From positions 896,001 through 960,000 of the forward strand of contig CH464491.1 of the NCBI GenBank assembly GCA_000002445.1: a stretch of 64,000 nt of DNA. The letters are read 5' to 3'. The notes beneath the pieces are model-generated. The model saw only the letters and a program-made list of their open reading frames with translations. It searched no databases and was not told the origin of the DNA. The DNA is from Trypanosoma brucei (Eukaryota). This document shows, one piece after another, positions 1 through 64,000 of the stretch. Numbering within the stretch: the first letter of the stretch is position 1; each line of letters starts with the position of its first letter. Both the position numbers and the translations under genes were made by a program.

Positions 1-216
1 CGCACCCACCGTAATGTAAGCAATGGATATAGGTTTCCAACCCTCATTGATTATCACTTTTTTCTTTCTGCAACTTCTTCCTTGACTCATGCTTCGCCAA
101 AGCAATCCGCGTAACATGATCCCTTTCCCCTGCACTTCAAGGTTTCATGGCAATGCAACGTTGCTCGAATACCAATTCCTTTACATTTCGTATTTCGCCC
201 CACCCGATGATGAATT

Positions 217-230
217 GGGGGGGGGGGGGG
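217..230. repeat. G14 homopolymer
   Basis: Read directly from the sequence. Confidence 0.95.
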
Positions 231-3200
231 CTAACAACCTTACGTTGAAAAAAATAAAAATAAAAACGCCAGTCACTGGTGCTATGTTAGCTCCACTACG
301 TAGATTTCCCATCTGTGGAAGGGAATGCATCGCTAAAGAAAATTAAGAAAAAAAAATACCCCTGCCAACTATGCAGCACCCGCGAAAAATTTCTTACACG
401 TCTGGGCACAACTGGCGGGCGCTTTACCTTGTTCACACAAACACATTCACAAGCCATTTCGCTGGCACTGCAATGGTTTATGTTACGCAATTGGCGCTTA
501 ATGCACGAGCCAGAGCAGTTGCACATTCATTTGCAACAAAAAAATATGAAACATTATTCAGTCAGCATAGCATCATTTTACATTAAACATATCACCTTAA
601 TCTATCAAGAGAGATAAAGAAAAGTATACAAATCTATGCGCAAGTGCGTACGGTGAAGGGCAGCAACCAAAACCGTGGCACCAAGTGTACGAAAAGTCCC
701 CATCTGCTGCTGAGGCGAACAAATATGTAGTAGCCTTCGCTATACCAAGTGCATACCCATGTATAGAGACATGCAAACACAATAAGGGACTAGTTAATAT
801 CGCTCCTATCGTCAGATGCGTCAACACGTTTTTGCACCAGTGTCAGGGGAATAAACTAATTATACTCCAGTGAGAATTCACATTTTGGTTAGGAGGACAG
901 TTGTAGACGTCGATACCAACAAGTTAACTAAAATACAATGTCTGGACTAGGGTCACTAGTGGGTGCACCGTTAGACGTGCTGCAACAACCTTCACAGGCA
1001 CAGTATGGAGTGACCGACAAGGTACCGACGGATCGCCTAATGAGAAACCAAACAGTATTGGCATCAACGAAGGTAAATAAAAATATTCATGATTTATTAT
1101 AAAAGTCGTTGTATCCCCATTGGCAGTGACCCATTTGCATCAATCGATATTGAAAAACCGCGCCCGTCATCCCCTATATACCGTCATTGCATCGGTAAAA
1201 CCTCGAAGCCCACTGTGTACACACGTTACTGTGGAACTTGTTGAGGTGGACCTCCTGCAACGAAAACGCTTTACCATGCAACCAAGACGGTGTGGGTCAG
1301 CAGTAACGGGGACACACGAAGGTAGATTACTGCCATAAGCGTCAGTAAGAAAACAACACCTAAACTGGTTATACGCGTAAACGAAATTTAATAAATCTAA
1401 ACAACGCAACTTCCACCGTTATCAACCGTACGTAGTGAGTATTGGTGTGCTTCCGCGAAAAATTGGGGAAAGTAATAATATATGCACAAATTACCGTTCA
1501 GTTAATGCAAAGACAAAAGCAACGAAGCAAAAGCAAAATAACCTGCCTCAACCTCTTTCTCAAATCGAGAGCGAATAGCTCATAGACTCATTCACACCAA
1601 TTTCCCTCCCCCTTCACGTTTTCCGTGGAGTCCAAACGTTGAGAGATGAACTATAGTTACATTGTTTGTCCTGCTAACTGACTCTCTGAGAAGTTTTATT
1701 ACCAACTTACCTGCGTGACTTACCAATATTTTGATATATGACTTTTTTTTTTTAAAAAAAAGTAAAGAATGATATATAAAAGCTTTTCGCACACAAATTT
1801 AGATGAACTACGCTTCAAAATACCACCCCAAATGGTTAAAGAGGTCTTAGTTGGTACGCAGCGGGAAGGGGAATGTAGACACTCAAATCTTTTGAGTTTC
1901 TCTCTCCCCACTTTGTCGAAACGAAAACTCCTTACAATTGTTGCTGTTATTATCATTGCGGGACTAACGTTGCTTCACCTTATTGTAAAAAACCCTAGAC
2001 ATGCTTAACACCGCTCGCCTTCCCGTCGTTTCGCATTGTTCGAGTTTAGATAGCGGTGCGTGTCCGTATGAACCACCAGTTCTGCAATTTTTTAAAATGT
2101 GTGAGTCACATATCTACTTTTCATCTGCTGTTTTCATTTTTAGGATAGCGGCTGCGTTACGCTGTTTCGGAGTGCTGTTGCATAACAGACTCCTTCTATT
2201 CAAATGCAAGGCAATCCCACATCAGATAATATGTGTAGGATGTTAATTCACCCAGCCCAATATCCTTCATTGATTCAAAAGGGCCCAACGAGAAATTTGA
2301 ACCTTTTGAGAAACATGTGACGAAACGTGGATCCCCATATGCAACGACCGATAAGTATTGTATCGAAAGTGGCATAGAAAATAAAACATAGGATCCACGT
2401 CGGTGCAGCAACACCGCACACCGCAGTTTTACGGAGCAAAATAAAATACGTCAACCGCAGGTGCCATATTTTTTTTTTTTAATAAATAAAGCCATCGCGA
2501 GAGTTTCCGAATATTGTTTACCGATACAGTGGCCCCGAGACAACATAGTCATCTAGGCTGCGAACATTTTAAAAAAAAAAGTAACGTAAGGCACCTCAAA
2601 GAATATACTGCGTATGAAAATGCGTACGAATGAGCGTCCTCAAACAAAGCGGCCAAACCGTTATAATATTTCAAACGCAAACAAACCTTCAGCTCCACCC
2701 CAGAACCTTGACGGCGGACGCACTAGAAAGCGCAATGGTATTTTGCGATTTGACCAAATAGTCGCCGAGTTTCACGAACCAACGAATTTCCCAATCCTGT
2801 TTACAATTTTTTAAAAAGGGGCACATCCAGACACGATATGATAAAAGGGTCCGTTGCCACTCACTACAGCCCAAGCCATTCACAATTTCTTAAATTCCAC
2901 ACCGTCCACCACCGCAGTGCTACCAACGTATTCCTCCTTCCTCGGTGCCATAGCTCACACATTCGTGGAAAACAAGCTGACACCCGGTCACTCCGCTGGC
3001 GGCGGACGCTGGGGCGAAATGCCTCCATCTCTTTACTTTAAGTGGCATTGCCTCCTTGAGGAGTTCGACATACGAAACGAACCGCATCTACCCACTGGTT
3101 TTATGAAGCGCGTCCGCGACACTGCCGACCATGTCTACCTGTTTAACCACCAGCGAGGAACTGCAATCGCCGGTTACCTAACGGTACACCCGGTAAGACT

Positions 3201-3673
3201 GCGTAGGGCTCGCACTTTTACCCCTCAGAAGGCAGGCAATAGACATATATAACCGCGAATGCTCGTGCTCCAAACGCCTGAAACGTCGTGGGCTCACAAT
3301 TAAGACCCCTTTCGGCAGGCCGAGCCCGACCTTGGTAGGTACCACAGCACTCCGTATTGGGGAATGTGGCCACGAAGCCTCCCGAAGACATCACGCTAAC
3401 CGTCTCTTTTCCCTCTACCATGCAGAAAACGCACACGCCAAAAGGGTGGTTCCGCCCCCCTCCACATGGTGGCACAATGGAACATGCCAAATTGTTAAGT
3501 GTTTACCTTTTTTTTTTATCGGCCGCAGGAGGAGAGCAATAAGGCGAGATTGTTGTGTCCACGTCGGCCGCTCTGGCGTTGGTCGCACTGGACTTGCCCT
3601 CGATGTGTGGCGAGACGTTCACTAACGGCTGCAGTGGCCCGGCCGTTGTTTCCACAGCTCCAGCATAGATGCC

Positions 3674-3689
3674 GGGGGGGGGGGGGGGG
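3674..3689. repeat. G16 homopolymer inside a GC-rich island
   Basis: Read directly from the sequence. Confidence 0.95.
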
Positions 3690-6600
3690 AATGGATGCTG
3701 AGCCGATAGGCACACCGACTCACGTGGGTGTGGCGATGTTACCCTTCCGCGGCAGTCAGAGGTGCAGCACCGTAGCTCAACAGTCTGGGCTGCCCGTGCG
3801 AGGTGGGGGAAATGTACGGCCCTGCTTTGCGCTAAGCGTATTCAAGCTGCCTGTTTCCCAAGATGGGGCGTGGTGACATTGCTCCCGCAGCTTGCGTCGC
3901 TTGCCTCGGTTGGTGCAATGCGTAGATGCCGTGGGTGGCCGAGGCCTGGTTTATTTTACTTTATTTCCCGCCCGTGGCCAGGGGATTTGTGGGTAGCGCG
4001 TCCTGGTTGCGGCTTTTTCGTGTGCTGGATGGGGTGGTGTGTAACACGCTCCGTCTGTTCTGGCGTCCTGCTGAATGTTTCAGACGGAGGTCATCCGCTA
4101 GCTCGTATATTATAGTATGGCACGTTAAGGGATCGGTTCTTCCGCGGTGATCCTGCTTAAGGGGTCGTCTGGCAATCCATAGCTGCTTGGCGCTATCTGC
4201 AGATGGGCCGAGAAGTTGAGGAGCTGTCCAAGCTGAATGCATACCAGTGTCATATTCCACCGTAGCGAGGGGAGCCTATACTGTTGTCAATGTTGGGGGA
4301 GAAAGCAGGCATTTTCTCCCGATCTCATTTGGTTGATGTAGGTCCTGGAGTTTTTATATATGTTGGATATTGGGTGCGCTCGGCGTTGGAACCAAGGCAA
4401 CTGTTTAGTATCATTCGCTAAAGTGCTAAGGGTCTTCCAGGTGAAGGGGAAACGCACAAATCACCCTCGAGAGGGCTGAATATATTTAGTGTTAACCAGG
4501 TAGAACAATCTATTCAACGGAGGCGATGACACTCATAGCAAAAAAAAAAAAAGAGATATCTGTCCACTCCTTTTGTTTTGCATGCGGGGACGACTGGATA
4601 ATGATTCACTTTTTTTCTCCCCCCCCCCAGGGGCAGTGGGTTAATGCCTTATCATGCGGACCGCGTAAGACACCGGTGCTATTCAGGGACCGATTGAATT
4701 GTCGATGAATAGCCATTTTGTAGGTTAACACTTCGTTATTTTGCTGTGATTCATTTAAACCGCACGGAGCTTGAAGATTCTAGTGGCAGTGTCCGGAGCG
4801 GAACCGTGTGGGGAGGATGGGGGGAGACTTTTTTAAAAAAATTAAAGCAACTCTGTATTTCTGTGTGGAGGAACAGTCAGTGTGCCTGGTGGAGCAACAA
4901 GGTGCCAGCAGAATAACTCTGTTTCACTTGGAAAGTTTTTTTTTTTTGCTGTGAAGGACACGATGTAGAGTCTTACAGAATTACCCTGTTTCACAGGGTG
5001 GTAGGAGATGTAAATGAAATGAATGATGCACACTATGCATTTGGTATCTTTGAATGTGAATTTCGTAGTCCCCAAAGTTTATAGGTTTGTTTCGCAGCGT
5101 CATTACATCAGTTATACCACCGTTGTGCACGAAGCACGACAGTGTCGGTGGAAATGAACAGAAGAATTAAACGGATGAATGCATGACGTAATATCAAATT
5201 GAAGCGTGACGGCCGCTAGGAGGACAATTAAGGGGGTTATTAGGAAACACTATGATGTAGTAGAAGCGTGTGACAAACCTTGTTGCCCAAGCACCGGGAT
5301 GCCGGCGACCCCATTCCTGACATCAGCAACACACTTGTTAAAAATATGTGCTAGCGCTGGGGGACTGTAGCTCATGTGAGCTTTGGAAGCGGCACCCAGA
5401 AGACGATATGCAGTCCGTTTAAATGCAACTTCTCAGTCATTTGATACAAACATAGGAGTTTCTCAGGGATGCCGGCGGTAGTTCTAAGCGAGATTTTGTT
5501 TACGGTGGCTTGTAATAGTGCTGCCACATGCTGAAATAGGGAAGTTTATGCCTTTTACCTAAGTGTTTGGAGCTACCGAATTTTTTTTGATGGCGTGGGA
5601 TTTGGATTAATTCATGTGCTGTAGTTTCTCCTTTCCTCACTTTGCAGTGGGCAGCTGGGTAGGTACCGAGTGAATATTATATAAAAGTGCTGCATATTGA
5701 TATATCCGGGAGACAAGACACACTACAGATGGTTCTGTATTCATCAATGATGGAAACCCTGTTGTAGGTGGCAGAGGAAGTCTTTATTTTGTTTCCCTTT
5801 AAATCTGTGCTGTTGATTACTTTCTGCGTCGTGCACCGTTACAGTTGTTTTAAAATTTAACTCTTCGTGATGATATCTTTCTTTATATCTGGTTTCGTTT
5901 GTTATTACAGCTCTGCACGTGTTTACTAAAAATCGCATTCTTTCTCGTAACGAGAATATATTTGCTAATTTAAGTTTAGTCCTCTGCTTTTTTTTTTGCG
6001 TTACGACAAAGGGGGTTCATATTAAATGTAGAGGAATAATGTTTTTCTGATTGCAGCAATATCTTTCCCTTTCTCCTTTCTTCTATTAGGGAGCCTCCGA
6101 TGCTCGTTGTGGGGGCTTGTGGTTTATTACTCTTCTTGTTTTTATCCGTCGCTGCACGTAACGGAAGTTTCTGTTGGGTTGTGTTGATGCTACGGTGGTC
6201 TCCCGAGGGAATATGGGACAATATGCGTCACAAGTTATCGGGTTATCACAACAGCTTCTGTGTTCTTTTTTAAAAATCTTGCTTACCGCTACACGAGCAT
6301 TGGACTACTTACGCGTTCTGTCTCACGTTTATGATTCTATATGCCTTTTTTTTGTTTTTGAAATGTGAAGCGGGGGTGCGGTATTTTTGCTTTAGGCGAG
6401 TGCTACGGCTCTCGTTGGTGAGAATTGCTCATACTGTGCTTGATTTTATAGGTACTTACATTTGCTTTAAGATACCATTTTTACTATTTATATGTTTTGG
6501 CTCAACCGTTGATCGAGATGGTTGTTTCCCTGTCCTTCTTGGGAGTCCGCGTTAAACGAGTGTCGGTGATGAATGTTCTGTAGCTCTGCTTTCCGTGAAG

Positions 6601-7385
6601 AGGTAATTCCGCGAAGTGACTCCCAACCATTTTTGGATTGACAGTTGCTGTGTGCATTAAATGTTCATGTATTCCTCGTAGTTTTGCCATTCTTGAACGT
6701 GGTCCCGTGCACGCGGTTGCGGCGCAGCATCCTCTGTATGACGTTGTAAAGATGTATCCCATTTACGCGCCAGTAAGAAACACAGGTGAGAAAGGATATG
6801 AGCTCACTTTGTTTGCTGGTGTGAATGTGACTCACATTGTGGTTATTCTTACTGCTCTGTGTTAATCTGGAATAATTATGAGATGATATCCTTCACGCTG
6901 CGTGTACCTGCAAAGGAGTTATTATTTCATTGTTGTCGCCTGAAACTTTTATTGACCGATTTCGTTGCAGCGCTCTTCATTTAAAGAGAAATTTTATTCA
7001 CCTTTGCGTCAATTTATGCTTCTTTAAGTGTCGGTGCTTTTGTTCATGCCCTGCTTGCCCTGATCCAGTGTGTAACTTATATCAATGGCGAGGAGTGGGT
7101 TGTGGATTTTTTTGTATTCTAGTGATGCGCACTCCTATTGTTTGAACTGTCTAAGTTTACTGACAACACGTGCACACACATATGGGATACATTTAACATG
7201 TCACAAATTTCTTTTCAGCGTATATTCTTCACGTAACGTCGTCCCACGGGATGTCTCCACATATCCTTTTTGCGGTGGCAGGGTTTACTCCGACTTCTTA
7301 TTGTTTTACACCCCGAGCTGCAACGACTTTTTGTTTACTTTCATTGGTGTGCGGTGTGGGTCTCGACGGGACATTTCCCTTCCGT

Positions 7386-7409
7386 ACCCCCTTTTTTTTG
7401 GGGGGGGGG
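7386..7409. repeat. Adjacent C5-T8-G10 homopolymer block
   Basis: The sequence is cccccttttttttgggggggggg, read directly. Confidence 0.9.
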
Positions 7410-8151
7410 TGTATTTGAACCCGACCTCAAATTTTGTTGGCGACCAAAGTAGAGTGCAACGAGAAACTATTTTTTCCTACTCATTTGCTAATATATGCTA
7501 TGACCAGGAGTGTAGAAGTTCAAATTTCACGAGGTAGATTTTTGTCATTTATTCCTTTTTTTTCTTTTTAGATGGGGTCACATGTGGTGATTGCAAATCA
7601 TTTACCTCGTTTCATACTCATCTACCGGACGGGGACCGTCACGGAACTTGTGATAGTGAACTGTTGTGGAGGGGGCGCTGTTTATTGGGCTAGATCGTTC
7701 TTACTTTTTTTTTTAAATATTTTGTTGTATTATTTACGCCCATTCATCCTAAATATAGGAGTGGCGTGCATCTTCATCAGATTGGAGGACCCAATTGAAG
7801 TAGTGCTAATAATGGTTCGATGCGCAGACATTTCGAGCATAGGTATTTGGAACATTTTATGTAACTTTTGAAGTTGAATGTACTGTCTACAGCAGTAAAC
7901 AGCTCAGGGATTGGATCACTGGTTGCTTCATGGTTGTAGAAAGTACTCTTATTCTTTGTTTTAAAAAAAGTAATGTGCACTCAACTGTTTAAGTTGCAGT
8001 GAGTGGCAATTGAGGCCATATCCGAATACTGAAATATCATTTGTTACCTTTCCCCCACTCCTAAAAAGTAGGCTAATCTGGTTGTTTATTAATACCGTCC
8101 TTCGAACCTTTTTTTAATGCTTATTACTGGTGTGAATATTGTCTGAATTGG

Positions 8152-8172
8152 TATATATATATATATATATAT
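8152..8172. repeat. (TA)n microsatellite
   Basis: Read directly from the sequence. Confidence 0.95.
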
Positions 8173-8345
8173 GTTGATTTAGAATTTCATCGTGTTTATT
8201 ATAACCAGAGATGGTGACATCACCTTCTCTATTTCCCTCTTGTCACTGCCCACACTGTTTAATTCCTAAGTTTTTTGAGAAACATTCTATTAACATTGTG
8301 TTTTGACCTTAATTTCTACTTCTGTACTAGCTCCGACAGCCCAGG

Positions 8346-8666
8346 ATGGTCAACTACCCGAAGAAAAAGAAGATGCACTGCCCTGATGAGCGGTGCAACG
8401 CTCACAAGAGCTTCAAGGTTGTGCAGTACAAGGCTGGCAAGGCGCGCCTGTACGCCCGAGGTAAGCGTCGCTACGACCGCAAGCAGTCTGGTTATGGTGG
8501 TCAGACAAAGCCCATCTTTCACAAAAAGGCGAAGACGACCAAGAAGATTGTTCTGAAGCTTCAGTGTTCTAACTGCAAATCGATTATCCAGAACGTGCTG
8601 AAGCGCACGAAGCACTTCGAGCTGAACGACAAAAAGAAGACTGGCAACAAGGACCCCACTTGGTAG
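8346..8666 (+). CDS. RPL44: 60S ribosomal protein L44 / L36a (eL42)
   Basis: 106-aa [64 protein letters not shown]...CSNCKS. This is the near-universal eL42 sequence with its C4 zinc-ribbon cysteines. ATG at 8346. Confidence 0.93.
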
Positions 8667-8970
8667 GTTGTGCGGCGAGACTGATGACATCCGGTTTGAG
8701 CAGTATGAACTTTCTTTTTTTCTTTTCATCTTCTGTGTTCTAACTGTGTAATTACGATGGTGTATGAGCGCGCCGAGTTGGCAGGGTGTGCGCAATCTCT
8801 ACTTTTCATTGCGTACAAGCATCATTATACCTCCTTTTAACAAAAATATCTTTATTTTACATACTTCTATTGCCATTTACTTTGGTGAAACTGAACTGTG
8901 ACAAAACGCTATGAAGAATAACCAAGCACAATTAATTGTAAAAGCAGCGAGATTGGATTAAGGGGGAAAG

Positions 8971-10605
8971 ATGATGGCATCTAACCTAGCATACATAAAT
9001 CCCGGAGGGAAACAAGCCCGGAAGGCTAGTGCACTCGAGATAAATATGGTTGCCTCCCGTGGATTACAGGAAGTGCTCAAGACGAACTTGGGCCCCAGAG
9101 GCACAATGAAGATGCTCGTTTCAGGTGCTGGGCTTATTAAAATTACTAAGGATGGAATCACTCTTCTAGGTGAAATGCAGATTCAACACCCAACTGCTGT
9201 TTTCATAGCTCGCGCCGCCACTGCCGTCGATGACATCACTGGTGATGGGACGACGAGCGCAGTCCTTGTGATTGGTGAAATGATGCGGCAGTGTGAGAGG
9301 TACATCCAAGATGGTCTTCATCCTCGTATCCTGACGGAGGGCTTTCGACTTGCCCGCAACGAAGCAGTTAAATATTTGGAGGAAAGCGTCGTTGAGATCC
9401 CCGTTGCCACTCGTCGAGAATACCTCACAAATGTCGCTCACACTGCCCTCTCAACGAAGGTTAACGCACACATGTCGGTTCAACTGGCGGAGGCTGTGGT
9501 TGACTCTGTGCTCGCTGTTGTCCCCGAAGATGGAAGAGAAATTGATCTACATATGGTTGAGGTCATGCACATGAAGCATCGCCTGAGCTCGGATACTCGT
9601 TTTGTGAACGGGATTGTTTTGGACCACGGTGGTCGTAATGACAACATGCCAAAGTACCTGGAGAATGCCTACATTCTGGTCTGTAACGTTTCTCTTGAGT
9701 ACGAGCGAAGCGAACTGAACACCGGTTTTTACTTCAAGGATGCGGCGGAGAAAGCGCGTATGGTTACCGCGGAGCGGAAGGTAACAGATGACCGCGTTAG
9801 GGACATCATTGCTCTAAAGAAACAGGTTTGCACGAAGGAAAATCAGCGCAGCTTCGTTGTAATCAATCAGAAGGGAATTGACCCGATTGCACTGGAGATG
9901 CTGTCCAAGGAGGGGATTTTGGCTCTACGGCGTGCCAAGCGTCGTAATATGGAACGCCTTATTCTGGCCTGCGGGGGTGAGGCCGTAAACACAACCGAGA
10001 ACCTCACAGTGGATGTCCTTGGTGAGGCTGGACGTGTACAAGAGTACACATTGGGTGACGACAAGTACACCTTCGTGGAGGATGCGCGTAAGGGTCGGAG
10101 CTGCACATTGCTTGTCAAGGGACCCAATGATCACACTATTGCCCAACTCAAGGATGCCATTCGTGATGGTCTTCGTGCAGTCAAGAACGCTTACGAGAGG
10201 GGTGGCGTTCTCGCAGGCGCCGGCTCGTTTGAGGTGGCTCTTCACGACCATCTGACCCGTTATGCTGACACCGTGTCAGGTAAACAAAAAATTGGTGTTC
10301 GAGCGTACGCCGATGCCATCCTTGTCATACCGAAAACCTTGGCGGAGAACTCCGGCCTTGATGTTCAGCAGTGCCTTATTTCCCTGCAGGAGGCCAGCCG
10401 ACGAGCACGCCAGGAAGGGCGCTGGGTGGGCCTTCGACTCGACACGGGAAGCACCGTTGACCCGCTAGCGGCTGGGATCCTGGATAACGTCCTTGTGAAA
10501 CGAAGTATTCTAGAGACGACTGGAGAGATTGTCGCCCAGCTACTACTGGTAGATGAAATTATGAAGGCTGGGCGCCGCGGAGCCGGTGCCCCCCCGTCGC
10601 AGTAA
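8971..10605 (+). CDS. CCT6: T-complex protein 1 (CCT/TRiC chaperonin) subunit zeta
   Basis: 544 aa. The N-terminus ARGLQEVLKTNLGPRGTMKMLVSGAGLIKITKDGITLLGEMQIQHPTAVFIARAATAVDDITGDGTTS matches the CCT-zeta signature, including the GDGTTS ATP-binding motif. The group II chaperonin equatorial, apical and equatorial layout runs the whole length. Confidence 0.9.
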   Translation: MMASNLAYINPGGKQARKASALEINMVASRGLQEVLKTNLGPRGTMKMLVSGAGLIKITKDGITLLGEMQIQHPTAVFIARAATAVDDITGDGTTSAVLVIGEMMRQCERYIQDGLHPRILTEGFRLARNEAVKYLEESVVEIPVATRREYLTNVAHTALSTKVNAHMSVQLAEAVVDSVLAVVPEDGREIDLHMVEVMHMKHRLSSDTRFVNGIVLDHGGRNDNMPKYLENAYILVCNVSLEYERSELNTGFYFKDAAEKARMVTAERKVTDDRVRDIIALKKQVCTKENQRSFVVINQKGIDPIALEMLSKEGILALRRAKRRNMERLILACGGEAVNTTENLTVDVLGEAGRVQEYTLGDDKYTFVEDARKGRSCTLLVKGPNDHTIAQLKDAIRDGLRAVKNAYERGGVLAGAGSFEVALHDHLTRYADTVSGKQKIGVRAYADAILVIPKTLAENSGLDVQQCLISLQEASRRARQEGRWVGLRLDTGSTVDPLAAGILDNVLVKRSILETTGEIVAQLLLVDEIMKAGRRGAGAPPSQ

Positions 10606-10879
10606 AACAGTCGATCTATATTAAATTACCAGAAAAGAAAACAACACTGAGGAAAACAGCCTTTCAGCTTAATAGACAAAAGAAATGAAAAAGAAAATTA
10701 AGGCATAATTTTTTTAAAAGTGTGATTAACGCATAGGGGAAAATGAAAGTACTTTCGGCATAAGTTGGTTCGTGTTTCCCTGTGTGGATGGAGAGAGGCA
10801 TCTTCACTTTTGTGTTTTTGCGTGTTTGTTTGTCCATGCGTCAAATGTGTGTTCAACAGTTGGGGTAACTGGGTTGAAT

Positions 10880-10938
10880 CTGCAATTTTTTTGCGTTACC
10901 GTTTCGACGCTTCGCTTTGTCTTCTTGCGTGTCCGTAG
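10880..10938 (+). promoter_or_regulatory. Polypyrimidine tract plus AG: putative trans-splice acceptor region for the dynein mRNA
   Basis: ttttttgcgttaccgtttcgacgcttcgctttgtcttcttgcgtgtccgtag sits immediately 5' of the dynein start region. This is the kinetoplastid trans-splicing signal architecture; the site itself is not mapped. Confidence 0.35.
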
Positions 10939-11007
10939 GTGGAACGATTAAGCAACGAGAAGAGGAGTTACGTAAATCAAACAAGCAAACTAAGGAAAGG
11001 AACCCCG

Positions 11008-14000
11008 ATGGCGAAGGGCGACAAGGAAGAGGCACCCGTCGATAGGCGTGTTCAGTGGCTTGAGCAGCGCATCATTACCGGGTTAAAGGCCAAACCGGTA
11101 GAGACGCGTAAGCTCATTGACAATGAGGAGAGCCGTGGGCAGATTACTGAGTTTCTTGACACAACGGATGCTCAGCACCTGTATGTATACCAGCAGTCTG
11201 GTGGGCTGCTTGTTGCTCGCATAGACGCACCGGAGGAACTTAAGAAAAAGGGCATGTATTTCTCCAAGAAGAAGCGTGAGAGAATTAGTGACGAGCAACA
11301 CATGAGGGGATGTATTGTCTTTGGTGATCTGTGTCCCGACGCACTTAACGGTCTCAATTCGGTGACGCGGAACGTTTACGCGGAACTCATTAAGAAAGAG
11401 AAGCGGAATGTAAGTCAGATACCTGATGTTGCTGTTGCGGAGCTTATGGAGGACACTAACAAGCTCTTGGCGCATATGTTAGTGACACTTGGGCTTAGTC
11501 AAGGAAAAACTCTCCTTCCCTTGCCTCCCGTACAACTACCGTCGAGGGTTGGCGATGGCCCCTTTGATTCAGAGTTCATTTATCAGCTAGAGAGCTCCAT
11601 CATTGCTTGGACAACGCAAATCCGTGCGGCGATAGATTCATCCCCAGAAGATATGATTGACTGTGGCTCTGAAAAAGGGATACATCCCGGACCACTCAAC
11701 GAGATAGCCTTTTGGAAAGGTAAAGTGGATAATTTGGCCAACTTGGAACAGCAGTTGTACTCTGTGAAGGCGCTGAAGATTTTAGTAATCCTGAAAAAGT
11801 CTCAGAATGGTTACTACCAACCATTTTCTCAGCTCATGAGCGAGCTTAAAGAGGCATCTATCGAGGCACGGGACAATTACCGCTTTCTCAAACCAATCGA
11901 AGACGAATTCGCCGCCATGTGCCCCACCTCTCCGGGTCATTTGGAGTTTACCCAACTAGCGTCGAGCGGAACCTTCCAGAGGCTTTTCCACTATCTGTTT
12001 CTTTTGTGGACTCAGTCGGGATTCTACAACACATCGACGAGGTTGGTCGTATTGCTTCGTCAAATGTGCAACGATCTCATTTCTATGGCAATTGAGTATG
12101 TGAACGTTGAGGAGTTTGCAAAAGGCTTTGAGAAAAAAGATGCCATTGCACGACTTGCAGAAACTCTCTCTATTTGTGGCCAGTTCAAGGCAACATATTT
12201 CCACTACAAGTCCCATGTAGCAACAGTGGCGAAACCTTGGAACTTCCAAAATTCTGCCTTCTTCTCGCGACTTGATGTTTTTCTGGAACGGTGCCATGAT
12301 CTTATGGACATTATGGAGACGGCTGTTCTATTTGACAAGATGGAGAATATCAAGGTTGGTGGTACGAAGAGCGTACTGCACACCAGGGAAGCAGAAGAAA
12401 TTAAGGCCGAATTTGATACTGCCTATTTCAAATTCTATGGTGTCGAGTACAACTTGCTGGTTCCTGACGAGACGCGATTTGAGGCCGATTACTGCGAAAT
12501 TCGGGACACAATTCGTGAACTCGAACGGAGACTCGGCACGATCCTCGTAACCACTGTTGACGACGCCAAAGCTATCTCAGAGGTATTCAAGGCGGTTGAC
12601 ACGTTTGACGGATTTACTGATCGCACTGTTGTTCAGATGGAGTGGTCAAAGAAGCAAAAGGTTGTCTTAGAGAGTTTCTACCAGGATCTTATCGAGGCCC
12701 AGGAGACATTTTATCAGGGTGACTCGTCCGCAGCTTATCCCAACATACCACCACTTGCAGCGGCCGTAGTCAGATGCAGTGCCCTGTTGGACCGAATCAA
12801 CGAATCTTACTCTCGTGTCAGCGAACTTTCCAGTGCTGTTCTTGAAAGCGAGGCTGGTAAGGAAACTATGGACCTGTACGAGACGCTGAAAGATACCCTG
12901 AAAGAGGCTATCCGCAAGAAATATGAGTCGTGGTGTGGTGACGTTGGGCATATCAGTATGGAAAAGCTTAAGTTACCGCTGTTGGAGGTGGACGAAAGCA
13001 ATAAACTAAAGGTCAACTTTGATGATGCGCTTGTGAAGACACTGAGAGAGGTGTACTATTTGGAGGTGATGAATTCTTTTGATGCTCGTGATCGGCAGAA
13101 GCTTGAGGTCCCCCCTGAAGTTCAATCCGTTTTTGAGAGGCGTGAGAAGTACCGCTCTCAGACTATAATGCTCGAGCACGTTAGCACGACTTACAACGGC
13201 TTTATGAGTTCTCTGCGTCACGAAGACGAGAGACCGCTTATCCAAGCCGAGTTAACTGCCTTTGAGAGTGTAATTCAACGGGGAACGACGGAAGTGCGGT
13301 GGCAGGATGGGGACGAAGTTGACGCATTCATTGACCTCGTTCTGAAGAAGGTGGATGCAATCAGCCGTGTCGTTACATCTTTCCATTCCAATGTTCAGCA
13401 GATGGTAGAGTCGTTGGAAGAATATCGCAGGACCGATAAGCTTTTGCCCATGAATCGCGCGGATGGGGCGAAGACAATGTCTGAGCATGAACTGAGGAAA
13501 ACCTTTGAAGAACACTTCAAGAAGAGACATCGCGATATCGCTGAGAGAGGGGAGTGCATTCATGCACTGCTAAATGAGAGCTTTGAAGCAGTCAACGAGC
13601 TCAAACGGAGTGAGGGCTCGCCTCTGGTTTCCCGTGATTCTGAGGATTGGCAGAAGTATGTGTCATATGTGGATGGCGTCGTGACAAAGGCAATAAATGA
13701 ATCGGTCATCCACTCTCTGACGTGTGTGCGGGATCAGCTCGACCCCGAGTGGATATCAGAGAATGAAGGTACTCCGTTGGTGGACGTACGGCTGATTATT
13801 ACAAAGGGGGGGCCAAATGTAACTGTGTGCTCACGATACGAGCCACACATCGATTGCGAAGGATCCAGTGAACACTCTATTCGAAGCATAGTGAATAGCT
13901 TCATAGCAAACGTCGGGGCGGGAGCTGGGCTCATTAAACCGTTGGTTGACGGCCGCAGCTATTCCGAAGAGGCAGACAATAATGAGGATGTCCAACGTCT

Positions 14001-17000
14001 GAAGGGTGAGATCGATGCGCTCTTGCGTCAAAACTTCGAGGCTTGTGAGGAGTATCGTTGCAGTTTTGATGAGTTCAAGCATCTGTGGGAGACCAACAGG
14101 AAGGCATCCTTCGCAGCCTTCTTGGAGAAGGACCAAGTCACCAAGTTCCACTCCAGTTTAACGGACGAGGAAAGCGTCAAGGAAGTCGCACCCGTTTCCA
14201 AGGAGTACTTCGGCGTTAGCCTGCAAGACTTTGACAAGGCCATCACAGAATACGAGCGTATCGGTTCGAGGATCAATGCCACAGAAGAAAGGCACATTGA
14301 AGGGTTTGTGTCAATTGACGTAAAGCCTCTTCGCGCAGCCTTGCGTGACACATGTAAAAAGTGGAAGGATATGTTCTCTGACTACTTAATGAACAAGATT
14401 AAGTCCAATCTTGAAGATCTTTATGCTTTCATGAACGAAGCAGATGAGGGTTTAGACGTCGAAGTTCTTGATGGTAATGTGGAGTCGTTGAAGTGCGTTA
14501 TGAGGTGGATCAGAGATTGCCGAAGAATGAATAAGGAGGTGATGGGCGACGATGAAGGCGGCGAGACTGGAGGAATGTTTGCCCCCATTCAAGCGGCGAT
14601 ACGTATGCTGAAAAGTCACGCGAATACTTCATCCTCACTTGATGTCGAACTAGCGAATATTGAGAAGCTTGAAGAGCTCCGGAAGCCGGCACCCGAGCAA
14701 TGGGTCGCACTTAATAAGAAGGCACTGAACGTACGGGCGCAGAACTCCATTGTCCAGGACAGGGAGGCAGAGAAGGTGAAAGAGCAGGTTGTGCTATTTG
14801 AGGAATCACTGCGTCAGGAGGCGGCGGAATTTAAGCAGTTGAACCTCTTTAGCTACGCCATTGACAGAGAGATTGTCTACATCGAGCTGGATAAAACTTA
14901 CAACCACTTCTTGGATATTGAGAAAGAGGCAAGGAAACTCCAAGACTTGCAGGAGTTGTTTGATTTAAACCCATCCCTTTTTAAGGAAATACGAGAATGC
15001 CGAGTTGAGTTGATGATGCTAAAACAGGTGTGGGATCTTAATGAGCACGTCATGTCCCAGTTTACTGACTGGATGAAGTCAACGTTTAAGGATGCTGATG
15101 TTTCGTTGTTTGAAGATGAATGCAAAAAGCTGTCAAAGCAGCTTCAGCAGCAGCCCTTGAAGGTAAAATCCTGGGAGTGCTTCAAGGGCGTTGATGAACA
15201 GGTGCGTAACATGAGGACATCACTTCCCCTTTGTCAGTCTCTTAGTTCACCAGCTATGCGTCCCCGGCATTGGAACTTACTAGTTACGACAACAAAGCAA
15301 CCCGGCAGTATCGACCCTGATGCAAGTGACTTCACGCTCTCAAAACTGTTTGCGCTCGGTCTCCACAAGTTTTCCGACGAGGTGGCGAATATTGTTGAGA
15401 AGGCCGAAAAGGAACTGCGCATTGAAACTAACCTGAACAAACTAATCGGAATATGGGAAAAGATGATTTTTACGTACACTGTGGATGAGCAGCTGAACAC
15501 CCACCTACTGGGTGCTGTTGATGATGTCGTGGAGCAGTTGGAAAACGACAACAACGCTCTCTCTTCCATGCTCTCCGACCGGTTTGTGGAGCATTTCTAC
15601 GACAAGGTACTCCTGTGGCAGAAGAATCTCGGTATGGTGGACACTTGCACTGGTAAGTGGGTGGAGATACAAAGGCAGTGGATGAATCTTTTCCCCATCT
15701 TTGTGTTGTCTGCTGACATCAAGGAGCAGCTGCCGGAGGATGCAAAGAACTTTGCCGAAGCAGATCGCGTTTTTCGACTGCTCATGAGTAAGGCCCACAA
15801 GTACACCAACGTCATTGAGGTTGTTTGCAGTGATGTCTTGAAAAATGAGGTGGGACGGGACGAAGGACTCGAGCACACCCTCAATTACATACAGAGTATC
15901 CTTGTTCAGTGTGAGAAATCTCTTGCTGATTACCTCGAAACCAAGCGCAAAATATTCCCGCGCTTCTTCTTTGTGTCTGCCACTGACCTTATCGACATCC
16001 TTTCTAAGGGTTCGGATCCGCGGGCGGTGATGGTGCATATGAGCAAGATTATTGACTCAGTCGACACCTTCTCTTTTTCGGATAATCCCAATCCCCAGGC
16101 TGGACCGAAAGACGCATACGAAATGATATCCGTACAAGGGGAGAAGGTGGCTTTGGCAGAAGATTTCACATGCGAAGGCCCCGTTGAAGTGTGGCTGAAT
16201 GGTCTCATTGGTGCGATGTGCAAGGCCGTCAAGAAGCAAATCAAGGAGGCGAATGCGAGCTACGTTGAGAAACCACGTAATGAATGGATCTACCAATATC
16301 CCTGCCAGGCGGTTATTGTGGCATCGCGTATTTGGTTTACGACTGAGGTCCACCAAGCGTTTATTCAAATAGAGGAGGGAAATGATATGGGTATGAAAGA
16401 TTTGCTCAAAAATCAGAAGGTCCAACTCGACAGCTTGATCAAGGAGGTACTAGTTGACCGAACGTCAAATGAGCGTAAGATGCTGGTCCATCTCATTACC
16501 ATCGACGTCCACAATCGCGACATCGTTCAAACGATGGTTGATGAACGTGCTGACGCTGTTGACGCTTTCTGTTGGCAATCGCAGCTTCGCTATTACTGGG
16601 ATGATGCGAAGGGCAACGAAATTAGGATAGCAGATGCTGAGTTTATCAATGGTTACGAATACATCGGTTTGTGTGGCTGTCTGGTGATCACAAAGTTGAC
16701 CGATAGGTGCTATATCACCCTAACTCAGGCCCTTAGGCTCAAGAAAGGCGGTGCACCCGCTGGCCCTGCCGGTACGGGTAAGACGGAGACCACAAAGGAT
16801 CTTGCGAGGAACATGGGTATTGCGTGCTATGTGTTCAACTGCTCAGATCAGATGAATTACATTACCCTTGGGCAAATTTTCAAGGGGTTGGCGATGTCTG
16901 GTTCCTGGGGTTGCTTTGACGAGTTTAATCGTATCTCCATCGAGGTGTTATCTGTCGTTGCTACTCAGGTTGGTTCCATTCTTAATGCACTGAAGGAGCA

Positions 17001-20000
17001 GAAGAAGCGGTTCCGCTTCATGGATGAGGAGATTTCAATCACACCCTCGGTGGGTATGTGGATTACCATGAATCCGGGTTATGCTGGTCGTACAGAACTT
17101 CCCGAAAACATCAAATCGCTCTTCCGACCATGCGCTATGGTCGTCCCTGACCTCAAAAATATTTGTGAAATTATGTTGGCTGCTGAGGGCTTTGGTGACG
17201 CCAAGGATCTCGCATTGAAGTTTGTCACCCTTTACCGTCTAAACAAAGAGCTTCTCTCACCTCAAGACCACTACGATTGGGGTCTCCGTGCGGTCAAGTC
17301 TGTGCTTTACATTGCTGGTGCTCTGAAGCGCGGCGATCCGGACATCCCTGAGCGCAATGTATTGATGCGTGCGTTACGTGACACCAACATGGCTAAACTT
17401 AGCAAAGATGATGTGTACGTCTTTATGGGACTTATCCGTTCCCTCTTCCCCAACTTGGATGTGCCTAAGAAGGACAAACCAGAACTTGCCGCAGCTTGCA
17501 AGGAAGTATGCCGTGAGCAGGGGAACCTTCCGGGTGAAAACGATATCTTCATCCTAAAGTGCGTGCAGTACGAAGAGCTGTTACACGTGCGCCACTCCGT
17601 GTTTGTCCTTGGACCTGCGGGTAGTGGTAAGACGGAGTGCTGGCGATGCCTCCAGGGTGCTCTCACAAAGCTGCATAAGGATGAGTGGAAGGCGAAAGCG
17701 GTGGCATCTTGCCTTAACCCTAAGGCAATCACATCTAATGAATTGTACGGCTACTTTACGCCAAACAAAGAGTGGCGTGACGGTGTCTTGTCTACAATCT
17801 TTCGTGACTACGCATTGGAATCAAAGAAGAGACGCAACATGAAGTGGATCGTTTTGGATGGTATCATTGACGCAGAATGGATTGAATCGATGAACACTGT
17901 GATGGACGACAACAAGATGCTGACACTTGTGTCCAACGAGCGTATTCCGTTGACAGACTCCATGCGTATGATTTTTGAAGTTTCCCACCTTCGTAACGCT
18001 TCTCCAGCCACTGTTTCTCGCGCTGGTGTTGTATTCATCAATGAATCCGACCTTGGTTGGGGGCCCTTCAAGGACAAGTGGATAGCATCAAGGGACAGAC
18101 GTGAGGGAGCGATGTTTGACAGTCTGTTTGATAAGTACGTTCCGTTCGTTTTTGAATTCTGGAAGCGTAGCATGAAGCCCATCGTTGCTGTTATGGACAT
18201 CAATGTCGTACAAACTATCTGTTTCCTTCTAGAGGGTATATTTGGGCGGATGCAACAAGAAGAATTATCAAAGAACCCGAATGTATTCGATGTGTGTGAG
18301 AAGTACTTCGTGTTTGCCGTTATTTGGGCCTTTGGAGGGCCACTTCCGGGCTCAGACGGGCGCGTGGATCAGCGTATGAACTTTTCCAACCAGTGGAAGA
18401 AGGAGTTCCCTAATATGAAGATCAGTGACACAGGTTCTGTCTTTGACTTTTATATTGATAAGAAAAAGGATGAGAACGGGGTTTATCAGTACGAGTGGCG
18501 GCCATGGAGCGAGCTTGTGCACCCATACGTACCCGATCCGGACAGGCAGCTTTCCACGGTTTCTGTGCAAACTGCCGACGGTGTCCGCATGTCGCACCTC
18601 ATGAGTTTGCTTGTGGATAATGCAAAGTCCGTTATGCTCGTAGGAACTGCGGGAACAGGTAAGACGAACTTGATCATGTCAAAACTTAGATCGTTGAACG
18701 GTGAAGAAACACTTTTCCGTGTAGTTGCCTTTAACGCGCGAACGTCGTCGAGTGGTCTTCAAGCAGTGATGGAACAGTCATTGGAGAAGCGCTCGGGTCG
18801 TACGTATGGACCGTTTAATCGCAAGAAGCTTGTCTTCTTCCTTGATGACATGAACATGCCTGCACCAGACAAATATGGAACACAGGAGGCCATTGCTCTA
18901 CTGCAGCAACACGTCAACTACGGCTTCTGGTATGACCGTGTTAAGATTATTCAAAAGGAAGTGGTTGATTTGCGTTATGTTGGCGCAATGAACCCCAAAT
19001 CCGGTACGTTCACCATCTTAGACCGTCTGCTGAGGCACTTTGCTCTCTTCTCGACCAACATGCCTGAGCGAGCGGATTTGGTGAGTATCTACGGTCAAAT
19101 TCTTCAAGCGCACACAAAGGACTTCCCTCGCGATATACGCGACGCGTTCACCAAGATAATTACGAATGCAACTATCGAGTTGCACCATTTGGTGGCCAAA
19201 CAGTTCTTTCCGACCGCCGTTAAATTTCACTACCAATGGAACATGCGTGAAATGTTCAATATATTCCAGGGGCTCTGCAAATCTCATCCAAAGATTCACA
19301 CTACTCCCTTACAAATGGCTCGCCTCTGGGCTCACGAGTGCAATCGTACTTTCCGCGATCGTATGTCGGAGACAGAGGATATGAATCGCTTTGATGCGCT
19401 GTTTGTTGAGGTGATTTCCCGCGCCGGTTTCACTGACATCCAACCGAAGGATGTGCTCCAGGAGCCACTGCTCTGGGGTCCCTTCCTTACGTCTTCCGAG
19501 GGTGAAGAAAACGTGTACGAAGAGTTCACTGTGGACGCGGCACAATCATATCTCATCAAAAAGTTGGATGAGTACAACGATAACTACGCTCGTATGGACC
19601 TTGTTCTGTTCAACCAAGCTGTGGAGCACCTCTGTCGCATTGCTCGTATTACGTCGAATCCCCGTGGTAACGCGCTACTTGTTGGTGTCGGTGGTTCTGG
19701 CAAACAGTCGCTTGCACGTTTGGCTTCTTATATTAATGGTCACGACATTTTCCAGATTCTTGTGACGAGTAGCTATGGTATCGCTGAGTTCCGTACGGAT
19801 ATGCAGGAACTCTACCGCAAGTGTGGTTTGAAGGGATATCCTTTCGCCTTCATCATCACCGACACCCAGATAGTATCTGAAGACATGCTCGTTTACCTGA
19901 ACGATATGCTTGCTAGCGGAAATGTCCCAGAGATGTTTAACCAAGATGAGCGAGAAGGTATTGTGGGATCCATAATGAACGAGGTTAAGGTTGCCGGTTA

Positions 20001-23000
20001 TGCGGACTACTCCAATCCAGATACCTGTTGGGAGTACTTCATCAACAAGGTGAGGTCGCACTTGCATATCATTCTCTGCTTCTCCCCTGTCAGTAAACAT
20101 TTTGCTGTCTGGTGCCGGCAGTTCCCTGCACTCGCCAATACAACCGTCATTGACTGGTTTCTGCGTTGGCCAGAGCAGGCTCTCAAGTCCGTCGCAAATC
20201 GCTTCTTATCGAAGATCGAGCTTGGCGGGCCGGAGATGACAAAGAATATCGCTGACTTCATGGCTTTCTGTCAGGAGAAGGTGACGGAGATGTGTGAAGA
20301 ATATTATGTTCAGGAGAAGCGACATGCTTACACAACCCCCAAGTCGTTCTTAGAGCTTATCGCTTTTTATAAGGAATTGCTTGGGAGAAAAAGAGAAGAC
20401 CTCAACGACAAAACGCAGCGCTTGGTTAGTGGTATTGACAAAATCAAGGAAGCTGGAGTTCAGGTCGCGGCTCTGCAAGAGGTCCTCCATCGCGAGAGCC
20501 AAGAGGTGGAAGATGCGCGTCAGAAGACCGCAGCACTGATGGAAACTGTGGGAAGGGAGAAGGCAATTGTGGAGGAACAAAGTACGATTGCTGCAAAGGA
20601 GGAGGAGAAAACCAATAAAATCGTTGCAGAGGTCGAAACTTTTGAGAGAATGTGCTCTGAGGATTTGGCCAAGGCCAAACCGCTCGTGGAGGAGGCCCTC
20701 GCTGCCCTCGATACGCTCGACAAAGCGTCAATATCAGAACTTAAAAACCTTGGTAAACCCCCTGTGGACGTGCAAATGGTAGCCATTTGTGTTCGCGTGC
20801 TGACATCTAACCCGCGTGCTATTCCTTCTGTAAAGAACCGCACGTGGGCGGAGTGCAAAAAGATGATGAACCAGGTCGATCGTTTCCTAGCAGAGTTGAA
20901 GGGATTTGACGTGAACAACATCCCGCAGGTTTGCATTGACCAGATTCAGATGTATATCACAAACCCTGCGTTCGACCCCGAAATCGTGAAGACGAAGTCA
21001 TTTGCTGCAGCAGGTTTGTGTAAGTGGGCTGTCGGTATCAACAAATACCACTTAGTCCGGTGTGAGGTTCGCCCCAAGGAGGAGCGGCTTGCTGAAGCAC
21101 AAGAGCGCTTGCACCAGAGCAAAACTGCGCTCAAGAAAGTTCAAGACAAGGTGGCTGATCTCAATTCGAAGCTTCAGGCGCTGATTGCGCAGTATGATGA
21201 AGCAGTGGAGTCTGCCAACGCGATTGAGAGGAAAGCGAAGAAGACGATGCTAAAGATGGAGCTTGCTCAACGTCTGGTGTCTGGTCTTGCCGATGAAAGT
21301 GTTCGATGGGGAGATACTATTGAGCAGTTACGAAAGGCAGCGGACCTTCTGGTGGGTGATGTGCTATTGGGCGCTTCATTTGTTTCTTATATTGGACCAT
21401 TCTCAAAGGTCTTCCGTGAGCGTATCGTAACTGAGGAGTGGCTTCCTATGGTCAAGCAGTTGGGTATACCGATGACGGAGGACCTTGATATCACCATGAA
21501 TGTTCTCACATCCGAGGCGGCGGTTGCGTCCTGGAACAACGAGGGGCTTCCCTCGGATAAAGTTTCCACGGAGAACGGTGCCATTGTGACTAACTGCACG
21601 AGGTGGCCTTTGATCATCGATCCACAGCTTCAGGGCGTGAAGTGGATTCGCACGCGTGAGGAGAAGAATGGCCTGAAGGCTATCCAAACCACTCAGAAGA
21701 CGTGGCAACGCACCCTGCAGACGTGTATTGAGGAGGGGCTTCCTTGTCTTATTGAGTCGCTTGGTGAGTTCATTGAACCTGTGTTGGATGGTGTTCTCAG
21801 CAGGCAGACATTCAAAAAAGGTGGTCGTCTTTTCATTAAACTTGGCGCAACTGAGGTAGAGTATAACCCCAACTTCCGATTATTTTTGCAGACTAAGCTT
21901 GGTAACCCAGCATACGGTCCAGAGGTTAACGCACAGACGACTCTAATTAACTTCATGGTGACGGAAGTTGGCCTTGAAGACCAGTTACTTGCAGTTGTTG
22001 TTAACCAAGAGAGACCGGACTTAGAGAAGAAGCGGGGTGCATTACTTCGGCAAATGAACACTATGACAATTGAGCTACAGAAGTGCGAGGATGGACTTCT
22101 TTATGAGTTAACCAACGCAACCGGCGACATATTGGAGAACATATCCCTTATCGAGAACCTGGAGAACACGAAAAAGAAAGCAAAGGATATCAATATATCG
22201 TTTGCTCAGGCGGTATCCACTCAGAAAGATATTGCGCAAAACCGTCTCACATACACTTCTGTCGCTGTGCGTGGTTCGCTTCTGTTCTTCCAGATTGATC
22301 AGCTTTGGAAAATCGACCACATGTATCAGTACTCACTGGAGGCTTTCATGGTGGTGTTTAACAAAGCGCTGGCAAAGGCAGTACAACCAGAAGATAAGAA
22401 GGACGTGGCGAAGCGTGTGGAAAATGTCCTCCGATCCATTATGGAAACAGTCTTTGCGTATGTCTCACGTGGTTTGTTCGAACGCCACAAGCTAATCCTT
22501 TCCAGTTTGCTTACCTTCGCAATTCTTCAACAACAAGGTGAGATCGATTCGAAACAGCTGGACTTCCTTCTGCGTGGCAAAAAGAAGACGGGTATATTGA
22601 GACCTGAAACCGTTGTGGAATGGTGTCCTGAACCTAACTGGGCTGCAGTGCAAGCCCTTGCCGATGTGGAGGGATCAGTGCCACCGTTCAATCTGTTGCC
22701 CGGAGATGTCACGGAAAACAACCGTTGGAGGCAGTGGGCCGAAACCGAGAAACCAGAGGAGGAAAAGATGCCGTCAGAGTGGAAGAATTTAACTCAATTC
22801 CAACGCCTTCTCGTTCTCCGGTGTCTGCGTCCTGATAGGCTAACAGCTGCCCTCGAGACTTTCGTTTGCGACAGCATCGGCCGCTTCTTTGTTTCGGATC
22901 AGGCCGTTGATATATCTGTTTCTATCAACGAGTCTACAACGACGACACCGCTCTTCTTCATTCTTTCCCCCGGTGTAGACCCGGTTCGTGCGGTAGAGGA

Positions 23001-24984
23001 GGCTGGTCGCAAGCTTGGTTTCACGTATGATAATGAACGGCTCTTCAACGTTTCACTAGGCCAAGGTCAAGAGGTTGTAGCTGATCGGGCTCTGGAGCGG
23101 TGCTTTCTGCATGGTGGATGGGCGCTGCTGAATAATATCCACCTTGTCGAGAAGTGGCTTCGGGGTTTGGAGCGACGGTTGGATAGTTATGCAGAAATAT
23201 ACACTCGCATGGCACAATTACGAAAGGAACGTGACGAGAAGCGTGCTGCAGAACAAAAAGTGATGGAAGATTCTGGGAGTGAAAAGGCCACAAGTCTTGC
23301 TGGAGATGATGATGATGAGGCGCAAAAGTCTGTAGACGGTTCAACCGTCAAAGAGGAAAGGGCAGATGATGCTGAGGCGGATAAATCGAACGAAAGCAAC
23401 TCGAAACATTTGGGTGAAGAGGTGGCAGAAGGAAAGGAGGATGACGATGATGACATTCCCTTTGAAGGCCCCAAAGGACATCCGCAGTTCCGTGTATTCC
23501 TGAGCGCGGAGCCCTCCAACGTAATTCCCATCGGCATTCTTCAACGCTCCATTAAGCTTACATCCGAACCTCCTACTGGTATTCGCTCCAACATCGTTCG
23601 TGCATTGAGCAACTTCAGTGATGAGCCGTGGGAGAGGAGCGCAAAACCGACAGAGTTCCGTTGCATCATGTTTTCTATGTGCTTCTTCCATTCTGTCGTT
23701 GTGGAGCGTAAGAAATTTGGTCCGCTGGGCTGGAACCGTGTGTATCCTTATAATGCTGGAGACTTGACCACATGCTTGGAGGTTGCTGCCAACTACATTG
23801 AGGACAGGCCAAAGGTACCGTGGGAGGATTTGCAGTACGTTTTTGGTGAGATTATGTACGGCGGACACATTACGGACGATTGGGACCGTGTATTGTGTAT
23901 GGCATACCTGCGTACATTCCTTGTGCCCGAGTGTTGTGATGGACTTCAGCTGGCCCCAGGAATCGAAGTACCCGCTCCAATGAGTTACAACGAATACATC
24001 GATTGGTTGGTTAATGGCGAGGACTTCCCCGCGGAGTCTCCGCTCCTCTTTGGTTTGCATCCTAACGCAGAGATCAACTATAGAACTGTGCAAGCCGATG
24101 TCCTCTTTCGTACAATCAATGAACTGCAACCCAAAAAGCACGCCGGAGGAGATTCGCTCAGCCCTCAGGAAGTTGTCCAGCAGAAGATTGACGAGCTTCG
24201 TGAGCGACTTCCAGAACGGCACAATTTGCAGGACTTGTCGGAGCGGTTGGAGGATGAACGGTCGCCGCAGCAGCACGTGTTCTACCAAGAGTGCGAGCGC
24301 ATGAACGTCCTTATTTCAGCGCTGAAGGTATCACTGGAGGAATTAGATCTTGGTCTTAAGGGTGCCCTTTCGATGACCGCTGTTATGCAGACGTTGTTTG
24401 ATGAGATATATCTCGACAAGCTTCCAGCCGTATGGGAGAAGGTTTCCTTCCTCTCTTTGCGAGCTCTTGGGTCGTGGATGGAAAACTTCCTTCTTCGTAA
24501 CGATCAGTTGGTGAACTGGACCGGCGAACTGCAAACTCCGAAGGTAACGAACATCGCGCTCTTTTTCAATCCCATGTCTTTCCTCACTGCCATTATGCAA
24601 ACTACATCCATCGTAAACAGCTTCGATCTTGATCAGATGTCACTCGTGGTTGACGTTCTAAAGAAGTCTGCGGATCAGATCGAGACGAGTGCCCGTGACG
24701 GTTGCCATGTGTCCGGTCTCTCCATGGAAGGTGCCCGCTGGGACACGAGCACGTCTTGCATTGAGGAGAGCAGAATGAAGGAATTGTATCCAAAGATGCC
24801 CATCCTGACGATCCGTTCGTTACCACTCTCTAAAATCGACCGACGTGACCAGTACGAATGCCCAGTTTACAAGACACAGCAACGTGGACCCGGTTTCGTC
24901 GTCGGTTTCTGGTTGAAGACGAAGCAGCCAGCTAAGAAATGGACTATTGCTGGTGTGGGTCTTATCCTTGATGTGGTGGAGTAA
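11008..24984 (+). CDS. Axonemal dynein heavy chain, ~4,659 aa from the first ATG. The size suggests a two-headed class (outer-arm or I1-type).
   Basis: The ORF runs 10939-24984, but 10939 is GTG and the first ATG is at 11008 (MAKGDKEE). It has four P-loops: AAA1 [15 protein letters not shown], AAA2 [8 protein letters not shown], AAA3 GTAGTGKT and AAA4 GVGGSGKQS. The AAA1 context CYITLTQAL...FNCSDQMNY...[17 protein letters not shown]...[23 protein letters not shown] is the axonemal consensus, not the cytoplasmic one. The C-terminal [12 protein letters not shown] motif is present. A polypyrimidine tract plus AG lies just upstream at about 10880-10938. Confidence 0.9.
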   Translation: [4658 protein letters not shown]

Positions 24985-26435
24985 ATGAGGAATAAAGTTA
25001 CCAATTACAAGAGGCAAAAAAGGTGGAAAGATGTGTGTGAATACTTATGCACACAGATGTATATATGTCTATGTATACGAGTTGTGGGGATATGTTGAGA
25101 TTTTTGTGCTTTCGTATGGCTATGAGGCTGCCCCATTTTTTAATCATTAACCCCCCCCCACCGAAAGATAGATGCCCCTTGATGAATATTTTGTATTTTT
25201 TTCCGTTTGTCACTGTGTTTAGTCCACATGGATGGATTACGGGGGGTGATGTTTGACCTTGTTTGACATTGTCGCCTACTATTTTCGTGCAGTGACGGCA
25301 CTGCGGATACCATTATTAGAGCTTCATTCTAATTTTTTTTATTTGTAGAGGAGGCTCTTTCGTAGTCCTCTGTGTACCCACGTGCAGCACACACGCGTTG
25401 CGTGGGCGTGCCTGGGGATGTGCCACCGTTCCGTGGTTGATGATGTTCTCTGTAACTGAAACTGTCCAACCCACTGTTCGCTTTAATTTGATACTTTTCT
25501 CGTTTCATTCTTTTTTTTTTTGCGTTGTGGTGTGACCGCTCCTTTAGGTGGAGCAATCAAAATGTTTATACCTCTCTAGGTTATAGTTTCGTGTCCCTGT
25601 TTATATACGTGTACGCATGCATGTGTCTCCTACAGGGAGACAGGGGTCGCGTCCGCTGAGGGTGATGCATTGCTGTGTCGTATGGAGAGGTTCATTTGCT
25701 GCATCCCCGTTTATGTTTTTCCATGAAGCTTGAGTCGATTCACATGTGCTTCAGGGAAAGATAGCGCCTGTGGAGTGAGGGGTGGGTTGTTACACAAGCT
25801 GTACATCGCAGCCCTGGGGATCGTGTCAAATTTGTCATCTTAAGTCGTCACGTAATTTGGTGAACTATTATTGTCCAGCCTGCGTACACGTGAACGAGGA
25901 CGGTGCGCACTGCAGAGTCCCCGCATTTTGGAATGGGGTTTAAAATACGTCGCTCAATTTCACGGCAGCCGTGCTATTAGTGATGTTATTTGATTGTCTG
26001 TTACTTCACATAAATGTATATTACGTGGTTCGCCGCTTTTCGAATGTTGCGGTGGAGGACCAATATACCTATGAAGGGGGGAAATGAGCATTTGGTGATA
26101 CAATAACCATACAATTTCCCTTTTTTTTTTTTTGCGCACTGTCTGACCACCTGCTTCCGTGCAGCAGCCGTGGTGATGTAAACTTCCGACGCTATACTGT
26201 ATATCACTGTGCTAGTTCAGCGGAAGAATCCACTATTTAGTGTGTTGCCATAACTGTATTCATCGCGCTTTATTTATTTGGTAATATCGTCATATTGAAG
26301 ACACTTTCCCAGCGGGTGCTGCGACGGCCCGCATACTTCACTACGTGTACTTACCGAAACAATTTGCGCATCCTTCTTTTTTTTTCTATTCTTTTTGATT
26401 GTTGGATAGTTTATCTTTCTCTTCCGCTTGCGATC

Positions 26436-29400
26436 ATGCTGCGGCGGCTCTTCAAGCCGCAGCTGATGGTCCCTTGGTCGCGACAGCCTCCAACCTGCTG
26501 CTCCTCCCAAATAATCAATATTATTAGCCGTGGCCTTTCCCAGAGGGGGGAGCCGCTTGGTGCAGCAGCACCGTCAAGTGTGAGTTCCGTTTCCGTGCCT
26601 CCAGTGGCGTCTTTGCACACACCTGTCATGCACAGTAATGCATTTGCAGCCTCTGAGGTAAAAAAGCTACTTGCGAAGGCACAGTACTCGCTTTTCACGC
26701 TGGGGTGGAATCCAGGCACGGATGATTACTGTATTTACTGTGCCACAACAAATGAGCTTGTTCGAGCCAAGAAGGATACCCTCTGGAAAGCTATCTTCTG
26801 GATGGAGGGGCGCATTGGGGACGACTACATCGCAGGTCTTTTATTCCCCAGCGATGGGACCCCTGCACTCACGGAGGTGGCAGCTATGGTGAGAGAGAAG
26901 TGCCGCCGCCAAGTCGTTGTCGCTCCAGACACCTGGGGCATATGTTACCTGACACTTAAGAATCAACGGGACTTTGTGAGAGGGATGGAGCTCCCCGCCA
27001 GTCTTGAGCATGCCGCCTTCCTCCTTATGCGCGCGATGTTTAACTCCTCCCTGATCGAACCATCCGTGTTCGACGTCACTTCCGGTGCGTACATATCTGC
27101 TTCGTGCGCCGACTCTGTGAGTGCCGCGCGTGATTGCTTAGTAAGTTGGTGGGTGCTCTTCAATGTTCACAAGAAGTTCGGCACTTCGGGCAGCAGAAAG
27201 TTGATTGACCCTGTTGAACAAATCGTGCGGCGCGTAGTGAAGACTGTAAACGTCTTTGTGGTGGACATCAATGTGAGGGTTGGTAAGGGTACCATTTCGG
27301 AGGGGTTCACAATGATTGTCACCATCTACGATGCACAGAGGAGGTCGCAGTCAGTTCATATGATTCGTAGCTTGGCTGAAGAATCCGCGAAGCGAAATAC
27401 GTTAAACGGTTTACTGTTTGGAGAAGGGACTTCCGCTATCTCACTATTTGTCCCAACAGATCGTACAAAGTCATCACAACTCCTCGCGTTCGCGCGTAGC
27501 TGCAGGCCTTCATGCCCTTTCTTTGTAACGGAACCGTCGAGCTTGACGCCCTTCTTCTCTGGGGCCCCGGTGACTGATGGCCTCAGCGAGCAAAGTGACC
27601 CGCGCTCCACTTGGGCACTGATTCGTACCAACTGCTTCGCCCAGTGTCCTGGTAGGAGGTTGGAGGAGGTGCTAGACAGAAAGTTGTTGCAGGGGTTTAC
27701 AGCGGTCGCCAACAGGTTGTACTCTGACCGCCTGCATCGTGTCTCACCGGCACTGATGTCGGCCGCGAGTAGCATTCCCCTACGTGAGGAACCGCGTGTT
27801 GCATGGGAGCGCGTCGCCAGTCTTGTTGAAGAAGAGCGCAAAAACCCCGTTGCACACGTAAACAAGTCTGCCTTCCTCAATAATGTGACCATCACTGACG
27901 CCGAGGTTGTCTTCCGTCTGCAGCAGTGGCACTCGACGATATATGAAAGTCCCGACCGTCTGGAGCGGGAGCGAGAGGCACTAGAGGGTCTCCAGCGGTA
28001 CTTGGTCGTAGATCTTGAAACTACAACGGTACGGCGTTACAAACGTGTTGCGAATCCTTTCACCAAGGAGAACTATGTTGTGCTCTCCGGTGCCCGCGAC
28101 TACAGGGGACAAGTTTTCATGCCCAGCCGCTACTACAGCCGGAACGTTGCACTGCGTTATGACGATTTGCATGTTACCAGCACCCACTCTTTGGTTAAGG
28201 GTTCGTCTAAGCACTCTCTATTTTTACCACCATTGGATGACTACGACGTTCTTGTTGGGCACAACATCAAATTCGACTTGCTGCATATGTGGAGAGATGT
28301 GGAGCTGAGGCGTTTTTTGAAGCGCGGTGGCAAAATATGGGACACCATGTATGCCGAGTACCTTCTGACCGGTCACGAGGTGAAACTGGGTCACGGTGCA
28401 GGTTTAGAGGAGGTGGCGAAATCATACGGTGGTCAGACACCAAAACTGGATGCTGTGAAGCAAGCGTGGTCGTCGGGAAAAGACACGTGCGAAATACCGT
28501 ACCGCACTTTGACGCAATATTTGCACGGTGATTTGGAGAACACAGAACTTATTTTCAAGAAACATATAGAACGAGCACTCGCGCAGAGGCAGGTGGTCAT
28601 CATATTAGCTCGCATGGATGGACTTTTGTGCACTACCGAGATGGAATACAACGGACTGAAGACAAACGTGCAGCTGGCCTTGTCGCAAAGCAATGAGCTG
28701 ATGTGCAAAGTGAAGGAGCTACGAAGGCATCTGGACAATTCGATACCGAAAGAGATATCTATCGACTGCCGGAAATATTTCAACTGGGCGTCTAACCAAC
28801 ATCTTATTGCCTTTTTTTTCGGTGGGAAGCTGAAGTTGAGCACTAATGCACGCGAGAGCAGGCTCCTTCCTGGTGAGGTATTTGAACGCCACACGCTTTA
28901 TGCTCGTCCAGAGGACTATGATAAGACTGAGTTCCCCAAGGGTGTCTTCTTGCGGCCCCCAGTGTATGTAGTCGGGCCCGCCGACTGTCTCATGGCCACT
29001 GGTGTATCACTCGACAAAGGAACCAAATTCTTCAAAATGTATTTCGAGGCATACGTGAAACAAGCTGGTTTTAGGAAGAGTTCTTCCGTGACGGACTCTC
29101 TTAGACGTGCGATGGTTTCTGTTTCACGCATCGACCAGGAGAAGTGCAGCAACCCAGATGCACTTGTTAATTTGTTGCCGAAGCGCCACCTGTTTTTGTT
29201 TGCTGCCTTCACGCCCACAAGCGATGGGACAATAAGTAAGTTATTCCTCAAGAATGCGATAACCGGGGAATCTCTGACCATTGCAGGAGATTGTGCGAAC
29301 AAAGTGGAGCGACTGCGTGCTTTCATGGAGGGGCAGGTGGAAGCGCACACAGAGATGCTTGTCGATGCGGACGGAGACGGCAGCGCCCCAGCAAATAACA

Positions 29401-31325
29401 ACGCATTCGCCGATGCCCACATTACGATCTTAGCTAGGGATGCTCCCTTTTCGTGTGCACGGTTGCTGCATTCAGACGAAGGGATCAGCGCGTACCTGTC
29501 GTTACACGATGGCCTCAATCCCCAGGAAGATGTTGGGCAACGCTATGTCATCACTCTGGCGGATACTGTTTCCACGCTGTCGTACTACCGATATATGTAC
29601 GGATCTGATACGGAGGCAGCATACGCCGATAAAACAAAGGTTGATGAGTCGAAGTTGGTGGTGCCTATGAAGGCTCTTCCCCGGCCGTGCTCGTCAAGAG
29701 GTGCGACCTCAGAGGCATTCAAGAAGAAGCTTGTACAGGAAGCCGCAATGAAACCGGAAGATTGGTGCAATTTGTATATTGACATTTTCCTTCACATCGG
29801 GCATGCTGCTCTTTGCCGCGAATCGCTTGAAACAGAGGCTGGGTCGAAGAAGGCGCGCAAGTCCAAGGGAAAAGGTGGAATTAGGACACCCGGTGATCTA
29901 CCGATTCTTCTCCGCGAGCGTAGCGCTTTTATCGGCTACTACAACTCTCTTCCGGACGATGAACGCAAGAAACTAGCCCTCATGACTATGCTCGGGAGGA
30001 CCTGTGGTACTGCCTTTGATGCCTTTGCAGTAATGTGCTCGCATGATGACATAGTGGAGGTTAATATTGGGGGTCGCTTAAATCAGTATGTTCCCAGCCA
30101 ACTTGACGCAGAGCAGGTGATGCGCAAGTTTAGGAGCCCGACGACGCGTCAGTTGCAGGTGGGGGAGGACTCACTTACGTACTTCAAGAAAACTCATGGG
30201 GATAAAACTGCTGAGACGATTTTGGAATTACGGGCCATGGAAAAACTCATTGGTACATACTACGAGAACACTGACGATGGAACAGGAATGGTTTCACTTG
30301 TGCACGATGATGACAGTTGCATACACCACGAGCTAATACACAATAAGACTAACACTGGTCGATTGGCGAGTGCAAATCCGAACTGCCAGAACATTCCCAA
30401 GGAGGATAAATCACCGTTGCGTGAAATGTTTGTCAGCCGTTATGGCGAAAAGGGAATGTGTATTGAGGCAGATTATTCACAGCTTGAAGTCGTCGCATTG
30501 GCTGTTCTTGCGAATGATCAGCAAATGTTGGAGGATCTTCGGTCTAATGTGGATTTCCACTGCAAACGTGTTGCGATGATGCGTCCCGACCTGCAATATA
30601 CTGAGATTCTCAAGAAGGCAAAGAAGGACAAAGAACCGGAGTTTGTTAAGTTGCGTCAGCAAGCAAAAATCTTTTCCTTCCAACGACAGTATGGTGCCGG
30701 GGTTAAGATGATCAGCGAGAGTACTGGGTTAACGCAGGACCAAGTGCGCCATTTGATCGAAAAGGAGAGGGAGACTTACCGCGGGGTGGATGTCTTCAAC
30801 AGTATGGTTGCTCTATCTGCTAATAAGTTCGATGCCTCGCTGCAAAATGGCTCTCGAAATGTCCGAGGGCACCAGATTTTCAAGGGCATGTTCCCTGTCA
30901 TCACGGGTAGCCGATACATCTTCACGGAGTCCGATGTGCCAGAGGGACTACTCCGAAACAAGTCACTCGCCGTCAAATCAACTAATTTTTCTCCAACACA
31001 CCTTAAGAATTACCCAGTGCAAGGGTTTGCCGGTGAGATTGTGCAAATTATGCTTGGGGTGTTGTGGCGCCACTTCCTTCGGAAGGACAACTACGGGGGG
31101 TTAGCTGTACTAATCAACACCGTGCACGACTGCGTATGGATTGACTGCCACATGGATGTGTTGCAAGACGTTGTCTTGGAAACTGATGGAATTATGAGTA
31201 GCGTACGCGATGTCCTGAATCGTCTTTACCCTGAGATGGAGGTGTCTGTGGACTTCCCCTGTGATGTCGTCGCAGGAGAAAACATGGGCGCCCTGCGCCC
31301 CGTTGTCATTGAGGAGACACTGTGA
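26436..31325 (+). CDS. Mitochondrial family-A DNA polymerase (kinetoplast POLI-like, Pol I-related), 1,629 aa. It has a long N-terminal extension, a 3'-5' exonuclease and a polymerase domain.
   Basis: The ORF track starts at a TTG codon (26295). The first ATG is at 26436 and gives MLRRLFKPQLMVPWSRQ, an R-rich amphipathic mitochondrial presequence. Exo I DLETT sits at about 28009 and Exo II GHNIKFDLL at about 28260. Polymerase motif A DYSQLEVVAL is at about 30470 and motif B RQQAKIFSFQRQYG at about 30655. The length is in the range of the large trypanosome POLIC and POLID paralogues; I cannot tell which. Confidence 0.85.
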   Translation: MLRRLFKPQLMVPWSRQPPTCCSSQIINIISRGLSQRGEPLGAAAPSSVSSVSVPPVASLHTPVMHSNAFAASEVKKLLAKAQYSLFTLGWNPGTDDYCIYCATTNELVRAKKDTLWKAIFWMEGRIGDDYIAGLLFPSDGTPALTEVAAMVREKCRRQVVVAPDTWGICYLTLKNQRDFVRGMELPASLEHAAFLLMRAMFNSSLIEPSVFDVTSGAYISASCADSVSAARDCLVSWWVLFNVHKKFGTSGSRKLIDPVEQIVRRVVKTVNVFVVDINVRVGKGTISEGFTMIVTIYDAQRRSQSVHMIRSLAEESAKRNTLNGLLFGEGTSAISLFVPTDRTKSSQLLAFARSCRPSCPFFVTEPSSLTPFFSGAPVTDGLSEQSDPRSTWALIRTNCFAQCPGRRLEEVLDRKLLQGFTAVANRLYSDRLHRVSPALMSAASSIPLREEPRVAWERVASLVEEERKNPVAHVNKSAFLNNVTITDAEVVFRLQQWHSTIYESPDRLEREREALEGLQRYLVVDLETTTVRRYKRVANPFTKENYVVLSGARDYRGQVFMPSRYYSRNVALRYDDLHVTSTHSLVKGSSKHSLFLPPLDDYDVLVGHNIKFDLLHMWRDVELRRFLKRGGKIWDTMYAEYLLTGHEVKLGHGAGLEEVAKSYGGQTPKLDAVKQAWSSGKDTCEIPYRTLTQYLHGDLENTELIFKKHIERALAQRQVVIILARMDGLLCTTEMEYNGLKTNVQLALSQSNELMCKVKELRRHLDNSIPKEISIDCRKYFNWASNQHLIAFFFGGKLKLSTNARESRLLPGEVFERHTLYARPEDYDKTEFPKGVFLRPPVYVVGPADCLMATGVSLDKGTKFFKMYFEAYVKQAGFRKSSSVTDSLRRAMVSVSRIDQEKCSNPDALVNLLPKRHLFLFAAFTPTSDGTISKLFLKNAITGESLTIAGDCANKVERLRAFMEGQVEAHTEMLVDADGDGSAPANNNAFADAHITILARDAPFSCARLLHSDEGISAYLSLHDGLNPQEDVGQRYVITLADTVSTLSYYRYMYGSDTEAAYADKTKVDESKLVVPMKALPRPCSSRGATSEAFKKKLVQEAAMKPEDWCNLYIDIFLHIGHAALCRESLETEAGSKKARKSKGKGGIRTPGDLPILLRERSAFIGYYNSLPDDERKKLALMTMLGRTCGTAFDAFAVMCSHDDIVEVNIGGRLNQYVPSQLDAEQVMRKFRSPTTRQLQVGEDSLTYFKKTHGDKTAETILELRAMEKLIGTYYENTDDGTGMVSLVHDDDSCIHHELIHNKTNTGRLASANPNCQNIPKEDKSPLREMFVSRYGEKGMCIEADYSQLEVVALAVLANDQQMLEDLRSNVDFHCKRVAMMRPDLQYTEILKKAKKDKEPEFVKLRQQAKIFSFQRQYGAGVKMISESTGLTQDQVRHLIEKERETYRGVDVFNSMVALSANKFDASLQNGSRNVRGHQIFKGMFPVITGSRYIFTESDVPEGLLRNKSLAVKSTNFSPTHLKNYPVQGFAGEIVQIMLGVLWRHFLRKDNYGGLAVLINTVHDCVWIDCHMDVLQDVVLETDGIMSSVRDVLNRLYPEMEVSVDFPCDVVAGENMGALRPVVIEETL

Positions 31326-31455
31326 GCGTTAAAGCATATGTGTCCTATAGCAGTAACGTCTCACTGCTCGTTTTGTTGTTTTGGATCCGACTCATTCTCT
31401 CTCAAAACTCCTTCCTCCACACTTTTCAGTGAAAAGATACCCATCCCCTTTTGTT

Positions 31456-31471
31456 TGTGTGTGTGTGTGTG
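31456..31471. repeat. (GT)8 microsatellite
   Basis: Read directly from the sequence. Confidence 0.9.
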
Positions 31472-32054
31472 AAGGGAAGTGAAATGAAATGAAACGGAAA
31501 AAATTAACCATAGATCGGTAACCTAATAAAGCGAAGGAGTTCCATTATAAAAATTAACTACACGCGTATGGGCGCATGAGTGTGTGTGGGTATAATCTAA
31601 GTAATTTCGAAGGTAGGCGGATGCCGTATTCCATAGAAGGTATAAACAATACCAAAGGATCGAAGAAACGAAAGGGAGAGCGCGGATGAAGAAAGCTCAC
31701 ATAGATAAGTATGGGATCGAATACGATCCAAGTTGGTTTTATTGTTTGGTTTTGCTGGTGTAGCTGATACCTTTCTTTTCTACTGTTTCACTTCTTTACT
31801 TTGATAAATGTGCGGAAAATTGCTTTATCTTTTTTGTCAGCAAGAGAGTTTTCTCTTTTATTCTAAAAATGAAGTAAAAAAGGCACGGTAAGGAGCGCCC
31901 ATGGAGCTTCGAGGGCATGCCAGTTTTCATGCCCTTCTGTTTTGTGTTACAAAAGGCAAAAGTTTCTCTTTTCCTCCGTTGGCTTTCTTTTTTTTTTCCT
32001 CTGGCAGACTTTTAAGCATATAACCACTGGTACGGGAGTGAAGGAAAAAATAGA

Positions 32055-33794
32055 ATGGAGGCGGCCATTATTGGATCAGTTGTTTTCCTAGCGGTAACGG
32101 TAACATTCCTCTTTGTTCTGTTTGATCATGCTGTATCCGGTGTCCGGTTGAAGGAAGCGCGCCTAAACTATGACTATGATGTTATCATTGTTGGGGGAAG
32201 TATCGCGGGACCAGTCATGGCTAAGGCTCTCGCAGACCAAAACCGCCGTGTGCTGCTACTCGAGAGGTCACTTTTCACTAAACCAAACCGTATTGTGGGG
32301 GAACTCCTTCAACCTGGAGGTATGGATGTGTTGAGGAAATTAGGCATGGACGAATGCGCTAAATCCGTTGGAATGCCTTGCCATGGTTATGTTGTTCTGG
32401 ATGAACGTGGCGATGAAATACGGCTACCGTATGCTGCTGGCCTTCAGGGGTTCTCTTTTCATTTTGGGGATTTGGTGAACAATTTACGAAAGTACGTGTG
32501 GCAGAACTGTCAGCCAGCCGTCACGATGCTTGAAGCCACGGTAACAGAGGTCCTCGTGGAGCGAGTTGCTCCATGTGTGAACAGGGCCTACGGCGTTGTC
32601 TACACCACGGCAGCCGAGTATAACGTTCCAGAGTCACCTTTTACGGGCGCGCCACCCTCGAGAACGGATTCTACAAGCATGTCGGAGGAGGTGCAAAAAA
32701 CTGCAACAGCTCCTCTCATTATTATGTGTGACGGCGGTTCGTCAAAGTTCAAAGCTATGTATCAACACTACGACCCTGCAGCCAACTACCACTCGCACTT
32801 CGTTGGTCTCATCATACGTAATGCTCGTCTTCCCCAAGAAGGATACGGAACCGTTTTCTTTGGGAAAAAAGGACCCATTCTTTCGTACCGCTTAGATCCT
32901 AACGAGCTTCGTGTTCTCGTTGACTACAACAAACCAGCGTTACCATCGTTGGTGGAGCAAAGCCGCTGGCTATCCGAGGAAATCGCGCCATGCCTTCCTT
33001 CCAACATGCGAGAGGATTTTATTAAGGCAGCACAGAGTACCCAAAACATTCGATCCATGCCAATTGCCTTTTATCCCGCCACTTTTCCTTCTATCAGGGG
33101 TTACGTGGGGATCGGAGACCATGCCAATCAACGACACCCCCTTACGGGTGGGGGCATGACATGTGCATTCAGTGATGCATTTCTTTTAGCGGAGAAACTC
33201 CTCGAAATCAAGGAGATGCGCAGCTCCGACGTTGTGGAGATGGCCGATATTGAAGACAGTATCCAAAATGCTATCGTGAGCTATGCGCGTGGGCGCGTGG
33301 TGCACAGCTCCAGTATTAATATCTTATCGTGGGCACTGTATGCTGTTTTTGGCACCCGTTTGCTCCGCAATGCCTGCTTGGAATACTTCGCACGCGGTGG
33401 TGAGTGCGTTTCCGCTCCGATGGCATTGTTGGCTGGTGTGGATCACAGCCCACAGCGGCTACTGTGGCATTACACCAGAGTCATGTTTAATGGTGCACTG
33501 AACCTCGCCACGTTAAGTGGTCCCCGCAACTGTCGCGGTAAGGATACTCCCAGTTTCGGTAGAAGGTGCATTAATGCTGCTACATTCTTTGTATCTCCGT
33601 TTCGGGTCCTTGAGGCACTTTATCTTCTGATCGCGGCTGCATGTGTTGCAGTGCCGGTGGCGTACAGTGAATTCGTTTCCATCTGGCGGTTGATAAATCC
33701 AACGGGGTTTCTTTCGTCTATTTACAAGACCGTCCGAGTTGCTGTGTGTCGTTCGCTACTCAACGGGAGGAAAAGGAAGCCAATTGGTTTGTGA
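32055..33794 (+). CDS. SQLE: Squalene monooxygenase (squalene epoxidase), FAD-dependent, sterol/ergosterol pathway
   Basis: 579 aa. It has an N-terminal transmembrane segment. The FAD fingerprint DVIIVGGSIAGPVMAKAL...LLLER and RIVGELLQPGG match the squalene epoxidase pattern DVIIVGAG...RIVGE(F/L)LQPGG. The motif GDHANQRHPLTGGGMT corresponds to GDA.NMRHPLTGGGMT. There is a hydrophobic C-terminal tail. Confidence 0.88.
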   Translation: MEAAIIGSVVFLAVTVTFLFVLFDHAVSGVRLKEARLNYDYDVIIVGGSIAGPVMAKALADQNRRVLLLERSLFTKPNRIVGELLQPGGMDVLRKLGMDECAKSVGMPCHGYVVLDERGDEIRLPYAAGLQGFSFHFGDLVNNLRKYVWQNCQPAVTMLEATVTEVLVERVAPCVNRAYGVVYTTAAEYNVPESPFTGAPPSRTDSTSMSEEVQKTATAPLIIMCDGGSSKFKAMYQHYDPAANYHSHFVGLIIRNARLPQEGYGTVFFGKKGPILSYRLDPNELRVLVDYNKPALPSLVEQSRWLSEEIAPCLPSNMREDFIKAAQSTQNIRSMPIAFYPATFPSIRGYVGIGDHANQRHPLTGGGMTCAFSDAFLLAEKLLEIKEMRSSDVVEMADIEDSIQNAIVSYARGRVVHSSSINILSWALYAVFGTRLLRNACLEYFARGGECVSAPMALLAGVDHSPQRLLWHYTRVMFNGALNLATLSGPRNCRGKDTPSFGRRCINAATFFVSPFRVLEALYLLIAAACVAVPVAYSEFVSIWRLINPTGFLSSIYKTVRVAVCRSLLNGRKRKPIGL

Positions 33795-34177
33795 TGACAC
33801 ATGTGGTCAGTTATGTGAGGGCACATTGGTTGCGGGAAAAGAGTAGAAACGAAAGAAGCAGTTGTGTTGTTTAACCTTGCTTCTGGGGTTGGGCATCACT
33901 GTAAATTCGTTTACTTGTTATCACTATTTTTAGTTCAAACACATCTGTACGCATGTCTTTTAAACAATTCCCTTGTCGAGGAGGGGCTCGGCTCATTCAG
34001 CTGCGTGCCTGCACAGCACTGGTTGCTGATTGTGGATATGCTTCACGCCGCGCTATGGTGCAGTAGAGATGGAGGTCAAGGAACGAGTGGTACACATCAC
34101 TCTGTTATTGAATTGTATGCACTGTTACTCGCCTGGTGCGTCACCCTCTTTGAGGGGCGCGCGCTTCTGTTCGTGTG

Positions 34178-34206
34178 TGTGTGTGTGTGTTTGTGTTTGT
34201 GTTTCA
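34178..34206. repeat. (GT)8 followed by (GTTT/GTGTTT) imperfect repeat
   Basis: Read directly from the sequence. Confidence 0.9.
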
Positions 34207-35547
34207 TTATCGGCAGTTTGGATGACTGGGAGGGGGAGCGATCGCTATAGGTTTTTTTATAAAGTTTAAGCCGCAGCAGTAGCCCTCAGATCTCAGTATC
34301 TCGTGACGGGCATTAGTTCCCGATTGGCTGTGGCAAGGAGTTCCGCCTATGGTGCTAAGGGCGCGCCGCGAACACCCACCCGCCGTGGCGTGGTCTTCGA
34401 GTTTCGCGTGTTGTTTATACTTAATTCCTTCTCATTTTGTGTTTGAATTGGGCTGCAAATGTCAGGTAGGTGAAACTGGGTTGTTGCCGGTGCTTGTTTC
34501 CTTAAACTGAATATAACTGACAGTCGCATCGTATCTGGTTACCAACTGTTGAAACGAAATGCGGAGGCGCATGTTAACCCGGTTGCATGAATGGCCCGCG
34601 GCGTTTCTGGTGTAGTTTCCACGTTTTTCGATGTGTTGTTATTCTGAAGATGTGACGCGGTTGATGACGTGATAATGTTTTAAGATGATGTGCCGTATGT
34701 GACTCGGATTGGTGTGTCTCTTTGATGTAAAGGGGAACACACGCGTTCAGACTGCCAATAGGCCGCTGTGAGAGGGTGTGTGTTAAAGTTTTGGCGATCG
34801 AGCTTCATTCATTCCTTCCTTCTCTTTTTTTTTCGTGGGAACATATGGGGGCACATGGGTTTTTTGTGTAGAAATCCAAATTTATTACCGGAGTGAAGCG
34901 ATTCACCTCCTTGAACAACATTGAGGTCATTGTCATGAGACACACTACTCCGCTCGTTATCCTGCGCATTGGAAACCTCTTTGCGTTTGACCGGTTGGAA
35001 ACCTACCTTTACTGTTGCCTCTATCGTGGAGACTTCTGTGACTCTCCGACACGTTTTGTTTATCGTTGGGGCTCTTTCCTCCATTCTTTATTTTTTTATT
35101 TTTTTCGCTCTCCTCTTTACTGCCGCGTACCGAAACTATGTTGCGCGTCGGGGTTGGGGGTTTTGTGCGCGCGCAATTATGGAGAGCCAGTGACTCCTCG
35201 AGTGCATTGTTAAATGAAGGGAAAATTCGGGTACTTGTGCGTGCGTGACTTTCATATTCTTTTGGTTACCATTAAATTCTTTTTTCTCCTTGTGTGCTTT
35301 CGCCTGTTTTGACTTTGTAGTAGAAGTGTGTGGGTTTCTCTAAGGTCTTCTTAGCGAAGGTCCTCAACACCGAGCAACCTCTAGAAACGAGTTTAACTGG
35401 GCGCAGACGAATATCTAAAATATTCGTTTGTATATAGATACACTGCCCTGATAGGGGAAGAAGAAAAAAGAACAGGGCCGAAGCTACAAGAGAGTGAAGT
35501 GAAAAGAGAGTTCAAAAGTAAAAGAAGCGAAAATCAAAAGGAAGGAA

Positions 35548-37707
35548 ATGGAGCGACAGCTTCGCGAACTCCTTGAGCAAGGAGGTTTGTCGCACACAAT
35601 TCAGGGGTTTGTCGATGGTGGTGTTCTTACCCTTCAGCAGCTTAAACAGCTCACCATGCAAGACTATCAATCTGTTGGTGTCATTGTCATGACTGACCGC
35701 CGAAAACTATTTGAGCTGATTCAATATATGAAGAGAGAGCAGGCGAACCCCCCCTCCGTATTGAACACCTCGGACGCGCCACGTGTACCCGAGCACACAC
35801 CTCAGGCCGTAACTGGTGCGCGAAACACAACGCCGAATTGCCGTAATGCGACACCCTCCAGCGCGCAACGCAAGGCGGAAAATGAGAACGCTCGCATGAA
35901 TGAAAGCAGGCAACTGTCAGGGGCGGGAGGGCGACGCGATCCACTTCATGTGATTGACGATATGGAACTCTCAGCCATGAAAATGACCCCAAACTCACGG
36001 CCACTCAGCCGTGTAGCACGCGCCTCCCCAACAGCCGCCACCCGTAAGCCTGGGGAGAGTGGAACTACTAAAAGAAAGGCAAGTCGCATCACAGTGGTGG
36101 TCCGCAAACGTCCGCTTAGCACGTCTGAGATCAATGATGGCTTATACGATATCCTTGCCACGGACCCTGACAACCTGCAGGCAATTGCCCTACTTGAGCC
36201 CAAACAGAAAGTTGACCTCACGAAATATATTGAAAAACATCGTTTCACCTATGATTTGGTTCTTGACGACAAGTACAGCAACCGCGATGTGTACGAGAAG
36301 GCATGCAAACCCCTTATTGAAACAGTGTTTGAGGGTGGGTGTGCCACTTGCTTTGCGTATGGACAAACGGGAAGTGGCAAGACATATACAATGCTCGGGA
36401 AGGGGGACCAGGAAGGTATATATCTGATGGCTGCACGTGATCTGTATGCTCGACTGGAAAGTGGGATGAGTATCATGGTTTCATTCTTCGAGATATATGG
36501 AGGAAAGTTGTTTGACCTGCTGAATGAGCGTGAGAAGCTTGCATGCCGTGAAGATAGTCGCGGTGTTATCAATGTTTGTGGCCTTACGGAACATCGTGTG
36601 GAGGATACGGGGCATCTCATGCGTGTAATCGACTACGGAAATTCCATTCGAGCGGCCGGCTCGACGGGCATGAATGCGGATTCCTCCAGGTCGCACGCTA
36701 TCCTTCACATAACGGTTTTGAATTCAAAGAACCGGTTCTTCGGTAGGTTCACCTTCATCGACCTCGCTGGAAGCGAGCGGGGTGCAGATACACTTGATAG
36801 CGACAGAACCACGCGCCTCGAAGGTGCAGAAATCAATAAGTCACTTTTGGCACTGAAGGAATGTATTCGTGCGCTGGACCAGAATCATCGGCACATTCCT
36901 TTCCGTGGTTCAAAGCTTACAGCCGTGCTGAGGGACTGCTTCACGGGGAACAGTCGCACTGTGATGATAGGCAATGTTAGTCCTGCAAGCGGAAGCTGTG
37001 AACACACCCTTAACACACTACGCTACGCTGATCGTGTGAAGGAACTAAAGAAAGACAAGTCGTCCCGCATCGCCGCCGAGGAAATCATGATTGGCCAGAT
37101 GCCAAGTGAAGAGATTGAAACACTTGGATTGAGCAGTAACTTTGCCCAAAGACGTGCCCGAGAAAAGAAGGCCGGCACCCGGTCCTCCAGTCATCTTTCA
37201 CAACGGGAACCAGGCACGCCTAACGCAAAGTCTCACAGCAGCTACGGCAGCGGCTATCGGCTCAAAGGGCAACATTCTCGCGTGTCAATGAGCTGCAAAG
37301 AGGAAGACTACCCGAACTTCTCCGACAGCATTCGCTCCGGGAAAGTTCCAAGTAGTGGAGGGACGAAGAGCTTCAACAGGGTGACACCAAAACACAGTCG
37401 TGTTGGCAGCGAAATATCGATCCGCGACGCTAGCCCGTATGAGATGACTTCTTTTGCGAGCGGTGATTCCTTAGACGAAGAAGAGGATAATACCATTCTG
37501 GGCCATCGCCGTCATATTGACGCAATGATGGAGTTATTGAAGCAAGAAATGACGGAATTGAATGGAGTAGAGATGCCTGGAGCCTCCATTGAGGTGTACT
37601 GCAAAAATGTTGAGAGCATTCTCAACCGTCAGGCGAAGAGTATTAGCAGTGTTAGAAATATGATAAGGCAGTTGCTAAACCGCCTGGAGTCTCGGCAACG
37701 CCGGTAA
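35548..37707 (+). CDS. Kinesin-13 family motor with an N-terminal SAM domain (KIF24-like architecture)
   Basis: 719 aa. Residues ~1-65 ([57 protein letters not shown]) look like a SAM domain. The central motor has the kinesin-13-specific loop-2 KVD finger ([25 protein letters not shown]), the P-loop [11 protein letters not shown], switch I SSRSHAIL and switch [10 protein letters not shown] central motor position is typical of kinesin-13. Confidence 0.85.
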
Positions 37708-37831
37708 ATGAGCTTCCCTACCGGTGGTGTCGGGGGATCACCCGTTAGTTTATCTGTCTCCTCTTTCCTTTGCCTTGTACGAGTGGAGAAGGAGAGGGAG
37801 GGAGAATAGGACTTTTTTGTTTGTTTTGTTC

Positions 37832-37855
37832 GTGTGTGTGTGTGTGTGTGTGTGT
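37832..37855. repeat. (GT)12 microsatellite
   Basis: Read directly from the sequence. Confidence 0.95.
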
Positions 37856-38878
37856 CCGAAGGGTTAGCGCGTTTTTTTTATTTGTGGGAAAGTCGGGTAA
37901 TGCACGGGGAAGTGTAAAGCAAAGGCTGTATAGAAGTTGAGAAGGAAATCGAGAAAAAAAGAAAGGGAAGGGGATCATGTAGGTGTGATGTTTAGCTCTT
38001 TGAGGCTAATTGCACCTGAGAGAAGAAGCGGCAAAACCGGATAAGGAATATTGAGTGCAAGGAAAAGTGTGTGTGTCTCCCACCTGACTCATGGAAAGAA
38101 ATGTGAATGACGCGAATGAATGGAATAGTAGCAGTACCACAAATATCACATATGTGCAGACATGTGAAGGAAAGGCGCAAGGCGGGAGGAGGAGGAGGAG
38201 GGGCGGGGAGGAAGTGTTCATACATAAGTGTGAATGTGGGAAGCTTACTTGGAACTTTACCGCCTCCCCCTCCCCAATCTCCCTCCTTTGCTGTTTCTAC
38301 GAGCCACCTCCTTCCTGACTACCGGTACAACAGCAGTGATTTCATCTTCCGAGTATTTGGCGTGTTCGCATGTGGGTGAGAGAAAGCGTTTCACTCTCCA
38401 CAGTTTCCCATTATGGGGCGGGGGAGAGAATGTTGAAGGGTGTAAACTGGGAAAACAAAAGTTAGGGTGCGAAAGAAAAAATATTAGAAGGAAAATTAGC
38501 ATGAATGAATAAACAGTGAGGGGTATTGGGTTGAGAGGGGGGAAGCGGCGTTGCAAGTCACAAAGGCTGTTGTTGTCTTTTTTTTTTTCCTATTATACCC
38601 TCTCCCATTTTCCTTACCTTGTTCTCCCACACTGTCCCCGTCCTTTTCCATTTGTCCTACCCGTCGCTGCTGCCTTATATATTTCAAAGCTGGCGGTATT
38701 ATTATGATTATTGTTGTCATTCGCACATAAACGTTATCCCTTATATTTACATATATTTAAATTTATGCTTTTCCCTTACCCATCTTCTTTGTACAGTGGC
38801 GGGTCGGATGTTGTGAGAACACCTTGAAATTTGTTGTCTTCTTCCCTCTGTGTCTCCCTTGTCCTCACCGGTGTTTAC

Positions 38879-38896
38879 ATATATATATATATATAT
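38879..38896. repeat. (AT)9 microsatellite
   Basis: Read directly from the sequence. Confidence 0.9.
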
Positions 38897-39162
38897 GACT
38901 ATCACTATGAGCATCACTGTTTCCTTTGCTCAAAAGAAAAAACAAAACAAAAATTAAATGAAAACAATACCTTTATATTTATATATTACCTTGCTTTCCA
39001 TTGCTGGTGCTGCACCCTTTCCCCCTCCGCCCACTCTTCGGGGAAGGGAGTTCCCACTAAATCGGCCGTTGCCATTCCTGCTTGGGATATGGGCGCGTGC
39101 TCGTTGACTCAGTATCACAGAAATTACCGCAATGAACGAAATCAAAAAAATAAAAATAAAAA

Positions 39163-39182
39163 AATATATATATATATATAAT
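39163..39182. repeat. (AT)10 microsatellite
   Basis: Read directly from the sequence. Confidence 0.9.
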
Positions 39183-39292
39183 AAAACAAGCAGCAGGTAA
39201 GGTGTTGACAGGAAAAGAGGAAAGGAAGCACGAAAGTAATAAAACCAACAACGTCAAAAAGAAGAACAAACTTATTTGCTCGTTTTTCCATG

Positions 39293-39314
39293 CACACACA
39301 CACACACACACACA
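39293..39314. repeat. (CA)11 microsatellite
   Basis: Read directly from the sequence. Confidence 0.95.
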
Positions 39315-39473
39315 CCTCTGTGTATACGTTTGGCTGCATGAACGGCTACTCGTCTTTCTCCCTTCTTTGTTTTTGGTTTTCCGTGTGTGTCCATCCATAC
39401 TTATGTGTACCAAGGTGAGTGTTACGGTGGCTATTACTCACCATCGGGGTAATACTGGTTACTTTAATCACGA

Positions 39474-39491
39474 TTGTTGTTGTTGTTGTTT
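39474..39491. repeat. (TTG)5-6 microsatellite
   Basis: Read directly from the sequence. Confidence 0.85.
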
Positions 39492-39894
39492 GAGGTGCTT
39501 TTGTTCTCTTCTGGCATCTAGTCATTGGTGCTTCGTCCCTTCATCATCTTTTTTTGTTCGTTACCCTTCTTACATTCTCTGTTAACCCAGTCGTTTCCCT
39601 TCCCCCCTCCTCCTCCTCAAGACAGTAACAACAACAATTATTATTACACTCGCTACCTTCACTTCAACACGTGCGCAATTCTCTTGTCTTTTCGTCGGAT
39701 ACCTTCAAATGGTCTGTACGCGGATTGTGTTTATTTTCTTTTGTTTTTTTGTGCATGCGGTGGCACATAACCCTGTATGCTTACTCCCCTACATATTAGC
39801 TGATATCGGTTATAATGTTCTTGCCATCCTCACATTCCCCACTTGTCTACCCATATAACGTCCGAACATCGAAAACGAAACCTATAGTTAAGGA

Positions 39895-42800
39895 ATGAGG
39901 CGAGTACATCAGATTCCCTGTAAAAAACTGTTTAGGCAGTTGGGGCGTAGGGGAATATTATCCACACCGCCATCGCCAGTGGAGTCAGCAGAACCCACAA
40001 CCATCCGCTCAAGGGGCTACGGACCCAGTAAACATTTACTGCGCGGTGTTGACGCGACACGCGGCGTCGTTGTGGAAGCAGCCCTCAGCCCAGCGGATGT
40101 TGAGATGCAGCGCCGCGTTCTTTCGATGGCGAATCCAAATGTGGCGATCCACGCCAAACTTGAGGGTGAGCCTTCACCCGTTCATTCTGGCACCAACTCC
40201 CTTCATGGTGACGACCAGCGTCTGGCCGACCGTGCAGGTGTTGCTTCATCGGAGCAGTTAGCCTCTGTGGCAACTGTTATATTGGATGAGGTGAAGGAGC
40301 AATTGCAGCTCAACCTCAGCGCTGCGGATGCCTCACAAGATAGTCGAGCAGCCACTGTAGTGAATGCCGTCGCGGAGTGCCTGCGGAATGAGGTGGACCG
40401 CCTCATTCACGCGAACCACACGCAGGAGTCGTCCATTACCCGAGTGTTGAGGGAAAATACAGACCTGATTTGCAAGCGCGTCGCCGATGTCATATGCTCG
40501 GAGCAGCTGAAAACACTATCATTCAAGGACGTAGGTCAACTTCCGCAGGTCATCAAAGAGGTGGGAACGTCCCTTGTGAGGTTAGAGAGCGCCTTGAAGA
40601 GTGCACTGGATTCGAGCTTTGGAAAAGACAAAAATCTCGAAGAAGTATTGGGAGATTTGCGCGAACACATTGTCTCTGCCATCGAGCAAGCCTCGCATTT
40701 CCAACAGGAGCGACTTCTCGCTTCTGTGAGTGATTTACTGGCCGACTGCGCCGATGCGCAAGACAGCAAGTCACGTTTGGCTCAGGCTGCGAGTCTGAAG
40801 GTAATCGAAAAGAACGTGAGGGATGCCATGTCACAGATGGTGGAGGACACGCAACATAAGGTCCAGTCTGTATTGCGTGACCTCCGTGGGAGTGCTTCGA
40901 CCTCTGATGCCGCTGGAAGTACGACGAACGTAAGCAGCGGTAACGAGGTGGCGTTCGAGCGAATTTTAGCATCTTACGGCGAACGTCTTGAAGAACTGCG
41001 TGAGTCAACAGCTGCGGCCGTTGACCTTAAGGAGCTTATGATGGAAATTCATAGCATGCATCAGACAAGTGCAGGAGATGTGAGTGAAGTCAAAAACCTT
41101 GTGAAGAAACTAAAGAGAGAATTGATAAGCGCTCTCCAACCCTCCAACACTGAAAACACTGAAGGCAGCACTGTGGAACGTAAGTCCAGTGACACAATAG
41201 ATTACAATGGGATTTTTGCGGATAAATTGGACGCATTGGCAGACGATGTAATATCAAGGATAGATGGGCGACTGAAGGAGCAGCACGCTGATGTGAGGGA
41301 ACTGTCGGCGAGGCTTCTCCAGCTTGAAGATGTGATCAAGAAAACTCCCCGTGCTGCTCTCCAGGTGGGGTCAGTGCCTGAGCTGAACGACGACCGGCTG
41401 CTGGCGTTGGCACAAAGTATCAGTGAGAGTATTTTATCATCTCTTCCCCCGCATTCCGCCCCCGCTGTAGAGGAAAAAGAGCAACAGGAGCCACCGCGAC
41501 CGAGCGTCAGCACAGCGGTTGCCACTACTGCACACACCTTTACAGCAACAGAGCTCGCGGAGGCTGTGTCAGCTGCTCTCACCCCGAGACTGGATGAATT
41601 GGCGGCAGCCATCCAAAAGAAAGTGGCACCTACCTCCACTGCCTCGGGCAACGAATACGACAACAGACACATGGGTGAAACACAACTCGTAACCGTCGCA
41701 CAAACGATATGTGAAGGAGTGCGGGAAGCAGTTAGGGAAAGTATGGCCCTTTACAAACCACCCGTCGCCTCACCACCCACCCCGGCCCCGGGAGCAGTTG
41801 TTGCACCAGCTGTTGACACGTCTGCCTTAGAACAGGCAATGGTGACGAAAGTGGAAGATCTCAAAAGATGCGTTATGGACGCCGTGCAGGAAATGGACCG
41901 ACCACAGGAAATTGATCTCTCGCCGTTCCGTACGTACCTCGATGATGTGCTGCGCAGCATGCAGACAACTCTGAGCAAGCAGCAGCAAGCGACACAGGAC
42001 AAGGTTGATGGTGTGGTTGAAGCGCTGGCAAAGAAGCTTCAGGATTACCAACACCAATTAGAGTCGAAACTTCAAAGGCAGCACCGAGATCAAGTGGAGC
42101 AGATACAGGTTGTGCGAAGGGCACAAGAGCAAGATATGAAAGCTGATGAAGAGACGTGGAAACAACGGATGTCCCGGAACCAAGAAGACGCCGAGCAAAG
42201 GACAAACGAGCAAAAGTCTGCTGTCACGGGGGCCATGCAAGAGGTGTTTCTGCAAGTCAGGCAGCGGCTGACAGAAGATGTTCGCACACTTCTGAAAGGT
42301 GAAGTGGCCGCTGCCCTCATACCACTCGATGACCTTTACAAAGAGTTACGTGAAAGTGGGCAAAAGTCGCGTACCGCCTTGGAGGCGAAGTTGCGTTCTG
42401 TCGAGGACACACTGCAGTCCGTCCTTGACTCTGAACGACACCGCTCAGATCGTCTACAGGCAACACTTGACGACGTTATAGCATGTATTAAAAATAACTC
42501 GGGTGAAGTGAGCGGTTCGGAAACCGAAGCGTTGAAGTCCCTTAAAAGGCTATTGGAAGACCTCGCTGAGCGCAACACCGCTACCGGAATGGAAATATGT
42601 TCTGACGTGAAGGCTTCTTTAGAACGTACAGAAGAACTTCACGTTCAAACTGCAGAGAAGATGTTGAGGGGGTTTGATACGCTGAAGTATGAGATTCACG
42701 AAGGACGGCAACAACTTGACCAGCTCCTATCGTCCAACCAGCAGAATAAAGATGTTGCACTTGCTGTCGAGGCCATGCGCACGAAACTGGACGAAGTCCG

Positions 42801-44400
42801 TTATTCCCTCGACTGCATTATGGCATCTGTCCGTGAGATGCAAGAACACCCCATGAGACAATTACAAGAGCCGCAGCAGCAGCAGCAGTCCTTACTTAGC
42901 GAAACTGAAGTGAAGAGTCCAATAGATGACAAGGTGTTGGAGCAGTATGAGCAACGACAGCGAGAGGCATCCGATTTAATTGCGTCGCGTCTCGAAACCC
43001 TCTCGGCAACAACTCGTGAGGTTCTTTCGCAACTCCAACGGCAGCAGCCACGAAGATCGGAGGAGGAGATGGGTTCGCAGCCGGCCGTAACCACAAATTT
43101 AAGTGTGGAGAGTCTGCAAGCTATGGAGGGTCGTTTAGGTGAACGCATGCAGGCATTGCAGGCTGCGCTTGATGAGCTGACAAAAGTCAGTGCCAGTGTT
43201 CCTCCTACAACAGAGGTTTTCAGGAAAGACGAGGTAGACGGTGTTGAGGGAAGCAAAAGCTTCATAAAGGAAGTTGATGAGCTCATGACGCTCGTGAAGT
43301 CGTCGCGAAGTGTACAGGCGAAGCAAATGTGGGAGAGGCTGAGCATCTTGCGCACATCTCTGGTTGATGTGAGTACGAAAAAAACTGGAGACACCAACAT
43401 TAAACAACTGTTGGGGGCTCTGGAGGAAAATCGTCTGAAGCTGCGAGAGGAAATGGGGGAAGCAGAGAGAGAATTGGTTATAAAAATTGATGCCGCAACA
43501 CAGAAAGCGGTAGAGCACTTTGCTGCTCGTATAGAGAGGGCCGTTAAGGCGTCAGCAGATGCGGGGCTGGGGCAGCTGCGCAACGATCTCAAAGAAAGTA
43601 GTGAGATATTGAAAGCACACCAGCACCAGTTTTCGTCGCAGCTGCAGGATAGAATGACTAACATAGAGAGAACAAATAGGGAGTGCGCCGCTGAGTTAAA
43701 AGAAAAGTTGCGGGACACCAGCAAGGAGTATCATAATGCTTTGGGACAGTTTGTGAAAAACGATATGATTGCAGCCCTGCGTAGTACTGTTAATGAGGCG
43801 ACTACCCAGCAGATGCGTACCTTCACGCAACAGTTCACTTGGCAAAAGGAACGAGAGGAAACGAACAAAGAGGCGGTGATGCGGAGCGTTCAACAGGTTT
43901 CCCAAGGAGTTGGCAAACTCCAATCAATGAGCAGTGAGGTACGCACAGCCGTAACCAGCAGTTCGGCAGGTGTCGTTCAGGAGGTGAGGAACGCACAGAA
44001 GGACCTCGCGGTGCTTTTCGAGAAACGGCTTGCTGCCGTGTTAGAGCAGCAGAAAAAGCAGCAAGTGGTTCAAGTATTGTCGCCTGTGCGAGTCGGGGAA
44101 GCCGATTCTTCAAACGGTATTCCAAGTGAGACCACCGACACGCCTTCGCTTGTCACGATGGTAAATCCACAGGGGGCGTCCCACCTTTCATGGTTTTTGC
44201 TGTCGCAATCGGTTGTGACTATCATCACCATCATGCTGTGCGCATACTTTTTATTTGCGGCCTTCCTTGTTGCCTTCGTGCCTATTCCACTTACTGATGA
44301 ATTTGCCTCACACATGGAGCAGGCAGCGGATAATGATGTCTCTGAAATTGCCCTCAAGAGGCCGTTAGTCTCACGTGTAGCGGACCGGGTAATTCTATAA
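39895..44400 (+). CDS. Hypothetical large coiled-coil protein (1,501 aa) with a single C-terminal transmembrane helix
   Basis: It is a clean 4.5-kb ORF with heptad-like E/K/Q/L-rich composition throughout. The hydrophobic stretch SWFLLSQSVVTIITIMLCAYFLFAAFLVAFVPIPL (about nt 44187-44292) is followed by a ~35-aa tail. The ORF length, the polypyrimidine tract upstream and the orientation matching its neighbours support it as a real gene. It has no recognisable catalytic domain. Confidence 0.6.
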   Translation: MRRVHQIPCKKLFRQLGRRGILSTPPSPVESAEPTTIRSRGYGPSKHLLRGVDATRGVVVEAALSPADVEMQRRVLSMANPNVAIHAKLEGEPSPVHSGTNSLHGDDQRLADRAGVASSEQLASVATVILDEVKEQLQLNLSAADASQDSRAATVVNAVAECLRNEVDRLIHANHTQESSITRVLRENTDLICKRVADVICSEQLKTLSFKDVGQLPQVIKEVGTSLVRLESALKSALDSSFGKDKNLEEVLGDLREHIVSAIEQASHFQQERLLASVSDLLADCADAQDSKSRLAQAASLKVIEKNVRDAMSQMVEDTQHKVQSVLRDLRGSASTSDAAGSTTNVSSGNEVAFERILASYGERLEELRESTAAAVDLKELMMEIHSMHQTSAGDVSEVKNLVKKLKRELISALQPSNTENTEGSTVERKSSDTIDYNGIFADKLDALADDVISRIDGRLKEQHADVRELSARLLQLEDVIKKTPRAALQVGSVPELNDDRLLALAQSISESILSSLPPHSAPAVEEKEQQEPPRPSVSTAVATTAHTFTATELAEAVSAALTPRLDELAAAIQKKVAPTSTASGNEYDNRHMGETQLVTVAQTICEGVREAVRESMALYKPPVASPPTPAPGAVVAPAVDTSALEQAMVTKVEDLKRCVMDAVQEMDRPQEIDLSPFRTYLDDVLRSMQTTLSKQQQATQDKVDGVVEALAKKLQDYQHQLESKLQRQHRDQVEQIQVVRRAQEQDMKADEETWKQRMSRNQEDAEQRTNEQKSAVTGAMQEVFLQVRQRLTEDVRTLLKGEVAAALIPLDDLYKELRESGQKSRTALEAKLRSVEDTLQSVLDSERHRSDRLQATLDDVIACIKNNSGEVSGSETEALKSLKRLLEDLAERNTATGMEICSDVKASLERTEELHVQTAEKMLRGFDTLKYEIHEGRQQLDQLLSSNQQNKDVALAVEAMRTKLDEVRYSLDCIMASVREMQEHPMRQLQEPQQQQQSLLSETEVKSPIDDKVLEQYEQRQREASDLIASRLETLSATTREVLSQLQRQQPRRSEEEMGSQPAVTTNLSVESLQAMEGRLGERMQALQAALDELTKVSASVPPTTEVFRKDEVDGVEGSKSFIKEVDELMTLVKSSRSVQAKQMWERLSILRTSLVDVSTKKTGDTNIKQLLGALEENRLKLREEMGEAERELVIKIDAATQKAVEHFAARIERAVKASADAGLGQLRNDLKESSEILKAHQHQFSSQLQDRMTNIERTNRECAAELKEKLRDTSKEYHNALGQFVKNDMIAALRSTVNEATTQQMRTFTQQFTWQKEREETNKEAVMRSVQQVSQGVGKLQSMSSEVRTAVTSSSAGVVQEVRNAQKDLAVLFEKRLAAVLEQQKKQQVVQVLSPVRVGEADSSNGIPSETTDTPSLVTMVNPQGASHLSWFLLSQSVVTIITIMLCAYFLFAAFLVAFVPIPLTDEFASHMEQAADNDVSEIALKRPLVSRVADRVIL

Positions 44401-45886
44401 CCTCCTTTTTTGTTCGTTTCAATCTTCCTTTTATTCTTCCACCACCTCTCACGCCCCTACATGTACACCCACATTTCATATATTTGGTGTGTAGTAAACA
44501 TTTTTCTCCCCATAGATGGGTGACATTCCAGCGTAACTACTTCGTCTTTAAGGTTGGTGTTGGCGTACGTTGGATTTGGCATGTGACCCCCTACCACTTT
44601 GTGTTGCTGGTGGCAGGCGTTGTCTTATTATTATTATTGTGTATGTGTGTGTGTATTTATGTGTTTCTTTATTTGTTTGGTGGAAAAACTTGGGAGCGAC
44701 GCCGCTGCGTTCGAAGGAACAGGGAAAGGAAACAGATAAGTATACGCCCGCTTTTTGCATTCCACTCTGTTAAATGTTCTTCCATCTTTTTTTTTGTTAT
44801 CTTCCCCCCTTATCCCTCATATATCCACGTCTGTTGCACACGTCGTCTCGTTTGCAGCCACCGGAGGCCCGTTGCGTCGACTGGTTCTGTGGGCGAGAAG
44901 GTTGCCGCAAGATGTTTTTGATTACTTCCTCTTCGTTAAACTTATTGTTTTCAGCTGTTAGTTGGTTGTATCTGGTGCCTGTTTCCTCATTTATTTATTC
45001 CGCTCTCGGTGTGATGCTCCACACATTAGTTTGAGATCATTCCCACTGACGTTGCCTTCGTATTCCGCTGATATTTTACTCTCTTGTCTTGTTTATCATT
45101 GCTTGTTTTCGCATTTCCTTTCGTCTTTATGGGGTTGTTCAAAAAAAAAAAACGAAATCAGCTAAAGGTTACTTAAAAGAAGAGGTCTAAGGAAAGTTGA
45201 GAGGGGGAGTAGCGTACGCGGTCGGGCGCAACAAAGAGAAGTAAAAGGTTAACCCTTTCTTTGTTTGAGTGCAGTGCCTTTTTCCCACGCGCACAAAAAA
45301 AAAGAAAAGAGAACCACGAAAACAAAGGGGGTGAGGAGAGTAAAGGAAATTTTTTTCGTAAAATTTAAGGCGGAGGGCGGACGAAGCGATATATACTAGT
45401 GTATTAGTAAGGAGGGAAAGACAAGAGAACATCAGTAAAGGTGGCACTCAAGGGTTGCAATTAATAGAGGAGCAGGGGAAACAAACATATTAAGTTGTAT
45501 ATATATAAGGGGAGAAACAGAAAGGCATCGGTCAGGAAAGTTGTTGCGCACGCACCACTTCGGCACGCTGTCACGAACTGTGCGTGTTTGGCGAAAAGAT
45601 CAATACACATAGAAAGCGAAAGGGAGAAGAATATTCTTTCTCCTTCCCGGGAAGGAGTACTGGACTGTTTGATTGTTCGTTTTGCACACTAGCACGCGGG
45701 TGTGAAAGAGGTCGCAGGAAAAGCGCATAAGTTAGAGTCAGAGAGGGAAAAGTGTTAGATACACTTGTTCTAATATACCTCCTTGAACATATCCACTGGT
45801 CAGGGGAGTGAAGTGAAGCAACAGTGACACGGGTTGTTTCAGTTGCGTTAATAATAGTAAGAATAGCGGCGTGAGTGGGGGGTTTG

Positions 45887-48685
45887 ATGGCAGAGGTGAA
45901 GCTTCCGCGGCCGGGCCGAAGCCCCTCCTCGGGCAAAGTCACCGTCACCACCTCTTCAAAGCGCCAAGCAAAAAGCGCCCCATTCAAATTTCTCCGCAAA
46001 GATGAGGGACGGCTTTCTTACTCGTGCACACCAGAGTCCCCAGTTTCAGTGTGTGGTAATGTTTCCCACGGTAACAGTATGACTAACCGTGAGCTCGCTG
46101 CCATGGATAGGAACAGTTCCCGCTCACTCCGCGAAGCAATAGCCAATGATATGCGCAAAGGGAAAGCTAACGATCCTTTCGGCGGCTTTGAGGTCGCGGT
46201 TCCGAAGCGGGGACCACCACCTGGCGCATCGCCGCGGGAGGAACGTGGGATGTCTCTTGAAGGGTCGCAGTTGCATGACAACGTAAGTGTATCATCCCCT
46301 CCTGCTGCCGTGCAGCACACCTCTTCCCGCCTGGCTGTGGGAGACGCTAACCATAGCGAATCCATCGGGGACAAGTCCGTCAGCACGAAACGACTTGAAT
46401 CCCGTACTTCAGACGAGTCGGAAAGAACAGTAGAACCCCAGCCACAACAACACCAGCAGCTACAGTTGCAGCAACACCAACTGCAGCAGCAGCAACAAAT
46501 GCAGTTGCAACAACAGCTACAGCAGCAGCAACAGCTACAGCTTCAACAACAACAGCAACAACTGCAACTGCAACAACAGCAGCAGCAGCAAATACAACTA
46601 CAACAGCAACAGCACCAGCTACTGCCAAACCACAGTCACCAGATGCAATTGCAAACCCAACTCCCACAGCAACACCCTCCACAAGGCTATCAACAGCAGT
46701 TGCTGAATCACGGCCAGCAGTGGCAGCACTCGCAGGTGCAGGCGCAACCGCAGCCGACGCGACAGCGTGTGAGTCCAATGAACACCAACACTTTTTCGCG
46801 GAACATCGAGGAGAGTGAGTTGGGCGACTGGTGCCCCTCGCCGGTGCAACAACGTCGGTGGAGGAACGGGGAATCGGACAACGGACATACTCGTCGGTCG
46901 ATTGCTACCCGCTACGGTGACCCAGGAGAACTAGACGGTGAATATGTGAGTGGTGGAAGGAGCCTCCGCAACTATTTTCGACCTCCGCTTCCAGAATATC
47001 ATCAGCCACGTGAGGAGGAGGAGTTGGTGGGCCAGCTGGAAGAGGAATTGCGCGTCACGAAGGAGGAGCGATCCCGGTATTATCAGCTGCGCATGCAACT
47101 GGAGCGTGAGCGGCAGCGTTTCGAGGAATACCGCTCTGGAGTGGAACAGGACATGGAGGACGAACGGGTGCGGTTGGATGCCGCACGGGCTTCGGAGCAG
47201 CGCCAGGCAAAAAAGGACGTGAAGGTAGTGGAAGAGCGGTATAAATCTACTCTCGAACTTCTCAGGACAGAGCGTGATTCAAACACAAAGCTGACACAGG
47301 AAAACGAGATGCTGCGCCAGCAACTGGAGGTGACGACAGCACGGTTGCGTGAGTCGCAGAAGCTGCAAAAGGCGGAGACGAACCGGCTGCGACGTGAGAT
47401 TGAGTCTCTGACGCGGCGGAACGAAGAGCTGTTGGAATTGGCAAGAGAACAACAACTCACAGCATTAGAACGTGGTGAGACGCTGACACCACCACTGCTG
47501 TTGCACAGCGGCCCAAATATACGACATAAAGCTTCGGCTAACAGTAGTAGCGCTCCGAGGAGCGGTGAAGATGTATACGAATTGCATGGTAGTTCACTAC
47601 CCACTAGAAGCTACTCTTCTGAGCAGAATCGTTATCTGGACATTGTAGAGAGGGAGAGGAGACTAGCGGAGGAAGAGGAGCACGAGCGGAAACGGTTGGA
47701 AGCTGAGGATAGAAGACGTGCCGAGATGGAAGAAAGGCGAAGGCGCATTGAAGCCGAGGAAGCGCGGCGTGCTAAAGAGGAGGAGGAAAGGCGAAGGCGC
47801 ATTGAGGAGGAGGACCGTCGTCGCGCCCATGAAGAGGAGGAAAGGCGGAAGCGGGTTGAAGCCGAAGACAGGCGCCGCGCTGAGGAAGCGAAGCGCAAGT
47901 CTGCGGAAGCTGAAGAGAGGCGTCGTGCTGAAGAAGAGGAAAAGCGCAAACGTGCGGAAGCGGAGAACAGGAAGCGGGTTGAGGAGGACAAGGTTAGGCG
48001 CGCAGATGCGGAAGTTGCTCCGCGGCGGAAGGTAGATGCAAAGAAGGTTGTGCGGGAGGAGCGTTCGCAGGCGATCGACGAGGGCGCAACTAGCAAGAAG
48101 CTTGAGGCACGCCAGCAGCGGCGCTCCTCCGGTCATCCTGTTTTAACTCCTCGCGCGCAGAGCTCCAAAACAGCGAATTCTGCAGTAGCAACTGCCCGTG
48201 CAGCATCGCAGGCTTGCACCTACGCAACTCGCAAAGGACGCCGCGCACCCACTGCCAGCGAATTAACCGCGGACAATGAGCCCGTTCCGGATGAAGACTT
48301 TCCGAACGATACCGTCGTGTCGCAGACATCCCTAGGAGAAAATCCCAATAAGCGTGAAGTGTTGTACCGTAGCGGGAAGCGAGAGATACACTACACGAAT
48401 GGGACTCGCAAGATTATTCTTCCCTCGAGCCACGTGATGCTCTACTTCGCAAACGGAGACATCAAACGGACATTCCCCTCAGGGAAGAGCACATATTGGT
48501 ATGCTGTGGCGCAGACGACACACACACAGTATGCAGATGGAGCTCAGGTGTTTCAGTTCCATTCTACCGGGCAAGTAGAGCGCCACTTACCGGATGGAAA
48601 AAAAGAAATTCTTTACCCTGACGGTATCTACAAGGTTGTGCATCCAGACGGTAGGGATGAAACCATTTTCCCTGACGAAAGTTGA
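45887..48685 (+). CDS. SAS-4: SAS-4/CPAP-like protein. It has a polyQ tract, an E/R-rich charged repeat region and a C-terminal TCP10_C/G-box domain.
   Basis: The ORF track starts at a GTG codon (45875); the first ATG is at 45887 (MAEVKLP). The C-terminus REIHYTNGTRKIILPSSHVMLYFANGDIKRTFPSGKSTYWY...FQFHSTGQVERHLPDGKKEILYPDGIYKVVHPDGRDETIFPD shows the repeated Y/F-x-N/D-G beta-hairpin pattern of the CPAP/SAS-4 G-box (TCP10 C-terminal domain). Coiled-coil sequence precedes it. Confidence 0.7.
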   Translation: MAEVKLPRPGRSPSSGKVTVTTSSKRQAKSAPFKFLRKDEGRLSYSCTPESPVSVCGNVSHGNSMTNRELAAMDRNSSRSLREAIANDMRKGKANDPFGGFEVAVPKRGPPPGASPREERGMSLEGSQLHDNVSVSSPPAAVQHTSSRLAVGDANHSESIGDKSVSTKRLESRTSDESERTVEPQPQQHQQLQLQQHQLQQQQQMQLQQQLQQQQQLQLQQQQQQLQLQQQQQQQIQLQQQQHQLLPNHSHQMQLQTQLPQQHPPQGYQQQLLNHGQQWQHSQVQAQPQPTRQRVSPMNTNTFSRNIEESELGDWCPSPVQQRRWRNGESDNGHTRRSIATRYGDPGELDGEYVSGGRSLRNYFRPPLPEYHQPREEEELVGQLEEELRVTKEERSRYYQLRMQLERERQRFEEYRSGVEQDMEDERVRLDAARASEQRQAKKDVKVVEERYKSTLELLRTERDSNTKLTQENEMLRQQLEVTTARLRESQKLQKAETNRLRREIESLTRRNEELLELAREQQLTALERGETLTPPLLLHSGPNIRHKASANSSSAPRSGEDVYELHGSSLPTRSYSSEQNRYLDIVERERRLAEEEEHERKRLEAEDRRRAEMEERRRRIEAEEARRAKEEEERRRRIEEEDRRRAHEEEERRKRVEAEDRRRAEEAKRKSAEAEERRRAEEEEKRKRAEAENRKRVEEDKVRRADAEVAPRRKVDAKKVVREERSQAIDEGATSKKLEARQQRRSSGHPVLTPRAQSSKTANSAVATARAASQACTYATRKGRRAPTASELTADNEPVPDEDFPNDTVVSQTSLGENPNKREVLYRSGKREIHYTNGTRKIILPSSHVMLYFANGDIKRTFPSGKSTYWYAVAQTTHTQYADGAQVFQFHSTGQVERHLPDGKKEILYPDGIYKVVHPDGRDETIFPDES
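46440..46620 (+). repeat. Imperfect (CAG/CAA)n tract. It encodes the polyQ/QL-rich segment of the SAS-4-like protein.
   Basis: The translation is QQHQQLQLQQHQLQQQQQMQLQQQLQQQQQLQLQQQQQQLQLQQQQQQQIQLQQQQHQ. Confidence 0.9.
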
Positions 48686-49725
48686 GAGAGTAGTGCAATT
48701 CCTTTACTCAATTTAGTTTTTCTTGAAATAATTACCTTGTGGTGATGCCCGTAGACCTTTTTCAGGTACTAGTCAAAATGTGCGGTGTCATAGTTAAGTT
48801 TCCGACTTATTGTATGCCATCGTTTCTCCTCCTTTCTCCGTTCTATCTCCTCTTCTCACTCTACATTTCTTTCGTTTGCTCTGAGTTATATGCACCGTCC
48901 ACGAGTTTCTGCTTTTTTTTTCTGTTTTTGAGAGGGGAATGGGAAAAGATTTTACAGCTTTGTTGCTCACACCCCATATAATTTGGATGAGTGACATGCA
49001 CTTTATTGGATACGCATAATATAAGGAGGAGCAGGGGAAGTATTTTAACCCTAATGTTATCCCCTCGCGCACCCGTTCTTTCCCCTGCTTTTGTGGGGAT
49101 TTTTACTTTCTTTTTTTATCTCTCACATCTTTCTCGTTGTTTTTTTTTTTTGGTTCATCAAGCAACATTGACTTCCCACTTACCCATGCTTCTCTCGTGT
49201 TTGTGCAGCATTTTTTTTTTTTTGTATGGGTGTGTGGCTCCCTTTTATTACTTTGAAGGATGGTTTGACTTATTGTGCGCACTCATAACCACCTTTCACT
49301 GAAGGTAAAAGGGAGGTGGCACTGGACTGGGAAGAAAAAGCGAAAGAAATGACTTTGCTTCGCTGGCACACACAAATTCTACCATTATACGATGTTTGGT
49401 ATATGTTTTTGTGTGTTTAATTGCACTTGTTCTTGTGTTGCGCTAATGTGAGGGTGCTTGGTTTTATGATTTCGATGTTTTGCTTTTTTTCTTCTTTTTT
49501 TTTATACAGGAAAAAAAAAGAGAGGAAACGTAATATAACTTCACTGTTGTCGTTATCATTTGTTTCACCATTCACTGTTTGCGTGGGCCCGACTCACCTG
49601 TGGCGTCAACGTACGCTTTATGAGTTCAATTGTGCAAGTCAGCTGTCGTTGCAATAATTGATGAGAAGCAAGTGAGATTGTGGGGGGGGGGGAAAGAAAG
49701 AAAGATAAAAAGAACGGGAAAAAGT

Positions 49726-49770
49726 TATATATATATATATATATATTTATTTATTTATATTTATATATAT
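49726..49770. repeat. Compound (TA)n / (TTTA)n microsatellite, preceded by G11 at 49682-49692
   Basis: Read directly from the sequence. Confidence 0.9.
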
Positions 49771-50223
49771 ACATGCGTGTGAGTGTGTGGGTGTATATTT
49801 ACTCCTTCTTTTGTGAGAGAAGAGACATGAGTGCGGTGTTGCGCTCAATTATTTGAGGGAAGGGGTTCACCATCGGGTATTGCTATGAAGCTGAGACAAC
49901 CTCATCCCTTTCCCCCCGTCGTAACAAAAACAAAAACAAAAAAAAACAACAAAAGTGAAAGGAATGTCTGTACTTAGTTTTTACAATATAGAAAAAAAAA
50001 CGAGAGAGAGAGAGTAGGAAACGAGGCCGATGTACTTTTTTTTTGTTGTTCTCTTAATGTTTCAGTCTCCGAAAAGTGCCTCGGGAAGGGAACACGGATG
50101 AGAGCTTAACGCTCGTATTTTCCCGTTGCTTTTCCATCCCACTTCATATTTCGTTCTTTTTGTTTGCATTCCGCCGTAAACTTTCGGTGCGGGTTGCCTC
50201 CTTCTGTCCGCTGCGTTTTTCGT

Positions 50224-50247
50224 TTGTTGTTGTTGTTGTTGTTGTTG
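50224..50247. repeat. (TTG)8 microsatellite
   Basis: Read directly from the sequence. Confidence 0.9.
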
Positions 50248-51679
50248 TTTTTTGCTTTGAACTATTACCATTATTATCATTATTACGTTGCCGTACCCTT
50301 CTCCCCTCCTTTTTTTTTACTTTTCACTTCATGAAGCGTGGGTGCAAGGTGATAATAATAGTAATAATGATAATATTGTTGAGAAATGAAAAAAAAAAGG
50401 ATGAGGCCGAGGGATTGACATGGAGAAAAGGAGGCAGAAATGGTGGTTATTGGGAACGGTAACGAACGGGTGAAGAGTTTGTTTTTTTTTTCGTGTTTTC
50501 ACTTCGTTTGTCTTTTTCACCGTTTCGTTCATACCATCATAGACAATTTTTCTTGTAAAAATAAATAAATAAAAAAGGTGTGGGCGGAGGAAAGGAAGGA
50601 AGGAATGGAAGGAAGGAAGGGATGGTTGGAGTAAAGGAAAGAGGGGGGAAAAAAAAAGAAGCACAGTTGAGAAAATATATACATTTTTTTTTGTTTTTTG
50701 TCTTTACTTTTTTCCCCCTTTTGCGTGTATGGAAGTGTGCGTTGAAATGTTGTTATTGTTGTTGTTCTTGTTTTTCTGCGGTGTGTGCTATTTTTTCTCC
50801 CTGTCCTCTCGCCCCTTCTTCTTTTCCCCTTTTTGAGAAGTAAAGAGTGAAAGGAATGACTTAATGAGAGAATGGGTTAAGAGAAAATGAAGTGATAATG
50901 TGGAAGATGAAAAAAGAGGAGCCAGTTGTGATCTTTGCATTTATACTTTACTTTTTCTTTGCGTGTGTGTGTATGTGTGTTTTTTTTTTTTTGGGGGGGG
51001 GGCGGGGGAAAGTTATATATTTGGAATTTTTTCCTATGGTGGTGTGGTGTAGTGGCTGCGTTTATGCTTGTTTTTTATTTATTTACTTTTCCCTAATGCA
51101 GAGGCGCACGCATGCATAATTACTGCTGTTGGTATTATGTGATGTGTGAAATGTCCGTCTTTAATTTGGGATTTGGTTGTATTTAGAGCGTATGCGGGAT
51201 GGCGGTTTAGCGAGGAACTGCGAAAGGTGGAAGAAAATTATGGGGGAAAAAAGGAAAAAAAAAAGGAGTACGTAAAAGAAAGAAAGGAAGACACTTGTAA
51301 GAATAATGAGTTTCGTTGCGGCACTAAAGGGGAAAGCCAAGGAAGGAACGGTGCATATAAACAAAGAAAAAGAAGAAAAGGAAGTGACGTTGGGGGCGTA
51401 AAGTTGTTTCCTCCACTTTACTTTACTTTTTCTTATTTTTTTTTTTTTACTTATGATTCTTATCTTTCTTTTCGTTATTTTCGACTCTGGTATGTTTTTC
51501 TTCTTTTTGACCCTTCCGCTCGCTGCGCTCCCCTCTCCCCTTCCCCGACCCCTTTTTTTTTGGGGGGGCTCTTCCTTGAACTCTAAGTGTTATCATCTTT
51601 ATATATTTACACTTCTGCACCTTCCTTCACCTTCAGCTTCACCTTCCCGCAACGCCGCCGCTGATGAGTTTGTCTGATG

Positions 51680-51711
51680 ATAATAATAATAATAATTATT
51701 ATTATTATTAT
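51680..51711. repeat. 32-nt perfect palindrome, (ATA)5A abutting its own reverse complement (TTA)5T
   Basis: ATAATAATAATAATAA|TTATTATTATTATTAT. The two halves are exact reverse complements, with the centre between 51695 and 51696. Confidence 0.9.
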
Positions 51712-51884
51712 TTCTTCCCTCTCCCACTTATTTCGCTCCTCTGTTTTCTTACACAGTGACCTTCCAATGATGTTGGTGCATCTTCAGAGACACTGCCGCA
51801 CCGCCGTCGTAGTTCCTCTGCTGAATTTTTATTTTTCAAATAATAAAGCAAGAAATAAGTTTGTAAGAATTTGTGATTGTTTAC

Positions 51885-51904
51885 ATATATATATATATAT
51901 ATAT
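51885..51904. repeat. (AT)10 microsatellite
   Basis: Read directly from the sequence. Confidence 0.9.
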
Positions 51905-51928
51905 CCGTAATGGTTGTTATTACTACCT

Positions 51929-51949
51929 TTGTTGTTGTTGTTGTTGTTG
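51929..51949. repeat. (TTG)7 microsatellite
   Basis: Read directly from the sequence. Confidence 0.9.
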
Positions 51950-52989
51950 TGGACAGAACAGGAGAGAATCAACCGAACAAAAATCCCCGAAGCTGAAAGA
52001 GAAACCAAACAAACAAACAAAAAAAAAAAGGAACTTCTTAAAACCTTCTTCCCCTCCGTTACATCTCATTTGCCATATCGGTGTGTGAAAGCACGGCTTT
52101 GCTACGATGCCCCGCCGTGTTTGTTTGTTTTTGTTTCATTTGGTCCGATGCATGGCTCTGATGAACTTCATTTTCTCTTCACATGCATACGTATCATATT
52201 CTTTTCTTTTACACTTTTCCCTCTTTTGTTCTTTCTTCATGTACGACTTGTGTGTCTTTCCCTTCTTTTCCCCGCCACCCTCATGCCTTTATTATTAAAT
52301 GACGCATGTGTACCAATGAAAGATGGAACTTGTTAGGTCGTTAGGTGAAGTTTTTCTTTTTTTTAAAAAAAAAAGAAAAAAAAAGAGAAAAAAATTTTCG
52401 AGCCATGGGAGAAGGCGTTTGATGTGTCGTGATGGGGAATGAGATGGAGGAATTGATGTGTGCGTGTGTGTGTTTGTGTGTGGCGTGCTCTTGTAATCTG
52501 AAGTTTAAATTTCAACCTTATGGCCATTGCGGTACTGATTTGGGTTTTTACCTCCCTCCCTCCCTCCCACTGTGTCAATCCTTTACATATTTATGTGTCA
52601 ATTTATTTATTTATTTGTTTGTTTATTTTTATTTATTTAATTTGCTGTTACTTTCATCCCGACATAATTTTGGACCTGTCGCCAATTGTGGTGTCCCCCC
52701 CAAAAAAAAATAAACATATTAATATTCATAAAGGAGAAGGGAAGGTTTTTGACATCAACGAAACTTAAAGGGAAAACAAGTCAACACGTGGAGAAAATTA
52801 AAGAGAAATAAGTGAAGCACAAGAAAAAGGGGAAAAAATAAAATAAAATAAAGAACTAACACAACATTTTCCTTAAAAAAAAAAAAAGGAATTCAAAGAA
52901 ATAGCAGTAGCAGAAGCAAAAGAAAAAGAAAAAAATAAAAAAAAAAGAAAAGCACCAAATACAATTATTATTTATCCACTTACGCATCA

Positions 52990-53406
52990 ATGGTTGAGGT
53001 ACCGCGTAATTTCCGTTTGTTGCAGGAACTTGAGGCGGGGGAAAAGGGAACAGGTGTAAGCCAAAGTGTCTCTATTGGCCTCAGTGGGATGGATGACATT
53101 TATATGCATAATTGGAATGGCACTATTCTCGGACCTCCCGGTACCACATTTGAGAATCGCATCCTCTCACTAGAAATTCACTGCGATGAACATTACCCCA
53201 AACGCCCGCCGAACATTAAGTTCATCAGCCGTGTGAACCTGCCGTGTGTGAGCAGTGATGGTACTGTTGATAAAAACAAGTTTGCCGTCTTCAAGACTTG
53301 GGATCGCAACTTCACAATGGCGCATTGTTTGATGGAACTCCGTCGGGAGATGTCGCTTCCAGCTAATAAAAAACTACCGCAACCGGAGGAGGGTTCAACG
53401 TATTGA
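52990..53406 (+). CDS. Ubiquitin-conjugating enzyme E2 variant (UEV1/MMS2-like; catalytically inactive partner of Ubc13)
   Basis: 138 aa. VPRNFRLLQELEAGEKG...WNGTILGPPGTTFENRILSLEIHCDEHYPKRPPNIKFISRVNLP...KTWDRNFTMAHCLMELRREM...KLPQPEEGSTY aligns along its whole length with UEV1/MMS2. It lacks the HPN plus catalytic Cys of active E2 enzymes. Confidence 0.88.
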   Translation: MVEVPRNFRLLQELEAGEKGTGVSQSVSIGLSGMDDIYMHNWNGTILGPPGTTFENRILSLEIHCDEHYPKRPPNIKFISRVNLPCVSSDGTVDKNKFAVFKTWDRNFTMAHCLMELRREMSLPANKKLPQPEEGSTY

Positions 53407-54897
53407 TGAGGCCGCCATTTGTTGTGATCGCTGGCCCTCTTTCTTTTTCTTTTTTTTTTCCTTTTCTTTTTTTTTTTCTTCACCTTTCTTCATTTGTTTG
53501 TTTTGTTTGTTTTTGGTTCAATTCCTTCCTTCCTTCCTCCCCTCCCCTCCCCTCTCCTCTCTATTTCTCTCCTCTTTCTTTCTTTTTCTAAAACCCTCTG
53601 CTACGACACTAAAACTATGATAATTATGATGGTAATAACTTTTAATTATTATTATTATTATTGCGATTATAGTTAATACTCTTATGTTCTCCTAAGTGTG
53701 TGTGCATGCGTTTTAAAAACAAAAAAAAAGGGGAAAGAAGGAGAAATGAAGTTAGAGCGGAAAAATAGGAGAAAAGTACGAGTCAACGTAAAAAAAAAAA
53801 GGAAGAAGAAACAGCACCAAATAAAAACGTGGGAGAAAAATGAAAAAAAAAAAGAAACAGAAACTGAAACTGACACAAGAAAATAATAAATTTTTTATTT
53901 GTAAAAAAGAATGAAGGAAAGAGGTAAATGTTAGGAGAGATTGGTTGGTAGGGCCATCATGTTGACAAGACAGAAAAGGCAAAAAAAAAACAAAGGGGGG
54001 CAGGAACAGAAATAAAGTAAAATGAGAAAAGGAGTTTTTTTTTTTTTTTTGAAAGAAAAAAAAGAAGAAAGGGAAAGGGATATGAGAGAGTGAATCGTAA
54101 TTATACACGGAAGTAAATAAAGGATGGAAGGAATTAATTGTGTGTGTGTTTTTTTTGTTGTTGTTGTTTTTTTGTTGAGGGGAGAGGAAGAAATAAAAAG
54201 AGAAGAATCAGAAGAAAAAGGGAAGAGAAAAAGAAAGTGGAAAGAGGGGAGTGTATAAGGAAGAGTTGCGAGGGAGTCATGCATCTATATATCCCATGCT
54301 GTGTGTTTCTTTTTTTTTTATTATTTGAAGGAGGGGGAAATAAAAACAACAATAACAACACTCATTACATGCGCACGCACAGGGACGACATGCGTTTGAA
54401 TTTGATATAAGAAGAAAGAATTGCTTGTGAAGAAGAAGGAATAGTGAACAGCGAACACCAATTTTTTTTTTCTAAAAAAAGAAAAAAAAAGGGACAAAAG
54501 GATGCATTGTTTTGAGGTTATGAGCGCCCGCCAATCCTAAACCCTCCATACTTTTAAAAAAAAAAATGATGTTTGAATGACGTCCATAACACATTTCTTC
54601 GAAAGCGAGGAGGAGGATAAAAGAGGATGAAATTGCTCAAAAAGAGTAAAAGGGATAAAAATGTATCATTTGAAATACTCCAGAAGTAACGCGGTATACC
54701 ATATAGGAAGCAGAATATATATATGGTATATGTTTTTCATGAAAGTTTCCTCTACTCTTCCAAAAAAAGAAAAAGAAGAAAAGAAAAAAAAAATCATAAC
54801 ATGAGCCTCAGAATGTTGCCGGACAAGTGAATGTACGTTTTTTTTTCTTTTTCTTCTTTTTTTTTTTCTTCTGTTCGACTTGATTTTGATATCTTCC

Positions 54898-54960
54898 ATA
54901 TATATATATATATATATGAGTGAGTGAGTGAGTGGGGGGGGAGGGAGGGAGGAAGGAAGG
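54898..54960. repeat. Compound microsatellite: (TA)10, then (GAGT)4, G8, (GGGA)n and (GGAA)n
   Basis: Read directly from the sequence. Confidence 0.9.
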
Positions 54961-55188
54961 GAGTTGAAGGCCCGTCACTACTTGTGTGGACGAGCGTTTA
55001 TGTACGAGTGTGCTTGTGTTTGTGTTTGTGTGTGTGTGTTTTTGTTTTTTTTTTTCGTTTGTCGGTGTTCGTGTTCGTCTTTGAAAAGGGGGAGGGGAGG
55101 AGTTGCTGATGTTTCTCTTAACTTTGCTTTATTCTTGGTTCTGCGTTACCCTGCTTAATAAAAAAAAACAATATGTGAAGAAGGGAAT

Positions 55189-55206
55189 TATATATATATA
55201 TATATA
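55189..55206. repeat. (TA)9 microsatellite
   Basis: Read directly from the sequence. Confidence 0.9.
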
Positions 55207-55862
55207 GAAGAAAGCAAAAACAAAAAAAGGAGCGAGATATAATTCTTCTGCTAGGGTGTTGCACTGTTCGTGAGTTCCCTCTTTTGTTCTTTTTTTTTGT
55301 TGTTGTTGTGAAGGTTGAGGAGTCAATTTGTAGGGACCACACGTATTGTCTCAATCTTCCATCTTTCCTTTCCTTTTTTGTGTGTGTTTTGTTCAGTATT
55401 TTATCTTTTTCCTTTTCACTCCACTGATTGCTCTTTTCTCTTTCCCTCTCTCTTGTAGTTGTTGTTTTGTCATATCAATGATAGATGAAAGGCAAGCTAA
55501 TAGAAAACATAAAACATGGCAGTCGGTGATATCAATGAGGTAACCTCTTTGTAAAGTCGGATGTATTGTTTTGATCCTGTGATTTGAATTATTATTTTCC
55601 TCAATGTCGGTTATATTATGAACATATGGGGGAGTGGAAGGTATACATAGGTGCAATTTGTGATGGTTTGTGTGAGAATATCACAAGCTTTCTAGCGGGT
55701 GCACTTCGTGGTCAGATGTTTTTTTTTCTTTTTCCTTGGGCTTCTTCACATCAACTGCAGGTGGTATTAGACGCTGCTGTTGAGATACTTGCGAGGATGC
55801 TGACGTGCAGAATTCCCCCAATAGCACAATATGTTGATTTGTTACTCTCTTCTATTCGACAG

Positions 55863-55886
55863 GTTTGTTTGTTTGTTTGTTTGTTT
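55863..55886. repeat. (GTTT)6 within the pyrimidine-rich leader upstream of the RagA-like ATG
   Basis: Read directly from the sequence. Confidence 0.9.
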
Positions 55887-55986
55887 TTCCTTGTTCCCGG
55901 TTTCCTCATTTGTCTTTCCTTTTCCTATACTGCTTTTCATATCCGAAATTATATTTGAACTTTTGCTGGCTAATCCTGTGAAGCTT

Positions 55987-57054
55987 ATGCACGAACAAAT
56001 CCAGAAGCTCCTCTTAATGGGCCCTGCGAGGGCGGGAAAGACCAGCATGCGGAGTATAATCTTTGATAACTATTTACCTCGCGACACACTACGACTGGCA
56101 ATAACAATATCGCATGAGGAAAGCCGTGTTCGGTTATTAAATAACATGTACGTGAACCTGTGGGACTGCGGCGGGCAACAGCAGTACGTAGCGGAATATT
56201 TGAATCGACAGAGAGAGTGCATATTTCGTAATGTTGGTGTGCTCTTATTTGTCTTTGATATCAGTAGCATGAGCCGCGAGGAGAGTGACGTGTTCGGGGG
56301 GAAAACTTCCGAACAGAACTTGAGAGATACGTTTCAGTACTTCCGTGAGGCAGTGCAGCATGTCCGTACGTACAGTCCACAGGCGAAGGTGTTTGTGCTA
56401 CTGCACAAAATGGATGTCATTCAACAGAAGTTGCGTAGCAGCATTTTTGAGTCGCGGAAAAGGGAAATACTGAAGGAAGTTGAAAACGTTGGTGGTTCCG
56501 GTGGTGACGTTCAATTCTTTGCCACTAGTATATACGATGACACGCTATATCTTGCTTACAGCAACATTGTGAGATCGCTTATTCCGCATTGTGATGTTCT
56601 GACGAGGGCGATGGAGAAGTTGCTTGTGTCTTGTAACGCCTCTGAAGTTGCGCTGTACGAGCGCGGTACCTTTCTTTGTTTGACATACGTTAGCAAAATT
56701 GACGCTGCTGCCGCTGATAATGGGAGTTTGATAGCTGAAGACGATGGCAGTAACAGGGGTGATCGCTGTTCGGGAACTGAATCGCGAACGACTAAAGTTA
56801 GTGAGACAGTGAAGCATTTTAAGTTGAGCTGCATGAATAATGCAACAAGTCTGGAAGGATACCAGATGACAACGACCACGTTTACGGCACTCCTTCATCC
56901 GTTTACGAGCTGTACGTATGTTCTCATCTTCTCCGAAGACACTAGTGTTAATGTTGAGCTTCACAGAATTAACGTGCTAAGCGCCAGGTGGAATTTTGAG
57001 CAGTTTCTTCTCTCAGGAGATAGCATCGCTGAGGAAATGCGTAAAGTGTTGTAG
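55987..57054 (+). CDS. Rag-family small GTPase, RagA/Gtr1-like
   Basis: The track ORF starts at 55831, but its first 52 codons translate a (GTTT)n/polypyrimidine tract. The ATG at 55987 ([29 protein letters not shown]) gives a protein that aligns from its first residue with RagA/Gtr1, whose N-terminus is [21 protein letters not shown]. The motifs WDCGGQ and HKMD, and the C-terminal roadblock region KHFKLSC, match the RagA pattern rather than RagC. Confidence 0.8.
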   Translation: [355 protein letters not shown]

Positions 57055-57354
57055 ACGCACAAGTACTGTTTCCTCTCTCTTCCTTCTGCACGGGTACGCT
57101 TGCGCGCTCTCTCAAAGGTTTCATTGAAATGCAGCGCAAGCTGTTATTGTTGTTGTTTTTCACACTTACCACTGTGCACATCTTTTTGCCAATTTCCTTT
57201 ACCATGCTCTCTTACCCCCCACCCCCTCCTCCCTCCTTGGTGGCTCATGTGTCACTTTGTGTGTGAGCATAATGAATTTTACATTTCATTATTTCTGGTC
57301 TCTTCCGGTCACTATCTCAACAATTCCTTATTTTCAACTTCCTTAAGAAGGTAA

Positions 57355-60300
57355 ATGTGCGGTGTGTCGGGGGTCGGTGGACATGACGTACCATTGCCTT
57401 CGCTCGTGACCTCCAGTGACAAGTGGCTTGTGTACGGCTGCGCTACCGACGCATTGGTTGTGTGTGCACTGAAGGATGAACTTCCCTCATCTTGTTCTTC
57501 TAACGCCGGTTCCACCGGAGGTGAGAGCGATTTTGTTCAAAATACATCTGTGGTATCGCTTCCCGCAGGTGAAGAGTTGTCTGTTGTTTGTATACATCCA
57601 GTAAAGGACCTTTTGTGCGTTGGGACTACGCTTAACGGCGTTTACCTGACGACGGCAGCGAACCCCAACTTTAGTGCCGGTGCAAAACTGTCCCTTCGAT
57701 TCAGCGGTATTGTCAGCCACTGTGCGTGTTTTGTTAATGGAGTAGAAGAGGGACATGACATATTGGTGATGTCGTGTTTGTTGGAGGAGGCACTAGTGGA
57801 ATGCCACAAACTGTTACTGTGGGACGTTTGTTCAAAAGCACTTCTTTGGCGGGGATGTACCGAAGCAATGGTCTCAATAACTGCTGTACCGGGAGTGGTT
57901 GGCTTTGCAAGCTGTTCGAGAAGGCACTTGCTAATGTGGTCTTTTCGTAACGGTGCCAGTAGTGCCTCTTCTTTAACTTCGACTGCCAACAGTGCTGTAG
58001 GGGCCGACGAAGACAGTGGTGGGACGATCACCGTTTTCAGTAAAACGTTCGCCGCTGTTGAGGAGCTGCATGATGTGGAGTATGTGTGCGTTGTCACTCC
58101 AGCCTCGTCGGCAGAGAAGTCGTTGACGGTTCTTACAACTAAGGGGTTCCTTGTCTCATTCAATCTCCATAGCGGTGAGCCACTCAAGTGGATGGACTGT
58201 AAAATTTCTTCAGTCACGTCAGCATACAGATGTGGAGGAGATATTGTGGTATGTGGCGGTCTTGTTCGTTTCTTCTCAGAGGACTGGGTGTTTCGTGGAA
58301 AGATCAGACCACCAGAGCACTCTCCTCATCCCGGGACACCCCATGCACCACATTCGACTGGTTTGACCTGCACAGGAGCTGCACCTTGTGGCGGTAACGC
58401 AATAGCTTTTTTCTTCACGGGAGGTGGTATCGTTAGATGCCGTATCGGGCGTTTGGGAGTTGAAGCAAAAATGTGTGACTCCGTAAGCACGTGCTCCAAG
58501 TTGACCTTTCATTGTGTGTACGAATATGTACCGATATCTCCGCATGATGCGCCTATTCAATTGTTGGCTCTGACGCCGGATGTGATATGCCTTCACTCGC
58601 GGCATCAGCTCCGATTGTATGGTACTCCTCTGTTGTTTAGTCGGGGCAACATGTCATTTGAGAGTACTTGCTGTGCGTATCATCGCGGTTTAGGCGTAAT
58701 TGCGATGTATGAATCTTCTGCCCACCAAATAGTTGCTGTAACACCGGGGTTGGAAAGGGTGTTATGTCGTTTGGGTTTGGAGGTGCCACTCACAGCCCTG
58801 ATCACCTTGGAAGATAACCAATTTGTAGGTTTGTCGGCCGCTAATACAATTATTTACCTTGAGGGACAGTGGGGGGAAGATATGCAGCACTTTTCCCTGC
58901 GGTTATTGCGAATACAACGTTTTGCGGAACTCAAGACGCCGTTCACGCATCTGGCATACTCAGCAGGTGTGTTGCATGTCGCCTCCTCCCGTGAGGTTGT
59001 TAACTTGCATACAGGGCACATTACTAGCTTCAACGATGATATCATTGCCCTAATTCCGGCCAGCGGCGGCGCATTGCTTGTAGTACACACTCACTCATGT
59101 ATTTTCTTGAGTCCTAGCGGGGTGACACCTGTTGGTTTCCCGTTCCTTGAGGCCGACTTGCGTGGTGCTGCGTCGTCCCTGGGCAGAAGGTACGTGGCGC
59201 TCTACAATGAAGGAAATGTGCATGTTGTTGAACTAAGCAGCGGTAAGCGCGTCAAGCATATCAGCGCCCAACGTGGTGCGAGCGGGGCCTCCCCAACTAC
59301 AATTAGATGTGTTGGATTCACAGCGGATGACAGCAGTATTGTGGTGTGTGATTCGAGAGGGGTTCTGGAGGTGCACGGCTTTGAGGGCACGGGGCTGATA
59401 TCACCCGGTATTTATGGTGATGCCACTTCGGCAGACGACACAAATACGAATCGCTTTTCTAGAGAAAGCAGTTGTTCCAGCAGTAGGCGTGCAAAGCAGC
59501 TCGATGGGCCCACGAGCACTGAGTTGCAGAACCGCTTCAAAGATTTACATGGTTTCTACGAGGCGTCCCGACGCGTGGCAACGGAACGAAAAGCTTACAA
59601 ACTGCCCGAGAGACATTCAAAGTTTGCAAGCAGCACTGGTACCAACTCATCATCAGGACGATCTACTCCAAGCCCACCAACGTCGGCCAACAGGAGTAGT
59701 GGGAAAAACGCGTTCCGTGTCCAAGACGGGGATGAGGGTTTGCTGCCAACGCCCAAAAAGTCGCCGTATCCAGCCCGGCGCTGGAAAGCAGCTGATGTGC
59801 CGGCAAGCTTACTTAATGTTGGTGCTGGTGGAAACGAAATTCTTGTTTCAGCTTCTTTAGTTGAAGTTTCGGCATTGACTTCCATAGATTCAAAACATAA
59901 CGATCTCAGTAGCGTGCTGGAAGGCGGAGCAGCCGCCTTATCGTGGGCAGTAAATGACATTCCACGCGACAGCGGAAAATGCAGGGTCCCGGACTCTCCC
60001 GCTTACGTTTTGCAGAGTCCTACACGGAAGGGAGAACCTTTGTTGAGCCCAATGAAAGTACCTGAGGACGACGTGGTAAACGTTGACTCGTTTGATCGCG
60101 TTGACCCGCGGCGGATCGAACGGCTACACTCACAGACTGCAGGGCACGATGACCCCACAGCGCTGCAGTGCCATCGTACAAATTCGTCTGACGGCATCGC
60201 GTCTCTGCGCGCAAGGTCGCTGGATATACGCGATGGGCTCAAAGAACTTGCTGATGCGTACGAGCGTCTCGGTGAAGAAGATGGGGATGATGTGGATGAG

Positions 60301-60525
60301 ACGACCATGGAAGAAATGTTCTCCACTGTAAGTCGACTCTATACAAGATTGCAGTCTCGTCAAAGCCGCCGCTCGAATAGCAGCTGTAGTTTCGCGAGTG
60401 ATCAGTCTTCGGCGTCGATCAACGCTATGCTCGCGAACCTACAGCTTCTGCAATGCCAAAATAGTCGTATAGAGGCCCAGAACCGCGAGATCCTGTCGAA
60501 ACTTAGCTCTGCGAACGGTCGATAA
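57355..60525 (+). CDS. Hypothetical protein, 1,056 aa. It has a possible N-terminal beta-propeller-like region, a Ser-rich disordered middle and a C-terminal coiled coil.
   Basis: It is a long uninterrupted ORF in the same orientation as its neighbours, starting at an ATG at 57355. The composition is not low-complexity in the N-terminal ~600 aa. I recognise no family. Confidence 0.55.
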   Translation: MCGVSGVGGHDVPLPSLVTSSDKWLVYGCATDALVVCALKDELPSSCSSNAGSTGGESDFVQNTSVVSLPAGEELSVVCIHPVKDLLCVGTTLNGVYLTTAANPNFSAGAKLSLRFSGIVSHCACFVNGVEEGHDILVMSCLLEEALVECHKLLLWDVCSKALLWRGCTEAMVSITAVPGVVGFASCSRRHLLMWSFRNGASSASSLTSTANSAVGADEDSGGTITVFSKTFAAVEELHDVEYVCVVTPASSAEKSLTVLTTKGFLVSFNLHSGEPLKWMDCKISSVTSAYRCGGDIVVCGGLVRFFSEDWVFRGKIRPPEHSPHPGTPHAPHSTGLTCTGAAPCGGNAIAFFFTGGGIVRCRIGRLGVEAKMCDSVSTCSKLTFHCVYEYVPISPHDAPIQLLALTPDVICLHSRHQLRLYGTPLLFSRGNMSFESTCCAYHRGLGVIAMYESSAHQIVAVTPGLERVLCRLGLEVPLTALITLEDNQFVGLSAANTIIYLEGQWGEDMQHFSLRLLRIQRFAELKTPFTHLAYSAGVLHVASSREVVNLHTGHITSFNDDIIALIPASGGALLVVHTHSCIFLSPSGVTPVGFPFLEADLRGAASSLGRRYVALYNEGNVHVVELSSGKRVKHISAQRGASGASPTTIRCVGFTADDSSIVVCDSRGVLEVHGFEGTGLISPGIYGDATSADDTNTNRFSRESSCSSSRRAKQLDGPTSTELQNRFKDLHGFYEASRRVATERKAYKLPERHSKFASSTGTNSSSGRSTPSPPTSANRSSGKNAFRVQDGDEGLLPTPKKSPYPARRWKAADVPASLLNVGAGGNEILVSASLVEVSALTSIDSKHNDLSSVLEGGAAALSWAVNDIPRDSGKCRVPDSPAYVLQSPTRKGEPLLSPMKVPEDDVVNVDSFDRVDPRRIERLHSQTAGHDDPTALQCHRTNSSDGIASLRARSLDIRDGLKELADAYERLGEEDGDDVDETTMEEMFSTVSRLYTRLQSRQSRRSNSSCSFASDQSSASINAMLANLQLLQCQNSRIEAQNREILSKLSSANGR

Positions 60526-61023
60526 AGTGGTCACCCGCACAAGTTCTTGTCAAAGTTCCAGTCCAAGGGATTCTGTTTTGTTTTTTTTTGACCCCTCGAC
60601 AGCATTTCGCGTTGTTCTGTTTCTCCAAAAGAAAAAAAAGTGAAGAAAATCCCCTAAGACGTGGATTAGTCTTCTTAATAGTCCGGAAAACGCCACCTAA
60701 ATCATAGCAAATGGTCGCGAAGCAATCTGAATGAGGCGTGCTCTGTTCGGTATATTCATTTTCATGGGGATGTTGAGGGGCGTACATGTTGTTGTTCCTT
60801 TGAGTTGTTGCTGCTGCTCGAGGTGGCATCTGCGGCCTTCGCGCCCATCACGCGGCACCTTTAGTGTATAGGTGTCGTTATTTCGTTACTTGGGGAAGTG
60901 GTGCAAATAAACTACCTGCTTGCTTATCCCTACATTTCTACCCCTTTCCACCCCACATGCACACATTTTATGTATTTGCACTTTTACTGACCTCACGGGC
61001 ACATCAATTACTCAAGGTGACAC

Positions 61024-61776
61024 ATGTCCAAGTTATTTATATCTAAACTTCCAAAAACGGTCTCCGCGGAGGAAGTGAAAGAGTTTCTTGAGAACCTCAT
61101 GCCGGAAGCTACGCGCATCCAACTACTACTCGGCTCTCAGCACCACGAGCATAAGGGGTACGCCTACGCGCATTTTGCAGGGGAGGAGGCAGCCACAGAG
61201 GCATTACAACGTCTTTGTGGTGATGAGCCACCATCCCTGCACGGCGTGGCGATTACGGCAAAGCGCGCCAGTCGTGTCTCAGACGCGGTGGAAAGCGACG
61301 TGACGCCATTGCCGGCGGCGTTGGCACATTTTAGCCACTCGCAATGCGTAACGGTTGCACCCCCTTCACTCGTGGATGAACTTAATGGTGTTGTGGCTCG
61401 TTGTAGTGTAAACGACAATTTGGAGGCGGTAGCGTTTGCTACGGGGGCGGAAGCTGCGGCATGTGTGGCATCGAGTGGAGGACGGGTGGTGAAATGTACG
61501 CCTCCGCGGCTACCGGAGTTACTCGCCTCTCGTGAAGCAACAAAGCGAAGGCGCGAGGAGCCACCGGTAGTGAAGTCAGGTGAGGCAGCAACGGAGGGAA
61601 GCGCCGGGGATATCGTGACCGCTTACGAGCGACTCGGTTACACCGCGTTATCGCCTTCGCAGTTGCTTCAGCTTGTGGAAGATTTTTTAGAGGGCCGTGG
61701 ACGAGTCGCGGTTCAAGACCGTGAGGGACATGTGGCGTTGCTAAATCTCCCAGCGTATATTTCTGCGCTGGAGTAA
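61024..61776 (+). CDS. Small protein with an N-terminal RRM-like fold (putative RNA-binding protein)
   Basis: 250 aa. KLFISKLPKTVSAEEVKEFLENLMP...HKGYAYAHFAGEEAATEALQRL resembles the RNP2 (LFISKL) and RNP1 (KGYAYAHF) elements of an RRM. This is a weak call from pattern alone. Confidence 0.45.
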   Translation: MSKLFISKLPKTVSAEEVKEFLENLMPEATRIQLLLGSQHHEHKGYAYAHFAGEEAATEALQRLCGDEPPSLHGVAITAKRASRVSDAVESDVTPLPAALAHFSHSQCVTVAPPSLVDELNGVVARCSVNDNLEAVAFATGAEAAACVASSGGRVVKCTPPRLPELLASREATKRRREEPPVVKSGEAATEGSAGDIVTAYERLGYTALSPSQLLQLVEDFLEGRGRVAVQDREGHVALLNLPAYISALE

Positions 61777-63426
61777 AGTTTGCCGACGGTAAATGAAGGC
61801 GAAGAGGACGAAGCGCGGGGTCCTAATTTGTTTGTTTGTTTTCCCCGATATCTCCGTTCCGTGTTGGAATTAACAAAAGAAAAATATGGCACCATGTGTG
61901 TACGCACTGCCTTTTAGATGGGGGGAGGTGGGTTGTGTGAGATGAGGTTATGGTTAGGGTTAGGGTTGCGTTTTGTTAAAACCCTTTTACTCTTTCCTTC
62001 TCCCAACCTCACTTTCTTCCTCTTTTAGGTCAGGTGTAGTTCCGTTACGATCTGCATGTTTTGCGTCCTTTTTCTCCTGTGCTATGCGCTCGCTGTTTAT
62101 TTGTTTTGTTCATAATTTGCATGAAACATTCTCTTCCTCTCCTCTCCTCTCTCTCTCTCTTCTCACTTCTCATTTCTGCACCACTTCGTCTTGCACATTT
62201 TGTGCTCTCTAGCGCTACTGGAACACTTACGCTCCACAAGACACAGGTTAAAGTCCTTCCTCACAGAAATTAGGGAGAGAAGATTATAAGGAAAAAATTT
62301 AAGTGGGAACGAAGTATTTGGAAGGCTTTTTTCTTTTTTTTTTGGGGGGGAGTGGGAAATTTGTTTAGTTTGCGATCCGTGCTGGTGGTTAACTTGGGAG
62401 CAGATACGATACGTACTGCAGAGCACATATCTTATATATTTTATTTAAAAACATAGGTTTGCACTATACACAAACCAAGAAGGCTTTGTCTTTTTCTTTT
62501 GAGGCTCGTATTCATCGCTCTTAGATCACCTTTTTGACGTTGCGGGAAGTTCTCTGTGCGACTTCACGTGCGGATAGTGCCCAAAAAAGGCAAAAAAGAA
62601 AAAGTCTACAACTTCCCCTTAATCATAGTCTGCAGGTGACAAGGGGCTGTATATATTTGTTCCCGTTGGTGATCACTGGGGCCGAAAGGGGGAAGGGAGA
62701 AAAGAAGCGGAAGCAGCTGCCGTACGCAAAAGGGAGGTAACGTCTGCAAAGTTACATAAATAGTAGTTTTATTGTGTACATATATACATTTATCTACATA
62801 TCTGCAGCCAAAAGCATTTTGGCTACCTTTTTTTTTGTTTCTGGAGAGTCCATCGGCGTCACGTTCGTACGTAGGAGACGAAGGGACAGAGCCTTTTTAA
62901 AAAAAAATTTATTTGTTTGTTGGTCGTTCTTGTTAGGAGGCGCACAGGAGGGTGGTGGGGCTGCCAAAAGAACTGAAGGCCAGAGGCAAGGGGAGTCGGA
63001 ATTTGTCTTTAATCCGTGAAAAAAAGTAAACAAGCAATACAGAACGTAAGGGAACCGCTGGAGGAGCACCACGGTATAAGAAGGTGTTGGACTGAAGAGG
63101 TGGCGAAAAAAAAAAAGGGATTAGAGAACCAGAAGGAAACAGGAATTAAGATAAAATAAGGCTCATTCACTGGAACAGGGTGTAGATCTCACACACCCCT
63201 GTTTCACTGCACTCTAGTGGAACGTAGAGCGAGGGTTCAACTAAGTACAAAAAGAAACATCAACGGAAGAGAAGATAATTTATACGTCAGTGGAACGTTG
63301 TAAACAAGCACGGGAAGGGGTGGGAAGAAGAAAGGAAAATCACCTGCAAGGAGCGACCCCGGAAAGGAAGAGAGTGCGTGAAAAGATCAAGGAAGGAAAG
63401 AGGAACAGCAAAGTGGAACATCAGAC

Positions 63427-64000
63427 ATGGCGGAAGACGCTGCACCCGACACATCGCACCAGAGTAGCAACACCAGCGATGAAGGAGGTGCAAAATCGGA
63501 GGTTATAGTACACATGAATAACCGTGAGGCTAACGAAGAGTACGGCTATCCCAATAATTTCATCAAAACATCGCATTACACCGCACTCAGCTTCCTGCCA
63601 TTGGGGCTTATCGCACAATTTATGCGCGTCAGTAATTTTTACTTCCTCGTATGCATGTGCCTCACTCTGATTCCGGGCCTCTCTCCGGTGAACCCTGTGA
63701 CAGCCATCCTACCCCTTTTATTCGTCATTGGTGTTTCACTGGCGAAGGAGGGCGTGGAGGAGTTTCGCCGCCACACCGCCGACCGCTTGGCGAATTCCGT
63801 TGAGGTTGACGTATTAATAAACGGAGTGATGCAGCGGGTTCCGAGTCGTGACATCCGCGTGGGTGATATCGTCCGTGTGAGCAACGGTGAGGAGGTGCGA
63901 GCAGATCTTCTCTGCTTGTCCACCTCGGATGAAGAAGATCAGGTATATATTGATATGTGTAATCTCGACGGAGAGACCAGTCTCAAAAACCGAAAGCCAC
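63427..64000 (+). CDS. Phospholipid-transporting P4-ATPase (flippase), 5' part only; it runs off the window end
   Basis: From the ATG at 63427 the frame stays open to the window end. YPNNFIKTSHYTALSFLPLGLIAQFMRVSNFYFLVCMCLTLIPGLSPVNPVTAILPLLFVIGVSLAKEGVEEFRRHTAD...VEVDVLINGV...IRVGDIVRV...DEEDQVYIDMCNLDGETSLK matches the conserved P4-ATPase N-terminus (Y-x-N-N-x-I-x-T-x-KYT, the EQF-R-x-AN-YFL motif and the actuator domain). Confidence 0.8.
   Translation, partial: MAEDAAPDTSHQSSNTSDEGGAKSEVIVHMNNREANEEYGYPNNFIKTSHYTALSFLPLGLIAQFMRVSNFYFLVCMCLTLIPGLSPVNPVTAILPLLFVIGVSLAKEGVEEFRRHTADRLANSVEVDVLINGVMQRVPSRDIRVGDIVRVSNGEEVRADLLCLSTSDEEDQVYIDMCNLDGETSLKNRKP

Follow-up and report, generated by a model that had tools for sequence, protein, structure and literature searches.

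A divergent strand-switch region between MCA1 and RPL44 on Trypanosoma brucei chromosome 11, with probable pol II initiation in both directions

Results

Gene context of the region

The window (the whole 64,000-nucleotide stretch analysed here) corresponds to T. brucei TREU927 chromosome 11, Tb927_11_01_v4:896001-960000, and its offset of 896000 was set from published processing sites, three for poly(A) addition and three AG splice acceptors. Features are listed in Table 1 by window position. The metacaspase gene MCA1 (Tb11.02.0730, Peptidase_C14) adjoins the window on the left, and RPL44 is the first protein-coding gene of the rightward polycistron. The two flanking protein genes face apart, MCA1 on the minus strand and RPL44 on the plus strand at 8346. 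Because MCA1 is on the minus strand and its ATG lies ~240 bp to the left of position 1, the interval is a divergent strand-switch region (SSR) of ~8.58 kb.

Table 1. Features of the region between MCA1 and RPL44, in window positions
Feature	Position	Strand	Source or remark
Tb11.NT.35	1..1449, continuing to ~95 bp left of the window	-	Kolev 2010 Table S7, chr11 897449-895905
G14 tract	217..230	+	non-coding strand of the leftward unit, inside Tb11.NT.35
Tb11.NT.36	1561..2557	-	Kolev 2010 Table S7, 898557-897561
Transcript-free core	2558..4938 (~2.4 kb)		gap between NT.36 and NT.37
GC-rich island	2751..4250		GC 0.51-0.60; straddles the polarity switch
Strand-polarity switch point	3491		minimum of cumulative (G+T)-(A+C)
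G16 tract	3674..3689	+	on the rightward unit's coding strand; 183 bp right of the switch
T7-C-T-C10 polypyrimidine tract	4610..4630	+	AG directly after; putative trans-splice acceptor form; from the sequence
Tb11.NT.37	4939..6300	+	Kolev 2010 Table S7, 900939-902300
Tb11.NT.38	6371..8197	+	Kolev 2010 Table S7, 902371-904197
C5T8G10 block	7387..7409 (C5 7387-7391, T8 7392-7399, G10 7400-7409)	+	inside Tb11.NT.38
RPL44 (Tb11.02.0740 / Tb927.11.3230)	8346..8666	+	Pfam Ribosomal_L44; Kolev 2010 Tables S6, S13, S14

Assemblies of T. equiperdum, T. b. gambiense and one further member of the T. brucei group, which match the window at 98.3-99.7% identity, likewise have a minus-strand metacaspase upstream. 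This answers the question of the upstream neighbour's strand, on which an earlier sequence-only reading had made the choice between a divergent and a head-to-tail region depend. Its guess that 1-8345 is a pol II start or strand-switch region is supported both by minus-strand MCA1 and by published maps. In Table S14 of Kolev 2010, derived from 5′-triphosphate RNA-seq, Tb11.02.0730 (-) and Tb11.02.0740 (+) are the first ORFs of two pol II units classed as ‘Divergent’, and the text of that paper states that 5′-triphosphate reads are enriched at every such divergent unit. Evidence for pol II initiation in both directions is present in published data (looked up in Kolev 2010 rather than recomputed). 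The tabulated units coincide with the histone-marked sites of Siegel 2009, according to Kolev 2010, and Tiengwe 2012 labels mca1 ‘start of DGC’. The divergent SSR at MCA1/RPL44 is an ordinary feature that has already been mapped and published. Divergent SSRs of T. brucei are stated to measure 5-10 kb as a rule and to hold two core promoters that face apart.

Search for genes within and beyond the region

Every real gene from 8346 to the window end is on the plus strand, in agreement with the sequence-only reading, with Pfam matches to Ribosomal_L44, TCP1, dynein heavy chain, DNA_pol_A, squalene epoxidase, kinesin, Tcp10_C, RagA and RRM_1. The description of this array as densely packed applies to part of it, but not to 48.7-55.8 kb, which is devoid of ORFs of at least 150 aa; this gap is explained by a 3.3-kb 3′UTR, a 138-aa gene and one novel transcript.

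The absence of any ORF over 150 aa from 1-8345 holds. The longest ORF is exactly 150 aa (7085-7537, +), and the one homologue it has is annotated in T. b. gambiense as ‘hypothetical protein, unlikely’. Only one more ORF of that length or longer overlaps the region (159 aa; 8316-8795, -), and it is antisense to RPL44. For 1-8345, ARAGORN returned 0 tRNA genes, Rfam gave 0 matches at the gathering score and 0 at E<=1, and the ten longest ORFs gave no Pfam match at the curated threshold. The best tblastn hit in 1-8345 for the T. cruzi RRM, L. mexicana P5CR and nodulin-like, T. vivax upstream ORF and MCA1 queries had E = 3.3, which is chance level. By these searches (ARAGORN, Rfam, Pfam, tblastn), no protein-coding, tRNA or known RNA gene lies between MCA1 and RPL44.

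Transcripts inside the region

The term gene desert, applied earlier to 1-8345, is correct for protein-coding genes but not for transcription, as four low-abundance processed transcripts were mapped inside it by Kolev 2010 (Table S7), Tb11.NT.35 and NT.36 on the minus strand and NT.37 and NT.38 on the plus strand. Tb11.NT.35 (1544 nt, 1.05 RNA/cell, longest ATG ORF 76 aa) has a start preceded by a polypyrimidine tract and AG on the minus strand. The start of Tb11.NT.36 (processed, 996 nt, 0.3 RNA/cell, longest ORF 78 aa) is preceded by T10 (A10 at 2571-2580 on the plus strand) and AG, again on the minus strand. To the right, the listed 5′ end of Tb11.NT.37 (1361 nt, 0.69 RNA/cell, longest ORF 57 aa) falls within a T12 run with no preceding AG, and Tb11.NT.38 (processed, 1826 nt, 0.89 RNA/cell), which includes the 150-aa ORF and the C5T8G10 block, starts exactly after T8GT5...AG. 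None of NT.35-38 was found in the Kolev 2010 tables of conserved or peptide-supported novel ORFs.

The transcript-free core between NT.36 and NT.37 includes the polarity switch, the GC island and G16, and gave no tRNA, Rfam or Pfam signal.

Two candidate splice signals were considered. The C10 run with its AG (4619-4630) is a putative acceptor for NT.37, whose listed start is 4939; in other strains the T7-C-T-C10 tract is variable and still pyrimidine-rich. The G14 tract, which reads C14 in Tb11.NT.35 RNA, was considered as the polypyrimidine tract for MCA1 trans-splicing; it is ruled out because it lies within Tb11.NT.35, which is polyadenylated at about -95.

Base composition and homopolymer tracts

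The GC-rich island, placed by the sequence-only reading at ~3300-4300, was confirmed, and its measured extent is about 2751-4250. GC content peaks at 0.60 in 3501-4000 and is 0.38-0.46 in the flanks, and CpG observed/expected within the island is ~0.9-1.0. The polarity switch falls inside the island; the minus strand is G+T-rich to its left and the plus strand to its right (keto fraction 0.447 left vs 0.579 right, chi-square p = 6e-33). Within the region the coding-strand bias (G>C, T>A) thereby changes strands, as in trypanosomatid divergent SSRs.

The earlier homopolymer positions were accurate for G14, G16 and C10 (4619-4628), while the last block begins at 7387 rather than 7386. G/C runs of at least 10 are ~270x more frequent than expected from composition-preserving block shuffles (4 observed vs 0.015 expected), and have a density of 0.48 per kb; the remaining non-coding DNA of the window has 0.11 per kb. 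The ordinary 3′UTR of Tb11.02.0810, in the same window, contains G runs of 10-11 as well. A search of the region for repeats, palindromes and G4 motifs returned homopolymer-driven matches only, and the single G4-type motif in the region is G16. Near the switch, the leftward unit has no own-strand G run of at least 7, the best being G6 at 3455-3460. The four homopolymers are not equivalent, and G16 alone matches the GT-rich/poly-G promoter signature of Wedel et al. 2017: G14 is on the ‘wrong’ strand, C10 belongs to a polypyrimidine tract, and G10 is inside NT.38, in the block that lies 3.9 kb downstream of the switch. Tract length varies: G14 is G10/G10/G9 in three other T. brucei-group genomes, and G16 is G13/G10/G12 in other strains.

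Dataset EV1 of Wedel et al. 2017 (PMC5579346) ranks G10 above every other coding-strand 10-mer for the opening fifth of start regions in T. brucei (132 vs 17). In T. brucei, GT-rich and poly-G sequence has been shown to make initiation directional, to bring about H2A.Z deposition and to deplete nucleosomes, and synthetic GT/G-rich elements drive directional transcription. The coding-strand 10-mers of Wedel 2017 occur 25 times on the plus strand vs 4 on the minus strand of the right arm, and 13 times on the minus strand vs 9 on the plus strand of the left arm (13 vs 2 when G14 is left out). Their density, 5.2 per kb, is only ~1.6x that of the plus strand in the rest of the window. The rightward unit carries the coding-strand signature of Wedel 2017, and the leftward unit carries part of it. 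As a poly-G/GT-rich promoter or nucleosome-excluding element, G16 is the strongest candidate. Papers that cite Cordon-Obras 2022 attribute to it a 75-bp sequence-specific core promoter.

Conservation across strains and species

Substitutions among T. brucei strains amount to 17 per kb in the core vs 8-15 in the arms, which rules out extra conservation of the core, the least conserved part of the region. When 1-8345 was compared by sensitive blastn with the loci of T. vivax, T. cruzi, L. mexicana and T. congolense, nothing matched at E<=0.01 (the T. congolense contig ends before the switch), and the RPL44 control aligned at about 80%. There is no sign of a sequence-constrained promoter, since the core is the least conserved part and lacks similarity to the other species.

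T. cruzi and L. mexicana also have a divergent switch at the start of the RPL44-TCP1-dynein array, and in each of them one extra plus-strand gene precedes RPL44. The orthologous L. mexicana switch, upstream of P5CR-RPL44, has a plus-strand G10, and the equivalent T. cruzi switch has no G/C run of at least 8. T. vivax has plus-strand genes upstream of RPL44, and the polarity switch is absent there.

Discussion

Proposed mechanism and alternatives

With a probability of about 93%, we interpret 1-8345 together with the ~240 bp to its left as the divergent SSR of MCA1 (-) and RPL44 (+), consisting of two back-to-back pol II start regions with initiation in the core. Established observations are that the flanking genes diverge, that strand polarity switches and that the tracts are present, together with the published maps of start units and transcripts. 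Pol II would most likely initiate in a dispersed and bidirectional manner in the transcript-free core, which is centred on the GC-rich island where composition flips. Each arm is G+T-rich on its own coding strand, and the rightward arm opens with G16; at this locus, G16 and the GT bias may well be causal. Nascent polycistronic RNAs would be processed at the earliest polypyrimidine-AG and poly(A) sites that can serve, presumably yielding low-abundance transcripts of little coding potential before the first real mRNAs: NT.36 and NT.35 before MCA1, and NT.37 and NT.38 before RPL44.

The role assigned to the tracts in this mechanism has a competitor. Possibly, though at somewhat less than even odds, they are neutral products of replication slippage in AT/GC-biased non-coding DNA, with the start set by chromatin and genomic context. 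All four tracts differ in length among four closely related genomes, as slippage would predict, but each is kept at 8 bases or more in all strains. The G11 and G10 runs in the Tb11.02.0810 3′UTR, the position of G14 and C10 on the non-coding strand of their arms, the lack of extra conservation in the core, and the T. cruzi switch, where all G/C runs are shorter than 8, fit the same explanation; the excess of long runs, ~270x over composition and ~4x over the window's other non-coding DNA, does not. Neither does the placement of G16 on the coding strand close to the switch, where G10 is most enriched genome-wide, nor the capacity of synthetic GT/G-rich elements to drive directional transcription. 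A discrete module is improbable: G16 and the GC island would then form a one-sided boundary or promoter that fixes where the divergent units part, instead of a diffuse GT-rich zone, and G14 in Tb11.NT.35 would be an antisense start, a pause site, or an R-loop/G4 site tuning MCA1 output; or else NT.35-38 would be functional long non-coding RNAs.

Compatible with transcription initiation is an additional function as an ORC1/CDC6 binding site and possibly a replication origin, an idea we hold tentatively and rate a little below an even chance. ORC1/CDC6 binds 62/88 divergent SSRs (70%), 19/42 early origins centre on divergent SSRs, and MCA1 mRNA, flagged ‘start of DGC’, rises 1.48-fold after ORC1/CDC6 RNAi; early origins, however, account for only about 20% of divergent SSRs. 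It is very unlikely that the gene-free DNA, above all the GC island, is a decayed gene or retroelement. One candidate is the extra plus-strand gene before RPL44 in T. cruzi (RRM) or Leishmania (P5CR), and the island has a GC content (0.57-0.60) at or above that of coding sequence and contains ORFs of 97-132 aa. Against such a relic, neighbour proteins found nothing in 1-8345 beyond the chance-level tblastn hit, the ten longest ORFs lack a Pfam match, the 150-aa ORF has only its ‘unlikely’ T. b. gambiense counterpart, and NT.35-38 are missing from the tables of conserved and peptide-supported ORFs. If the region were instead an internal start or termination region between head-to-tail units, or just the very long UTR of a plus-strand gene upstream, it would resemble the T. 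vivax arrangement. For T. brucei this is refuted by the minus-strand upstream gene found throughout the group assemblies, the minus-strand transcripts left of the core, and the ‘Divergent’ class of both units in Kolev 2010, and the composition flip at the switch also speaks against it; we give it almost no weight.

Comparison with known systems

Kolev 2010 draws an analogy between trypanosome start regions and the dispersed bidirectional promoters at mammalian CpG islands. The likeness would extend here to a GC-rich island with CpG observed/expected near 1, broad divergent initiation, and the lack of TATA/Inr. The trypanosome output differs in being polycistronic and trans-spliced, and has no comparable CpG-methylation logic.

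On L. major chromosome 1, the start sites of a divergent switch reportedly have a homopolymeric G/C tract close by. The MCA1/RPL44 region is likewise divergent with a G/C tract near the probable start, as is the L. mexicana P5CR-RPL44 switch with its G10. The L. mexicana switch spans ~1.8 kb, compared with 8.6 kb in T. brucei, and there is no sequence similarity between the two.

The GT-rich dispersed promoters of Wedel et al. 2017, synthetic and endogenous, share with this region the coding-strand G and T runs, the 25:4 bias of right-arm 10-mers and the early G16. The region differs in being a candidate promoter on sequence grounds, with a 10-mer density only modestly above that of the window's remaining plus strand.

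The closest counterparts are the other divergent SSRs of T. brucei (Siegel 2009; Kolev 2010; Wedel 2017), which have divergent flanks, span 5-10 kb, contain no protein genes, favour G over C and T over A on each coding strand, have poly-G at the 5′ edge of one start region, and produce low-abundance non-coding transcripts ahead of the first gene. Nothing essential differs here; the oddities are the one-sided poly-G (G16 rightward, G6 leftward) and a G14 on the non-coding strand near MCA1. Divergent SSRs, poly-G/GT-rich strand bias and the MCA1/RPL44 locus itself are all in the literature, and the four inner transcripts have been catalogued since 2010. The asymmetry of the locus, with a clear G16 on one side of the switch and none on the other, could make it a compact test case for whether poly-G causes directional initiation or accompanies it.

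Genomic position and flanking genes

Published poly(A) sites of Tb11.02.0740 (RPL44; 904749, 83-nt 3'UTR), Tb11.02.0750 (906800, 195-nt 3'UTR) and Tb11.02.0810 (947997, 3312-nt 3'UTR) were used to fix coordinates. The three sites agree on a single offset, and the window therefore corresponds to Tb927_11_01_v4:896001-960000, as confirmed independently by three published transcript starts that fall exactly after a polypyrimidine tract and AG. The RPL44 protein is encoded on chromosome-11 contigs of the T. brucei group, and window positions 1-9000 are 99.7% identical in T. equiperdum OVI, 98.6% in T. b. gambiense DAL972 and 98.3% in a third assembly. In three of three assemblies, the window is flanked on its left by MCA1 (Tb11.02.0730 / Tb927.11.3220), a - strand gene for a Peptidase_C14 metacaspase of 372 aa; the ATG of this gene lies ~240 bp to the left of position 1. 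Because MCA1 is on the - strand, positions 1-8345 make up nearly all of a ~8.58-kb divergent strand-switch region (SSR), and an internal start was rejected. According to a recent paper, T. brucei regions of this kind normally span 5-10 kb and hold a pair of opposed core promoters.

To the right, the real genes, starting at 8346, all lie on the + strand, in agreement with the unidirectional array described in the sequence-only reading. Pfam identities in this array include RPL44, TCP1-zeta, a dynein heavy chain (4681 aa), a family-A DNA polymerase, squalene epoxidase, a kinesin, a Tcp10_C protein, a RagA GTPase and an RRM protein. A second RPL44 copy, encoding an identical protein, is present on another chromosome (T. 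b. gambiense FN554965 and CM010673), inside a + array between 613-aa and 487-aa hypothetical genes and not at a strand switch.

Strand composition and start-region status

Strand composition flips sharply at 3491, where cumulative (G+T)-(A+C) is lowest, whether computed over the region or over the whole 64-kb window; the + strand keto fraction is 0.447 left of this point and 0.579 right of it (p = 6e-33). This switch point falls within a GC island (GC 0.51-0.60 over about 2751-4250, vs 0.38-0.46 in the flanks), and is followed on the + strand by T10 (3508-3517) and then G16.

Kolev et al. (2010, Table S14) list the two units as 'Tb11.02.0730 to Tb11.22.0001, -, Divergent' and 'Tb11.02.0740 to Tb11.02.1040, +, Divergent'. 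The same study found that each divergent unit of this table shows enrichment of 5'-triphosphate reads, in sense as well as antisense, and reported that its divergent sites coincide with histone-marked sites. In addition, mca1 was flagged as 'start of DGC' by Tiengwe et al. (2012). The start-region status of the locus is therefore already on record. The strand of MCA1, the composition flip and the published divergent units support the earlier proposal of a transcription start or strand-switch region; the locus is a typical, already known T. brucei divergent SSR and transcription start region.

ORC1/CDC6 binding has been found at about 70% of divergent SSRs, which also host 19 of 42 early origins, and MCA1 mRNA is up 1.48-fold after ORC1/CDC6 RNAi. 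ORC1/CDC6 binding or origin firing at this locus is a putative additional role.

Coding content and transcripts

An ORF scan showed that the longest ORF of 1-8345 is exactly 150 aa (7085-7537, +), consistent with the claim that none exceeds this length; the sole other ORF of at least 150 aa that overlaps it is a shadow ORF antisense to RPL44. The only match of the 150-aa ORF among 5.8 billion proteins was a T. b. gambiense 'hypothetical protein, unlikely'. Searches of the region revealed no tRNAs, no Rfam matches even at E<=1, no Pfam family for the ten longest ORFs, no repeats other than homopolymers, and no relics of the genes that adjoin the switch in other species. The description 'gene desert' holds in that no protein-coding gene was identified; it fails in that four low-abundance, polyadenylated novel transcripts were mapped inside (Kolev et al. 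2010, Table S7; Table below).

Coordinates of transcripts, tracts and other features
Feature	Window position	Strand	Remarks
Tb11.NT.35	1449 to -95	-	1544 nt, 1.05 RNA per cell
Tb11.NT.36	2557 to 1561	-	996 nt, 0.3 RNA per cell
Tb11.NT.37	4939 to 6300	+	1361 nt, 0.69 RNA per cell
Tb11.NT.38	6371 to 8197	+	1826 nt, 0.89 RNA per cell
G14	217-230
G16	3674-3689
C10	4619-4628
C5T8G10 block	7387-7409
Tb11.NT.39	26264 (about 25548-26297)		catalogued transcript in seemingly empty intergenic gap
Tb11.02.0810 3'UTR	poly(A) site at 51997		3.3 kb; part of 48686-55830 stretch
Tb11.02.0815	52990-53406		UEV-like gene, 138 aa; part of 48686-55830 stretch
Tb11.NT.40	55459-55843		putatively non-coding (Kolev)

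The longest ATG ORFs of NT.35, NT.36, NT.37 and NT.38 are 76, 78, 57 and 150 aa, and none of the four transcripts is among the novel ORFs that Kolev tabulates as conserved or supported by peptides. A polypyrimidine tract and AG immediately precede the starts of NT.35, NT.36 and NT.38. The published 5' end of NT.37, by contrast, lies within a T12 run that no AG precedes. Spliced-leader-poor transcripts have been described at start regions (Kolev et al. 2010), and NT.37 may be one of these, or a leftover of the primary transcript that lacks the spliced leader; alternatively, its end may be imprecise, or an artefact of read trimming at the T run. Between the transcripts lies a transcript-free core (2558-4938), which contains the switch, the GC island, G16 and C10, and is the most variable segment among T. 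brucei-group genomes (17 substitutions per kb vs 8-15 in the arms). Most of the strain-to-strain indel variation in 8001-8500 (25 indel columns) comes from a (TA)n microsatellite palindrome (8144-8189) just upstream of the RPL44 splice-acceptor region.

Elsewhere in the window, a second ~7-kb stretch without an ORF of at least 150 aa (48686-55830) is AT-rich, with many A/T runs, G11 at 49682 and G10 at 50993. It was rejected as a start region, and consists of a 3'UTR, a small gene and Tb11.NT.40. Tb11.NT.39 (749 nt, 3.0 RNA/cell) is flanked by the dynein heavy-chain and family-A DNA polymerase genes.

Homopolymer tracts

All four named homopolymers are present, the C5T8G10 block starting at 7387. 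The four G/C runs of at least 10 in the region compare with 0.015 expected from block shuffles preserving local composition, and they occur at 0.48 per kb, vs 0.11 per kb in non-coding DNA elsewhere in the window. All four are kept, with variable length, in the other three genomes (G16 as 13, 10 and 12; G14 as 10, 10 and 9). The rival reading of the tracts, as neutral slippage products with no role in initiation, has, in our estimate, a little under even odds.

Across 199 start regions, GGGGGGGGGG is by far the top coding-strand-enriched 10-mer of the first fifth (132 vs 17; Wedel et al. 2017, Dataset EV1), and GT/G-rich synthetic elements, which are nucleosome-depleted, led to orientation-dependent transcription and H2A.Z deposition (Wedel et al. 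2017). Among the four tracts, G16 alone agrees with the published promoter signature: situated 183 bp away from the switch and on the coding strand, it fits the Wedel poly-G pattern exactly. G14 lies within Tb11.NT.35, on the strand that is non-coding for the leftward unit, and non-coding-strand G10 is rare in distal parts of start regions in Wedel's data; G14 may mark antisense initiation, pausing or nothing. C10 belongs to a T7CTC10-AG polypyrimidine tract on the + strand, and the G10 of the C5T8G10 block is internal to NT.38, 3.9 kb downstream from the switch. Wedel 10-mers number 25 on + vs 4 on - in the right arm, and 13 on - vs 9 on + in the left arm, where G14 alone gives 7 of the 9. 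Near the switch, the leftward unit carries G6 at most on its own strand. G16 is a plausible candidate promoter or nucleosome-excluding element.

The G16 and C10 tracts also form a 22-nt inverted repeat (3670-3691 / 4614-4635; 77% complementary, 922 nt between arms), with both arms in the transcript-free core, which is probably a mere consequence of the two homopolymers.

Comparison with other species

The RPL44-TCP1-dynein array also starts at a divergent switch in T. cruzi and L. mexicana. The T. cruzi gene-free gap is ~6.5 kb, with the switch at position 4518 of the comparison locus (L010) and an RRM gene before RPL44. The L. mexicana gap is ~1.8 kb, with the switch at position 6073 of its locus (L011), a + strand G10 at 6792-6801 and P5CR before RPL44. 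In T. vivax, by contrast, genes upstream of RPL44, such as a Tyr_Deacylase gene, are on the + strand, with no polarity switch in two loci (L008, 1-9400; L009, 1-6470), and the arrangement seems to be head-to-tail in place of divergent. A ~5.5-kb gene-free stretch, partly very AT-rich (GC 0.28-0.35), precedes RPL44 in this species. Nucleotide comparison of the T. brucei region with T. cruzi, L. mexicana and T. vivax gave no similarity, while RPL44 aligns at ~80%. The architecture is old; its sequence is not conserved.

Follow-up and report, generated by a model that had tools for sequence, protein, structure and literature searches.

The locus and its gene

The region considered here (the window) is a stretch of 64,000 nucleotides of the Trypanosoma brucei genome, contig CH464491.1, in which all genes lie on one strand. 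Among them we find an open reading frame that starts with an ATG and encodes a product of 719 amino acids plus the stop codon (Table 1), which a reading made from the sequence only had described as a kinesin-13 with a KIF24-like domain architecture. Its protein is 100% identical to a T. b. gambiense DAL972 protein annotated as "MCAK-like kinesin, putative", and the orthologue in T. cruzi, 78% identical, is named "Kinesin-13 5". The exact 719-aa protein is also encoded in FN554974.1, a 4.5-Mb record of T. brucei chromosome 11, and it occurs beside the same neighbours in a second T. brucei assembly. TbKif13-5 was already listed as Tb11.02.0790 by Chan et al. 2010, where the antigen fragment comprised residues 545-712 (PMC2924347), and the KIN13-5 constructs published in PLoS Pathogens in 2024 included the full length protein (1-719), a SAM deletion (71-719), a CC deletion (1-642) and the motor (170-536) (PMC10863849). 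Given the 100% match, the equal length of 719 aa and construct boundaries that fit the anatomy found here, the reading frame encodes TbKIN13-5, a member of the set of seven T. brucei kinesin-13s. The gene, its SAM domain, and the localisation and function of the protein are thus already published (2010, 2024), the SAM domain having been reported in 2024 (PMC10863849). The name KIF24 has 0 occurrences in the text of the latter paper, and the additions made here are small: the homology to KIF24 of both the SAM domain and the C-terminal hairpin is made explicit, and the same layout is found in fungi without flagella and in a kinesin-13 paralogue that is nuclear.

The surroundings of the gene had been taken as suggestive of a flagellar or basal-body role, given the presence of a SAS-4-like gene and an axonemal dynein next to it. 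Both are real. A gene for a Tcp10_C/G-box (SAS-4/CPAP-like) protein is found at 45875-48685, and a dynein heavy chain gene at 10939-24984, with outer-arm beta heavy chains as its best non-kinetoplastid matches and near identity to the "Dynein heavy chain, putative" chain of PDB 9e5c; the dynein of the window is axonemal. Neither of the two genes adjoins TbKIN13-5, however, as the intervening genes encode a squalene epoxidase, a family A DNA polymerase and a coiled-coil protein of 1501 aa, and genes for TCP-1, RagA and an RRM protein are also interleaved. Assuming, rather than measuring, a frequency of ~10% for flagellum or basal-body genes, at least two of them among nine neighbours would be expected in ~22% of cases (binomial). 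It is well established that trypanosomatid polycistrons are not functional operons and that gene order in them does not reflect function. The neighbourhood was therefore rejected as an argument for a flagellar role, both for this chance expectation and for the interleaving of the polycistron with unrelated housekeeping genes. An Rfam scan of the window gave no matches.

Table 1. TbKIN13-5 and its parts, in positions of the window.
Feature	Position	Strand	Basis and remarks
Complete CDS, TbKIN13-5	35548..37707	+	ORF; 719 aa plus stop
SAM domain, aa 1-66, five-helix bundle	35548..35745	+	Pfam, PDB profile matches, AF2, Foldseek
Disordered linker, aa 67-177	35746..36078	+	Poorly conserved; basic just before the motor; without helical neck
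Kinesin-13 motor, aa 178-502	36079..37053	+	Pfam Kinesin; KIF2C/Klp10A/KIF2A matches
KVD finger of loop 2, aa 221-223	36208..36216	+	Motif scan; alignment
P-loop GQTGSGKT, aa 272-279	36361..36384	+	Motif scan; alignment
KEC motif, aa 437-439	36856..36864	+	Motif scan; alignment
Disordered Ser/Pro-rich tail, aa 503-637	37054..37458	+	pLDDT <50; low conservation
C-terminal two-helix hairpin, aa 638-718	37459..37701	+	AF2; the 'CC motifs' of PMC10863849

Domain anatomy

The full-length AlphaFold2 (AF2) model of TbKIN13-5 shows three folded modules, namely the SAM domain, the motor and a C-terminal hairpin, joined by linkers that are predicted to be disordered (pLDDT <50 over residues 67-175 and 505-638). 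A helical neck ahead of the motor was looked for in this region, and the model shows no helix in residues 118-180, with pLDDT <50 there; the stretch of about 40 residues preceding the motor (140-180) carries a net charge of +8. Between the T. brucei and Leishmania proteins, identity is highest in the motor (86%), followed by the SAM domain (79%), the C-terminal module (49%), the tail (46%) and the linker (30%). The strong constraint on the motor and its motifs is more than a passive crosslinker of microtubules would seem to need, which speaks against that kind of role.

A genuine SAM domain akin to that of KIF24

The proposal of a SAM domain at about residues 1-65 was confirmed. In a Pfam scan of the full-length protein SAM_1 scores 21.7 bits, slightly under its 23-bit cutoff, and this borderline score is probably the reason why no SAM is entered for the identical protein in its precomputed Pfam annotation. 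When the N-terminus is scanned in isolation, SAM_1 reaches 26.4 bits (E 9e-6; cutoff 23) and SAM_2 21.6 bits (cutoff 20.5). Searches of the PDB with the N-terminus of TbKIN13-5 returned SAM domains for every match with E <0.7, and a profile made of 61 kinesin-13 N-termini gave 68 matches at E <= 0.01, among which all those listed (60/60) were SAM-domain proteins, with Caskin-1 as the best one (1.3e-15). Structural models point the same way: residues 1-73 were modelled by AlphaFold2 with a pLDDT of 87.7 (~95 for the same domain in the full-length model), with helices at 3-11, 15-23, 29-33, 37-43 and 48-65, and Foldseek comparison with the PDB found SAM domains in 50 of the 50 matches listed (for EphB2, TM 0.83 and rmsd 1.7 A). 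Residues 1-65 of TbKIN13-5 form a genuine SAM domain.

For the comparison with KIF24, residues 1-549 of the human protein served only as the bait, and all analyses rest on database sequences that are named KIF24 at their source. Such proteins were retrieved from marmoset, camel, toad, amphioxus and cnidarians, most of them with both PF00536 (SAM_1) and PF00225 (Kinesin). The SAM of TbKIN13-5 aligns directly with that of KIF24 over residues ~5-66 in both proteins (phmmer, E 1e-7 to 1e-9). Moreover, a profile built only from the SAMs of eight holozoan KIF24s gives TbKIN13-5 a score of 55.7 bits, versus at most 45.2 bits for the solved SAM chains, a value reached by a chimeric chain through two stretches (the best single-stretch score is 40.5).

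These results bear on the possibility, raised together with the SAM proposal, that the N-terminal helices form a bundle by chance or convergence and have no kinship to the SAM of KIF24. Such a reading could draw on the sub-cutoff score of the full-length protein and on the SAM-less precomputed annotation. It is opposed by the agreement of Pfam, PDB searches, AF2, Foldseek and the KIF24 profile on a SAM fold, by a sequence that is nearer to the SAMs of KIF24 than to any solved SAM, and by the same N-terminal position of the domain in ~200 kinesin-13s from Discoba, Holozoa and Fungi. The idea of a convergent or chance bundle is effectively refuted, and we give it hardly any credence. Instead, the direct alignment and the KIF24-only profile, combined with the hairpin shared at the other end of the protein (see below), argue for a three-module layout that is common by descent and not convergent, and the SAM of TbKIN13-5 is homologous to that of KIF24 through shared ancestry, which makes the architectural claim right, and stronger than it was first put.

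The motor and its phylogenetic position

The central position of the motor noticed at the outset is borne out by the Pfam Kinesin match, which covers residues 186-499 of 719 (E 3e-95). The nearest solved motors are those of KIF2C/MCAK, Klp10A and KIF2A (~1e-103, 344-352 bits), compared with 1e-61 for kinesin-8, whose member KIF19 scores ~210 bits. The loop-2 KVD finger, also claimed from the beginning, is present, and its V222 and D223, as well as K437, E438 and C439 of the KEC motif, are invariant across an alignment of 55 sequences. In the same alignment, G272, Q273, T274, G275, G277, K278 and T279 of the P-loop are invariant and S276 nearly so. The motif scan also found SSRSH at 379 and DLAGSE at 405, and altogether P-loop, switch I, switch II, KVD and KEC are kept in TbKIN13-5 and invariant or nearly so among the 55 sequences, and the catalytic motifs of the enzyme are intact.

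Complete KIF24 motors score 329-390 bits and those of KIF2/MCAK ~350 bits, an overlap such that pairwise similarity cannot assign the subfamily and a tree is needed. We built a neighbour-joining tree of 40 taxa and 321 columns, with 200 bootstrap replicates and no outgroup, which left out KIN13-2, -3, -4a/b and -6, as they fall outside the top 120 matches. The mammalian KIF24 models P0121 and P0122 were dropped for their fragmentary motors (91 and 153 bits), and the primate fragment P0124 was used. The tree gave support of 84% to a holozoan KIF24 clade, 100% to KIF2/MCAK/Klp10A, 85% to a heterolobosean clade and 95% to a euglenozoan one, within which the KIN13-5 and KIN13-1 subclades reached 99% and 95%, respectively. 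The fungal SAM-bearing kinesin-13s group together with less than 50% overall, with 100% for a core of chytrids and Rozella and 97% for Rhizopus plus Mortierella. TbKIN13-5 falls within the euglenozoan clade as sister to the KIN13-1 lineage in this unrooted neighbour-joining analysis, outside the KIF2/MCAK (13B) clade and also outside the holozoan KIF24 clade, so that the placement of its motor with KIF24, as expected from the architecture, was not sustained.

The KIN13-5 and KIN13-1 subclades each have their own members from Bodo and prokinetoplastids, which indicates a duplication inside Euglenozoa and before the kinetoplastid radiation. Previous work had placed KIN13-1 to -5 with Kif24 in Kinesin-13A, and traced them back to one kinesin-13 gene that was duplicated in a lineage-specific manner (Wickstead et al. 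2010). Our motor tree agrees with that study. In these terms, TbKIN13-5 is a co-orthologue of KIF24 and not its 1:1 orthologue, and it is of the Kinesin-13A type, lying outside the 13B clade and lacking a charged helical neck.

A C-terminal hairpin shared with KIF24

At the other end of the protein, the full-length model shows two helices, 638-674 and 681-718, with pLDDT values of 85-97, that pack as a hairpin in which four residues (H653, M661, E667 and Y684) do not vary among the 55 aligned sequences. A hairpin profile made only of protist sequences finds 75 of the 111 proteins collected with the KIF24 bait, and hits the extreme C-terminus of the KIF24s of Stylophora, Actinia, Bufo and Acropora with 33-39 bits. 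The C-terminal hairpin is thus conserved across SAM-bearing kinesin-13s, KIF24 included. Searches of the PDB with the C-terminal 76 aa as a single sequence gave chance matches only, and a C-terminal profile aligned with residues 652-717 of full-length KIF2C, the corresponding position, at E = 0.5. This value is not significant and gives no ground for a C-terminal domain common to all kinesin-13s.

A probably ancient layout

A SAM-like N-terminus together with the C-terminal module is present in ~110 of the 120 best-scoring kinesin-13 relatives, among which the N-termini from Naegleria, Andalucia and Euglena exceed the Pfam cutoffs for SAM. The KIN13-1 lineage has both modules in diverged form, its SAM reaching just 15-20 bits; the paper on TbKif13-2 gives no domain description. 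Proteins with a SAM and a kinesin-13 motor also occur in the Mucoromycota Rhizopus, Mucor and Mortierella, a group of fungi without flagella. The occurrence of the layout in KIN13-1, a nuclear and mitotic protein, and in non-flagellated fungi indicates that it is ancestral and no predictor of a ciliary role, and the three modules were probably inherited from an early eukaryotic ancestor. The KIF24-like architecture proposed for this gene has to be corrected in this sense: its SAM and hairpin are homologous to those of KIF24, but the combination of a SAM with a kinesin-13 motor is an ancient layout spread over Discoba, Holozoa and Fungi, which is neither specific of KIF24 nor predictive of a cilium.

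Function of KIN13-5 and alternative readings

The published data on KIN13-5 draw a picture centred on the tips of the cell. At first it was seen in the cell body or escaped detection, and endogenous tagging later located it at the FAZ tips and the posterior tip, with a weak signal at the basal body (PMC10863849). FPRC is an interaction partner and acts upstream of KIN13-5 (PMC10863849). When KIN13-5 is silenced by RNAi, the cleavage furrow is misplaced, division becomes asymmetric and polyploid cells arise, and the posteriors are blunt, with microtubule ends that are splayed and unbundled (PMC10863849). The same study reported no defect in basal-body duplication, no increase of 2N1K cells and no significant change in the lengths of flagellum and FAZ, and the absence of intensive YL1/2 staining at the posterior of the RNAi cells indicated that no extensive assembly of new microtubules took place (PMC10863849). 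In vitro, recombinant KIN13-5 behaves approximately as an octamer when full length, approximately as a tetramer when the SAM is deleted and approximately as a dimer after the CC deletion (aa 1-642). The full-length protein bundles microtubules and does not depolymerise them, in the same assay in which KIN13-1 does; the isolated motor does not bundle, and the SAM deletion still does (PMC10863849), which makes the contribution of the SAM to bundling only quantitative. The missing depolymerase activity rests on protein from E. coli and on heterologous tubulin (PMC10863849).

Altogether, the SAM and the C-terminal hairpin most likely drive self-association of KIN13-5 into higher oligomers, and the oligomeric, multivalent protein would crosslink microtubule ends at the cell tips, thereby fixing where the cleavage furrow starts and ends. 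On this view, a kinesin-13 head would become a bundler through the valency of the oligomer. We regard it as fairly likely that TbKIN13-5, a three-module Kinesin-13A protein without the neck of MCAK, oligomerises and crosslinks microtubules in this way to set the furrow. Two aspects could be of interest for specialists in kinesins: the hairpin whose loss leaves KIN13-5 as an approximate dimer is also found at the end of KIF24, and a motor with fully conserved depolymerase motifs has been reported to bundle microtubules and not to depolymerise them.

A different possibility is that KIN13-5 works, like KIF24, as a depolymerase at the basal body or flagellum, where it would limit the growth of axoneme or centriole microtubules. 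The SAM, motor and C-terminal module in common with KIF24, the intact KVD, KEC and ATPase motifs, the weak basal-body signal (PMC10863849) and the activity of other Kinesin-13A members in the flagella of Leishmania, Giardia and Chlamydomonas are all compatible with it. Nevertheless, the RNAi cells showed neither a rise in 2N1K nor a significantly shorter flagellum or FAZ, and no depolymerisation was obtained in vitro with a setup in which KIN13-1 was active (PMC10863849). Moreover, the paralogue at the flagellar tip of T. brucei is KIN13-2, and the partners of KIF24, CP110 and CEP97, are reported to be restricted to Metazoa (PMC3144413). The layout itself is equally found in the nuclear KIN13-1 and in Mucoromycota without flagella, and synteny is no argument where the polycistron includes genes for squalene epoxidase, DNA polymerase, TCP-1 and RagA as well. 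Such a role is quite unlikely, and the flagellar or basal-body function put forward from the sequence finds no backing in the localisation, with the FAZ and posterior tips as main sites and only a weak and dispensable basal-body signal, nor in any basal-body or flagellum-length phenotype or depolymerase activity (PMC10863849). In an even more doubtful variant, KIN13-5 would keep an ancestral, KIF24-like restraint of microtubule extension at the distal end of the (pro-)basal body until the flagellum grows out, without CP110/Cep97, and this role would have escaped notice in the RNAi cells, either through a knockdown that was not complete or through redundancy within the set of seven paralogues. 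If this were true, the control of the distal end of centrioles by kinesin-13s would predate the metazoan capping complex, and an oligomer of SAM, motor and hairpin would be the ancient core of that system.

It has also to be considered that KIN13-5 is a true depolymerase in vivo, which would trim or organise plus ends at the cell tips, bundling alone being an artefact of an unmodified recombinant protein. The strong conservation of the motor and of the depolymerase motifs fits with this idea, as does the case of Kif24, for which phosphorylation by Nek2 raised depolymerisation more than two-fold and is needed for full activity; furthermore, KIN13-5 sits where the plus ends of microtubules converge (PMC10863849). 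On the other hand, the recombinant protein bundled microtubules and did not shorten them, and the posterior ends of the RNAi cells were splayed and unbundled, without intensive YL1/2 staining (PMC10863849), so we consider this explanation unlikely. Crosslinking of microtubules by an oligomeric KIN13-5 is the reading that we favour, and the original observation on this gene can be summarised as correct in what was seen, over-read in its function, and already known.

Comparison with known systems

TbKIN13-5 and KIF24 share an N-terminal SAM, a motor with KVD and KEC and a helical module at the extreme C-terminus, in the same order and homologous, and both belong to Kinesin-13A in the classification of Wickstead. 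They differ in that the motor of TbKIN13-5 lies outside the holozoan KIF24 clade, and in their activities: KIF24 is a microtubule depolymerase that keeps ciliogenesis suppressed at the mother centriole, with partners, CP110/CEP97, that are metazoan-only (PMC3144413), whereas KIN13-5 bundles microtubules and acts in cytokinesis. Within T. brucei, the closest term of comparison is TbKIN13-1 (Tb09.160.2260), from the sister lineage in Euglenozoa, with a homologous though diverged SAM-like N-terminus (only 15-20 bits) and C-terminal module. Unlike TbKIN13-5, however, this paralogue is nuclear and associated with the spindle, behaves as a dimer and depolymerises microtubules in vitro. As for the Kinesin-13B proteins MCAK/KIF2C, KIF2A and Klp10A, the likeness is in the motor (~350 bits), in KVD and KEC and in the second tubulin-binding site, whereas they form a separate clade (100%), have a positively charged helical neck and carry no SAM, with a tudor domain at the position of the SAM in KIF2A (PMC10863849), and the similarity of their C-terminus to the hairpin of TbKIN13-5 is not significant (E = 0.5).

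A C-terminal module shared by SAM-bearing kinesin-13s

Besides its N-terminal SAM domain and kinesin-13 motor, KIN13-5 of T. brucei (Tb11.02.0790) ends in a two-helix hairpin (see table). This module is conserved among discoban, fungal and holozoan kinesin-13s that carry a SAM domain, including proteins named KIF24, in which it lies at the extreme C-terminus. Loss of this hairpin was reported to reduce the KIN13-5 oligomer to approximately a dimer (PMC10863849). In the literature examined we found no description of such a module in KIF24, and a comparison with full-length KIF2C gave a match at the equivalent position that was not significant (E = 0.5).

At the other end of the protein, a SAM-like N-terminus is still recognisable, albeit strongly diverged, in orthologues of the nuclear, mitotic paralogue KIN13-1 (database proteins P0109 and P0095), which reach about 15 bits with Pfam SAM_1. 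A profile built solely from KIF24 SAM domains scored them at 18-20 bits, whereas KIN13-5 reached 55.7 bits. This suggests that constraint on the KIN13-1 SAM was relaxed or altered after the duplication.

Neighbouring genes

Features of the window (nucleotide positions)
Feature	Position	Strand	Remarks
Dynein heavy chain ORF	10939-24984	+	4681 aa
Large family A DNA polymerase	26295-31325	+	3'-5' exonuclease domain
KIN13-5 two-helix hairpin	37459-37701	+	C-terminal, aa 638-718
1501-aa protein	39895-44400	+	apparently coiled-coil for most part
SAS-4/CPAP-like protein	45875-48685	+	C-terminal Tcp10_C (G-box) match
CAG/CAA (poly-Q-coding) repeats	46445-46622		within SAS-4/CPAP-like gene
54-nt repeat	47728-47880		within SAS-4/CPAP-like gene

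The true start of the dynein heavy chain is probably residue 24 of the ORF, since the 4658-aa chain of PDB entry 9e5c, named 'Dynein heavy chain, putative', matches from end to end; among named proteins, Chlamydomonas ODA beta, DNAH17 and DNAH9, all of them beta heavy chains of the outer arm, matched best. The family A polymerase, with an ORF of 1676 aa versus 1629 aa in the annotation, where DUF8342 and DUF8343 also appear as precomputed matches, may belong to the kinetoplast (mitochondrial) Pol I-like enzymes. For the 1501-aa protein the sole Pfam match was apolipoprotein-like and sub-threshold, and a hydrophobic segment close to its C-terminus may be a tail anchor. The stretch at 48686-55830 (~7 kb, with a low GC of 0.36-0.39), in which we found neither an ORF of at least 150 aa nor an Rfam match, is an unusually long intergenic region for its polycistron.

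The SAM plus kinesin-13 layout in fungi

Proteins combining SAM and kinesin-13 domains, often automatically named 'kif24', are encoded both by chytrids and by non-flagellated Mucoromycota, as exemplified by Rhizopus (P0163), Mucor (P0203) and Mortierella (P0198). Because it also occurs in these non-flagellated fungi, the layout known from the metazoan centriolar KIF24 is not tied to cilia or centrioles.

What the first reader, a model, noticed from the sequence alone, without database searches (positions are those of the whole stretch)
48340..48685. C-terminal TCP10/G-box domain marks this gene as SAS-4/CPAP-like
The last ~115 residues show the repeated Y/F-x-x-G, PDG and NG beta-hairpin motif of the CPAP/SAS-4 G-box. 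That is a single-layer beta-sheet that binds STIL/Ana2 in centriole assembly. It sits near an axonemal dynein and a KIF24-like kinesin in the same transcription unit. Kinetoplastid polycistrons are not operons, so co-location of these cilium and basal-body genes may be coincidence. It is still a notable neighbourhood.
Basis: partly seen in the sequence, partly recalled or inferred. Interest (0 to 1): 0.5.

Follow-up and report, generated by a model that had tools for sequence, protein, structure and literature searches.

The report
Known trypanosome SAS-4/CPAP gene (TbSAS-4)
The flagged stretch really is the C-terminal G-box of the Trypanosoma brucei SAS-4/CPAP homologue, a gene named TbSAS-4 and studied in 2015, so the reading is right but not new.

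Summary
The last ~112 residues of the ORF at 45887-48685 (+) are a G-box/TCP10_C domain. Pfam PF07202 scores 54.2 bits on the full protein and 72.2 on the domain, against a cut-off of 36. The zebrafish CPAP G-box matches at E=3.5e-35. The AlphaFold2 model (pLDDT 91.7) has 13 consecutive strands and overlays CPAP G-box crystal structures at 1.0-1.9 A.

The 932-aa protein is 100% identical to T. brucei TREU927 XP_828412.1. I equate it with TbSAS-4 (Tb927.11.3300) from its mass (107.9 vs 108 kDa) and domain. TbSAS-4 was published in 2015.

Seven of the eight CPAP residues that contact STIL are identical. An N-terminal FLRKDEG motif resembles CPAP's tubulin-binding SAC motif, with modest statistical support. 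A conserved coiled coil lies between them. The architecture is therefore CPAP-like, not TCP10-like.

Three caveats apply:
- The G-box is a short form that ends ~70 residues before the vertebrate one. This is shared with diplonemids, Naegleria and Hexamita.
- Published work places TbSAS-4 at the tip of the flagellum attachment zone and reports it is not at the basal body. TrypTag does see it at the basal body.
- I could not check whether kinetoplastids have a STIL/Ana2.

The dynein and kinesin-13 neighbours are real, but unrelated genes lie between them, so there is no functional cluster. Novelty: already known. Interest: low.

The parts
45887..48685 (+). Complete CDS of TbSAS-4 (932 aa, 107.9 kDa). 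The true ATG is at 45887, not the GTG at 45875 that the bacterial ORF caller listed.
   Evidence: ORF. ATG read directly. The 932-aa product is 100% identical over its full length to T. brucei TREU927 XP_828412.1/EAN79300.1. Mass computed. It matches the 108 kDa listed for Tb927.11.3300 (TbSAS4, 'T-complex protein 10 C terminus') in PMC4827413.
45980..46021 (+). N-terminal SAC-like motif, residues 32-45 (PFKFLRKDEGRLSY). It is a candidate tubulin-binding motif matching CPAP 374-385 (PFLKRGEGLARF).
   Evidence: It is invariant in trypanosomatid orthologues. The pattern F[LIMV][KR][KR]x[EQDSN]G appears in about 100 of the collected G-box proteins, and all printed sites lie N-terminal to the G-box. 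Only 223 of 200,000 shuffles of TbSAS-4 contain it. hhalign aligns it in register with P=5e-4 and probability 31%. A metazoan-only HMM does not score it above shuffled sequences. Human F375, K377, R378 and F385 are the tubulin-contact residues. They correspond to Tb F35, R37, K38 and Y45.
46112..46222 (+). Block conserved across Euglenozoa, residues 76-112. It contains a short helix (SLREAIANDMRK) and a proline-rich motif, VAVPKRGPPP.
   Evidence: Conserved in kinetoplastids, and in Papus and diplonemids. AF2 predicts helix 81-92 with pLDDT ~73. PKRGPPP at 106-112 is the only P[KR]xxPxP site in the protein, and 2.2% of shuffles contain one.
46439..46622 (+). Poly-glutamine tract encoded by CAG/CAA repeats, roughly residues 185-245. 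It is expanded in the T. brucei group.
   Evidence: Tandem repeats. Far shorter in T. cruzi and T. grayi and only partly present in T. vivax (alignment). AF2 models it as helix 189-242.
47006..47470 (+). Conserved long helix, residues 374-528. It is the presumed dimerising coiled coil, as in CPAP.
   Evidence: Many invariant columns. AF2 predicts a helix at pLDDT ~90. Dimerisation is inferred from CPAP (PMC3824074).
47618..47998 (+). Glu/Arg/Lys-rich repeat helix, residues 578-704. It looks like a single alpha-helix spacer.
   Evidence: 27- and 54-nt tandem repeats. The number of repeat units varies between species. AF2 predicts helix 578-704.
48314..48676 (+). G-box / TCP10_C domain. The 13 predicted strands cover residues 810-927. 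The homology-defined core covers residues 819-930. The protein ends 2 residues later.
48446..48580 (+). Proline-motif-binding edge of the G-box: F854, Y870, Y872, H879, Q881, F891, Q896, E898. These correspond to zebrafish CPAP F978, Y994, Y996, H1003, T1005, F1015, Q1019 and E1021. E898 corresponds to the microcephaly residue, human E1235.
   Evidence: Contact residues taken from Cottee 2013. Mapping from the alignments. Seven of eight are identical. All are near-invariant across 165 G-box proteins, including 30 of euglenozoan type.

Best explanation
The ORF at 45887-48685 encodes TbSAS-4 (Tb927.11.3300), the kinetoplastid orthologue of SAS-4/CPAP/CENPJ. The flagged stretch is its C-terminal G-box.

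Shown here:
- The domain is a true G-box by sequence and by predicted structure.
- It is a short, 13-strand form.
- It keeps the aromatic and acidic edge that in animals grips the PRxxPxP motif of STIL/Ana2.
- The rest of the protein has a CPAP-like layout: an N-terminal SAC-like motif, a conserved long helix, a charged spacer helix, then the G-box.

Inferred:
- The protein dimerises through the coiled coil.
- It touches tubulin or microtubules through the N-terminal motif.
- It uses the G-box edge to hold a proline-rich partner, linking microtubules to a scaffold.

From the literature, not tested here:
- Its depletion gives epimastigote-like cells.
- So the ancestral module seems to act at several microtubule-organising sites, not only in centriole assembly.
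For: Identity:
- 100% identical to T. brucei XP_828412.1.
- The mass and domain match the Tb927.11.3300 entry.

G-box:
- Pfam 54.2 and 72.2 bits against a cut-off of 36.
- CPAP 4bxp at E=3.5e-35.
- AF2 pLDDT 91.7 with 13 strands.
- Foldseek top 11 hits are all CPAP or Sas-4 G-boxes, with rmsd 1.0-1.9 A for the zebrafish ones.

Binding edge:
- 7 of 8 STIL-contact residues are identical, and they are near-invariant across the family.

Architecture:
- SAC-like motif.
- Helices 374-528 and 578-704.

Named relatives:
- 'Centromere protein J' or 'Spindle assembly abnormal 4' in T. grayi and T. cruzi.
- CENPJ in bat, lizard and Pelomyxa.

Biology:
- FAZ-tip location and TbPLK proximity.
- Epimastigote-like cells on depletion.
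- Basal body plus subpellicular array in TrypTag.
Against: - Support for the SAC motif is modest and partly post hoc. A metazoan-only HMM does not score it above shuffled sequences. The hhalign test used alignments chosen by the motif itself.
- No LID or A5N/MBD counterpart was found.
- The two localisation sources disagree about the basal body.
- No binding partner for the G-box was identified here.
- The primary TbSAS-4 paper could not be read. Its findings are cited second-hand.
Confidence: 0.9

Rival explanations
1. It is a canonical centriolar SAS-4. Its G-box binds a STIL/Ana2-type protein at the pro-basal body and is needed for basal-body assembly.
For: The STIL-contact residues are conserved 7 of 8, including the microcephaly glutamate. 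The architecture is CPAP-like. TrypTag reports basal-body signal.
Against: The group that characterised the protein states it is not at the basal body and has a distinct function. Reviews list it at the anterior FAZ tip. Its knock-down phenotype is a change in FAZ length and morphology. To my knowledge no STIL/Ana2 orthologue has been recognised outside opisthokonts (Carvalho-Santos 2010 and Hodges 2010, recalled from memory and not checked here).
Confidence: 0.25
2. The resemblance is superficial. The tail is a generic beta-hairpin repeat such as MORN, or a non-centriolar TCP10-like paralogue.
For: Foldseek also lists T. brucei MORN1 and other repeat sheets at weaker scores (ranks 12 and below).
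Against: Those hits have E >= 2e-5, about 15% identity and TM ~0.3. The CPAP hits have 45-47% identity and rmsd of 1-2 A. Sequence E-values reach 1e-35. The protein has a long coiled coil and a SAC-like motif. From memory, not tested here, mammalian TCP10/TCP10L are short and lack a SAC motif. Only one such protein per trypanosomatid species appeared among the hits.
Confidence: 0.01
3. The dynein, kinesin-13 and SAS-4 genes form a functionally meaningful cilium and basal-body cluster within one transcription unit.
For: All three lie on the + strand within 38 kb.
Against: The same strand also carries a CCT chaperonin subunit, a family-A DNA polymerase, squalene epoxidase, a UEV-like protein, a RagA GTPase and an RRM protein between and around them. 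Kinetoplastid polycistrons are not co-regulated operons, which is general knowledge. A large share of T. brucei genes are cytoskeletal or flagellar, so 3 of 11 is unremarkable. That last point is inference, not computed.
Confidence: 0.03

Closest known systems
TbSAS-4 (Tb927.11.3300), Trypanosoma brucei; Hu, Zhou and Li 2015, J Biol Chem 290:30453
   Same: It is the same gene. The protein sequence is identical to the TREU927 entry. The 108 kDa mass and the TCP10_C domain match.
   Different: Nothing differs. I could not read the paper, so I cannot tell whether it already describes the short G-box, the conserved STIL-contact residues or the N-terminal SAC-like motif.
Vertebrate CPAP/CENPJ (zebrafish G-box structures 4BXP, 4BXR, 4LD1; human MCPH6)
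   Same: The G-box is 45-47% identical with the same single-sheet fold. Seven of eight STIL-contact residues are identical, including the equivalent of E1235. It has a FLKRGEG-type motif and a coiled coil upstream of the G-box.
   Different: - The trypanosome G-box ends ~69 residues earlier, with 13 predicted strands against 17 in zebrafish.
- The SAC-like motif sits at residue 32 rather than ~374, with no room for a LID before it.
- No A5N/MBD match was found.
- The reported location is the FAZ tip.
Drosophila Sas-4 (4MPZ, 4BY2 with the Ana2 peptide)
   Same: G-box homology at E~2e-20 with the same fold.
   Different: It is more distant than zebrafish CPAP, at 28-32% identity. Sas-4 binds Ana2 and tethers pericentriolar material. 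Neither function is shown in trypanosomes.
Mammalian TCP10 / TCP10L
   Same: They share the Pfam TCP10_C domain.
   Different: From memory, not tested here, they are short mammal-specific paralogues without a SAC motif or a long coiled coil. The trypanosome protein has the CPAP-type layout.

Membership tests
SAS-4/CPAP/CENPJ | C-terminal G-box (Pfam PF07202 TCP10_C) above the curated threshold | tested here: met
   54.2 bits on the full-length protein and 72.2 bits on the last 115 aa, against a cut-off of 36.
SAS-4/CPAP/CENPJ | The G-box folds as one open, single-layer antiparallel beta sheet | tested here: met
   This is a prediction only. AF2 gives pLDDT 91.7 and 13 consecutive strands. Foldseek aligns it to 4bxr, 4ld1 and 4lzf at rmsd 1.0-1.9 A over 100-111 columns.
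SAS-4/CPAP/CENPJ | Conserved residues on the edge that binds the STIL/Ana2 proline motif | tested here: met
   F978, Y994, Y996, H1003, F1015, Q1019 and E1021 are identical, and T1005 is Q. Actual binding was not tested.
SAS-4/CPAP/CENPJ | Full-length G-box of ~17 strands, matching the proposed ~8 nm fibril repeat | tested here: not met
   The protein ends 2 residues after the point where vertebrate CENPJ continues for 68-71 residues. It has 13 predicted strands against 17. The short form is shared by diplonemids, Papus, Naegleria and Hexamita. It is therefore a lineage variant and not grounds for exclusion.
SAS-4/CPAP/CENPJ | Coiled-coil dimerisation region upstream of the G-box | tested here: met
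   A conserved helix at 374-528 has pLDDT ~90. The oligomeric state cannot be tested here.
SAS-4/CPAP/CENPJ | PN2-3 tubulin-binding region: the SAC motif | tested here: inconclusive
   FLRKDEG..Y at residues 35-45 fits the family-wide FL[KR][KR]GEG..F motif. Only 0.11% of shuffles contain it. hhalign gives P=5e-4 and probability 31%. A metazoan-only HMM gives no signal.
SAS-4/CPAP/CENPJ | PN2-3 LID segment and the A5N/MBD microtubule-binding domain | tested here: inconclusive
   No match appeared with phmmer against PDB or with hhalign. Only 31 residues precede the SAC-like motif. These regions are poorly conserved, so absence is not shown.
SAS-4/CPAP/CENPJ | Orthology: the best named relatives are CPAP/CENPJ, with one copy per genome | tested here: met
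   Named hits are CENPJ or SAS-4. BLASTP to bat CENPJ gives E=1e-28. There is one hit per trypanosomatid species. The T. brucei proteome could not be scanned directly for paralogues.
SAS-4/CPAP/CENPJ | Location at the centriole or basal body and a requirement for its assembly | not testable with these tools
   The literature conflicts. One source says it is not at the basal body and lies at the FAZ tip. [quoted passage not shown]
TCP10/TCP10L (mammalian paralogues) | A short protein consisting mainly of the TCP10_C domain, without a SAC motif or a long coiled coil | tested here: not met
   The protein is 932 aa with a SAC-like motif and helices of 155 and 127 residues. The definition of this family is from memory.

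The most novel reading that the evidence does not exclude
The proline-motif-binding edge of the G-box is intact across Euglenozoa. To my knowledge no STIL/Ana2 has been recognised there. TbSAS-4 itself carries a single, conserved P[KR]xxPxP motif (PKRGPPP, residues 106-112) that fits the STIL CR2 consensus PRxxPxP. The most novel reading is that this motif is the G-box ligand. It could act in cis as auto-inhibition, or in trans as head-to-tail self-assembly, replacing STIL in this lineage. The AF2 full-length model gave no support, with pLDDT ~35-38 at the motif.
Probability: 0.08. Interest if true: 0.55.

Novelty: already known. Interest (0 to 1): 0.15.

Why it matters
As a gene identification it adds nothing. 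TbSAS-4 has been annotated, named, localised and knocked down.

It is still a useful positive control for the first-stage reader, which recognised a G-box from raw nucleotides at nearly exact coordinates.

Three side observations may interest centriole biologists:
- The STIL-binding edge is fully conserved in a lineage where the protein is reported away from the basal body. To my knowledge no STIL is recognised there.
- A 13-strand short G-box is the norm in Euglenozoa, Naegleria and Hexamita. It would not give the ~8 nm fibril repeat proposed as a centriole ruler from the zebrafish structure.
- The SAC-like tubulin motif sits at the extreme N-terminus.

Each of these can be tested with simple biochemistry.

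Tried and rejected
- The finding's start coordinate is out of frame. I corrected it to 48338/48341.
- phmmer of the N-terminal 100 aa against PDB found no CPAP PN2-3 chain.
- An HMM built only from metazoan SAC windows did not score the trypanosome motif above shuffled sequences. The SAC claim therefore stays 'inconclusive'.
- A second word-indexed homologue search, using the G-box alone, returned only 3 hits. I used the exhaustive representative search instead.
- AF2 on the full-length protein did not give confident structure to the PKRGPPP motif or to the SAC motif. The self-ligand idea is unsupported.
- The primary TbSAS-4 paper (PMC4683267) and Hodges 2010 are not held. The statement that STIL/Ana2 is absent from kinetoplastids therefore rests on memory.
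- Text searches for 'STIL' mostly matched 'still'.
- The bacterial promoter/terminator scan, Rfam and tRNA scans were uninformative.
- Rejected: chance resemblance, a MORN-like repeat, a TCP10 paralogue, and a functional gene cluster (see rival explanations).
Full report
**What is at the coordinates.** The finding lies at the 3' end of a + strand ORF. The bacterial ORF caller starts it at a GTG at 45875. The first ATG is at 45887. From there the product is 932 aa and is 100% identical over its full length to T. brucei brucei TREU927 XP_828412.1/EAN79300.1. Identical or near-identical copies occur in T. b. gambiense and T. equiperdum. The window is therefore Trypanozoon DNA, and the longest contig carrying the protein is 5.26 Mb. 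The computed mass is 107.9 kDa. A review table lists Tb927.11.3300 as 'TbSAS4', 108 kDa, 'T-complex protein 10 C terminus', at the anterior tip of the FAZ filament. I equate the two on that basis. I could not retrieve the TriTrypDB record itself.

**Checking the observation.**
- [YF]xxG occurs six times in the last 115 residues and twice in the other 817.
- Counting H and L as well gives nine sites spaced 9-10 residues apart, or twice that.
- PDG occurs three times, only in the tail.
- One of 20,000 shuffles of the tail reaches the observed count.

Pfam Tcp10_C scores 54.2 bits on the whole protein and 72.2 on the tail, against a cut-off of 36. phmmer against PDB gives the zebrafish CPAP G-box at E=3.5e-35 and Drosophila Sas-4 at E=2e-20. 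BLASTP to a bat CENPJ gives 45% identity over 110 residues, E=1e-28. The homology-defined domain is residues 819-930, nt 48341-48676.

**Structure.** An AF2 model of the last 155 residues, built with a 12-sequence alignment, has mean pLDDT 91.7 and 13 consecutive strands. The top eleven Foldseek hits in the PDB are all CPAP or Sas-4 G-box entries. The zebrafish ones align at rmsd 1.0-1.9 A over 100-111 columns with 45-47% identity. The next hits (MORN1, polo boxes) have TM ~0.3. The single-sheet G-box prediction is therefore met.

**Is the ligand-binding edge there?** Cottee et al. list eight zebrafish CPAP residues that contact the STIL PRxxPxP peptide: F978, Y994, Y996, H1003, T1005, F1015, Q1019 and E1021. 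E1021 is the equivalent of the human microcephaly residue E1235. In the alignments these map to Tb F854, Y870, Y872, H879, Q881, F891, Q896 and E898. Seven of the eight are identical. Across 165 G-box proteins these positions are nearly invariant, and the 30 euglenozoan-type sequences keep them. Binding itself was not tested.

**A short G-box.** The trypanosome protein stops two residues after the aligned region. In the exhaustive search (1,767 hits at E<=1e-3), vertebrate-type CENPJ proteins continue for a constant 68-71 residues. Kinetoplastid-type proteins end 0-9 residues later, with few exceptions. The same holds for the prokinetoplastid Papus, a diplonemid (Lacrimia), Naegleria and Hexamita. 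The zebrafish domain has 17 strands, is ~75 A long and stacks with an ~8 nm repeat. The STIL site occupies its N-terminal half. The trypanosome form keeps that half and lacks the C-terminal part, with 13 predicted strands against 17.

**The rest of the protein.** Trypanosomatid orthologues share an invariant N-terminal FKFLR(K/R)DEG(R/H)L(S/A)Y. Full-length animal CENPJ proteins carry PFL[KR][KR]GEGLARF. In a bat CENPJ this is at 374-385. That numbering fits the human tubulin-contact residues F375, K377, R378 and F385 of the SAC motif.

The support for calling the trypanosome motif SAC-like is mixed:
- A loosened pattern occurs in about 100 of the collected G-box proteins, and all printed sites lie N-terminal to the G-box. 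It occurs in only 0.11% of shuffles of TbSAS-4.
- Diplonemid sequences have the canonical FLKRGEG.
- Profile-profile alignment puts the motifs in register at P=5e-4 with probability 31%. Those alignments were chosen using the motif, so the test is partly circular.
- A metazoan-only HMM gives no signal.

I call this 'probable, not proven'. No LID or A5N counterpart was found.

The full-length AF2 model (mean pLDDT 60) shows these elements:
- a short helix at 81-92;
- a poly-Q helix at 189-242, encoded by CAG/CAA repeats. The tract is far shorter in T. cruzi and T. grayi and only partly present in T. vivax;
- a conserved 155-residue helix at 374-528 with pLDDT ~90;
- a Glu/Arg/Lys-rich helix at 578-704, built from 27- and 54-nt repeats;
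- the G-box.

This is a CPAP-type layout.

**What it does.** The primary paper was not available. Papers that cite it say three things. [quoted passage not shown] It sits at the anterior tip of the FAZ filament. Its depletion produces epimastigote-like cells. It was also a proximity-labelling hit for the polo-like kinase TbPLK, scored as FAZ. [quoted passage not shown]

My best reading is that a conserved module has been deployed at more than one microtubule-organising site. The module consists of a dimeric coiled coil, an N-terminal tubulin-binding motif and a G-box that holds a proline-rich partner. The FAZ-tip role is the one with functional evidence. The dimerisation, tubulin-binding and partner-binding steps are inferred.

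**A speculative lead.** TbSAS-4 has exactly one P[KR]xxPxP site, PKRGPPP at 106-112. It lies inside a block conserved across Euglenozoa, about 70 residues after the SAC-like motif. It fits the STIL consensus and could be a self-ligand. A motif of this kind arises in 2.2% of shuffles. AF2 gives it pLDDT ~35-38. It remains only a lead.

**Neighbourhood.** The + strand carries, in order:
- a CCT subunit;
- an outer-arm beta dynein heavy chain. Its best match is a chain of PDB entry 9e5c named 'Dynein heavy chain, putative' (10,741 bits over the whole length), followed by Chlamydomonas ODA-beta and DNAH17/9. The true start is at 11008;
- a family-A DNA polymerase and squalene epoxidase;
- a kinesin-13 with an N-terminal SAM match just below threshold, at 21.7 bits against 23;
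- a 1,501-aa coiled-coil protein;
- TbSAS-4;
- a UEV-like protein;
- a RagA GTPase, an unknown protein and an RRM protein.

The mix of unrelated genes argues for coincidence.

**Verdict.** The gene is already known, so interest is low.

Noticed in passing
window 45980-46021 (TbSAS-4 residues 32-45): The N-terminal motif PFKFLRKDEGRLSY is invariant in trypanosomatids and resembles the CPAP SAC tubulin-binding motif PFLKRGEGLARF. It sits at the extreme N-terminus, not at ~residue 375, so there is no room for a LID segment before it.
   Followed up: partly
window 46112-46222 (residues 76-112): A block conserved across Euglenozoa: SRSLREAIANDMR..DPF..VAVPK[RK]xPPP. Its PKRGPPP is the only P[KR]xxPxP site in the protein and fits the STIL CR2 consensus recognised by G-boxes. 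AF2 did not dock it.
   Followed up: partly
window 48314-48685, and proteins P0013, P0043, P0046, P0148: The short G-box form, which ends ~69 residues before the vertebrate one, is shared by kinetoplastids, Papus, a diplonemid, Naegleria and Hexamita. A 13-strand sheet would not match the ~8 nm fibril repeat proposed from the zebrafish structure.
   Followed up: partly
window 46439-46622: A CAG/CAA-encoded poly-glutamine tract of ~60 residues. The tract is far shorter in T. cruzi and T. grayi and only partly present in T. vivax. AF2 models it as a helix.
   Followed up: partly
window 47618-47998: A Glu/Arg/Lys-rich helix built from 27- and 54-nt tandem repeats. The number of units differs between trypanosome species. 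It looks like a single-alpha-helix spacer of variable length between the coiled coil and the G-box.
   Followed up: no
window 52990-53406 (+): A small 138-aa gene with a ubiquitin-conjugating-enzyme fold (UQ_con, 57 bits), probably a UEV/MMS2-type variant. It sits in the otherwise empty, AT-rich 7 kb between TbSAS-4 and the RagA gene.
   Followed up: partly
window 10939-24984 (+): The dynein heavy-chain ORF is called from a GTG. A solved 4,658-aa dynein heavy chain (PDB 9e5c) begins at ORF residue 24, so the real ATG is at 11008. It is the outer-arm beta heavy chain.
   Followed up: yes
window 35548-37707 (+): A kinesin-13 whose motor is closest to KIF2C and Klp10A. Its N-terminal SAM match falls just below the Pfam threshold (21.7 bits against 23). 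The layout is KIF24-like, but the SAM call is marginal.
   Followed up: partly
window 39895-44400 (+): A 1,501-aa mostly helical protein with a hydrophobic C-terminal segment that looks like a tail anchor. It has no Pfam family above threshold. It lies immediately upstream of TbSAS-4.
   Followed up: no
literature (PMC5210500 versus PMC9981465): Published sources disagree on whether TbSAS-4 is at the basal body. The Li laboratory says it is not and places it at the FAZ tip. TrypTag lists the basal body plus the subpellicular array.
   Followed up: partly
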